A DNA stretch of 48,646 bases, from the NCBI GenBank assembly GCA_038065395.1, contig JBBTRB010000002.1, positions 1 through 48,646 on the forward strand, written 5' to 3'. The stretch is from Patescibacteria group bacterium. Its GTDB lineage: Bacteria > Patescibacteriota > Minisyncoccia > Phycocordibacterales > PALSA-1337. Every line of letters begins with the position of its first letter. Within the stretch, counting starts at the first letter, position 1. The position numbers and the translations under genes were made by a program. The notes below the pieces were generated by a model. It did not search any database. It saw nothing but the letters and a program-made list of their open reading frames with translations, and was not told the origin of the DNA. Of the stretch, positions 1 through 48,646 are shown one piece after another.

Positions 1-53
1 CGCCAACCTCTCGCGTGACAGGCGAGTGCTCTAACCAGTTGAGCTATGGCCGC
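1..53 (-). tRNA. tRNA-Asp(GUC), 5' portion only (3' part lies beyond the window start)
   Basis: The reverse complement reads GCGGCCA-TA-GCTC-AACTGGTTA-GAGC-A-CTCGC-CTGTCAC-GCGAG-AGGTTGGCG. This gives an acceptor 5' strand, a D-arm and an anticodon arm with GTC in a 7-nt loop. The T-arm is truncated by the window edge. Confidence 0.85.
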
Positions 54-127
54 ATCTCCACTAATCTACCAGAATCCACGGAAAATACAAATAGGAGGAA
101 TCTCGCCTATAATGGTAAACGAAAGTT

Positions 128-295
128 TGGGTGTCGGCGGGAGGAATCTTCCCCTACGGGGACAGTACAGTCTTCGCGTCTCGCTTCGTCCCTCGACAAG
201 CTCGGAACTCGCTGCGACATGCTCAGACTTTTCGATTCCTCCACGCAAAGCCCGCAAGGGCTTTGCTCGCCGTAAGTTGCCTACTAAAATCTGGG
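128..295 (-). ncRNA. t(m)RNA-3'-end-linked structured element, copy 1 (between tRNA-Met and tRNA-Asp)
   Basis: A 21-bp direct repeat tgggtgtcggcgggaggaatc occurs at 128-148 and 292-312; the second copy is the tRNA-Met T-arm/acceptor 3' end. The interior is homologous to 25632-25778 and 34318-34476 (shared gcgacatgctca core). It has a 9-bp hairpin at 245-266. Antisense segments of the tRNA 3' end lie at 231-242 (ttcgattcctcc) and 268-272 (cgccg). Membership of the repeat family is certain; function as an RNA is inferred. Confidence 0.6.
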
Positions 296-369
296 TGTCG
301 GCGGGAGGAATCGAACCTCCGACCTTGGGCTTATGAGTCCCACGCTCTAACCGACTGAGCTACGCCGAC
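296..369 (-). tRNA. tRNA-Met(CAU); elongator Met most likely, an Ile2 (lysidine) type cannot be excluded
   Basis: The reverse complement reads GTCGGCG-TA-GCTC-AGTCGGTTA-GAGC-G-TGGGA-CTCATAA-GCCCA-AGGTC-GGAGG-TTCGATT-CCTCC-CGCCGAC-A. This is a full cloverleaf with anticodon CAT. CCA is not encoded (the trailer is CCCA). Confidence 0.9.
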
Positions 370-461
370 ATATGCACGTCCCTGCAGAATAAACCAAAAT
401 CGCCCATTGTGCAATTGCATAGTTGCGCTGTATCGGTCTTTGTGGCAGAATAGGTCTACAT

Positions 462-533
462 CGCGGGGTAGAGCAACGGTAGCTCGTCAGGCTCATAACC
501 TGAAGATTGTCGGTTCGATTCCGGCCCCCGCAA
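462..533 (+). tRNA. initiator tRNA-fMet(CAU)
   Basis: Reads CGCGGGG-TA-GAGC-AACGGTA-GCTC-G-TCAGG-CTCATAA-CCTGA-AGATT-GTCGG-TTCGATT-CCGGC-CCCCGCA-A. The acceptor stem is nearly identical to the classic bacterial initiator, including the C1:A72 mismatch. Confidence 0.9.
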
Positions 534-642
534 CACGAATTTGACTATTTTTATATATATGGTACAATAGCATTGTATCAGCTAAGGTCGTGCGTGTGCA
601 CGAATCCAAGACTGAAAAGCACCTTACAACAGAGAATGGTCT

Positions 643-1458
643 ATGAATACAAAACTAGCGGCGCTAAAACAGCGTCTCAGCGAACTCGCGTTTGCCCGCG
701 TGACAAACTCAGTGGCAAAAGATGATCGGCTCCTGAGTTTTCATCACGATGGTGTCACTTGGTGGGATGATGAGCCAGGTTTCCAGGACAAATGGGCGAG
801 CCTGAGTCGAGTCGAACAACGCAAAGCTGTCCCTTCGTATCATTTCTATTTTGGTTTTGCGGACGGCCCGACTGGAAACATCCACTTCGACCACAAGGGG
901 CACGAATACCGGGTGGAGGATTACCCAGCCCTTGGAATTCTCACAAAGCAGAAAGCTTTGAATCCCCCATCGAGAGGCCAGTGGATCGTCGGGACCGTTG
1001 TAAATCCTGAACGTCCTCACTTCTACCGATGGACACGATGCACAGAAGCGGAGATGGTGTTCGCAAAGTTCCTGGTTGAAGGAAAAACTCAGTTCTCCGA
1101 CAAAGACCTCCATCATCTTTACGTCCACAGGCACATTTCCGATGGCCCGTCGACGAATCGACTCATCAACATGGCGCAAATCCTGTTAGCTCGCAACTTT
1201 GATTACTACTTGAAGATGCGGAGTGACCACGGCGGCGAATGTGCTGATCCGCAGGTTTACTCGATCTGTCAGGAGTATGGCGACAGCGAGTTTTGGGATA
1301 TGTACCGAGAACGGGCGCTTGCAGAACGTATCGACGATTCTGCGTTCTCATTCTCTTCAGTCATTCCCAAGCCGGCTCCGCAACCGATCGTGGAACGTCG
1401 TTCCGAGTCCGAACTTGCTCCCATCGGTCTCAATACTCCATTTGCTAACTTGAAATGA
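643..1458 (+). CDS. hypothetical protein (271 aa), no recognisable motif
   Basis: A long ORF with protein-like composition, followed by a strong intrinsic terminator at 1469-1502. I recognise no family motif. Confidence 0.6.
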   Translation: MNTKLAALKQRLSELAFARVTNSVAKDDRLLSFHHDGVTWWDDEPGFQDKWASLSRVEQRKAVPSYHFYFGFADGPTGNIHFDHKGHEYRVEDYPALGILTKQKALNPPSRGQWIVGTVVNPERPHFYRWTRCTEAEMVFAKFLVEGKTQFSDKDLHHLYVHRHISDGPSTNRLINMAQILLARNFDYYLKMRSDHGGECADPQVYSICQEYGDSEFWDMYRERALAERIDDSAFSFSSVIPKPAPQPIVERRSESELAPIGLNTPFANLK

Positions 1459-1468
1459 GGAGCGTCAC

Positions 1469-1502
1469 GTCACCTGGTATCTTCGGATATCAGGTGACTT
1501 TT
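1469..1502 (+). terminator. rho-independent terminator
   Basis: gtcacctggtatc-TTCG-gatatcaggtgac forms a 13-bp stem with a UUCG tetraloop, followed by tttt. Confidence 0.8.
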
Positions 1503-1574
1503 AATTGATATAAATTTTTAATACTTTCCACTATTCGATTCCAATCCTGTCTCACCTGTGCAACAAGAAGTGAG

Positions 1575-2225
1575 CTATATATAATAAAACTCCTCGAACA
1601 CCTTCCTATACAACTGGAAGATGCGTTTGGCTTCGTGCTGGTTGAGAGTGTATTCTAGTCCCCTGTGCGCGATGTCGTTGCGTGCTTTGTGCGCCTCCCA
1701 GGCATCTTGGAGAGTGGCGAAGTCTGCAGGCTCGGCGCGCTTGAGTTTCTCACCGACACTCTCACCACGATAGCCGAGGCGTGTGAGCACATCGTCGAGG
1801 ATCGTGTCTGCATCGAGGATCGCCTGCTTCCAGTCATTCGGGTTTTCGGAGTTGATATGCTGACCGATCACATCCCATCGCTGAGCCAGTACCATGTCAT
1901 TCTGAACAGGTACTTCTTCGGCTCCCGCTTCGACGATGCGCTCGACAGTCGTGTATGCCGGTTCGACTTTGAGGTCATAGATCTCTGCCTCTTTGAGACG
2001 GATCTTCTTGATCTGTTCGACCGAGTAGATGATCATAATGATCAAGAGGATCGATACGGGTATTGATATACCAACGAGGAGACCTGTTGCACTCTGGAGT
2101 GAACCGAAGAGGTTCGGATATATATCGACGATCCATTGCACCACCTTTTCACCAAAAGAGAAGAAATCAACCGATGGAGGATAGACGAGGGGGACGTTGT
2201 TGGTAGTAATAGTCTCAGGTGACAT
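1575..2225 (-). CDS. hypothetical membrane-anchored protein (216 aa)
   Basis: The ORF has one strongly hydrophobic segment (LLVGISIPVSILLIIMIIYSV) followed by a charged, helical C-terminal domain. No known motif. Confidence 0.6.
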   Translation of the reverse strand: MSPETITTNNVPLVYPPSVDFFSFGEKVVQWIVDIYPNLFGSLQSATGLLVGISIPVSILLIIMIIYSVEQIKKIRLKEAEIYDLKVEPAYTTVERIVEAGAEEVPVQNDMVLAQRWDVIGQHINSENPNDWKQAILDADTILDDVLTRLGYRGESVGEKLKRAEPADFATLQDAWEAHKARNDIAHRGLEYTLNQHEAKRIFQLYRKVFEEFYYI

Positions 2226-2240
2226 GGGAATAATTTGAGA

Positions 2241-2302
2241 TTAGAGATTAGTAATTAGAAAATAGCAGTGTGCTTTTCTAATATCTAATTACCAATCTCT
2301 AA
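2241..2302. repeat. AT-rich imperfect palindrome with heptad periodicity (related to 34854-34922)
   Basis: The left arm ttagagattagtaattagaaaa pairs with the right arm ttttctaatatctaattaccaatctctaa around the loop tagcagtgtgc. It shares the 11-mer tagtaattaga and the motif tgtg(c)ttttcta with the element upstream of ssrA. Confidence 0.7.
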
Positions 2303-2324
2303 CACCTCCTATTGTATCATCTCT

Positions 2325-3770
2325 CTATTCTCCCAAGAAATCCTTGCCCACTTGGAACAGTGTTTTCTCATCACCGTGTCTGCCTGATATTTGTAGGCCA
2401 AGTGGTAATTCTTTACCTTCTTTGGAAGTAGTGCCGCACGGAATTGAGATCGCGGGCATACCGGTAAGGTTCGCTGTCACGGTGAATATATCTTCGAGAT
2501 ACATTGCGACTGGATCTGCAGTTTTCTCCCCTATCTTGAAAGCCGTCGAAGGAGTTGTGGGTGTAACGATGACATCCACCTTCTCGAAGGCATCGAGAAA
2601 ATCTTTGGTGATCATCTGACGTACTGCATTGGCGCGGTTATAGTATGCATCATAATATCCAGAGGAAAGCACGTAGGTTCCCAACAGTATTCGACGTATG
2701 ACTTCCTTGCCAAAGCCTGCACGTCGCGTCTGGAAATAATCATCGATACCGTCTTTGCCGTCCACATGCAGACCGTATTTGACTCCATCGAAGCGAGCCA
2801 TGTTCGATGAAACTTCTGCAGGCATGATGACATAGTAGACCATCAATGAATACGAAATATTCGGCAGAGACACGTCTTTGATCTCGTAGCCTTTCTCCTT
2901 GAGCGCAGCCAGACTCTTTTCGAAGTTCTGTAGAACCGCAGGATCGATACCATCTCCTTTGAGAAATTCTCGAGGCACACCGATGACAGGTTTTTTGCTT
3001 CCGATCCTCACTGGCTTATACGTATCTGCACTAATAGTCGTAGCATCACGTCCGTCCGTACCCCTGATCGCATCGAAAAGGATTTCACTATCACTCACCG
3101 TCTTGGCGAAAGGTCCGATCTGATCGAGCGAAGATCCCATAGCCATGACCCCGTAGCGTGACACAGCTCCGTAGGTAGGTTTGAGACCAACCACTCCACA
3201 GAAGCTCGCTGGCTGACGGATCGAGCCACCGGTATCAGAGCCGAGCGCACATAGTGCCCCGTCCATCGCTACCGCAGCGGCAGAACCACCCGAAGAGCCC
3301 CCTGCAACACGAGTGATATCGTGCGGATTTTTCGTTACTCCATATGCAGAATTCTCGGTCGATCCTCCCATAGCAAATTCGTCCATATTCGTTCTTCCCA
3401 GGAATACAACTCCGGCTTCTTTGAGCTTCGCGATAACCGTCGCATCATACGGTGCATGATAGTTCTCGAGGATCTTCGAAGCAGAGCTTGCGATCTTGCC
3501 TTGGACCAAGATGTTGTCTTTGATGGCGATCGGGATACCCGTGAGCATGCCTGCCTTGCCCTCTCTGAACATCTGATCTGCTTTCTGGGCGGATTCGAGC
3601 ACGTCGGCATAGACCTCGAGGTAGGCGTTGATATCTTTGTTCTTGGCAGAGATAGTGTCGAGATACGCTTGTGCAAGTTCGACACAGCTAAAGTCACCTC
3701 TTTTCAGAGCTTCGTGTGCCTTGGCAATTGTTAGTTTTTTCAGATCGATGATCATGATATATGTGTCCAA
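2325..3770 (-). CDS. gatA: Asp/Glu-tRNA(Asn/Gln) amidotransferase subunit A
   Basis: Amidase signature GGSSGGSAAAVA, typical GatA length, directly downstream of gatC. An alternative start lies at 3755 (MIIDLKK). Confidence 0.93.
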   Translation of the reverse strand: MDTYIMIIDLKKLTIAKAHEALKRGDFSCVELAQAYLDTISAKNKDINAYLEVYADVLESAQKADQMFREGKAGMLTGIPIAIKDNILVQGKIASSASKILENYHAPYDATVIAKLKEAGVVFLGRTNMDEFAMGGSTENSAYGVTKNPHDITRVAGGSSGGSAAAVAMDGALCALGSDTGGSIRQPASFCGVVGLKPTYGAVSRYGVMAMGSSLDQIGPFAKTVSDSEILFDAIRGTDGRDATTISADTYKPVRIGSKKPVIGVPREFLKGDGIDPAVLQNFEKSLAALKEKGYEIKDVSLPNISYSLMVYYVIMPAEVSSNMARFDGVKYGLHVDGKDGIDDYFQTRRAGFGKEVIRRILLGTYVLSSGYYDAYYNRANAVRQMITKDFLDAFEKVDVIVTPTTPSTAFKIGEKTADPVAMYLEDIFTVTANLTGMPAISIPCGTTSKEGKELPLGLQISGRHGDEKTLFQVGKDFLGE

Positions 3771-3818
3771 TTCTTACTTGTCCCCCGAAGCTTTATGCGA
3801 AGGGGGAAATCATGTTTT

Positions 3819-4112
3819 TTAATCCTGCGCGATGATCTTCTTCACCGCGACATAGTCCCCTTCTCTCTGGGGCACTTCATCGAGAAGTCGCTCACGATCG
3901 GAAGAGGTGACATCTTCTGCCACATCGGTACGCATGACATTTTTTACCGCTCCGACACGACCTTCGGTATCCATCGATACGTCGACTTTCTTGAGCTGGT
4001 CTACATAGCCGAGGATCGAGTCGAATTCGGTGATGAGAGAGGCTTTGTCAGCTTCGCTCAATGCGATACGTGACAGTTGCGCCAGTTTGTCCAATTCCGC
4101 TGGAGTTATCAT
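3819..4112 (-). CDS. gatC: Asp/Glu-tRNA(Asn/Gln) amidotransferase subunit C
   Basis: 97 aa beginning MITPAELDKLAQLSRIALSE...ILGYVDQL, typical GatC sequence and size, upstream of gatA. Confidence 0.88.
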   Translation of the reverse strand: MITPAELDKLAQLSRIALSEADKASLITEFDSILGYVDQLKKVDVSMDTEGRVGAVKNVMRTDVAEDVTSSDRERLLDEVPQREGDYVAVKKIIAQD

Positions 4113-4193
4113 GAAACAGAGTGTAGCAATTTTGTCCCCTTAGGTCTACCCGACAGCCTAGGTGAGACTAGAGTAGAGAGGTATACTTATCCT

Positions 4194-4622
4194 ATGAGAT
4201 TCATCATATTTATCTTCCCTTTCCTAGTCCTCCTCGCTATCGGGTACATGATACCGTTGCTCAAAGTAGAGGTTGCGCCTCTCCCTGCGAATATCCTCCT
4301 AACCTACGACCGCACGGGTGGACCAGCGAACTTCAATGACCATCTCGTCATCTATACCAATGGTGAGGTCCATGGCAACGGTGCATACACCGGTACACTG
4401 CCACATAACACTCTCCAAGATCTGATCAGCTTCCTCGAGAGCAACCGTTATTCATCGATGGTCGAGTCTCTGCGTGACAGACAAGAGAACCGCAAACCAG
4501 TGCCCGATCCTGCACCACTTCGTTCTGTGACTATAGTGAACGCCATCAGCGGCACGATCCAGATCGCACCAGATACTTTCATCCGCAATCTTCTGCAACC
4601 GTATATTTCGAGTACGCTGTAG
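4194..4622 (+). CDS. hypothetical secreted/membrane-anchored protein (142 aa from the internal ATG)
   Basis: The track ORF 4077..4622 overlaps gatC. The ATG at 4194 begins a signal-like segment, MRFIIFIFPFLVLLAIGYM. No family motif. Confidence 0.5.
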   Translation: MRFIIFIFPFLVLLAIGYMIPLLKVEVAPLPANILLTYDRTGGPANFNDHLVIYTNGEVHGNGAYTGTLPHNTLQDLISFLESNRYSSMVESLRDRQENRKPVPDPAPLRSVTIVNAISGTIQIAPDTFIRNLLQPYISSTL

Positions 4623-4666
4623 TATGTGTCACCACCGTTTCTCTTGTCCTCTCTGTTTGTTTCTTG

Positions 4667-4853
4667 TGTCATCCCCGCGAAGGCGGGGATCCAGAATCAC
4701 TTCCAGTATATAGTCGACTTAAGTTATATAAACAATGAACATGACTGGTTCAGCAGGTAATTACAGGGATAGTTCCTAATGGTTTGTAATGGTATAGATC
4801 TAAGTAAGTAGCCATGCCCTTGCTCCTGGATCCCCGCCTTCGCGGGGATGACA
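4667..4853. repeat. MITE-like unit: perfect 28-bp inverted repeats (REP-like GC hairpins) flanking a 131-bp AT-rich spacer
   Basis: tgtcatccccgcgaaggcggggatccag at 4667-4694 has its exact reverse complement at 4826-4853. Each arm is itself a hairpin, ATCCCCGC-GAAG-GCGGGGAT. A third copy of the hairpin lies at 15988-16012. Confidence 0.8.
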
Positions 4854-4897
4854 AAAAAACGATGGTAGCAAAAGGAAGCGAGGATAGCGCAACATAT

Positions 4898-7012
<2,115 letters not shown>

Positions 7013-7019
7013 TCACACC

Positions 7020-7574
7020 CTACTCATACGTCACGCGCATGGCACGTTCTACGGTGCGAGGACCAATAGCAGGGCATCCAGTGTCGGTGTTACCGAGGTT
7101 ATAGCCTCGAGAATTGATCTGCTGTTTTATTATGGCACCATTGATAGGTTCAACATTGATACGAACCGTTATGACTGCACACCCCCTACTTGTATTGATC
7201 GGATCACCTGAGTCATCATAAAAGAATATCTTTACGGGGTCAGATTCGAACGTATCGCCAGTTTCAATCCAACCAGGAGGAGGATCCGATACTACATCTC
7301 CTCCGGTAAAAGGAATCTGGTACTGAACATCATTACAATAGAATACATCTGTCTCAGCAATGTTGAGTACCGTTTCCGCTGCACACTCAAGCCCCGAGTC
7401 TGCATTATAGATCGCAAACATCGAGTCACGCGCAGTTGAAGCCAATATATATTGTTTGCGTGCAACCGAAGTTATGAATATCGCCACACTCAACACAACT
7501 GCCGCTGTCAGTGTTGCAAAGAGGAGAGTGTATCCGCGGTTTTGTGAAGAGAATGTCATATTATATGATCGCAT
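7020..7574 (-). CDS. type IV pilus minor pilin-like protein (PilX-like, degenerate N-terminal motif)
   Basis: The N-terminus has NRGYTLLFATLTAAVVLSVAIF, a prepilin-like G-Y-T-L motif plus a hydrophobic helix but without Glu5. It is the last gene of the minor-pilin run. A start at 7559 (MTFSS) would avoid overlap with the upstream gene. Confidence 0.65.
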   Translation of the reverse strand: MRSYNMTFSSQNRGYTLLFATLTAAVVLSVAIFITSVARKQYILASTARDSMFAIYNADSGLECAAETVLNIAETDVFYCNDVQYQIPFTGGDVVSDPPPGWIETGDTFESDPVKIFFYDDSGDPINTSRGCAVITVRINVEPINGAIIKQQINSRGYNLGNTDTGCPAIGPRTVERAMRVTYE

Positions 7575-8115
7575 TTACGAGTTCACTGACCAGTTCGATC
7601 TGATAAGGGATCCTGCCCTGTGACCACTCAACGATCACGTGGACTTTGTAGGCATCAGCGGGAGTAGTGAGTGGTTCGAGATAGAAATAACGGTAGAACC
7701 TCTTACCTTCATTTCCTTCATTATCATGAGCATACCCATTTGATGTCGACACCAGGAGACAACTACCATCAGCCAAACATGGTCGCTTCAATACAACAGT
7801 ATTTTCATCGTATTGAGGTATAAATGCGATATCACATCTATGGAGCAAGTCACCATCCCCTATACACTCTGAGATAGGGGGGCTACCGACACCAGTCCAT
7901 ATACCCACGTTGTTACTGCGTATATTTTTGATGATCTCCATTGCTTCTTGTGCGAGAAATGAGGCCGTCATCTGATCACCCGAGTACAACGCCGCATTGA
8001 GACTACGACTAGCAGCCACAAGTGGTCCTGCCACAGCGATCATCAGGATCGTAACCGCCACCAGCGTCTCGATGAGAGTGAATCCACTATTCTGTTTACG
8101 TAAAAGGTGTGTCAT
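7561..8115 (-). CDS. prepilin-type N-terminal cleavage/methylation domain protein (minor pilin)
   Basis: MTHLLRKQNSG|FTLIETLVAVTILMIAVAG, a canonical class III signal peptide. Confidence 0.85.
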   Translation of the reverse strand: MTHLLRKQNSGFTLIETLVAVTILMIAVAGPLVAASRSLNAALYSGDQMTASFLAQEAMEIIKNIRSNNVGIWTGVGSPPISECIGDGDLLHRCDIAFIPQYDENTVVLKRPCLADGSCLLVSTSNGYAHDNEGNEGKRFYRYFYLEPLTTPADAYKVHVIVEWSQGRIPYQIELVSELVNAII

Positions 8116-8118
8116 ATA

Positions 8119-8832
8119 TTAATCTTCGAATAAGCGCGGCGATATGGCTGTCTGAACGTCGAAATAACTTTTCTCACGTTCACGAACACCTGCAGATCCA
8201 GAGACCCTAATAAACGCCAGTGGATATGCCTGTTCAGACACACTGAGTGTAATATCTGTTATATCGATATCATCGGTAGCCAAAAGTGGAGAGTATGCTA
8301 TATCAAGATCTTGGTCGCAGGTACTTTGCTCTGCTTTTAGGATTGCGAATTTGTCCGTTACAGGATCCCAGAATTTGTAGGCTATGATTGCTTTGCAGGT
8401 GGCACCTGGACCATTTGGAAGGACTTTGGATGATCTGAAAGCTAAAATTTTATTATTACCGAGCGCACATGCGACTGATTGAAAATTATTTTCATCTACT
8501 ATATCGCCCACGCCATAATCTGAACAAAAATACGTCGACCCGACTCTCATCTCACGTGACATAGTCTCCAGAGCGAAGTTGAGGTTGGTGATGGCTGACT
8601 GGAGAGTCTGAGCCTTTTTGTTGGCGCTGACGATATGGACGAGTGCGCCGAGTGAGACCGTGGCAACAACAGCGAAGATGCCGAGTGAGACGATCATCTC
8701 AACGAGGGTGAAGCCAGAAGAGTTAGGAAGTTGAAAGTTAAAAGGCGAAAGTGAACGCAAACTTCTGCGACCTTCTTGAATCTTGCTTCTTGAATCTTGA
8801 ATCTTTTTTGTGAACATTTCTTTTGTCTTCAT
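8119..8832 (-). CDS. prepilin-type minor pilin; the annotated start gives an unusual 40-aa leader
   Basis: ...PNSSG|FTLVEMIVSLGIFAVVATVSLG. The only in-frame ATG starts are at 8832/8817. An in-frame TTG at about 8760 would give a 16-aa leader. The leader region consists of heptad tracts at 8725-8752 and 8776-8803. Confidence 0.8.
   Translation of the reverse strand: MKTKEMFTKKIQDSRSKIQEGRRSLRSLSPFNFQLPNSSGFTLVEMIVSLGIFAVVATVSLGALVHIVSANKKAQTLQSAITNLNFALETMSREMRVGSTYFCSDYGVGDIVDENNFQSVACALGNNKILAFRSSKVLPNGPGATCKAIIAYKFWDPVTDKFAILKAEQSTCDQDLDIAYSPLLATDDIDITDITLSVSEQAYPLAFIRVSGSAGVREREKSYFDVQTAISPRLFED
8776..8803 (-). repeat. 28-nt heptamer tract C (sense GATTCAA GATTCAA GAAGCAA GATTCAA)
   Basis: Four 7-mers with the shared 20-mer. 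A second 4x7 tract, (AGGAAGT)(TGAAAGT)(TAAAAGG)(CGAAAGT), lies at 8725-8752. Confidence 0.85.
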
Positions 8833-8840
8833 TATAGCAC

Positions 8841-9509
8841 CTACTCTTCGACCGAGATCTGACCATTCTTTCTGACAAGAACCGAGCGAGTACTGCCGTC
8901 AGTACCAGCGATGATGAGTCTTACGTATCCCGGCTCAGTTCCACCACCTGCGCAGAAACTTGCAACACAGATAATAGCGTCAGGATCGGGACGTTTGAAG
9001 GTTATATGAGCCTCACCTTCCCCACACCCTGCTGTATCTGTACAAATATCTTTGATGATTGCCCCTCGCTTGAGCGCATATGTGTTGACGAGTTGGTCTG
9101 CCCCTGAGGCATAGAACCCTTCTGAACCAAGGTCACTATCTGAAAAGAAAATCACCTGGCTGTTAATCGATGTATCGTTTGAAACAAATATCCCGTACGC
9201 ATTGGTAAACGCACCTCCTTCTTGCTTCACACTCACTCCATACGTCTGCGCGGTACGGATCGTCAGTGCCATATCATAGGCAAGGTTGGTCAGGAGCACA
9301 CTTTGGTTGAAGGTGCCGTACTTGGCCACAACAAGCGCAGTCATGATGGCAAAGATAGAGATCGAGACAATGAGTTCGACGAGGGTGAAGCCTCGGGAAA
9401 AAGTATGAGGTATGAAGTATGAGGTATGGGAAGATTTGCAATTCCCTTGAATCTTGGATCCTGAATCTTGAATCTCTGAGTTATTGATTTGCATTTCTTT
9501 TGTCTTCAT
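8841..9509 (-). CDS. prepilin-type minor pilin (GspH/FimT-like); 40-aa leader
   Basis: ...HTFSRG|FTLVELIVSISIFAIMTALVVAKYG. No alternative ATG/GTG/TTG lies between the MKTKEM start and the cleavage motif. Confidence 0.8.
   Translation of the reverse strand: MKTKEMQINNSEIQDSGSKIQGNCKSSHTSYFIPHTFSRGFTLVELIVSISIFAIMTALVVAKYGTFNQSVLLTNLAYDMALTIRTAQTYGVSVKQEGGAFTNAYGIFVSNDTSINSQVIFFSDSDLGSEGFYASGADQLVNTYALKRGAIIKDICTDTAGCGEGEAHITFKRPDPDAIICVASFCAGGGTEPGYVRLIIAGTDGSTRSVLVRKNGQISVEE
9447..9474 (-). repeat. 28-nt heptamer tract D (sense GATTCAA GATTCAG GATCCAA GATTCAA)
   Basis: Four 7-mers. The adjacent 9401-9428 is a perfect 2x14 (equal to 4x7) tandem, aagtatgaggtatg aagtatgaggtatg. Confidence 0.85.
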
Positions 9510-9513
9510 TATA

Positions 9514-10338
9514 CTACATCGCGGAGAATAGATATCCGATCAGGGATATGTCGATGACTTCAACTCCGAACAAGAGCACCAGATACATGCCGAGGATGAG
9601 ATAAGGCCCAAAAGGTATTTCTGTTCGAGGCTTGAGCTTGCCATACGATATCAGAAGCCATGTCACACTCAGTCCTGCTGCGATCCAGAACGCCAAGACC
9701 ACCGCATTGATACCTCCACTGATACCAAGGAGCCAGCCGATACCGAGACACAGTTTCGCATCACCGAGTCCCATCCACTGCCCTTTGGATACCAACCAGA
9801 TCAGTGCGAATGGCAATGCCAAGAGTGGTCCCGCCAGGAGTGCACTCCACGAAGGTACGTGCCACCATGATGCACCTCCGATGAACAGACTAACGAAGCT
9901 GATCGCCGCAAAGGTGTATGACAACATATCAGGGATGATCTTGTGTCGTGTATCGTATATGGTGATGACGAGTAATATGCAGGTCACCAGAAGATAGAGA
10001 AATGTTCTAAATCCCGCAACCCAGGAAATAGGTGGAAAATACCAGATAATACCCAGAGCGATGAGTCCTGAAAGTATTTCGATGATTGGATACTGCCAGG
10101 AGATCTTGCTCGCACATTTCTTGCATTGCCCTTTTTGTATGAGGAAGCTCACTACAGGCACGAGCTCCTTCCAGGTCAGTTGCTCATTGCATGACATGCA
10201 GGCAGATCTACCATTGACCCCCTTGCCCGTATTGAACCGCAGTGCCACAACATTGAGGAAACTTCCGATGATCGTGCCGAAGACAAAAGAAAAGATCAGC
10301 GAGAAAAGATTCATGAGTATTATTGTGGACCGACGCAA
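9514..10338 (-). CDS. pilD: prepilin peptidase (A24 family)
   Basis: IGSFLNVV, a Zn-type CxxC...CxxC motif (CMSCNEQL...CKKC), multiple TM helices and the catalytic-Asp contexts IIPD and GLGDAKL. A start at 10314 (MNLFS) would remove the overlap with the pilin gene. Confidence 0.92.
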   Translation of the reverse strand: MRRSTIILMNLFSLIFSFVFGTIIGSFLNVVALRFNTGKGVNGRSACMSCNEQLTWKELVPVVSFLIQKGQCKKCASKISWQYPIIEILSGLIALGIIWYFPPISWVAGFRTFLYLLVTCILLVITIYDTRHKIIPDMLSYTFAAISFVSLFIGGASWWHVPSWSALLAGPLLALPFALIWLVSKGQWMGLGDAKLCLGIGWLLGISGGINAVVLAFWIAAGLSVTWLLISYGKLKPRTEIPFGPYLILGMYLVLLFGVEVIDISLIGYLFSAM

Positions 10339-10835
10339 TAGTGAACTTCTGCTGTTCCCTGGCCATTGTTGGCAGTGCCACAGTTCTGACTGAATACCGT
10401 ACCATCCAAATCATCCTTAACGACTTCACTGTAACCTTCCAAGACGGTCATCAATACATAGTCTGTAGCAGGAGCTGTATTGGTACCATATCTATACACA
10501 ACTTGTCCGGCCTGAGTTCCCGGAGTCGGTATGTTGGTAATAAACGTATTGATAGTTATTACTGCACCACTCTGTGTAGTACAGGACGAAGCTACGTCGA
10601 TCGTTGGTTGGCCACTAACGACAGCTGATGCTGGATACTTGTTACACCTATCGAAATACAGCTCAAGCGCGAGCTGTAGCTGTCCGATATCTGACACGCG
10701 CTTGGCATCACGGGCTTTGCCGCGAGACTTGGTGAGGTTGACGGTGATGATACCTGTAAGCAATGCCATGATCGCGATCGCGATCATGAGCTCTATGAGC
10801 GTGAAGCCTTTTTTATATGGAAGATGTGTTTTCAT
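10320..10835 (-). CDS. type IV pilin (second major-type pilin)
   Basis: From the ATG at 10835: MKTHLPYKKG|FTLIELMIAIAIMALLTGIITVNL. There is a C-terminal Cys pair. The longer track ORF (to 10886) overlaps the upstream methyltransferase. Confidence 0.85.
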   Translation of the reverse strand: MKTHLPYKKGFTLIELMIAIAIMALLTGIITVNLTKSRGKARDAKRVSDIGQLQLALELYFDRCNKYPASAVVSGQPTIDVASSCTTQSGAVITINTFITNIPTPGTQAGQVVYRYGTNTAPATDYVLMTVLEGYSEVVKDDLDGTVFSQNCGTANNGQGTAEVHYCVGPQ

Positions 10836-10875
10836 GGAATGATTATACCACAGAGAAGCATTCTCCCAACAAGAG

Positions 10876-11601
10876 CTACTTGTCACTGACGGCTTTTGCG
10901 ACCACTATCAGACTTTGTCCGAAAGGTGGATGTGCTATGCGTGACTCTACAAAATAAACAATGGGAAATATGACCTTGTCATAAAAGATAACTGCTTTTG
11001 CATTAAATGATCTCTGTTTCAAGAAGCAGAAAGAGAACCACCATGCAAAATACCCAACCATATTGTAATAACGTATCGATTCGACTATGAATCCAGCATG
11101 TGCAAGCTTTTCTGTAAGATTCTTCTTGGTATATCTGCGGTAGTGACCAAAATCTTTATCTAACGGGGCATATATCTCAGGGCGCGCAGGAACAAAGAGG
11201 CATAGCGATCCTCTTTTTTCTTTGAGAAGGTCGAAATATACTCTGAGTTCTTCCTGATCTTTTTCAATGTGTTCCAGCACATTTATAGTCACTATTGCAT
11301 CCCAATCTTTTTTATATATATCACGCGCAATACCTTCAAAAATAGGTTGATCGGGAAACTTTTCTCGCAATTTCGATGAAAATCTCTGATCGGGCTCAGT
11401 GCATTGCAGAAAAGATATATCTTTCAATTCTCTGAATAGTGCAGTCATCTGACCAATACCTGAGCCGATTTCGATCACGGAACCTTTGAGGTATTTTGAG
11501 AATTCTCGAATAAGCGACAACCTGTAGTTATATGCATGTTCAAGTGCTTTGAATTCGAAATCTTCATTTGATGCCTCGGAGTTATATGTGGAATCAGACA
11601 T
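10876..11601 (-). CDS. class I SAM-dependent methyltransferase
   Basis: Motif I VIEIGSGIGQMT, with later motifs DAIVTINVLEHI. Visibly AT-richer than the pil genes. Confidence 0.8.
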   Translation of the reverse strand: MSDSTYNSEASNEDFEFKALEHAYNYRLSLIREFSKYLKGSVIEIGSGIGQMTALFRELKDISFLQCTEPDQRFSSKLREKFPDQPIFEGIARDIYKKDWDAIVTINVLEHIEKDQEELRVYFDLLKEKRGSLCLFVPARPEIYAPLDKDFGHYRRYTKKNLTEKLAHAGFIVESIRYYNMVGYFAWWFSFCFLKQRSFNAKAVIFYDKVIFPIVYFVESRIAHPPFGQSLIVVAKAVSDK

Positions 11602-11606
11602 AGATA

Positions 11607-14057
11607 CTATGGATTATTTTTTGATTTTACCTGATAGAGGATGTACTGGTACTCGGAATCGTAAATCTTTTTCTCAAAGTTTGCATTGTGTTCGAGGATA
11701 TAGTTGAACAATTGCAGGTTCGCCTGACTGACTACATATTCAGCACCCAACTGATTCCGAATAATACTAGCCATTTTATCACCCTCCGTCTTTGCATACG
11801 AATCAAAGTTAACGAACTTTTCCGCCATATGCTTCTCAATGATTAAGTCATTTTCTGGACATTTTTCCTGATCACATACATATCCTTTGTACGGAATATT
11901 CACTGAAAGCCAATACAGATGGGGACTGTAGTCATACGTAAATCGAGGTTCAAGACCAGATATGTAGTTATTGCGGGGACTATGGTAGTAGAGCTGTGGG
12001 AACCAGCTCCAGTTTACATCGAGGACAACGGATCCTGGCTCTGTATTCTTCTTTAACCACGACCCGATCTTATAAAATTCTACTTCCTGAGCACCATACG
12101 CGATCTTTTGTTGCAGGAAGAGCATATTGCTTGTAAACAAATATACGAGAACTATCGAAAGTGCTGTTGCAAGACTGTATTTTATCATTGGTGTACCCGA
12201 TATCATCAGATTCCTTCGTGCATAATCGAAAGATAGTGCGATATAGAGAGCGGCAAACATGGTGAAGTAGTCACCAAAACGAGCACTTGCCACTACCGTT
12301 CCAAGAAAGAACAATGCTGTTAATATCAGTACGCATGTCTGCAGATGCCTTCGAGCTTCTTTTACTCCAGAAAGATAATCTTTGACTGTACTATGCCCCA
12401 CCCTATACGACAAATAACTAAATACATCTATAACTAATGCGGTTACGAAGGCGGCAAATATGATCGTGTTAGCTTGTATAAAGTTAAAAAAGTCTGCCGG
12501 ATATAATTCGCCACCCTCTGCAATCGCAACCTTCTTTCCAATAATAGTATCGACATATGTTCCAAAAATAATATCCTTCATGTAGTACATGAATCCTGAA
12601 GAGACAAGGAATGTCGCACCTATCGCAAGTGTCGTCCCTCCAATTACGGCGAATAGATTTTTATAATCCCCTTTGAGTCCGTAGAACTTTTCTATGAGCA
12701 AATACCCCAATGCAACACATGCTGGCAAGAAAAAGCTGGCACTATGCCAATACATGTAAGCAAAAGCAACGATGAAGGCACCTATATAATTTTTCCTATA
12801 CAAGAACACCAACAAAAGAATTAGCAGGGATGGGGCTAATGCATAAGGTCTTGAGAGGAAAAACCTCCAAATGGAACCGACTCCACTCACTGCAATGAAA
12901 ATAAGAGTCCATACGAAGGGGTTTTGAATCTCAAATTTTTTGAAACACCAATAGAGAAGTGCGAATGCAGATGCAACTATACAAACAGCATAGAGCTTGA
13001 TACCCGCATACAATGGAGCAATGAAGGTGAACGGGATAATGAATAGATAGAATAGGAAATTGTAGTATACGAAATAAGTGTTCCCTTGGGCCATTTTCGA
13101 GAGATATATTGATTTGAAGTCACTAAATGAACTAAAAAATCCATCGTCCAACATCTGTTGAGCAAATCTGAAATGAAAAAAATGATCATCACTACTAGAT
13201 ACGGTATTTACTGAGAAGTACATACTGCAGAAGATAGTGAAAAACAATGAGAAGATCAGGAAAAGTGTCAACTTTGGTCTTGGTAAAATCCAATTCTGGA
13301 ATACACTCACTGTATTTTTTAACATACTCCATGTAGCAACAGATCGTTCAAAAAACCACAAAAAGAAAATATGTCTGAGGCATCGTACTCCATGTCTCCA
13401 GTTCATCTTTTTCCCTTCCTCTTTCTTCCTTGAATGATATGAGATAGGAATTTCAAGAATAGTACCGTAGGTCTTAAGCAAAAAGTATGTGAGGTCAATA
13501 ACGTCGAATATAAACCCACTTGAAGTCAGCGTCAGAAGCTTGGGGATTGCTTCCTTTGGAAAGACTTTGTAACATGTTGCGATATCAGTGATACGGCTCC
13601 TGAAAACGAGGTTGAATATCTTGGTCACCAAAAGTCCTCCATAAAAATAGATCTGGCTAAAAGGCACTGCGTTTTCACTCAAAACTCTTGATCCAAACAC
13701 CACCTTCGTCTTCCCTTCGATAATCGGTTTTAATAGTGCACCGTAGTCTTCTGGATCATACTCTAGGTCAGCATCTTGAATAAGAACAAAATCTCCTGTT
13801 GCCACAGATAGCCCGTCTCTCAAAGCAGCTGCTTTGCCTCCATTCTCAGCACGAAACACAGCCTTAACCTTATCCGTGTAGCGAGCGATGACACCTCTAC
13901 TACCGTCCGTAGACCCATCATCAACGACGATAACTTCCCTTGACCAACCCTGAGGTAATACCACCGTAAGAACCTTTTTGAGCGTCGCTTCGACGGTCTT
14001 TCTTTCATTGAAAACCGGAATGATGACGGAAAGTCTTTGCGGAATATTTTGTGACAT
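11607..14057 (-). CDS. fusion protein: N-terminal GT2 (polyprenyl-phosphate sugar synthase-like) plus a large polytopic membrane domain (GT-C/ArnT-like by architecture) plus a C-terminal soluble domain
   Basis: The N-terminus has LSVIIPVFNERKTV, VVDDGSTDGS and IQDADLEYDP, which are GT2 DxD-type motifs. Residues ~230-640 form more than 10 hydrophobic helices. Assignment of the membrane part is by architecture only. Confidence 0.75.
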   Translation of the reverse strand: MSQNIPQRLSVIIPVFNERKTVEATLKKVLTVVLPQGWSREVIVVDDGSTDGSRGVIARYTDKVKAVFRAENGGKAAALRDGLSVATGDFVLIQDADLEYDPEDYGALLKPIIEGKTKVVFGSRVLSENAVPFSQIYFYGGLLVTKIFNLVFRSRITDIATCYKVFPKEAIPKLLTLTSSGFIFDVIDLTYFLLKTYGTILEIPISYHSRKKEEGKKMNWRHGVRCLRHIFFLWFFERSVATWSMLKNTVSVFQNWILPRPKLTLFLIFSLFFTIFCSMYFSVNTVSSSDDHFFHFRFAQQMLDDGFFSSFSDFKSIYLSKMAQGNTYFVYYNFLFYLFIIPFTFIAPLYAGIKLYAVCIVASAFALLYWCFKKFEIQNPFVWTLIFIAVSGVGSIWRFFLSRPYALAPSLLILLLVFLYRKNYIGAFIVAFAYMYWHSASFFLPACVALGYLLIEKFYGLKGDYKNLFAVIGGTTLAIGATFLVSSGFMYYMKDIIFGTYVDTIIGKKVAIAEGGELYPADFFNFIQANTIIFAAFVTALVIDVFSYLSYRVGHSTVKDYLSGVKEARRHLQTCVLILTALFFLGTVVASARFGDYFTMFAALYIALSFDYARRNLMISGTPMIKYSLATALSIVLVYLFTSNMLFLQQKIAYGAQEVEFYKIGSWLKKNTEPGSVVLDVNWSWFPQLYYHSPRNNYISGLEPRFTYDYSPHLYWLSVNIPYKGYVCDQEKCPENDLIIEKHMAEKFVNFDSYAKTEGDKMASIIRNQLGAEYVVSQANLQLFNYILEHNANFEKKIYDSEYQYILYQVKSKNNP

Positions 14058-14082
14058 AGCCTGAAATATAGCATGCGCCTAT

Positions 14083-14112
14083 ACAAAACAAAACCCCGAT
14101 ATCGGGGTTTTG
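14083..14112 (-). terminator. rho-independent terminator downstream of the pilin gene
   Basis: Minus sense reads AACCCCGAT/ATCGGGGTT followed by TTTGTTTTG; the structure is symmetrical (A-run on the other side). Confidence 0.75.
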
Positions 14113-14137
14113 TTAGCCTTAAGAGAATATCGAGATT

Positions 14138-14614
14138 TTACTGACAGCGAGCAGCTGTAGCATTGGTACCAGTATCGACTTGGTTCGTTGCACCTGTTGA
14201 GTCAAGACAGAAATACTTGGTAGTGTCTGAAACTAGACGGCCACGAATAACGTAGTTTGAGTTGAGAGAGTTGAGTGTTCCGATATATAGGATTCCTCCT
14301 TGTGCATTTATATCAGCGTTGATAGTCGTCATGTCTGCAGTTGGAGAAACTATACAGTTTATGTACGTTGCAGCTGTATTACTGTTACCCGCTCCACTAC
14401 AACTAGTATTTGAACCATTTACAGGATACCCTGCTCCGTTGAATGCTGTTTCAAGCAATGTTCTCATCTGCTGAACGCCAGCGATAACACGAGCATCCTT
14501 AGCCTTGTTTCTCGCTGAGTTCAAACTCACCAACACTACTGACGAAAGAATACCGATGATCGCGATGACCACGAGCAATTCGATGAGTGTAAAACCTTTT
14601 TTGTACTGTTTCAT
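14138..14614 (-). CDS. pilA: type IV major pilin
   Basis: MKQYKKG|FTLIELLVVIAIIGILSSVVLVSLNSARNKAKD. It has its own terminator and a 136-nt upstream gap. Confidence 0.9.
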   Translation of the reverse strand: MKQYKKGFTLIELLVVIAIIGILSSVVLVSLNSARNKAKDARVIAGVQQMRTLLETAFNGAGYPVNGSNTSCSGAGNSNTAATYINCIVSPTADMTTINADINAQGGILYIGTLNSLNSNYVIRGRLVSDTTKYFCLDSTGATNQVDTGTNATAARCQ

Positions 14615-14690
14615 ATATAAAATTATACGAATAAACTGTTAATCTGATTAATATAACTAACCTTTCTCTGAATGTAAGGTTGTTGAGACT

Positions 14691-14699
14691 ATTATATCA
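14691..14699 (-). promoter_or_regulatory. candidate extended -10 element (TGATATAAT) upstream of pilA
   Basis: The minus-sense sequence GGGTGATATAATAGTC lies in the pilC-pilA gap. No convincing -35 element. Confidence 0.3.
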
Positions 14700-14750
14700 C
14701 CCTCTATCCACTACGATATCCTTATATTCTGTGGATAACGAGTGGGCAAC

Positions 14751-15962
14751 CTACTGCGTACTGGCGATGTTGTATATCGGGATCAAGACCGATGCCAACA
14801 ACACCGCAACACCTCCTCCGAGCAGCACGATCATCAGAGGTTCGATCAGTGACACCAGAGAGTCGACAGCGGTCGTGACTTCGCGAGTATAGAATCGCGA
14901 CATGGTCTTGAGGATCGAGCCGACCTCTCCGGTTTCTTCACCCACTTTCATCATTTGCACCATGATACCGGGGATCTCACGTGGATTGTTGGATAGAGAT
15001 TCTGACAGCGTCTTGCCTCCGGTGACTTCTTCGACAGCTCTAGAGATAATATTCTGATAAACCTGGTTGTTGATGACGGTCGAGGTCAACTCCAATGCGC
15101 GCACCATCGGAATACCTGAGATCAACATCGTGTTCATGTTATCCGCCAGACGCGAGAGGTAGAGTTTCTTGAAAAGAGTCGATATATAGGGGATGCCGAG
15201 CTTGAACTGGTCATAGATCATCCTGCCCGCTGGAGTACGGACGAACCTAACGAGGAAGAATCCTCCGATCAGAGCCACTGCCAAGAGAATGAAACCGTAT
15301 TCTAGGAGGAAATTACTGATACCGAGCACAACTTGTGTATATACTGGGATCTCTCCTCCGGATTCTGTCAGGATGCCACTGATCTTGGGGATGACCATGG
15401 TGAACATCAAGATCATCACGGTGATGAAGGTCACCACGATGAATGCCGGGTAGATGAGCGCACCTTTGACCTTGGAAGAGAGTTCGTAGGAACGATCGAG
15501 ATAGTCTGCAAGATAGAGGAATGTTTCGTCGAGTTTGCCCGACTCCTCGCCCGCCTTGACCATGTTGACGTAGAAGTTGCTAAAGACCTTTGGATGTTTG
15601 GCCAATGCATCTGATATTGGACTTCCTGCCTGGAGATCATCGGCGATCGTCTGCATCTTGGAGCCAAGGACATGGTTCTCTGTTTCTGAAGCCAACAGGC
15701 GGAATATGCGCAACGCCGAGATCTGAGCCTCGAACAAAGTCGAGAGTTGCCTCGACAAGATCACCACGTCTTTGGTCGAGATTCTGTCGAAAAGCGCGAT
15801 ATTCTTGCCGAAGAATGAACCGTTGGCATCTGCTTCTTTGATCGAGGTCAGAGTCAGACCTCGTCTCTGCAGAGACAGGATCGCAACATCAGAATTCACG
15901 GCGTCGATAGAGCCTGTTTTCTTGGCGCCGGTATTGTCGATAGATTCGTAGTTGAAGAGCAT
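14751..15962 (-). CDS. pilC: type IV pilus platform protein (T2SS F family)
   Basis: 403 aa with a duplicated GspF-type domain and three TM segments, located between pilT and pilA. Confidence 0.9.
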   Translation of the reverse strand: MLFNYESIDNTGAKKTGSIDAVNSDVAILSLQRRGLTLTSIKEADANGSFFGKNIALFDRISTKDVVILSRQLSTLFEAQISALRIFRLLASETENHVLGSKMQTIADDLQAGSPISDALAKHPKVFSNFYVNMVKAGEESGKLDETFLYLADYLDRSYELSSKVKGALIYPAFIVVTFITVMILMFTMVIPKISGILTESGGEIPVYTQVVLGISNFLLEYGFILLAVALIGGFFLVRFVRTPAGRMIYDQFKLGIPYISTLFKKLYLSRLADNMNTMLISGIPMVRALELTSTVINNQVYQNIISRAVEEVTGGKTLSESLSNNPREIPGIMVQMMKVGEETGEVGSILKTMSRFYTREVTTAVDSLVSLIEPLMIVLLGGGVAVLLASVLIPIYNIASTQ

Positions 15963-15987
15963 ATGTGTAGTATATCAGATTCGTTTA

Positions 15988-16012
15988 TGTCATCCCCGCG
16001 AAGGCGGGGATC
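15988..16012. repeat. REP-like GC hairpin (third copy of the 4667/4826 arm)
   Basis: tgtcatccccgcgaaggcggggatc, in the pilT-pilC gap. Confidence 0.8.
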
Positions 16013-16018
16013 TGCGAT

Positions 16019-17077
16019 CTAAATCATGCGTTCCAACGTCTTCGGGTTAAGCGAGTTCGCATGAGCACTCTCGACCGTGATCTCACCAGAACGTACGAGC
16101 TCTGCCAATGAACGGTTCATGTCGATCATGCCGTCCTGTGAACTCGTCTCGATGACCGTGTTGATCTCATAGGTGCGTCGCTCACGGATCAGGTTCGAGA
16201 CTGCACTGTTGTTGATCAGGAGCTCATAGGCCGGGATCAATCCTCCGGACATGCGTGGGATCAGACGTTGCGAGAATATACCTGTCAGGGAACTCGCGAG
16301 TTGTACACGGATCTGATCTTGTTGCCCTGGCGGGAATGAGTCGATGATACGATCGATCGTCTGAGCGGCGTTGTTGGTGTGAAGTGTCGAAAATACCAGG
16401 TGTCCCGTCTCTGCAGCTGTCACGGCAGTCGAGATCGTCGTGGCGTCGCGCATCTCACCGACCATACACACATCGATATCCTGACGGAACATAGCCGTCA
16501 ATGCACTGGCGAAATCTGGCGTATCAATACGCACCTCTCGTTGGTCGATGATAGACTTTTTGGATTCGAAGAGGTATTCGATCGGATCTTCGATGGTCAT
16601 AATATGTTCGGTGCGGGTCTGGTTGATCATCTCGATCAGGGTTGCCAACGTCGTTGTCTTGCCTTGTCCGATCGGTCCTACCACCAAGAAGAATCCTTGG
16701 GCCTTGCGAGTGAACATGTCGAGAATGACGGGTAGGTTGAGCTCTGGCAGCGTACGGATAGCCTTGGGGATGAGACGAAGTGCGATGGCGATAGAGTCTT
16801 GTCTGCGGAATACATTGCCACGGAAACGTGCATTCTTGAGACTATAAGAAAAGTCGACGTCTTTGTTCTTTTCGAGAAGCTCCACATTGGCCGGTGAAAG
16901 AAATACTTTTATGAAACCCTGCATATCAGTCGGGGTGAGGACGGCCTGTTTGACCAGAGGGATGAGAGCCCCTGAAACACGGATGATCGGTGCACGGCCA
17001 GCTGACAGGTGAAGGTCCGAGGCACCCTCTTTGAGCAATAGATCTACCAAGCTTTCTATTTCTTTTTCGTAGTTCAT
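16019..17077 (-). CDS. pilT: type IV pilus retraction ATPase
   Basis: 352 aa with Walker A GPIGQGKTT, MVGEMRD and STLHTNNAAQTIDRI, a PilT-type layout with no long N-terminal domain. Confidence 0.9.
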   Translation of the reverse strand: MNYEKEIESLVDLLLKEGASDLHLSAGRAPIIRVSGALIPLVKQAVLTPTDMQGFIKVFLSPANVELLEKNKDVDFSYSLKNARFRGNVFRRQDSIAIALRLIPKAIRTLPELNLPVILDMFTRKAQGFFLVVGPIGQGKTTTLATLIEMINQTRTEHIMTIEDPIEYLFESKKSIIDQREVRIDTPDFASALTAMFRQDIDVCMVGEMRDATTISTAVTAAETGHLVFSTLHTNNAAQTIDRIIDSFPPGQQDQIRVQLASSLTGIFSQRLIPRMSGGLIPAYELLINNSAVSNLIRERRTYEINTVIETSSQDGMIDMNRSLAELVRSGEITVESAHANSLNPKTLERMI

Positions 17078-17514
17078 TATGATGTTTGTTTATGAGCACA
17101 TATCTTCTCGACTTCTTTTAAAACTTCCGAAGGGATCGTCGTTGCCTTGACGATGTAACCGTTGACTTCGAGCTTCTTGGCACGGGCAATGTCCTCTGAA
17201 GATCCTTGGTTGGTCAACATGATGATCGTTGCATTCGGCGCCAACCTTTCTTTACGAACACGCTCGATGAACTGCAACCCGTCCATATCCGGCATCACAA
17301 TATCTGCCAACAATATGTCTGGCATGTATCCAGATGACAAGAGTCGCAATGCCGCCTCGGTCGAGTCTGCGGTTTTGACATCGTAGCCAGCCTTGTTGAA
17401 CTTGAGCGTATACATGTCGAGGAGAAACTTGTCATCGTCGACGAACATAACCTTGGTACGTACAGATGACGTATCGGGAACTATTTGTTGAGGAGGTGTA
17501 GGAGTGTCATTCAT
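17077..17514 (-). CDS. single-domain response regulator (receiver only)
   Basis: KVMFVDDDKF...LADIVMPDMDG...NGYIVKA. It is CheY-like, has no output domain, and its stop overlaps the pilT start (TAATG). Confidence 0.85.
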   Translation of the reverse strand: MNDTPTPPQQIVPDTSSVRTKVMFVDDDKFLLDMYTLKFNKAGYDVKTADSTEAALRLLSSGYMPDILLADIVMPDMDGLQFIERVRKERLAPNATIIMLTNQGSSEDIARAKKLEVNGYIVKATTIPSEVLKEVEKICAHKQTS

Positions 17515-17526
17515 GGTATTAGTATA

Positions 17527-19254
17527 CTACAACTTGTTTACTTCCTCGAAAGGAATCTTCTTCTCGAAGGCTTTGATGATGGCATCTTCTTTGATCGTGA
17601 TCATTCCCTTCGCTCTTAGGATCTTGGTAATAGCAGTCTCAGTCGGAGATGTGAGGATCGCCTGCTCGATCTCTTTATCCATTTCGAACATTTCGAACAC
17701 TGCAGTGCGTCCACGAACTCCTTTTGGTGATTCTGGTGTCGGCTTGATCTTGTGCACGGTATCCGAAAAAGGAATCTCCTTGCGATATTGTTCGGGAAGA
17801 TCGGCAAACTGACTATCGATCATCGCTTTGATACTTCCCTCTACTTTGACTGGTTCTCCACCTCCTGGGATAAGCATACCAGCGAGACGCTGGCCGATCG
17901 CCAAGATCAGAGTCGGTGCGATGAGGTACGGGTCAACTCCCATGTCGATAAGACGAGGGATCACACCAGCAGAACTGTTGGTGTGGAGTGTCGAGAAAAC
18001 CAAGTGACCAGTCAATGCCGCCTGAACCGCAAGCTGTGCCGTCTCTTTGTCGCGGATCTCTCCCACCATGATGATGTCTGGGTCCTGACGCAATGTTGTA
18101 CGCAAACCTGCCGCAAAGGTGTAGCCGATCTCGGGTCGAACTTGTGACTGACTCATGCCCTCGATCGAGTACTCCACTGGATCTTCGAGCGACAATACGT
18201 TGTAACTTTCACGGTCGATCTCGGTCAACAATGAATACAGCGTGGTGGACTTACCCGAGCCAGTCGGACCAGTCACTAGGATCATGCCGTAGGGTTTGTT
18301 GATCGCTTTGCGAACAAGCTCGAGGTTGCGTGGAGAAAAGCCGATCTGATCGAGCGTACGAACGCCTTTGGCCTGGTCAAGGATACGCATCACCACCTTT
18401 TCTCCATGATATGCAGGGAATGTAGATACACGGAAGTCGATACGACGACCGTCGATGCGTGCCGAGAAACGGCCGTCTTGCGGTTTGCGCTTTTCATCGA
18501 GACGCATGTTGGAGAGCACTTTGATACGTGCAACAACCGCAGAGTGAACCTGTGCTGGCAAGACCAGACTGGTATTGAGTACTCCGTCGACACGGAAACG
18601 CACACGGACTTTGTCACGCATATGTTCTATGTGTACGTCGGACGAATCCCCTTCTACTGCATATCGGACGATTGTGGCTACGATCTTGACGACGGGCGCA
18701 TCCTCGATGATGACGGTATTTTCGCTGGACTTGTCTTGTGATTGTGCTTGAGATGCTTCTTCTGGTTTGACAGAGTCTGTCTCTACCGAGAGTTCAGTCT
18801 CAAGTTCCGAAAGAGCCTTGGAGACCTCACCGGTCATGCCCTTGTACATATCGATGACTTTCTTGAAGTCATCGAGTGTTATCAAAAATATTTTGTAAGG
18901 AATGTTCTTTTGAGATGCAAGGAAGTTGAGCGCATCACGTGCCTCCATATTGTCCGGATCAGTCACTCCAACCTCGAGCATGCCTTCTTTGAGACCGATC
19001 GGTACGAAGCCGTACGTCAACGCGGATTCTTCGGGGATATATTCGAGCGCCTGGAAAGGGATCGAAACTTCACTGAGAGATCTGACCGGGATATTGAGGA
19101 ACTCACCTCGAGCAGCCATGATGTCTTCTGGTTTGACACCCTTGGAGATCAGAGCCTGTTCGAGCGAAGTACCTGCGGCTGTCTGTTTGCGTACATCACG
19201 AATAGCCTCTTTTGAGATTAACTCCTTTTGTAAGAGAATATCGAGAACTGACAT
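17527..19254 (-). CDS. pilB: type IV pilus assembly ATPase (GspE family)
   Basis: 575 aa with an N-terminal GSPII_E-type domain, Walker A GPTGSGKSTT, MVGEIRD and STLHTNS. Confidence 0.92.
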   Translation of the reverse strand: MSVLDILLQKELISKEAIRDVRKQTAAGTSLEQALISKGVKPEDIMAARGEFLNIPVRSLSEVSIPFQALEYIPEESALTYGFVPIGLKEGMLEVGVTDPDNMEARDALNFLASQKNIPYKIFLITLDDFKKVIDMYKGMTGEVSKALSELETELSVETDSVKPEEASQAQSQDKSSENTVIIEDAPVVKIVATIVRYAVEGDSSDVHIEHMRDKVRVRFRVDGVLNTSLVLPAQVHSAVVARIKVLSNMRLDEKRKPQDGRFSARIDGRRIDFRVSTFPAYHGEKVVMRILDQAKGVRTLDQIGFSPRNLELVRKAINKPYGMILVTGPTGSGKSTTLYSLLTEIDRESYNVLSLEDPVEYSIEGMSQSQVRPEIGYTFAAGLRTTLRQDPDIIMVGEIRDKETAQLAVQAALTGHLVFSTLHTNSSAGVIPRLIDMGVDPYLIAPTLILAIGQRLAGMLIPGGGEPVKVEGSIKAMIDSQFADLPEQYRKEIPFSDTVHKIKPTPESPKGVRGRTAVFEMFEMDKEIEQAILTSPTETAITKILRAKGMITIKEDAIIKAFEKKIPFEEVNKL

Positions 19255-19260
19255 AGGTTA

Positions 19261-19551
19261 TTAGCGAACTGGTGCGAATGGATTTGGGCGACCAACTCCC
19301 TGATCAGGGATAGGTACTGAGCGATCACGGAGTGTTTGGTACACTGGTGAAGAGAAGAAGTTGGCATCAATAGTGATGGTATTGACCTGGTTGAGCAACG
19401 TGAGGATGAGTGCAGCTCGACCATCGGCCGCAGCAGCAGGACCTGCCTGGAGCAACGCCGATCCGGAAGAAGAGGAACCTCCTTTGACGAAGAAGTACCC
19501 GAATCCGACAAGGACTGCAACAATGATGATAATGATGGTGGATTTATTCAT
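19261..19551 (-). CDS. small membrane-anchored protein in the pilus operon (PilP-position analogue)
   Basis: 96 aa with an N-terminal TM (IIIIIVAVLVGFGYFF). Assignment is by position between pilO and pilB only. Confidence 0.5.
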   Translation of the reverse strand: MNKSTIIIIIVAVLVGFGYFFVKGGSSSSGSALLQAGPAAAADGRAALILTLLNQVNTITIDANFFSSPVYQTLRDRSVPIPDQGVGRPNPFAPVR

Positions 19552-19554
19552 AGG

Positions 19555-20154
19555 TTATTTGCGGAGCCAATATGTTTTGAGTTCGACTCCAAAATCATAC
19601 ACACCCGTCTCTCCTGCAGAGACACTCAGGCGTGTGACATCCATGATCCTCAAGTTGGCCTCGATGTCCTGGAGGAATCGGATGAACTCCTGATAGGGTG
19701 CAGTCACGGTGAATGAAACGCTGACAGTATCCAAAGTCGGTGTAGATATGTCGACCGTGCGCAGTGTCGTCGCAGCAGCAACTCGAGAAACAGATGTATT
19801 TTGGCCTGTTGAGCCTTGCTGAGTAGCAGTGTTGGGTGCAGAGGCCTTGATACCACGGAGAGTCAGACCGTGACTCTGTGCAACATCCTTGAGATCGATC
19901 ACGAGGCGGATGTTGTCTACACTGCTCGGTATCATCTTGTCGAGATTGTCTCTGTCTTCTTGGGAGATCTTCTTGAAATCTTCGAGGAGTGCTTCGCGTT
20001 TTTTAGTAAGCTCGTTGGCATTATCGAGCGCCTTGAGATATTCGTCGTTGACGACCTTGATGGCTTTGGCCTGAGTGAGCTGACCACTAGTAAAAGTAAA
20101 ATAAATACCGATAGAAAGTATGACGAGTATGAGAGCTGTTGAGTTTCTATTCAT
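19555..20154 (-). CDS. pilO: PilO-like pilus biogenesis protein
   Basis: An N-terminal TM followed by a coiled-coil (AKAIKVVNDEYLKALDNANELTKKREALLED), with matching position and size. Confidence 0.7.
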   Translation of the reverse strand: MNRNSTALILVILSIGIYFTFTSGQLTQAKAIKVVNDEYLKALDNANELTKKREALLEDFKKISQEDRDNLDKMIPSSVDNIRLVIDLKDVAQSHGLTLRGIKASAPNTATQQGSTGQNTSVSRVAAATTLRTVDISTPTLDTVSVSFTVTAPYQEFIRFLQDIEANLRIMDVTRLSVSAGETGVYDFGVELKTYWLRK

Positions 20155-20158
20155 AATA

Positions 20159-20821
20159 TTATGGGGTTGGTGGTTGATCGCTCGGTGCCGCTCCTCCTAT
20201 GGTTTTGGAATAGAGGAGTGTCTGCGGGTCGATCGAGGCCGAGAACCTAAATGAAACATCTGACTTCTCGTTTTCGGTCGGATCCGTCAGGATCGGGTTC
20301 TTGACCACGTCTCGAAGGCCGTATTTCTCGAGTTCACTGAGAACTTTTGCCTGGAATGCAACCGTGAAGAGGTCGAGGCCAGAACCGCTCATGTTTATCT
20401 TGACCTCAGAACTATTCGACCCTGGTGCCCCAGATGACAACTCCATATTCAAGAAGCGAACTCTCTCTGCGGTCAGTCGGGCAACTGAGTCGAAGACTTG
20501 TGATACCGCCAAATGACTATTCAGGAGCTGACGAGCGGTGTTGATCTGCACGTTGACATGCTTCATCTCGGTGATGAGGGGCAGGTCGAAGTTCGCCTCT
20601 CTCTTTTCGAGGTCGGCCTTGTAGGATTCTTGGTTGGAAACCAGGAGATATTTCCATGAATATGCGCCTCCTGCTGCGGCCAGTGACCCGATGAATATGA
20701 TCGTCGCGATAACCATCACGATACTCGATCGTGGACGTTTGATGATCGGCACATTGCCAGCCATACCCGTCGGAGCAACGGGTTTCTTGGGTATAAAAGA
20801 TGTTTGGAACTTGGTTTCCAT
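20159..20821 (-). CDS. pilN: PilN-like pilus biogenesis protein
   Basis: A single TM after a ~30-aa cytoplasmic tail, located immediately downstream of pilM. Confidence 0.65.
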   Translation of the reverse strand: METKFQTSFIPKKPVAPTGMAGNVPIIKRPRSSIVMVIATIIFIGSLAAAGGAYSWKYLLVSNQESYKADLEKREANFDLPLITEMKHVNVQINTARQLLNSHLAVSQVFDSVARLTAERVRFLNMELSSGAPGSNSSEVKINMSGSGLDLFTVAFQAKVLSELEKYGLRDVVKNPILTDPTENEKSDVSFRFSASIDPQTLLYSKTIGGAAPSDQPPTP

Positions 20822-20877
20822 GGTTCCTAGAAATTATACCAGAGAAAGGGGTTTCTCGAGGTGTGTATAACGGGAGG

Positions 20878-21978
20878 CTACTTCAATTCCGCCAGTTTCC
20901 TAAGGGCAATACCGATAGCGACAGCGAACTCTGGACCGGCTTGAGCGAATTCTTCGGCGAGGAAAGCAGGGGTTTCGAGTTTGCCGAAGGGGTCGGCATA
21001 GACCACATCCATTTGGAAACTTATTTTCGCCAAGTCAACGAATCCTTTGAGTAATACGCCTCCGCCAGTCAGAATGATCTTGTTCACGTTTTTACCAAAC
21101 TTCTTTTGATAGTTGAGAAGTGTTGCGTTGGCTTCGTAGAAGGTATAATCCAAGTTCACCGTAATAATTTCGGTGAGTTCTTTGTATTCTGGACCACCTT
21201 TGAGACCGTAGGTGCGCTTCATCGTTTCGGCTTGGCTGATAGATATAGAAAGGGCTTTTGACAATGTCAGCGTGATATCCTGACTACCCTTGTTGATGAT
21301 GTGACTGGCGCGCAACATGCCACGCTCGACGATGTAGAGCTTGGTCGAGCGAGCACCCATATCGATGATCATCACCGTATTCATACCCTGTTCGATCACC
21401 GCACGGATAGAGCTAAAGACTTCGATCTCATAGAAAGACGGTTCGAGGCCACTGCCTGTCATGATCGACTGGTAACGAGAAATGTATTCATTGTGGATAG
21501 CCACCACCAGGACATCGTGACCTTTTTTCTCTACTTTGCTACTTTCATCTTCGGTCACATAGGACTCTTCTTTGGGGATAACGGAATAGTCGAGGAGAAC
21601 TTCGCTCAATGGTACGGGGATATACTTGCGCGCTTCGATCGCGACCACGTCACCGATCTGCTTGTCTGGAACCGGAGGTATCGAGATGAAGGTGATGAGA
21701 CTTGCTGACATTGGCAAGGTCGAGCCACATGATACGGTAGTGGTTTTGGATTCGCGGAGCACGTCTTTGACGGCCATGATGAGCTGTTCTACGGGGAGTC
21801 CTACTGCGCGACCGACTTCGATATTGGCATAGGGTCCCAACGCCAATTCGCCGTATGTTTCCAATACGGCACGACCACGTTTCTTCTTGAGCTGAATGAC
21901 CTTGATAGACGATGACCCAATATCAACGCCAAGAACACTCGATTCCCCCTTGAAGAAAGACGAGAAAAAGGAAGCCAT
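20878..21978 (-). CDS. pilM: PilM actin-like pilus assembly ATPase
   Basis: VLGVDIGSSSIKVIQLKKK, with an actin/FtsA-like fold layout (IIDMGARSTK, ILTGGG). Confidence 0.88.
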   Translation of the reverse strand: MASFFSSFFKGESSVLGVDIGSSSIKVIQLKKKRGRAVLETYGELALGPYANIEVGRAVGLPVEQLIMAVKDVLRESKTTTVSCGSTLPMSASLITFISIPPVPDKQIGDVVAIEARKYIPVPLSEVLLDYSVIPKEESYVTEDESSKVEKKGHDVLVVAIHNEYISRYQSIMTGSGLEPSFYEIEVFSSIRAVIEQGMNTVMIIDMGARSTKLYIVERGMLRASHIINKGSQDITLTLSKALSISISQAETMKRTYGLKGGPEYKELTEIITVNLDYTFYEANATLLNYQKKFGKNVNKIILTGGGVLLKGFVDLAKISFQMDVVYADPFGKLETPAFLAEEFAQAGPEFAVAIGIALRKLAELK

Positions 21979-22007
21979 ACGGTTATTATATACTATAATC
22001 CCTACGC

Positions 22008-22670
22008 ATGTCGCTTATACGTTCATTGTACACTATTATTCTCGAGGCACTCTTCCCTCTGTCAGGACCTGAGCAGGAACTCTTTTCGTATTCCCCTGAG
22101 GAAGCTCTGCAAAAGTTACCCCCTGCACCTGCCACACCGATCCCCGCAACATCTCTTTTTGCTTACAAAGACGAACGTGTTGCAAAACTTATTTGGAATA
22201 TAAAATATAAGAAAAATGCCCTTGCGGTCAAGATTGCCGGGTACGCGCTCTGTCGCACATTGTTGGCAAGGCCAGGCCTTGCCAGTACCCAGCCCAACAA
22301 GACAATCGTGCTTATCCCCATACCGATCACTCCCCGCCGTCGTCGCGAGCGTGGATTCAACCAGTGCGAACTGTTAGTCGACGAGATACACCGACTCGAC
22401 ATGAATTCTCAGTTCATAATTGAAAAGAATGTACTTATTCGTACACAACATACCTCAAGACATACCCTGAAAGGTCGCGAGGATCGCCTCGCTGACGCAA
22501 AAGGAATTTTTGCTACTGTCCCCGAAGTTGCCCGGCAATACGATCCGACTTCGACACGATTCATCATCATTGATGACGTGATCACTACCGGAAGTACGTT
22601 GAAAGAGGCGATGGAGACATTGAAAAATGCAACGGGTGCAGAGGTGAAAGGGATGTCAGTGGCGCATTGA
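22008..22670 (+). CDS. comFC: ComF family phosphoribosyltransferase-domain protein
   Basis: C-terminal PRTase motif FIIIDDVITTGSTLKEA, and ERGFNQ upstream. It is divergent from pilM. Confidence 0.85.
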   Translation: MSLIRSLYTIILEALFPLSGPEQELFSYSPEEALQKLPPAPATPIPATSLFAYKDERVAKLIWNIKYKKNALAVKIAGYALCRTLLARPGLASTQPNKTIVLIPIPITPRRRRERGFNQCELLVDEIHRLDMNSQFIIEKNVLIRTQHTSRHTLKGREDRLADAKGIFATVPEVARQYDPTSTRFIIIDDVITTGSTLKEAMETLKNATGAEVKGMSVAH

Positions 22671-22710
22671 GGAAGGCCACGGAGAGAACATTCCATTTCT
22701 CACCCACGAT

Positions 22711-22757
22711 CAGCCTTGCTCGCATGCACGAAACGCCGAGCAAGGCTGTCTTTTCTC
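22711..22757 (+). terminator. rho-independent terminator after comFC
   Basis: cagccttgctcg-N14-cgagcaaggctg forms a 12-bp stem, followed by tcttttctc. Confidence 0.65.
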
Positions 22758-22857
22758 GGCGTCGCACGCATGGTTACAGAAATGCTTCATCCACGACGCC
22801 TGCGAAGAGGGTTCGAAACGGAACATTCTCTCCGTGGCCTTTGCCAGAGTAACGATG

Positions 22858-24051
22858 CTATCCAACTACCACTTTCACGAATCTCCTCTTCCCCACCTTC
22901 AACACAACTGTTTCTGTTGGAGCAAAATTGGGATCAGTGATCTTGGTGTCATCATTTTTGACTGCACCATCGAGGACTAGTCGACGCCATTCGGTCTTGG
23001 ATTCGACTATTCCAGCTGCGATCAGAGATTCGGCAAGTGATGCGCCTTTTGGGAGCACGACTTCCTCAACATCATCAGGTACACCTTTTTTGGAAAAAGT
23101 ATTGATGAAAGCTTCTTCGGCAGACTGCGCAGCGGATTCTCCGTGAAGTCTCTTGACGATATCTGCGGCGATATGTGCCTTGGCGTCACGTGGTCCACGT
23201 GCCATGAGTGCATCTTTTTCGCCGAGCGGGATGCGTGTGCAGTTCATGAACAGAGGCTCGAGCATCGCATCGGGAAGTGCCATGATCGCGCCAAAGAGTT
23301 TGTCCGGGGTCTGGTCGATGAATACACCGGTGCCGTTGGACTTGGACATGAGCTCACCGGTGACAGGATTTGCGATGAGGTTCAGAGCGATGACGAACTT
23401 GTCTTTGTTCTTGAGACGCTTCATGAGGGTGCGTCCAGCGAGAGCATTGAAGATCTGGTCGGTACCACAGAGCTCAGCGTCGACATCCATAGCGACACTG
23501 TCGTAGCCTTGCATCAGCGGATACATGAATTCATGGAGATGGATCGGGGTGCCGGCCTTGATCCTTTTGGCGAAGAGGTCACGCTCAATCATCTGTTGGA
23601 CGGTGAAGTTCGAAGAAATCTCGATCACATCGGCGAAACTGAGCTTCGAAAGCCAGTCGGCGTTGTATTTGATGAGTGCCGGATTCTCGACATCGTCGAA
23701 ACTGATCAAAGGTTTGATCTGACGGATCCAGTCGGCGACATTCTTCTTTACATCATCAGCAGTGAGCTGGGTACGCACAGCGCTTTTGTCTGGATCACCG
23801 ATACGTGCAGTGAAATCTCCAAAGAGTACGATCACCTCATGCCCCAACACACGTAATTCTTCTAGGAAAATCAGGTTCTTGGCATGACCAAGGTGAATAG
23901 CAGTATGAGTCGGATCGAGACCATAGTAGATGCGGATACGGTCGCCTGACATGAGCTTGTCTATGAGTTCTTTCTTGGAAGGAAAGGCTTCGACGAGCGT
24001 CCCGCGGGTACACATGTCCTCAATACGTTTTTTGTCAGTGATAACCTTCAT
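22858..24051 (-). CDS. tyrS: tyrosyl-tRNA synthetase
   Basis: YYGLDPT...IHLGH (HIGH-type), ELMSKSNG (KMSKS-type) and a C-terminal S4-like domain. Confidence 0.93.
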   Translation of the reverse strand: MKVITDKKRIEDMCTRGTLVEAFPSKKELIDKLMSGDRIRIYYGLDPTHTAIHLGHAKNLIFLEELRVLGHEVIVLFGDFTARIGDPDKSAVRTQLTADDVKKNVADWIRQIKPLISFDDVENPALIKYNADWLSKLSFADVIEISSNFTVQQMIERDLFAKRIKAGTPIHLHEFMYPLMQGYDSVAMDVDAELCGTDQIFNALAGRTLMKRLKNKDKFVIALNLIANPVTGELMSKSNGTGVFIDQTPDKLFGAIMALPDAMLEPLFMNCTRIPLGEKDALMARGPRDAKAHIAADIVKRLHGESAAQSAEEAFINTFSKKGVPDDVEEVVLPKGASLAESLIAAGIVESKTEWRRLVLDGAVKNDDTKITDPNFAPTETVVLKVGKRRFVKVVVG

Positions 24052-24072
24052 GCGATCCAGTATAGCGATATT

Positions 24073-24954
24073 TTATGAAGATTGCATCTGCATCTGGGTC
24101 TGACAGATACTACTACATCCAGCTGCCCTATCGTGTGGAGCACATCCTTCACAGGCGATGAAATGATGTGGGCAGGATAGATTGCCACAGTTGATATAGC
24201 GTTCGGTGCTTGTGCCACAGAGTTTGCAGGTACCGATGACCGTTCGTGGTCCACCAAAATCCATCGTCACGCGTCCGTCGAATGTGTAGAGGGTTCCCAA
24301 GAAATTTTGCCCAGGATACTTCTCCATATATGAATGAATACCGTTCTCGAGTTGGTACACTTCGCCGAAACCTTGGTCGAGGAGATACGCCGACATCTTT
24401 TCGCAACGAACTCCGCCGGTGCAGACGGTGACTACGGTCTTGTTTTTGAGTGGCGCCAGCTTTTCGACTGCCTCGGGCAGATCACGAGAGTTGCGCAATC
24501 CTGGGTCGACAGAGCCTGCGAAGCGACCAGAGTCGATCTCGTAACTATTGCGCATATCGACGACTACGAAATCTTTTTTGTTCTCGTACCATGTATGAAG
24601 TTCTTCTGGAGAGAGATGTGGTGCGGTTTTGACAGCGGGGTTGATCCTGTCTTTGGGTAGTCGTGTACCGACGATCTCATCGCGAACCTTCACCGAAAGT
24701 TTCGGAAATGTTTTCCCTGTTCCTGCACTGCGCTTGATGTTGATATTCGCAAAGCGGGGATCAGACATGAATTCTGTTACGAACTCGTCGGTATGTTCTT
24801 TGAGTCCTTCGACGGTTGCATTGATACCCTCGGTCGCAATGATGATGCGCCCCTTGAGATGCAACTTCTCACACAAGCCCCGTACCCGCGTAGCGAGTTC
24901 CTGAGTGTCATCCAGTGGGGTATATAAATAGAAAAGAAGTACTTCGTATGTCAT
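24073..24954 (-). CDS. trhO: rhodanese-domain protein of the UPF0176/TrhO (YceA) family
   Basis: N-terminal LLFYLYTPLDD...GRIIIATEGINATVEG, rhodanese active loop CTGGVRCEK and a Cys-rich C-terminal tail. Confidence 0.85.
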   Translation of the reverse strand: MTYEVLLFYLYTPLDDTQELATRVRGLCEKLHLKGRIIIATEGINATVEGLKEHTDEFVTEFMSDPRFANINIKRSAGTGKTFPKLSVKVRDEIVGTRLPKDRINPAVKTAPHLSPEELHTWYENKKDFVVVDMRNSYEIDSGRFAGSVDPGLRNSRDLPEAVEKLAPLKNKTVVTVCTGGVRCEKMSAYLLDQGFGEVYQLENGIHSYMEKYPGQNFLGTLYTFDGRVTMDFGGPRTVIGTCKLCGTSTERYINCGNLSCPHHFIACEGCAPHDRAAGCSSICQTQMQMQSS

Positions 24955-25021
24955 AGAGCGATTCTAGCAGATCAGAGGTAGGGAGCAAATGGTATTTTCA
25001 GACTATATAAAAAAGCGGCCA

Positions 25022-25543
25022 CTAAGGTTTAGTAGTCGCTTGGTTCAACTCCCGTTTCGAACTCATAAGGAAGACTGCCCAGGAAGTACGAAGAGGATCA
25101 ACTGCATAATCAATGAGACGCAAACCTCGTGGTGTTCGTCGCCAGTTATGAGCACCTCTCTCATGCACATCAGATTTCCAGAGCCATTCTTGAACTTGCA
25201 AACTGAGACTTCTATACAACCTCTCGATCTCTTCTGTAGTCGGTTTTTCTTCACCTTGATAGATTTGGAAACTACAGATACCGAGAGTGAAGACAGGGGT
25301 CAGATAGGAAGCATCGGGTCGAAAAGTAAAATGATATACGAGAGCCTCCGATACATTCGCTATCATGCCATACAACAAAGCACTGTAAAGCCTTGAAGGT
25401 ACTCTTCTCAAAAAACTCAACAAGCTTTTTCGTTCTTTGAAACTCGATACATAGTCACCGAATCGTAAGTTAGGGAACTTTATCACCCATAGATTGAATA
25501 AAATTAAGGCGACTCGGGTATTACCCTTTCGAATCTTGATCAT
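25022..25543 (-). CDS. hypothetical protein (173 aa), orphan next to element copy 2
   Basis: ORF only. There is a weak kinase-like stretch (HERGAHNW...GLRLIDYA), which I do not regard as an assignment. Confidence 0.45.
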   Translation of the reverse strand: MIKIRKGNTRVALILFNLWVIKFPNLRFGDYVSSFKERKSLLSFLRRVPSRLYSALLYGMIANVSEALVYHFTFRPDASYLTPVFTLGICSFQIYQGEEKPTTEEIERLYRSLSLQVQEWLWKSDVHERGAHNWRRTPRGLRLIDYAVDPLRTSWAVFLMSSKRELNQATTKP

Positions 25544-25618
25544 CTTTTCTCCTTTTGTTTGAATTGGGAACGTGCGATTTACCCCACCCTATCGTAATGG
25601 TGGATAGATGTAAAGTCG

Positions 25619-25778
25619 GGAGGGATTCGAAGCTTACAGCTTCGGTACAGGTTTCGCGTCGTGCTCGCTATGCTCCGCGCGACATGCTCAACCTCTTCTC
25701 ATCCCTCATGCAAGGTGCGCAGGCACCTTGCTCGTCTCCGCAAAATATATTCACTCGCTCTGCTCGCTCGTTATTTTG
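25619..25778 (-). ncRNA. t(m)RNA-3'-end-linked structured element, copy 2 (downstream of tRNA-Ser)
   Basis: A 13-bp direct repeat ggagggattcgaa occurs at 25619-25631 and 25786-25798; the second copy is the tRNA-Ser T-arm. cgtctccgcaaaat at 25733-25746 is the perfect complement of the acceptor 3' strand plus trailer. A hairpin lies at 25710-25731, and atccctc at 25701-25707 is antisense to the T-stem. The core is homologous to copies 1 and 3. Confidence 0.6.
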
Positions 25779-25867
25779 CGGAGACGGAGGGATTCGAACC
25801 CTCGAGACCCTTTGACAGGTCTGCCTCTTTAGCAAAGAGGTATGTTAGACCACTCCACCACGTCTCC
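25779..25867 (-). tRNA. tRNA-Ser(GCU)
   Basis: The reverse complement reads GGAGACG-TG-GTG-GAGTGGTCTAA-CAT-A-CCTCT-TTGCTAA-AGAGG-CAGACCTGTCAAAGGGTCTC-GAGGG-TTCGAAT-CCCTC-CGTCTCC-G. It has a long variable arm and anticodon GCT. Confidence 0.92.
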
Positions 25868-25912
25868 ATATATACAGTAGCGTAACGAGGCAATTCTTGC
25901 ACAAAATGAGGT

Positions 25913-26749
25913 GTGTTACAATCCAAAATCATGTCGACCACCATCCCGCAATTCCGACGAACTATCTGGTCCTACTACCAGAAACATGGTCGCAGTATGC
26001 CGTGGCGGACGAAGATCACTCCGTATCGAGTCGTCGTGTCCGAGATCATGCTCCAACAGACACAAGTCAAAAGAGTATTGGAAAAGTTTCCTTCTTTTAT
26101 TGCACGCTTCCCGACATGGAAAAAGCTCGCGAATGCCTCGACTCACGACGTACTCTCCGAATGGTCGGGTCTCGGGTACAACCGACGTGCTCTTTATCTC
26201 AAACGTATCGCCGAAACGATCACCGACCAGGGTCGCGCAACGGGCGCACTACCGAACACCTACGAAAGTCTCGTGGGGCTTCCTGGTATTGGACCCAATA
26301 CTGCCGGATCGATCCTGGCCTTTGCGTATAATATTCCACATCCTTTCATAGAGACCAACATCCGTTCGGTGTACATCCATTTCTTTTTCAAAAATAAGAA
26401 AAAAGTTCATGACAATCAACTTTTTCCTCTGATCGAAAAGACCGTAGACACAGACAACCCTCGAGAATGGTATTACGCACTGATGGACTATGGTGCGTAT
26501 CTCAAAAGTATCTCTGACAACCCTTCTCGCAAGAGTGTTCACCATGTCAAACAAAAACCATTCAAGGGTTCTAACCGAGAACTCAGAGCCACGATTTTGC
26601 GGATGATCCTGAAGAAACCTATCCTGCATATGGAGGTCGTATCGCATTTCAGGGAAACATACCCCAGGGAACAAATAGAAACCAATATCTCGAATCTAGA
26701 GAAAGAAGGGTTTATCGTGGAGAAAAAAGGACGATACTGTACAGTATAA
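25913..26749 (+). CDS. HhH-GPD DNA glycosylase, MutY/EndoIII-like, without an evident Fe-S Cys cluster
   Basis: PWR...TPYRVVVSEIMLQQTQV, HhH LVGLPGIGPNTAGSILAFAY and ETNIRSV. No C-x6-C-x2-C-x5-C cluster follows. The start may be at 25931. Confidence 0.8.
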   Translation: MLQSKIMSTTIPQFRRTIWSYYQKHGRSMPWRTKITPYRVVVSEIMLQQTQVKRVLEKFPSFIARFPTWKKLANASTHDVLSEWSGLGYNRRALYLKRIAETITDQGRATGALPNTYESLVGLPGIGPNTAGSILAFAYNIPHPFIETNIRSVYIHFFFKNKKKVHDNQLFPLIEKTVDTDNPREWYYALMDYGAYLKSISDNPSRKSVHHVKQKPFKGSNRELRATILRMILKKPILHMEVVSHFRETYPREQIETNISNLEKEGFIVEKKGRYCTV

Positions 26750-26805
26750 AATAGCAGCTTCGTCAATATCCTCCTCTCCTCCATGATCCCGTACAATAGA
26801 GAGAT

Positions 26806-34922: not shown

Positions 34923-34955
34923 TTTTTTCCAGTTTCCTGTGTTCTGTCAACGATC

Positions 34956-35402
34956 CTACCGATCCCGAAACTCTCTCCTCACCGTCCTGTCGGTCTCGCG
35001 TTTCTTGATAGTTTCGCGTTTGTCGTATTGTTTCTTGCCTTTGGCGATACCGATCTTGACCTTGATGAGAGAGCCCTTATTATATACTGAAATAGGCACT
35101 ATTGTCAAACCCTTCTCTCCTTCGAGGTTGGCGAGTTCCTGGATCTCTTTGGTGCCGAGCAAGAGTCGACGATTGCGCCGGGCTTCATAGCCTTCTGGAG
35201 TATTATTCTCTTGGTATGGAGGCACGAACATGCCAACAATGAATGCTTCAGCTCCGCGAATGATCACGTATGATCCATCGAGAGACCCTTGGCTTTTTTT
35301 GAGTGATTTTACTTCATGTCCAACAAGCTCGATCCCTGCTTCGAAGGTATCGGTTATCTCGTAGTTAAAATGGACCTTTTTGTTGTCGACAAGGGTGGAC
35401 AT
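34956..35402 (-). CDS. smpB: SsrA-binding protein
   Basis: From the ATG at 35402: MSTLVDNKKVHFNYEITDTFEAGIELVGHEVKSLK...; the basic C-terminal tail is typical of SmpB. Confidence 0.92.
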   Translation of the reverse strand: MSTLVDNKKVHFNYEITDTFEAGIELVGHEVKSLKKSQGSLDGSYVIIRGAEAFIVGMFVPPYQENNTPEGYEARRNRRLLLGTKEIQELANLEGEKGLTIVPISVYNKGSLIKVKIGIAKGKKQYDKRETIKKRETDRTVRREFRDR

Positions 35403-35449
35403 GTGAGTATGGTAGCACACGGTCGTAATCTTGAAAGTACGGATAGGAT

Positions 35450-35698
35450 ATGAGACTATGTGCACAGGAGAAACATGTTATGCTCTTATTACTCATATGG
35501 TTACGCAGGATTTTATATTGGACGATGGTGGTTGGCTTGATCTTTTCGATAATCACCATTGCAATGAATCGCAAATCCGAGACGATTCACAGCATTCTCA
35601 TCGTGTTGATTCTGTGCACCATACTGCCCGGGTGGATAGCTTCGGATAACCTTGTCCGAGCCTTGACCATCAAAAAGAAAGAGGATGCACGCAAATAA
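35450..35698 (+). CDS. small hypothetical membrane protein (two predicted TM helices; start possibly at 35480)
   Basis: The ORF has two hydrophobic helices and is followed by a terminator. Confidence 0.4.
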   Translation: MRLCAQEKHVMLLLLIWLRRILYWTMVVGLIFSIITIAMNRKSETIHSILIVLILCTILPGWIASDNLVRALTIKKKEDARK

Positions 35699-35702
35699 TA
35701 CC

Positions 35703-35722
35703 CCCGCTTCGGCGGTTTTTTA
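35703..35722 (+). terminator. rho-independent terminator
   Basis: CCGC-TTCG-GCGG followed by TTTTTT; the stem is short. Confidence 0.55.
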
Positions 35723-35747
35723 TTTGGATAGTTTAATTGTTAAATAG

Positions 35748-36860
35748 TTGAATTGTCCCTATACTACCCCTATGCCCTCATCCTCAACTTCCTGGACTCT
35801 CTACCCTTCCAACCATGAAGCCTGGGAAGCAATGCTTGCCGACTGCGCCCGAGCCACCACATCCATCGATCTCGAACAGTTCATATTCGTCAAAGATGAC
35901 TTCGGCCAAAGACTGATCGACATCTGTAGCGAACGTGCCAAGGCTGGTGTCAAAGTCCGATTCCTCTGGGATGCTGCCGGCAGCTTTTCTTTTTGGGGAT
36001 CGAGCATCGCCGCAGAACTCAAAGAACAGGGTATCGAGCTCATCTTCTGGAAGACACTCATTCCTGGATATTTCAACCTCCCGAGTATCCGCTCCTGGTT
36101 CTTGCGCAACCATCGACGTGCATTGATCATCGATGAGAAGGTCGGCTACACCGGTAGCATCTGTATCCAAGATGCCATGAAGAACTGGCGCGATACGAAT
36201 GTACGACTAGAAGGTGCGGTAGTGCGAAGCATGGCATATGAATTCAACAGCATGTGGAGCAAAGCCCAAGGATCCTCTCAGCCGCCAACTCCTCCAGCCA
36301 CACACTCTGACGCAGAGTTCTCCTATATCACCAACTCCCCTTCACCACGCAAACGTCACCTCTATCGCACCGTCCTCTCCGCTATCCGTACTGCCACCAA
36401 ACACATTTACATCACTACTCCTTACTTCGTGCCGACACATCGCCTGCTCCGAGCCCTCAAGCGCGCTGCTCATCGTGGCGTCGACGTGCGTATCCTCCTC
36501 CCGGAAAAGTCAGACCATTACCCAGCGCTCGACCTCGGTGCACGGTCTTATTTCCAAACTCTGCTCGAGTCAGGAGTACACATCTTCCTCTACGAAGGCA
36601 ATATCGTGCATAGCAAGACGATCGTCATCGACGACACCTGGGCATCGGTCGGATCTATGAACTTCGACAGTGTCAGTCTGCTGTACAACTACGAGGCCAA
36701 CATCGTCACCTCCAACAACCGCTTCGCAGAGGAACTCTCTTCTCACTTCGCCACTGATATCGGCTCTGCCACCGAAGTCAACCTCTCCACCTGGCACAAC
36801 CGCTTTTTCATCGAAAAGATCCCTGAAATGCTCATCAAGGTCGTGAGGAGATTTTTGTAG
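35748..36860 (+). CDS. cls: phospholipase D family protein / cardiolipin synthase-like
   Basis: Two HKD-type motifs: NHRRALIIDEKVGYTGS (HxRx4D variant) and VHSKTIVIDDTWASVGSMN. Confidence 0.85.
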   Translation: MNCPYTTPMPSSSTSWTLYPSNHEAWEAMLADCARATTSIDLEQFIFVKDDFGQRLIDICSERAKAGVKVRFLWDAAGSFSFWGSSIAAELKEQGIELIFWKTLIPGYFNLPSIRSWFLRNHRRALIIDEKVGYTGSICIQDAMKNWRDTNVRLEGAVVRSMAYEFNSMWSKAQGSSQPPTPPATHSDAEFSYITNSPSPRKRHLYRTVLSAIRTATKHIYITTPYFVPTHRLLRALKRAAHRGVDVRILLPEKSDHYPALDLGARSYFQTLLESGVHIFLYEGNIVHSKTIVIDDTWASVGSMNFDSVSLLYNYEANIVTSNNRFAEELSSHFATDIGSATEVNLSTWHNRFFIEKIPEMLIKVVRRFL

Positions 36861-36881
36861 TGTCTATATCAGCCAAACCCC

Positions 36882-36910
36882 TTGCACAAAGCCATACAGC
36901 ATGCTATAAA
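36882..36910 (+). promoter_or_regulatory. sigma70-type promoter candidate for infC-rpmI-rplT
   Basis: TTGCAC, a 17-nt spacer, then TATAAA, ending ~18 nt upstream of the infC start. Confidence 0.45.
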
Positions 36911-36927
36911 TACAGCTCTGTAATCCC

Positions 36928-37434
36928 TTGATCAAAGTACGCATCAATCACCACATAAAGGCGCCCGAATTGCGTGTAATCACCGAATCTGGCGAAAATC
37001 TGGGTGTTCTTGCTCTTGATAAGGCGCTTTTAGCGGCACAGGAACGAGGGTTTGATCTCATCGAGATCTCTCCGAGTGCAGTTCCTCCGGTTGCCAAGAT
37101 TATGGACTATGGCAAGTATCTGTACGATGAAAAGAAGAAGGTAAAGACCGCCAAGACCCGCACGCAGATAACCGAACTCAAGACCGTCCAGGTCAAGATA
37201 GGTACCGGCGAGCACGATCTCGAACTCAAAGCCAAGAAGGTATCCGAATGGCTCGAGGGTGGAGATCGCGTCAAGATCGATCTATTCCTCGTAGGCCGTT
37301 CCAAGTACATGGAATTCAATTTCCTCAAAGAACGCCTCGAGAGAATCCTCAAACTTATCACCGTCGAATACAAAGTCGCTCAAGCACCGCTCAAAGGTCC
37401 CAAAGGACTGACCACCATCATAGAGAGAAAATAA
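36928..37434 (+). CDS. infC: translation initiation factor IF-3
   Basis: INHHIKAPELRVI...GENLGV...ALLAAQERGFDLIEISP...PPVAKIMDYGKY. The start is non-ATG (TTG at 36928 or ATC at 36931), as is usual for infC. Confidence 0.93.
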   Translation: MIKVRINHHIKAPELRVITESGENLGVLALDKALLAAQERGFDLIEISPSAVPPVAKIMDYGKYLYDEKKKVKTAKTRTQITELKTVQVKIGTGEHDLELKAKKVSEWLEGGDRVKIDLFLVGRSKYMEFNFLKERLERILKLITVEYKVAQAPLKGPKGLTTIIERK

Positions 37435-37444
37435 CGCTACAACC

Positions 37445-37636
37445 ATGTCAATCAAAACGAACAAATCATATCTCAAGCGCTTCAAGGTCACCAAGAATGG
37501 CAAGATTCTTGCGCGCAAGGCTGGCCAGAACCATTTCAATGCAAAAGAGAACAGCAGTACTCGTTCCAAGAAAGGCCGCATGACCGAGATCCACATGGAC
37601 AACAAGGCACGCAGTCGTTTCCTTGCGAACCAATAA
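37445..37636 (+). CDS. rpmI: 50S ribosomal protein L35
   Basis: 63 aa, basic, KSYLKRFKVTKNGKI, located between infC and rplT. Confidence 0.92.
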   Translation: MSIKTNKSYLKRFKVTKNGKILARKAGQNHFNAKENSSTRSKKGRMTEIHMDNKARSRFLANQ

Positions 37637-37670
37637 GAACTATATTAACTTTTAACTTTCAACCACTACC

Positions 37671-38021
37671 ATGGCACGTGTCAAAAAAGGAGTAAATGCA
37701 CTGAAGACCCGACGTTCGATACTCAAGCGAGCAAAAGGTTTTCGTTTCCGCCGTTCCAAGACCGAACGCGCTGCAAATGACGCTCTCGCACATGCAGGAG
37801 CATATGCATTCGCACATCGTCGCGACAAGAAGGGTGACTTCCGCCGTCTCTGGAACGTCAAGATCAACGCAGCACTTCGTCCTCTCGGCTTTTCATATAG
37901 CAAGTGGATCGGTGAAGCCAAAAAGAAAGGTATCTCTCTCGACCGCAAGTCTCTCGCTCATCTCGCCGAGTTCAAACCAGAAGCTTTCAAGAGAGTTGTT
38001 ACTTCAGTTTCAGCGAAGTAA
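37671..38021 (+). CDS. rplT: 50S ribosomal protein L20
   Basis: MARVKKGVNALKTRRSILKRAKGFRF...AYAFAHRRDKKGDFRRLW. Confidence 0.95.
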   Translation: MARVKKGVNALKTRRSILKRAKGFRFRRSKTERAANDALAHAGAYAFAHRRDKKGDFRRLWNVKINAALRPLGFSYSKWIGEAKKKGISLDRKSLAHLAEFKPEAFKRVVTSVSAK

Positions 38022-38038
38022 AACCTCTTCATCCTATC

Positions 38039-38069
38039 AAAAAATCCCGATGCTACATCGGGATTTTTT
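38039..38069 (+). terminator. rho-independent terminator after rplT
   Basis: aaaaaatcccgatg-cta-catcgggatttttt. Confidence 0.8.
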
Positions 38070-38088
38070 GATGGTTAGGGTGAACCCG

Positions 38089-38191
38089 CTTGCAAAAATA
38101 TATACTGAAGGACATTGCGAGCGCGACTGGCGCGAGCACTAGGAATTTTTCAGCAGAAAAATACCGTGTCCTGAAGTGTATATTTTGCAAG
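38089..38191. repeat. ~25-bp imperfect inverted repeats flanking 52 bp (MITE/REP-like) between convergent genes
   Basis: cttgcaaaaatatatactgaaggaca (38089-38114) pairs with tgtcctgaagtgtatattttgcaag (38167-38191), about 22/25 matches. The interior contains tttttc-agca-gaaaaa. Confidence 0.7.
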
Positions 38192-38196
38192 TGGTA

Positions 38197-39561
38197 TCAC
38201 CTAAGTTCGTACGGCTTGTTTCTTTCAGGCATGAGCGCCTTGACCCCCAATTCGTCGTTGATCTTCTGAGCGAGATGCATAGACGCTCCTGGCTCCCCCA
38301 TCACCACGAAGATCTTTTTGAGTCGTGAGGTCCCTGTAGTCACAAATTCGATCAGATGGTCTTGGTCTCGATGAGCCGAATATCCATAGAGTACCTCCAC
38401 GCGCGCATTGACCTCGATCTCTCGGCCATGTACCGAGACCTTCTTGGCACCATCGGCGAGGCGACGTCCGAGTGACCCTGTCGACTGGTACCCCACCAGA
38501 AGGAGCGTGTTGCGTGGATCTGGCAAGTATTTTTCTTCATGCGCCAATACGCGACCCCCGACCGACATACCTGACCCTGCCAGGATGATCTTGGCGCCTT
38601 TCATATGATCGATATCACGAGATTCGTTTTGCGAAACTGTGTACTGCAAACGCGGGAAATGAAAGATATCATCCCCGCCGCGGATCTGTGCCTGGATAGT
38701 ATCATTGAAAAGATCCGTGCTCGCACGATATATATCAGTCGCCTTGATCGCCATCGGAGAGTCTACATAGACAGGGATAGAAGGGATCTTTTTTTGCTCG
38801 ACCATGTTATTGAGCTCATAGAGGAGGACTTGGGTACGATCGAGTGAGAATGCCGGAATGATCAACGTTCCTCCACGTTCGATACTCTCTTTGACGATGC
38901 GCTCGAGTGCCGCAGAGCGTGTCTCTCGAGCGTCATGGTTACGATCACCATAGACACTTTCCATGACCATATAGTCCACATCTCCGACCTCCTCCGAAGC
39001 GCGCAGAAGTGGTGCTGGAGAGTTACCCAGGTCTCCGGTAAAGAGAATCTTTTTATTATTTATCGTAAGCTCAATCATCGCTGATCCGAGAATATGACCC
39101 GCATCCTTGAAGAAAACGGTTATATCTTCGATCGTAAAATTCTGATGATATGGAATGGTTTTCCAAAGACCGAACACGGCATTGACGTCTTCTATATCAT
39201 AGAGTGGTTCGAGGTTGTTCTGTCGTGCTTCCATACCGAGGATCGAAACCGCATCGGTGAGTACGAGCTCCGCCAACTGACGTGTTTCAGGAGTTGAATA
39301 AATAACACCTGTGAAACCTTCTTTGACGAGCTTGGGGATGCGACCGACATGGTCGAGGTGTGCATGAGTGATGATGAGGTGTGAGATAGACGCAGGCTCA
39401 TATGCGAAGGGCTGATGGTTCTCCTGCATCGCCACACGTTCGCCTTGTACCAAGCCACAGTCGATGAGCACTCGAGTTCCTGTAGCAGTCTCAAAAAGAA
39501 AATTCGCACCCGTCACAGAACCAACTCCCGAGTAGAACGTAACATTCGCAATAGAATTCAT
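38197..39561 (-). CDS. MBL-fold beta-CASP family hydrolase (RNA-processing nuclease-like)
   Basis: The HxHxDH motif (THAHLDHVGRIP) with later D and H motifs spaced as in beta-CASP/CPSF-like enzymes; 454 aa. Confidence 0.8.
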   Translation of the reverse strand: MNSIANVTFYSGVGSVTGANFLFETATGTRVLIDCGLVQGERVAMQENHQPFAYEPASISHLIITHAHLDHVGRIPKLVKEGFTGVIYSTPETRQLAELVLTDAVSILGMEARQNNLEPLYDIEDVNAVFGLWKTIPYHQNFTIEDITVFFKDAGHILGSAMIELTINNKKILFTGDLGNSPAPLLRASEEVGDVDYMVMESVYGDRNHDARETRSAALERIVKESIERGGTLIIPAFSLDRTQVLLYELNNMVEQKKIPSIPVYVDSPMAIKATDIYRASTDLFNDTIQAQIRGGDDIFHFPRLQYTVSQNESRDIDHMKGAKIILAGSGMSVGGRVLAHEEKYLPDPRNTLLLVGYQSTGSLGRRLADGAKKVSVHGREIEVNARVEVLYGYSAHRDQDHLIEFVTTGTSRLKKIFVVMGEPGASMHLAQKINDELGVKALMPERNKPYELR

Positions 39562-39609
39562 GGACTTATTTTATCCTGTATATATAAAAAGTCCTAGCTC
39601 TGCCAACAT

Positions 39610-39975
39610 CTACTTTCTGAATTTTGTAAACAAGCTCGCCGCCAACAGACCTCCGATACAGTCATCGATGATATCGAGAGCAGTATCGAAATAATACGGA
39701 TCACTGCCAACCGGATGTCCCGTAAGGTCAAAATATATTTCAAAATATTCCCATGCCAAGCCGATGATGAGCGCGCCGATTATCACCTGCCATATACGTA
39801 CAGGTCTTCGGAAAGAACGGAGGATGATGAGCACCAGGAGTCCGCTCGCGAAGCCGCCCAAGATATGCATGAAGATGTCATACCACCAGAGTTCCATGTA
39901 CCACCCTTCGATACCCGGAAGATTGAACGAGTAGACAGAGATCGCAGAGATAAGTGCAACGGTGTACAGGAGCAT
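39610..39975 (-). CDS. hypothetical integral membrane protein (121 aa)
   Basis: Three to four hydrophobic helices; no motif recognised. Confidence 0.55.
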   Translation of the reverse strand: MLLYTVALISAISVYSFNLPGIEGWYMELWWYDIFMHILGGFASGLLVLIILRSFRRPVRIWQVIIGALIIGLAWEYFEIYFDLTGHPVGSDPYYFDTALDIIDDCIGGLLAASLFTKFRK

Positions 39976-40229
39976 TGGGGATGATTATATCGTTAAATGG
40001 GTGATAAGAAAATGCCCCCAGCCCGCGTAATGCGGTAGGGACATTCTCTGTAGATCGCAGAAGTATAAACCTGAATTATTTCAGGTGGGAAACCTCACAT
40101 CTAACACCAAGGTGCAGACGAATGTGATCCGAAGATCGTTGGAATCCCGTAAAAATAGATTTGTAGTTTTTTACTCCTGCAATCTGTACTCATTGTAACT
40201 CCAATCTATCCCACTGCAAGCATCGAACC

Positions 40230-40496
40230 ATGTTCCGACATTCTTTTGTACAAAAATCAAAAGTGTTTCGTATTGCATATTCTGATTCATTCTCTTATGA
40301 TATCTTCAGAAGGGATCATATGGCGCACATCTCAAAAGAAAAACATATCGTAATAGCGGTTTACATTATCATCGGGTCAGTGCTCATACATTACAGCCCT
40401 TTCGACAAAGTCGCCATGGGTTGCATCTTGTTCCTCATATGGCTGGCTCTAAGTCCGCTCATCGATAGACACCTCGCTCGCAAGCCGAAGAGATAA
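40230..40496 (+). CDS. small hypothetical membrane protein (likely start at the internal Met, MAHISKEK...)
   Basis: ORF with two hydrophobic helices; weak support. Confidence 0.3.
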   Translation: MFRHSFVQKSKVFRIAYSDSFSYDIFRRDHMAHISKEKHIVIAVYIIIGSVLIHYSPFDKVAMGCILFLIWLALSPLIDRHLARKPKR

Positions 40497-40523
40497 CTTC
40501 TTCGTCTTTTTTATTACCCAAAA

Positions 40524-41138
40524 CTACTCCAAAATCCCCTCTATACTCTGGTCATACAGCATCGCATCTACGAGCAGACGATAGTCCACCAATTCTTCTT
40601 TTTTGAACCAATAGTCGATCTCCATATTCGCCTCTGTTACATTGCCCGATGCATGCACGATATTGCGCACTGCACGCATATCATCGTCAGCCAGGTTGTA
40701 TGAGTCGATCACATAGTCACCACGGATTGTTCCTACATCGGAATTCAGCGGCTCCGTACCACCCGTGATCTTGCGTACGATAGAGACCGCATGAGCACCC
40801 TGCCAGACCATAGCGATGATAGGACCTGATGCAAAATACTTCTTGAGCTTCATCAGGATCATGTCGGACTGCTTGATCGGATCTTCATGAGGAGGCTTCA
40901 ACCCTTTGTCTTTGTATGCCTGCAGATTCTTCTCCCCTGTCTTTCTCTTCCATTCAGGGTCCAGTGTATAGTGAGCCTCGACCATTTCCTGCGTTGGCAC
41001 AACCATCTTGATACCGACGAGCTTGAGTCCGGCACGTTCGTATCTGCGGATCACTTCTCCGATCAGGCTTCGCTGGATGCCATCTGGTTTGATAATAACA
41101 AGCGTTCTTTCGTATTTAGCGTGGTTTTTTGTGGACAT
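40524..41138 (-). CDS. ndk: nucleoside-diphosphate kinase with internal insertions
   Basis: ERTLVIIKPDGIQRSLIGEVI, TIRGDY and active-site NIVHASG. It is 204 aa versus the usual ~140. Confidence 0.88.
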   Translation of the reverse strand: MSTKNHAKYERTLVIIKPDGIQRSLIGEVIRRYERAGLKLVGIKMVVPTQEMVEAHYTLDPEWKRKTGEKNLQAYKDKGLKPPHEDPIKQSDMILMKLKKYFASGPIIAMVWQGAHAVSIVRKITGGTEPLNSDVGTIRGDYVIDSYNLADDDMRAVRNIVHASGNVTEANMEIDYWFKKEELVDYRLLVDAMLYDQSIEGILE

Positions 41139-41156
41139 GGAGTGATTATAACGTAA

Positions 41157-41924
41157 TTACGCAGTCAAAATCTCCGCACCGCCCTTGGTGATCAGGACCG
41201 TATGCTCAAAATGAGCCGAGGGTTTGCCATCAGCGGTACGGTAAGTGTAGCCATCTGCACCGAGTTTGATGTTCTTGGTGCCGAGGTTGAACATCGGTTC
41301 AATTGCGATCACCATTCCTGGTTGTAATACTTCCCCTTTCCCTGCTTCACCATAGTTCGGAACATAAGGATCCTCGTGCACACCATAGCCGACACCATGT
41401 CCGGAAAGTTCTTGCACGATGCCGTACGTATTCGAAACCCCAATCTTTTCAATAGCCGAGCTAATATCACCTATACGTTTGCCACCCTTCGCGGCCTTGA
41501 TCCCCGCCATCAAAGCATCTTTTGTATCTGCCAAAAGTTTCTCCAATTCCGGGGCAATCTTGCCCACAGGCACCGTCACCGCCATATCCGTAAAAAGTCC
41601 TTTGTGGACGAGTCCTAGATCGATACTGACGATATCACCTTCTTTCAGGATCTTGTCTGACTCATTCGGTATACCATGGACGATCTCTTCGTTGACCGAC
41701 ACACAGATCGCCGCAGGATAGGGACGCTTGGCGCCATATGGTTTGTAGTTCAAGAAAGCCGAAGAGTCGCCACCTTCTTTGATCAGGTCTGTAGCACGAT
41801 CGTTGAGCTCCGAGGCAGAGATGCCCGGCTTCACCATAGCCACGAGTTCCCTCATGATCTCTGCATGACGACGACCCCCTTCACGGAGAATAGCGATGTC
41901 TTCCTTTGTCTTGATGGTTATCAC
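41157..41924 (-). CDS. map: type I methionine aminopeptidase
   Basis: MetAP metal-ligand contexts (VHGIP, DIVSIDLG, GHGVG, IEPM, EHTV). Confidence 0.93.
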   Translation of the reverse strand: MITIKTKEDIAILREGGRRHAEIMRELVAMVKPGISASELNDRATDLIKEGGDSSAFLNYKPYGAKRPYPAAICVSVNEEIVHGIPNESDKILKEGDIVSIDLGLVHKGLFTDMAVTVPVGKIAPELEKLLADTKDALMAGIKAAKGGKRIGDISSAIEKIGVSNTYGIVQELSGHGVGYGVHEDPYVPNYGEAGKGEVLQPGMVIAIEPMFNLGTKNIKLGADGYTYRTADGKPSAHFEHTVLITKGGAEILTA

Positions 41925-41933
41925 CCCTTTACA

Positions 41934-42533
41934 CTAACTCAACCCCACTGCTTTCACAATACGTGCATGAACTTCTTCGATACTGCCATGTCCGTCGATA
42001 TCCAGGAATGTAGCAGATGGGTTGGTACGGTACCACTCAACAACAGGCAAGACTTCTTGCTCAAACGCTATCTGTCGACGTTCGATGGCTTCGGGAGTAT
42101 CATCTTTGCGACCTTCCTTGGCACGGAGCAGGAGACGTTTTGCAGACTCTTCGTGTTCAATATCCAAATACACTACAAATGGTTTGTCTAGATTATAAAA
42201 AGGAAAGGTGGAATTGAGAAGTTCTGCCTCAAGAAGTTTGCGTGGAGTACCATCGAAGATCAGATGCTCTGCTCCACTGAATTGCTCTACGAGAAACTTT
42301 GCCCACATATAGACCGGCATGAACTCAGGCATAAGTAACCCTTGTTCCATAGTGATCTTGGCTTGTCGTGCAGCATAACCCTCTCCCTGGTTGAAAACTC
42401 GGAGCAGTGCACCCGTTTCGATATGTAACACAGTCCTATCATGAATACTTTTGAGCTTCGCTTCGAGTAACTTCGCCTGTGTTCCCTTACCTGCTCCAGC
42501 GCGTCCGATGAATATGAAGGATTGTGGTTTCAT
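41934..42533 (-). CDS. adk: adenylate kinase-like nucleoside monophosphate kinase
   Basis: P-loop FIGRAGAGKGTQ, located between secY and map. Confidence 0.85.
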   Translation of the reverse strand: MKPQSFIFIGRAGAGKGTQAKLLEAKLKSIHDRTVLHIETGALLRVFNQGEGYAARQAKITMEQGLLMPEFMPVYMWAKFLVEQFSGAEHLIFDGTPRKLLEAELLNSTFPFYNLDKPFVVYLDIEHEESAKRLLLRAKEGRKDDTPEAIERRQIAFEQEVLPVVEWYRTNPSATFLDIDGHGSIEEVHARIVKAVGLS

Positions 42534-42553
42534 CGCGACATTATACTAAAGAT

Positions 42554-43831
42554 TTAGTATTCGCGCATCGCAACCTGAGCGTCGATCTTCTTGAGGAGAT
42601 CCAGAACTACTGAGACCACGATCAGAAGTGCCGTACCACCGATAGCGAGATTCTGGTTTGCAGTGAATGTCTGCATCAAGAGTGGCAAGATGGCGATGAT
42701 ACCGAGGAAGAGTGCACCGACGAGTGTGATACGGGTAACAATAGCGGCCAGATGGTCACGAGTATGCTCACCAGGACGGACACCAGGGATGAATGCACCA
42801 GAACGCTGGAGATTCTCGGAGATGAGCTTCGGATCGAAGGTCACGGCAGTATAGAAATAGGTGAAGAGCACAACCAGCACAAAATATGCACCTCCATGTA
42901 CCCATGGGTTGTTGAGGAATACCGTCGCCCAGGTAGCAAAGTCAGCGATAGCGGGGATAGAAGCACGACTCAGAGCCGTAGCGATGATTTGGGGGAACAA
43001 CAGGATCGAGAGCGCAAAGATGATCGGGATCACACCAGCCTGGTTGAGGCGGAGTGGGAGATAGGTAGATGTGCCACCATAGACTTTGTTGCCACGGACC
43101 TGTTTTGCATAGGTGACCGGTACAGAACGTTCGGCTTCGGTCACAAACACTACTCCGGCGATCACGATAATACCGATAACAACGGCGATGAGATATACCG
43201 GGATCTCGGCTGGGTTATATGCTGCCAAGAACTGGGAGATGTTGGTCGGCAATACTGCCACGATACCCGCGAAGATGATCAGTGACACGCCGTTGCCGAT
43301 ACCGAACTCAGAGATGAGCTCGCCGATCCACATCAGGAGTATAGACCCAGCAGAAACGATGATGACGTTGAGTACAAAGTCGAACAGAGTGACCTGCGGC
43401 AACACATTTTGTGACTGAAGAAGTGACAAAAATCCGATAGAAGATACGAGAGCTAGAGGTACTGAAAGGAGACGTGAGTAGTTGGAAAGCTTCATACGTC
43501 CGGCCTCACCTTCTTCGTGAAGCATGGCCTTCCACGATGGGAACATCATAGTCAGGAGTTGGATGACGATCGATGCGGTGATAAAAGGTCCGACACCAAG
43601 CATGACGATCGAAAGGTTCGAGAGTCCTCCACCAGAGAAAATATTGAGGAAACCGAAGAACTGACTTGAGGTCAGGAGGTTCTTGAGAGCGAGTACATCA
43701 ACCCCAGGAATAGGGATAGTTGCGAGAGCACGGAAAAGGATAAGGGCACCGATCGTAAACCCGATACGCGTACGCATAACTGGATCACGGAAGACAGTCA
43801 GGATTTTGTGGGTGAAAGTATTCATGGGCAC
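42554..43831 (-). CDS. secY: preprotein translocase subunit SecY
   Basis: 425 aa with 10 TM helices, typical SecY N-terminus and position after rplO. Confidence 0.95.
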   Translation of the reverse strand: MPMNTFTHKILTVFRDPVMRTRIGFTIGALILFRALATIPIPGVDVLALKNLLTSSQFFGFLNIFSGGGLSNLSIVMLGVGPFITASIVIQLLTMMFPSWKAMLHEEGEAGRMKLSNYSRLLSVPLALVSSIGFLSLLQSQNVLPQVTLFDFVLNVIIVSAGSILLMWIGELISEFGIGNGVSLIIFAGIVAVLPTNISQFLAAYNPAEIPVYLIAVVIGIIVIAGVVFVTEAERSVPVTYAKQVRGNKVYGGTSTYLPLRLNQAGVIPIIFALSILLFPQIIATALSRASIPAIADFATWATVFLNNPWVHGGAYFVLVVLFTYFYTAVTFDPKLISENLQRSGAFIPGVRPGEHTRDHLAAIVTRITLVGALFLGIIAILPLLMQTFTANQNLAIGGTALLIVVSVVLDLLKKIDAQVAMREY

Positions 43832-43889
43832 AGTATATAAGATATATTGAACTATTCAACTAGATAAACCCGAGTCCTCTCCCTGATGG

Positions 43890-44381
43890 TTATTTGGTCT
43901 TTGGAGCAGGAGTGACTTTCTTTACAACTACCGGAGTATGAACCGCTACTGATCCGCCTGCCTTCTCGATCGCAGCCTTGGCAGAACCAGAGACAAAACA
44001 TCCTGAAACACTAAAAGCTTTTGAGATCTCGACTCCGGCAAGGATCTTGATCTGAGGGATACGGCCAGACTGTGTGGTGACGAGTCCCTTCTCTACGAGC
44101 GTAGCAGGAGTGATCGCGGCCTTGGAAGCAAATGCTTCGTTGATATCAGCAAGGTCAACAACGTACGAACGTTCGGTGACGAATTTGTTCTGGTTGACAC
44201 CACGACCGCGCAACTTCGGAAGACGCTTGATGATATCGCGCCATTCTGGACGTCGCTTGTTACCGGCACGAGCACTTTGACCCTTGCCTCCACGGCCGGC
44301 GGTCTTGCCGCGCTTGCCTCCACGCGCCACGATCATGCGCTTGGTATTCGGTGTCTTGCGTTTGAGTTGATGGGTTTGCAT
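43890..44381 (-). CDS. rplO: 50S ribosomal protein L15
   Basis: GGKRGKTAGRGGKGQSARAG, a typical glycine/basic N-terminus. Confidence 0.93.
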   Translation of the reverse strand: MQTHQLKRKTPNTKRMIVARGGKRGKTAGRGGKGQSARAGNKRRPEWRDIIKRLPKLRGRGVNQNKFVTERSYVVDLADINEAFASKAAITPATLVEKGLVTTQSGRIPQIKILAGVEISKAFSVSGCFVSGSAKAAIEKAGGSVAVHTPVVVKKVTPAPKTK

Positions 44382-44384
44382 GGT

Positions 44385-45119
44385 CTATTTCTTAGGTGAA
44401 TTATCCTGTGCTCGCAACGATGCGCGAGGTACCTTGATCAGGTTGTTGAGGGCGGCGATGGTGACGCGTGCGTTGTTGAGGGGGTTCTTACTGCCTGAAA
44501 GGAATTTGGCACAGACGTCCTTGATACCTGCAAGCTCGATGACGGCACGAGCCGAACTACCAGCGATCACACCGCGTCCGCGAGCTGGGAAGATCATGAT
44601 GCGGGCACTGGCGTACTTTGCCTCGACAGCATGAGGGATCGTCATCTGAGGAGAAAGAGGAACTTTGATGATGTTCTTGCGAGCTTCACGAGTGGCCTTT
44701 TCTACTGCACCAGCAGTATCGATACCTTTGCCGAGTCCGACACCGACGCGTCCTTTGCGGTCCCCTGCGACGACCGAAACACTAAAGTTCATACGGCGTC
44801 CACCAGAAGTCACACGAGTTACGCGACGGATGTCGATGATCTTGGAGTCGAATTCTGGTTTGACTCTCTCACGATTGTCTCCACCACTACGACGACCTCC
44901 AGCACCACGTCCACCAGGTCCTGCGGAACCTGGAGCACCTCTCTGACCTCCACGATGTGGAGCTTCTCCACGCATCTTGCGACCAGGTGTGAGCTTGTTC
45001 GCGGTTGCAGCTCCCAGTGGAGCCGATGCAGCAGCATCAGCTCCGATAGAAGCTTCAACAACCCCTGGAGTGACCTTGGTTTCGGTAGTGATATTCTGTT
45101 GTGTTTCTTTTGCTGTCAT
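44385..45119 (-). CDS. rpsE: 30S ribosomal protein S5 with a ~85-aa Gly/Arg-rich N-terminal extension
   Basis: The core IIDIRRVTRVTSGGRRMNFSVSVVAGD...GLGKG is preceded by a low-complexity region. Confidence 0.93.
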   Translation of the reverse strand: MTAKETQQNITTETKVTPGVVEASIGADAAASAPLGAATANKLTPGRKMRGEAPHRGGQRGAPGSAGPGGRGAGGRRSGGDNRERVKPEFDSKIIDIRRVTRVTSGGRRMNFSVSVVAGDRKGRVGVGLGKGIDTAGAVEKATREARKNIIKVPLSPQMTIPHAVEAKYASARIMIFPARGRGVIAGSSARAVIELAGIKDVCAKFLSGSKNPLNNARVTIAALNNLIKVPRASLRAQDNSPKK

Positions 45120-45128
45120 ATGTGTTGA

Positions 45129-45479
45129 TTAAAACTCAAGTCCTCCTTCACGAGCTACATCGGCGACCATCTTGATCTTACCGGTATAGAGGTATCCTCC
45201 ACGATCGAACACGACCTTGGTGACGCCTGCACTCTTGGCCTTCTGTGCGATCTCTCGACCAAGCTCCTTGGCCTTGTCGACCGGAGTTGCACCCTTGATG
45301 GTACGAGTATCAGCAGAGACGAGCGTGTGACCCTTGGTATCATCGATCACCTGCACGTACAAATATTTGTGTGATCGGAAAATAGCCAAACGTGGTCGCT
45401 CTGCGGTACCACTGATCTTGGCGCGAGTACGTGACTTGCGTCGTGCGAATATTGCTTGTTTTTTCTTGAGGATACTCAT
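45129..45479 (-). CDS. rplR: 50S ribosomal protein L18
   Basis: RPRLAIFRSHKYLYVQVIDD...VFDRGGYLYTGKI. Confidence 0.95.
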   Translation of the reverse strand: MSILKKKQAIFARRKSRTRAKISGTAERPRLAIFRSHKYLYVQVIDDTKGHTLVSADTRTIKGATPVDKAKELGREIAQKAKSAGVTKVVFDRGGYLYTGKIKMVADVAREGGLEF

Positions 45480-45485
45480 GGTATT

Positions 45486-46019
45486 TTATGCGGCTTTCTT
45501 GCCTTCCTTACGACGGATAACTTCGTCTGAATAACGAATACCCTTACCGAGGTATGGTTCTGGCTTCTTGATCGCACGGACCTGTGCGGCGAACTGGCCG
45601 ACCTTTTCGCGATCGATGCCTGAGACGGTGACGATGTTCTTCTCGGCAGTTACCTTGAGGTCAGCAGGGATAGGAACATTGACTGGGTGAGAGAAACCGA
45701 GAGCCATGTTGAGGACTGTGCCTTTGACTTCTGACTTGAAACCGATACCTTCGATGATGAGCTTCTTTTGGAAAGGAGCATGAACACCTGCAAGCATGTT
45801 CTTGATATGTGCGGCATAGGTACCGATGAGTGCCTTGGTTTCGAGAGATGCGCGAGCTGGGGTGAGTTGTATAGAATCTGCATCTACGACGATGTTGACG
45901 TGTGGGCGGAAAGTCTTGGTCAATGTTCCCAATGGACCCTTCACGGTGAAAATACCTTCTGAATAGGTAGCTTCAGTTTTTGCAGGGAGAGCTATTGGTT
46001 TTTTTGCGAGTCGTGACAT
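45486..46019 (-). CDS. rplF: 50S ribosomal protein L6
   Basis: MSRLAKKPIALP...; the two-domain L6 layout, ending KGIRYSDE. Confidence 0.95.
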   Translation of the reverse strand: MSRLAKKPIALPAKTEATYSEGIFTVKGPLGTLTKTFRPHVNIVVDADSIQLTPARASLETKALIGTYAAHIKNMLAGVHAPFQKKLIIEGIGFKSEVKGTVLNMALGFSHPVNVPIPADLKVTAEKNIVTVSGIDREKVGQFAAQVRAIKKPEPYLGKGIRYSDEVIRRKEGKKAA

Positions 46020-46034
46020 GTGTGTATATAAAGG

Positions 46035-46427
46035 TTACCAAATCTTGAACAAGACCTCGCCGCCGACCTTATGCTTCTTGGCCTCGACGTCGATCATGAT
46101 ACCCTTTGGGGTAGACAAGAAGGTGTTGCCGAAACCACTGCGGTACATGCGGATATCTGCAGACTTCTGATAGATACGGCGAGATGGCTTGGAAATACGT
46201 TCAACACCGTGGATACGTGCGCCACCCTCAAAGTAGACGAGTCCGACGACCAAACTGCGAGTAAAAGGCTTGCCCTTCTTCTCGACGGTTGTGACATATC
46301 CGGCTTTCTTGAGAGCGTGAACAACGTTCTCAGCGAACTTGGAATATGAAACTTCCACGGCAGTATTGCCGGCAGCACTGCCGTTCTTGAGGCGAATGAT
46401 GAGGTCTGAGATAGGATCGGTTACCAT
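46035..46427 (-). CDS. rpsH: 30S ribosomal protein S8
   Basis: [13 protein letters not shown]... and the C-terminal GGEVLFKIW. Confidence 0.95.
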
Positions 46428-46606
46428 GATGATTTCTTAATACCAGGAATAAGACCTTCATTGGCGAATTCACGGAAGCAGATACGGCAGAGGTCAAAAT
46501 CTCTCATATAACTGCGCTTTCGACCACAACGGAAACAGCGTCGAACGACACGCGACTTGAATTTCGGTGTCTTTTTGGATCGTGCTATAACTGATGTTTT
46601 TGCCAT
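46421..46606 (-). CDS. rpsZ: 30S ribosomal protein S14, zinc-binding type Z
   Basis: 61 aa with CxxC...CxxC (RCFRCGR...LCRIC). Confidence 0.93.
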
Positions 46607-46845
46607 ATATGCAGTGTGGGCAATGAAATGACGATTGGTTAGCTATTCCCCGAGGGGACATGCTTCCAATCGATAATTCCTCGTAATACTGGGTATTTGC
46701 AGAGGTAGAGAAGATACTAGCAGATGGTGGCCAGAGAGTCAACACTTCCCCTAGGGTAGACCTAGGGGTAAGACTCGCACTTGACTAACCTATACTTTTA
46801 TAATACAGTATGAATGAACAACTGTTTTGAACCTTGTAATACATT

Positions 46846-47307
46846 ATGCAAATAGACGAATCAACGTGCGCCGCTTCCACCATCCGCATTCTCCAAGCCG
46901 CAACAGATATTGCTCTTCGCGGAAGAGAAACTGAGGTCGAACCACACCATGTACTCTTGGCCATGTGCGAAGATCCTTCGACCATTGGACACTTCGAAAA
47001 AGTATTCGGTTTCAGTGTATCCGCAACAAGAGAGTCGCTCGATCGTACCTATGGTGCCCGAGGGCACACCTCAGACGAGAGAACGTCCCCTTCGATCAAG
47101 TACTCTGCGGATCTCACAGAGGGGTTCGAACGAGCCTATTCACTTCTCGAGGAACTTCGTTTCACCCGAGTCAACTCGATAACACTCCTCGTAGGACTCA
47201 TCCATCCCGAGAATACCGACCAGCGCATGGCTGACGTGTTCAAAGGCCTGGGACTCACCTATGCTGAAATCTTTTCGAAAGCATCAGCGAAACTCCCTCG
47301 AGAATAG
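46846..47307 (+). CDS. Clp N-terminal (Clp_R repeat) domain protein
   Basis: ILQAATDIALRGRETEVEPHHVLLAM...; a second repeat is ...SITLLVGLIHPEN. No AAA domain follows. Confidence 0.7.
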   Translation: MQIDESTCAASTIRILQAATDIALRGRETEVEPHHVLLAMCEDPSTIGHFEKVFGFSVSATRESLDRTYGARGHTSDERTSPSIKYSADLTEGFERAYSLLEELRFTRVNSITLLVGLIHPENTDQRMADVFKGLGLTYAEIFSKASAKLPRE

Positions 47308-47323
47308 TCCCCATCACACCACT

Positions 47324-47352
47324 GCCCCTCGCATCGTCGAGGGGCATTTTTT
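47324..47352. terminator. bidirectional terminator hairpin between convergent genes
   Basis: gcccctcg-catcgt-cgaggggc followed by atttttt. Confidence 0.7.
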
Positions 47353-48646
47353 ATTCCCTCTCCATATACCCCAACAACACTCTCGCAAGTCGAATATCCT
47401 TGAATGAGATATTAGGTGGCACCTTGGCTTTGACCGACGAGAGGAGAGGTGGTTTGTTATCCTTTTGCCTGAGCACCACTTCTTCCAAAGCCTTCTCGAT
47501 CTTGGTGAGATACTGCGGAGAGATCTCGTATTTCAAATATTCGATATCTTTCATCGAGACCTTTTCAGGATCAGAGACTCCTTCTTGGGAAGAAGCTGCG
47601 ACCAGATGCTCGACATGCGAGATGATCGTCTCCACCGTCATGTCACGCGCTTGTGCAATTTCCTTGAGAGATGCTCGTGAACGGATGAGCTTCGCGGTCT
47701 TGGCGTACGTTGATTCTTTTATTGCTTTTTGCTTCTTGCTTTTTCCATTCCCCATCTTGTGAAGCGGCGCCACCTTGGCCAGGAATTCATTCTGGGTTTG
47801 GATCAGATCTTTGCTATCGGCACTTTCGAGAACTCTCTCAGCTTTGTCGGAGAGCTGTCGCAAATGTCGATCATACTCCAGAACCTCCGGATGCACGTGC
47901 AGTGCGTTCTCATTTATCCCGAGGATCGTCAACCCATTGAGCGTACGAACACGCGACAGTGCCACGTATCCCATACCCGGCTCGAAAGCCTTCGAGAGAT
48001 CTACCTCTACTGCATCCAGACTCATACCCTGACTCTTGTGCACAGTGATCGCCCAGGCTAGGCGCAATGGATATTGGTTGATCTCAGCCAAGAGCCTGCC
48101 ACTATCCTCGACTTTCCAACTAGCGAGTTCGATGGTGACCTTCCTTCCCTGAGGAAACTCCGGAGTCGGCACTGTCTGGATCACTGGGTCGAGCCCGAAT
48201 CCACAGGAGATGATCGTACCAAGGGTTCCGTTGACGTACCCTTTGTCGAAATTGTTTTTGACACACATCACATGTGCACCCTTGCGCAGACGGAGCATCC
48301 CTGGAGCCAAGCACGACTTCTTGAGCGCTTCCACCAGGGGCTTCTTGCCTTTTGACGTCATCTCATAGATAGACTCAGGACCAGAGACTTTTCCGAGTTC
48401 GGTGTCGTTGACCTTATCGACGTCGATGTTGTGAGTATAGAGCCGGGTCGGAATGATGCCGGTGATCGTACGTTTGTTGTAGCGATTCTTGAGCTCGTCA
48501 CGCGCACCGTCGGAGACTTCACCGGAGCGGATCTCGTTGAGGATCGAGAGATGCGCATCGTCTTTCTGGCGATAATTCTCGGAGAGGTAGCAGACAGTGA
48601 AGCCTCCTTCCTTCCACGCTTCTGATCGATAGATAAAATGCGTATC
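47351..48646 (-). CDS. PIF1/RecD-like helicase, C-terminal part (N-terminus beyond the window end), with a C-terminal HTH-like tail
   Basis: LRLAWAITVHKSQGMSLD and GMGYVALSRVRTLNGL. My translation of the same frame upstream of the first Met (48362-48646: DTHFIYRSEAWKEGGFTVCYLSENYRQKDD...) is open to the window edge. Confidence 0.85.
   Translation of the reverse strand, partial: DTHFIYRSEAWKEGGFTVCYLSENYRQKDDAHLSILNEIRSGEVSDGARDELKNRYNKRTITGIIPTRLYTHNIDVDKVNDTELGKVSGPESIYEMTSKGKKPLVEALKKSCLAPGMLRLRKGAHVMCVKNNFDKGYVNGTLGTIISCGFGLDPVIQTVPTPEFPQGRKVTIELASWKVEDSGRLLAEINQYPLRLAWAITVHKSQGMSLDAVEVDLSKAFEPGMGYVALSRVRTLNGLTILGINENALHVHPEVLEYDRHLRQLSDKAERVLESADSKDLIQTQNEFLAKVAPLHKMGNGKSKKQKAIKESTYAKTAKLIRSRASLKEIAQARDMTVETIISHVEHLVAASSQEGVSDPEKVSMKDIEYLKYEISPQYLTKIEKALEEVVLRQKDNKPPLLSSVKAKVPPNISFKDIRLARVLLGYMERE

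Follow-up and report, generated by a model that had tools for sequence, protein, structure and literature searches.

What lies between the first two tRNA genes of this Patescibacteria contig, and why does it contain an exact copy of the 3' end of one of them? The window (the whole stretch of DNA analysed here, 48,646 nucleotides) opens with the 5' part of a minus-strand tRNA-Asp(GTC) gene that is cut by the window edge (1-53; Rfam tRNA, 35 bits) and is complete in the extended locus L041 (L041:3337-3411). A tRNA-Met(CAT) gene precedes it on the minus strand and was annotated at 292-370 by ARAGORN and at 296-369 by Rfam (71.6 bits). An earlier note on this DNA had placed an element between the two genes with all three features on the same strand, an arrangement that is borne out by Rfam, ARAGORN and L041.

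The three copies in the window

The 21-bp direct repeat of the earlier note is exact, as the 21-mer TGGGTGTCGGCGGGAGGAATC occurs at just two sites in the window, 128-148 and 292-312, and a search permitting up to three mismatches gave no further window sites, with zero expected in shuffles. The proximal repeat (292-312, minus strand) consists of the last 21 nucleotides of tRNA-Met, from the T-loop to ACCCA, and the distal repeat (128-148, minus strand) is a copy of this end from G57 to ACCCA. Such a 21-nt repeat is the signature of insertion into, or beside, a tRNA 3' end.

Read along the minus strand, tRNA-Met is followed by a spacer (273-291) that is free of terminators; a pattern scan of the stretch from tRNA-Met to the core of copy 1 returned nothing terminator-like, as had been claimed. 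The spacer leads into A'acc (268-272), an antisense of the acceptor 3' strand of which copy 1 keeps CGGCG only (6/9 match), then into the hairpin P2 (245-266; GCAAAGCCC UUGC GGGCUUUGC), in which seven of nine pairs covary and 96% are paired, and into A'T (231-242, minus strand GGAGGAAUCGAA), a 12-nt antisense of the tRNA T-loop and T-stem 3' strand. P2 is inserted exactly between the two antisense patches, at the point that corresponds to tRNA position 65/66. The inverted match described previously is present in the sequence over its full 12 nt (TTCGATTCCTCC at 231-242, GGAGGAATCGAA at 304-315) and covers 9 nt against the distal repeat. The conserved core (164-230), defined by invariant columns and by covariation in P4, comprises J3/4 GAAAAG, P4, an internal loop (UGAGCAUG / GCGAA), P5 with a variable tip hairpin, and J4/6 CUGUAC. 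It is followed by the hairpin P6 (149-163; GUCCCC GUA GGGGAA), where five of five pairs covary across the family (99.4% paired), and by the distal repeat, which in the fold pairs with the antisense patches as P3 and P1. A covariance model based on relatives matches copy 1 at 138-268 on the minus strand with 114.6 bits; together with two further matches in the window, this establishes the element proposed in the note as real. A scan for an own sigma-70 promoter of the element copies gave nothing convincing, and the protein encoded beside copy 1 (643-1455) is an orphan that offers no synteny anchor.

The short motif GGAGGAATC was found at 94, 140 and 304 on the plus strand and at 234-242 on the minus strand; in total there are six window matches against 0.55 expected, four of which fall within 94-312. 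The occurrence at 94, which had been suggested to be an older decayed repeat, belongs to a probable relic of an older tandem copy (94-107, minus strand GGCGAG joined to ATTCCTCC), and its CTCGCC at 102-107 repeats 266-271. From the sequence, this relic plausibly joins the left end of a largely deleted older copy (A'acc and the first part of P2) to the T-part of the tRNA 3' end, so that the suggestion is a reasonable one.

All three copies in the window are positioned 3' of, and co-oriented with, their host genes, namely tRNA-Met, tRNA-Ser and tmRNA. Copy 2 (25618-25777, minus strand) lies downstream of tRNA-Ser(GCT) (25778-25867) and is matched by the covariance model at 25618-25733 with 122.4 bits. 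Its A'acc (25733-25741) is a perfect 9-nt antisense to the tRNA end and its distal repeat has just 13 nt (25619-25631). This copy was present in all four population contigs retrieved, and both copies 1 and 2 are fixed at the strain level wherever contigs are long enough. Copy 3 (34295-34476, minus strand; 115.7 bits at 34304-34433) follows the tmRNA gene (34475/34477-34842) and contains a bidirectional terminator (34442-34476), A'acc (34433-34441), P2 (34410-34431), A'T (34396-34407), the core and a distal 21-nt repeat (34297-34317) that runs on into CCA (34295-34296). Only three of the nine tRNA-type genes seen in this genome carry the element, and different tRNAs carry it in other genomes.

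Distribution and fold of the family

When 185,579 species genomes were scanned for the core pattern, twenty-three loci were returned, twenty-two of them real and all of these from Patescibacteria, and a metagenome scan added further loci. The exceptions, one genome match in Alphaproteobacteria (L011) and one metagenome match (L038), are chance matches in coding DNA. About forty copies were counted with the covariance model, exclusively on CPR/Patescibacteria contigs, and nearly all of them share the orientation of a tRNA or tmRNA gene that ends 0-110 nt upstream. Twenty kinds of host were observed (Met, three Ser, Ile, two Leu, Lys, Ala, two Arg, Glu, Tyr, Trp, Gly, Gln, Val, Cys, Asn and tmRNA). 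The element measures about 120-190 nt, with an insertion of ~165 bases for copy 1, and contains no ORF. Pairs of cores from different taxa that follow unlike tRNAs (L007 Lys with L009 Arg; L019 Arg with L030 Glu) are 93-94% identical, and one spacer type is common to the copies at tmRNA and at tRNA-Ala, whose ends (...TCCACC) are similar. In IMG/VR the strict core pattern gave no match, the ten matches to a loose pattern being chance hits rejected by the covariance model, and BLAST against phage and plasmid collections gave none. Only the tRNA and tmRNA genes of the window pass the gathering thresholds of Rfam 15, and a permissive Rfam scan of copy 3 (E<=10) returned noise and the repeated tmRNA 3' end only. 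Our literature searches found no description of the element, and the family is apparently undescribed so far.

The family shares a covariation-supported fold consisting of P2, P3, P4-P5 and P6. Its thirty-five pairs are 94.2% paired, compared to 27-45% in slid controls; twenty-two of them have changed on both sides and the covariation score is 0.518 against about 0.09 for the control. P4 shows the covarying exchanges GC18:UA13 and UA20:CG11 and is never broken, and subfamily beta carries compensatory changes in otherwise invariant pairs. The two antisense patches match the neighbouring tRNA and are split exactly at tRNA position 65/66 throughout. Family-wide, A'T matches the adjacent tRNA at 10.1 of 11 positions (control, 7.9) and A'acc at 7.0 of 9 (control, 4.8), with a perfect 9/9 in thirteen of thirty-one members. 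A'acc copies the 3' strand and not the 5' strand of the tRNA, because it complements N73/N74 and has an A opposite U70 of the tmRNA. As the complementarity of A'acc is missing in about one third of the copies and the acceptor part of the distal repeat in about half, helix P1 cannot be indispensable.

The distal repeat varies from 8 to 35 nt across loci. Two layouts were observed, one with a long repeat and the other with a perfect 25-30-nt palindrome and a short repeat, and one simple crossover model does not cover both.

Signs of insertion and comparison with known systems

The comparison with insert-free relatives that the earlier note had proposed favours insertion, since unoccupied sites were found for the tmRNA (L053) and for tRNA-Cys (L026). 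In L053 the tmRNA runs directly into a TTGACT flank, making this an empty site; in the window, in L047 and in L001 that flank comes after the distal repeat. At tRNA-Cys, L032 has the element, L005 a relic and L026 an unoccupied site. A tandem array occurs in L036, where tRNA-Glu is followed by a small insert, a second repeat (A2), 1.6 kb with two ORFs and a family core, and a third repeat (A3); the relic at 94-107 of the window is another tandem-array case. The empty tmRNA site, the arrays, the relics and this cargo variant of 1.7 kb all show that the element is an insertion which duplicates or displaces the tRNA 3' end. No recurrent protein family was found beside the copies, as clustering gave only spurious element-spanning ORFs and synteny, and in a Pfam survey of the window recombinases, reverse transcriptases and transposases were all lacking. 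A tie to the large serine recombinase islands at tmRNA was considered and rejected, as these islands insert beside the element and are unrelated to it.

Islands in tDNA classically leave a repeat that extends from the T-loop as far as the end of the gene (Islander, PMC4383910). Like these islands, the element sits at a tRNA/tmRNA 3' end, leaves the gene intact, has its direct repeat at the far boundary beside the old flank, occurs in tandem arrays at one tRNA and includes one member with cargo genes. The displaced 3' fragment next to the original flank is evident in the 21-nt repeats of copies 1 and 3 and in the TTGAC flank of L053. Islands, including the integrase-less cis-mobilisable elements, measure kilobases, whereas the element has 120-190 nt with neither an ORF nor an integrase beside its putative att site, there being no recombinase in the window. 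It also differs from them in serving about twenty tRNA targets with a single conserved module, and in its strongly covarying multi-hairpin fold with an internal antisense of its own identity block.

Integron attC sites and the attP(+) of CTX-phage/IMEX resemble the element as short non-coding modules with covarying arms, where the hairpin is kept despite sequence change and the identity block, once folded, would imitate the chromosomal target as a duplex; cassette-like arrays, whose units end in the same short repeat and for which cargo is optional, are a further likeness. However, the invariant columns contain neither an attC R''/R' consensus (RYYYAAC...GTTRRRY), with its R and L boxes, nor dif-like XerC/D arms, and no integron integrase was found in the window. 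The element has no IntI or Xer/dif context, its target is a tRNA gene end, its core is branched (P2, P4-P5, P6) and its single-stranded DNA form is putative. MITEs, REP/REPIN sequences and IS200/IS605-derived palindromes are likewise small, non-coding, multi-copy and hairpin-forming, and depend on an enzyme in trans, as the element presumably does; IS200/IS605 elements moreover read their target by base pairing beside a subterminal hairpin. Unlike these, the element is tied to tRNA/tmRNA genes, has no target duplication of fixed length (its repeats range over the 8 to 35 nt given above) and no constant terminal inverted repeats, its inverted segments differing with each target. No TnpA, TnpB or RAYT was found nearby. 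The presence of a direct repeat, the lack of any Rfam IS605 or omega-RNA match at E<=10 and the lack of TnpA/TnpB in the window set it apart from IS200/IS605 PATEs and from TnpB/IscB guide RNAs.

Similarities to RNA-based systems were also found. The antisense covers the tRNA 3' end back to the T-loop, like an LTR primer-binding site, and the sense copy is tRF-3-like, sometimes with CCA. In contrast to LTR retroelements, the antisense is split by a hairpin (P2, at 65/66), the host is bacterial, and LTRs, gag/pol, an A-tail and, in the window, a reverse transcriptase are all lacking. As in tRNA-like structures (the tmRNA domain, viral TLS, YrlA), complete copies stack acceptor-like and T-like helices with a continuous 3' strand to N73-CCA; in contrast to them, a structured insert of ~90 nt takes the place of the T-loop, D and anticodon arms are absent, and the helices are perfect complements of the neighbouring tRNA 3' strand. 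ARAGORN and Rfam miss the elements beyond the repeated 3' end, and CCA occurs in some copies only. Other candidates were dropped by eye as their defining motifs are missing. These were self-cleaving ribozymes (hammerhead, HDV and others), a box C/D-like guide (CUGA beside the antisense), a K-turn, an RNase P external guide sequence, a T-loop intron with an alternative 3' exon and a single-strand replication origin.

Mobile element, structured RNA or retroelement

We consider it somewhat probable, on balance, that 128-291 is a copy of a small protein-less mobile insertion specialising on tRNA/tmRNA 3' ends in Patescibacteria. The best reading of it is a non-autonomous, tRNA-gene-targeting element that would act in trans-dependent fashion as a folded single strand. 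On the tRNA strand, the integrated order would be the tRNA with its 3' end A (T-loop to N73 and 1-3 nt more), a variable spacer (nothing, a hairpin/terminator or, in a single member, genes spanning 1.6 kb), A'acc, P2, A'T, the core P4-P5, P6, a second A and the old flank. The tRNA gene stays intact and a second copy of its 3' end (128-148) lies downstream beside the old flank, just as genomic islands leave their sites when they integrate into tRNA genes. The element itself would be the recombination or recognition module alone. As a single strand, its antisense patches would pair with its own copy of the tRNA end, such that the identity block becomes a helix mimicking the coaxial acceptor/T-stem minihelix, decorated by P2, P4-P5 and P6. 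An enzyme supplied in trans might then recognise the folded strand (DNA, as in integron attC or CTX-phage attP, or possibly RNA), with site-specific recombination across the 9-21-nt identity block, and the antisense patches would track the tRNA sequence because this fold must be kept. The association with tRNA and tmRNA genes, the covarying fold of a family to which these copies belong, the target-matched sense and antisense segments, and the empty sites, arrays, relics and cargo variant are direct observations. Against the mobile reading, no enzyme has been identified, no excised or circular form has been seen, and the rewriting of a 5-nt internal patch (A'T) for each tRNA finds no explanation in the model. 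The fixation of copy 2 in the contigs retrieved, the dispensability of P1 and the existence of two layouts speak against it as well. In addition, the element at the ssrA site is common to relatives with about 73% smpB DNA identity, with intact helices and compensatory changes, a retention that lasting purifying selection for a useful RNA could explain equally well.

The element could instead be a functional, structured non-coding RNA, essentially the view of the earlier note, in which transcription as part of a tRNA precursor was almost certain and RNase P/RNase Z-type processing would release the element. Such an RNA would be read through from the tRNA promoter, cut out by tRNA-processing enzymes and act on tRNA biology in cis or trans (candidate roles being 3'-end processing or stability, a decoy for tRNA-binding factors, or termination), its spread to many tRNAs being secondary. 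We regard this as possible but unlikely. Its predicted shape has an acceptor-like P1, an arm P2, a T-like P3 whose loop is greatly enlarged, and N73-CCA, and the sense strand is indeed tRNA-like in topology, with some copies ending in ACCA. An RNA would explain why the orientation is always that of the tRNA, why covariation is strong and unpaired nucleotides are invariant over phylum-level distances, why the structure is intact at the orthologous ssrA site of diverged genomes, and why relics are far fewer than intact copies. However, in about two thirds of the members the spacer after the tRNA forms a hairpin with a T-run, resembling an intrinsic terminator, or a long hairpin including the acceptor 3' strand, and the terminator-like hairpins would separate tRNA and element. 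The pairing statistics point in opposite ways on the strand and on DNA versus RNA. The basal hairpin from the tRNA end to A'acc has twenty-five GU and one AC on the sense strand, thus tolerating G-U but not A-C as an RNA would, while P2 and P4-P6 are nearly G-U-free (seven GU and nine AC among 782 pairs); both strands fold equally well, and the covarying fold, with its identity block paired to the internal antisense, may form in either. The frequent loss of P1 and of the distal acceptor part, the restriction to three of nine tRNA-type genes with hosts that differ between genomes, and the insertion hallmarks described above all argue against an RNA role, which moreover would not need a stem that copies the neighbouring tRNA. 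When the 249-nt read-through RNA of copy 1 is folded to minimum energy, no free pre-tRNA is predicted: the genuine T-arm and acceptor 3' strand are taken up by the antisense patches, and the distal repeat captures the 5' half of the tRNA, so that the RNA would misfold the tRNA it follows.

An improbable alternative is a SINE-like retroelement using the tRNA 3' end as primer or template. Here A' would be a bipartite primer-binding site for the last ~21 nt, the distal repeat a copied tRF-3-like tRNA 3' fragment, sometimes with CCA, and the palindromes products of snap-back synthesis at the terminator hairpin by a reverse transcriptase acting in trans. CPR bacteria commonly carry diversity-generating retroelements. 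The antisense spans exactly T-loop to N73/N74, as retroviral primer-binding sites do, the repeat is variable in length, the 3' end is tRNA-like, and the perfect palindromes begin precisely at tRNA position 66. ACCA/ACCCA ends were found on the distal repeats of seven of sixteen long-repeat loci, and element-free tRNA genes mostly read N73-CA-AA, with one of thirteen encoding CCA; yet some proximal genes encode CCA too and the asymmetry is statistically weak, so encoded CCA, once considered as proof that the distal copy derives from mature tRNA, is suggestive only. Against this reading, P2 splits the antisense at 65/66, an interruption that simple tRNA copying cannot yield, reverse transcriptase is absent from the window and from the neighbourhood of every copy, the empty tmRNA site fits displacement of the original end equally, and a 1.6-kb cargo variant is atypical of a SINE. 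Least credible of all, and strongly disfavoured by the covariation in the aligned sequences, is an inert scar, in which attL/attR remnants of larger tRNA-integrated islands would have been fused by internal deletion and have no activity of their own. The island-like repeat of the tRNA 3' end (PMC4383910), the use of the same tmRNA end by large-serine-recombinase islands of relatives and the occurrence of relics would suit it. Random deletion, on the other hand, would not yield about forty copies that agree in length and architecture across different phyla, nor does it explain twenty-two covarying pairs and invariant loop nucleotides, and the serine-recombinase island of L064 sits next to a small element to which it is unrelated.

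A bolder extension of the mobile reading, which we put forward as doubtful, is that of a mobile element of a new class, programmable and guided by structure. In a single strand of ~150 nt, the folded antisense patches and the copy of a tRNA 3' end would together imitate the acceptor/T-stem minihelix of that tRNA, insertion of the strand behind the matching gene would be carried out by a host enzyme that recognises tRNA or tDNA (or by a reverse transcriptase), and templated rewriting of the sense and antisense patches would retarget the element, with possible spread between CPR phyla, for example as ssDNA via competence pili.

The mobile DNA and non-coding RNA of the CPR are poorly known, and the family would, if confirmed, be a widespread, conserved and previously uncatalogued structured element of this radiation, for which the covariance model could seed an Rfam-style family. 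The element accounts for assembly breaks and spurious ORF calls beside CPR tRNA genes, and the predicted read-through fold suggests that the insert may interfere with maturation of the preceding tRNA. If the mobile reading is confirmed, the strategy of integrating into a tRNA gene and restoring it would have been reduced to a ~150-nt non-coding module working on about twenty tRNAs, and recognition would therefore rely on structure and short homology in place of a dedicated integrase/att pair, possibly a natural example of a retargetable insertion module.

Copies and neighbouring features in the window

The insert behind tRNA-Met (copy 1, 128-291) belongs to a unit of ~145 nt which the repeat finder also located behind tRNA-Ser(GCT) (copy 2, 25618-25777) and the tmRNA gene (copy 3, 34295-34476), on the minus strand in all cases. 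The three copies have like folds (z = -3.6, -2.9 and -7.1), and three of the nine tRNA-type genes seen in this genome carry the element behind them. In copy 1, an exact 21-mer occurs at 128-148 and 292-312 and nowhere else in the window even with three mismatches (none expected), the second occurrence being the 3' end of tRNA-Met, a segment that begins at G57 in the T-loop, takes in the 3' strands of the T-stem and acceptor stem and closes with ACCCA. ARAGORN and Rfam both identified this tRNA-Met(CAT) gene (292/296-370, minus strand). A tRNA left incomplete by the window edge (1-53, minus strand; Rfam) is a complete tRNA-Asp(GTC) in the extended locus L041. The motif GGAGGAATC was found four times inside 94-312 and six times in the whole window against 0.55 expected; the internal copy at 231-242 forms a 12-nt inverted match to the tRNA-Met T-loop and T-stem. 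A scan for terminator-like sites between tRNA-Met and the core of copy 1 found none. The direct repeat, the order tRNA-Met, element, tRNA-Asp, the 12-nt internal antisense and the absence of a terminator hairpin, all claimed in the earlier note, are borne out. Its tentative reading of 94-102 as an older decayed repeat is plausible, as the sequence at 94-107 (GGCGAG|ATTCCTCC) looks like an older, deleted unit behind copy 1. In the tmRNA copy, too, the gene 3' end is repeated exactly over 21 nt (34297-34317 and 34477-34497).

The distal repeat of copy 1 has the odd ending ACCCA (128-132) instead of ACCA, and ACCCA after the acceptor strand recurs in three unrelated loci (window tRNA-Met, L026 tRNA-Leu and L029 tRNA-Val). 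Several short assemblies of the same population (L043-L046, L069) break inside the element or tRNA repeats or next to them; gene callers also predict spurious ORFs across the element (e.g., L041:3404-3694).

A repeated hairpin separate from the element, TTGTGTCATCCCCGCGAAGGCGGGGATC, occurs at 4661-4699, 4821-4859 and 15984-16012, with two of the copies lying 121 nt from each other as an inverted pair of 39 nt. The hairpin is possibly REP-like, and L014 has a similar GTCATTCCCGAGAAGTCGGGAATC upstream of its tRNA-Ser. The type IV pilus cluster at 7020-21978 contains PilM, a PilO-like protein, two secretion ATPases, a PilC-like protein, a prepilin peptidase and several N-methyl pilins, whose shared N-termini account for the direct-repeat families D2 and D3. 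At 29299-29373 lies a tRNA-Ile gene whose anticodon is TAT, an uncommon bacterial means of reading AUA; L065 has it too. The recG-like gene holds two repeats, one direct (32 nt; 27217-27248 and 27280-27311) and one inverted and perfect (22 nt; 27269-27290 and 27379-27400).

Extent, fold and host genes of the family

Scanning 185,579 species genomes with the invariant core (TGAGCATGTCGC...GACGCGAA..CTG) gave 23 loci, 22 of them genuine and all of these from Patescibacteria (Saccharibacteria, Paceibacterota/Parcubacteria, Nomurabacteria and Taylorbacteria); a metagenome collection added 17 loci and a viral collection none. With the covariance model R1 the window yielded three copies and no more, and the total came to ~40; the model also detects diverged copies (e.g., L016:3615-3746). 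Among the diverged copies it picked up is a 'beta' subfamily (L049:3389-3506 and L015:1-87). This subfamily, with cores reading UGAACAUAUUUUC...GAAAAUGUGAA and UGAGUAUGUUUCU...AGAAAUACGAA, escaped the exact-pattern scans, so the family exceeds the ~40 copies recovered. No match to the element was found among Rfam families, phage and plasmid records or viral contigs, and no description in the literature searched.

On the tRNA strand, the element consists of the tRNA 3' end (A; it covers positions 54/57-73 and a further 1-3 nt), a spacer, A'acc (antisense to positions 66-74), a single A nucleotide, hairpin P2, GU, A'T (antisense to positions 54-65), GAAAAG, P4, the internal loop UGAGCAUG / GCGAA, P5 with a variable tip, CUGUAC, P6 with a GUA loop and the second A, or distal repeat. 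The 35-pair structure is 94.2% paired over 31 sequences compared to 27-45% with slid partners, and 22 pairs changed on both sides (covariation score 0.518 versus ~0.09). RNAalifold, run independently, yields the same helices, and the beta subfamily shows compensatory changes in pairs that are invariant elsewhere (G-C to A-U, C-G to U-A and the whole of P5).

In all loci with upstream sequence, the element lies 0-110 nt 3' of a tRNA or tmRNA gene on the same strand (19 tRNA species and tmRNA), with the exception of L064, L001 and L036, where later insertions separate the gene from the element. The L064 insertion is a ~4.1-kb island (10929-15085) between tmRNA and element, without counterpart in the otherwise identical L065, which has the same SmpB protein. 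Besides small ORFs, this island carries genes for a large serine recombinase and a MerR-family protein, and it sits exactly at the tmRNA 3' end with TCCAC at both junctions. A ~295-nt non-coding insert in L001 (4100-4392, minus strand), lying between tmRNA and the small element, uses the same TCCAC point, duplicates TCCAC and has ends ACCCTGTG... and ...CAGGGTG; it looks like a miniature element sharing the insertion site of serine-recombinase islands. A similar recombinase gene abuts tmRNA in L052. In L036, cargo and a small insert of another kind stand between gene and element.

Occupied and empty sites

Several observations speak for an insertion. The tmRNA of the relative L053 has an empty site, its end reading ...CTCCAC AATAA TTGACT. 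Since in the window (CTCCACCA TTGACT), L047 and L001 the TTGAC flank comes after the distal repeat, ~180 nt were added at the occupied loci, a new 3' end or spacer among them. A tRNA-Cys site is occupied in L032 and unoccupied in L026, while the syntenic L005 retains no more than the left ~50 nt. In the L036 array, the tRNA-Glu 3' end occurs three times, dividing a small insert, a 1.7-kb unit and the flank. The 1.7-kb unit (7229-8948) is a cargo-bearing family member whose right end is formed by the family core, with two ORFs between the tRNA-Glu 3'-end copy and the core (SAM-methyltransferase-like, 7281-7964; 173 aa, 8145-8666). An unrelated second type of ~150-nt insert (L036:7059-7228 and L050:2892-3050), directly 3' of tRNA-Glu and perhaps tmRNA, closes with its own tRNA 3'-end copy and has GAGCGAGAC/GAGTGAGAGGCGAAGC-type motifs. 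Micro-inserts of more than one family may therefore occupy the ends of CPR tRNA genes.

Cores are 93-94% identical although they occur behind different tRNAs and in different taxa, and relatedness therefore tracks neither genome nor tRNA. The tmRNA and tRNA-Ala copies have one spacer type in common and similar ...TCCACC ends, which suggests movement among targets with similar 3' ends. Either repeat copy may be the incoming one: judged by the L053 empty site, the distal copy would keep the old flank, and judged by the shared spacers, the proximal end and spacer would travel with the element. No protein partner was found encoded among the genes neighbouring the copies, and the window contains housekeeping and type IV pilus genes only.

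Target mimicry and competing explanations

The antisense patches vary, tracking the adjacent tRNA rather than staying constant. A'T scores 10.1 out of 11 against the adjacent T-arm (7.9 for elements paired with foreign tRNAs) and A'acc scores 7.0 out of 9 (control 4.8), with a perfect match in 13 of 31. A'acc is also complementary to N73 and N74, with A facing U70 of tmRNA, and is thus a complement of the 3' strand and no copy of the tRNA 5' strand. The antisense splits exactly at position 65/66, where the T-stem meets the acceptor stem. In the modelled fold, P1 and P3 would be stacked, much like tRNA helices, on a single unbroken 3' strand, and P2 would branch at the place of the D and anticodon arms. 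The acceptor 3' strand, spacer and A'acc often form one long hairpin (-20 to -60 kcal/mol), with perfect arms of 25-30 nt starting precisely at position 66 in L003, L007, L009, L017 and L023. About two-thirds of the spacers hold a terminator-like hairpin with a T-run, and others have a GAGCGNAGCGAG loop similar to the P5 tip. Two layouts were observed, which sits uneasily with the favoured reading below: one has a repeat of 19-35 nt, the other a perfect palindrome and a repeat of 8-14 nt; absence of A'acc and of the distal acceptor part look like independent losses.

The element is fixed in the sampled population. A functional RNA instead of a mobile insertion is a serious rival, as the ssrA copy is kept, with compensatory changes, across genomes with only ~73% identical smpB DNA. 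Release of such an RNA from copy 1 by RNase P/Z, as the earlier note proposed, would hinge on fast co-transcriptional folding, since the read-through RNA of 249 nt is predicted to fold such that A' sequesters the true T-arm and acceptor 3' strand and the distal repeat pairs with the tRNA 5' half. A retroelement model also remains alive because ACCA/ACCCA endings are commoner among distal repeats (7 of 16) than encoded CCA is among element-free tRNA genes here (one of 13), and because A' spans a region resembling a primer-binding site; however, the antisense is broken by P2, and no reverse transcriptase turned up.

The element is, in our judgement, probably a mobile or formerly mobile insertion. 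It leaves the same footprint as tDNA islands, in which the gene is regenerated and a displaced 3' fragment lies at the far end (PMC4383910), but here the 'island' is a conserved structured module only. By analogy with the integron attC and CTX attP hairpins, whose two arms must pair, the module would need a fold that makes its tRNA-end copy double-stranded, and because this fold must hold, a change of target would demand a compensatory change in A'. Such a structural need is the most economical account of the target-matched antisense. We lean towards the whole statement that the element is integrative but non-autonomous and acts in the form of a folded single strand, its enzyme being provided in trans. 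That the active form is single-stranded DNA appears doubtful; both strands fold equally well, and the pair statistics do not separate DNA from RNA. We place it with the integrative elements that target tRNA genes, as a form cut down to a module that is structured, non-coding and has target mimicry built in; it may have to be classed anew if a function as RNA or a novel chemistry of insertion is shown.
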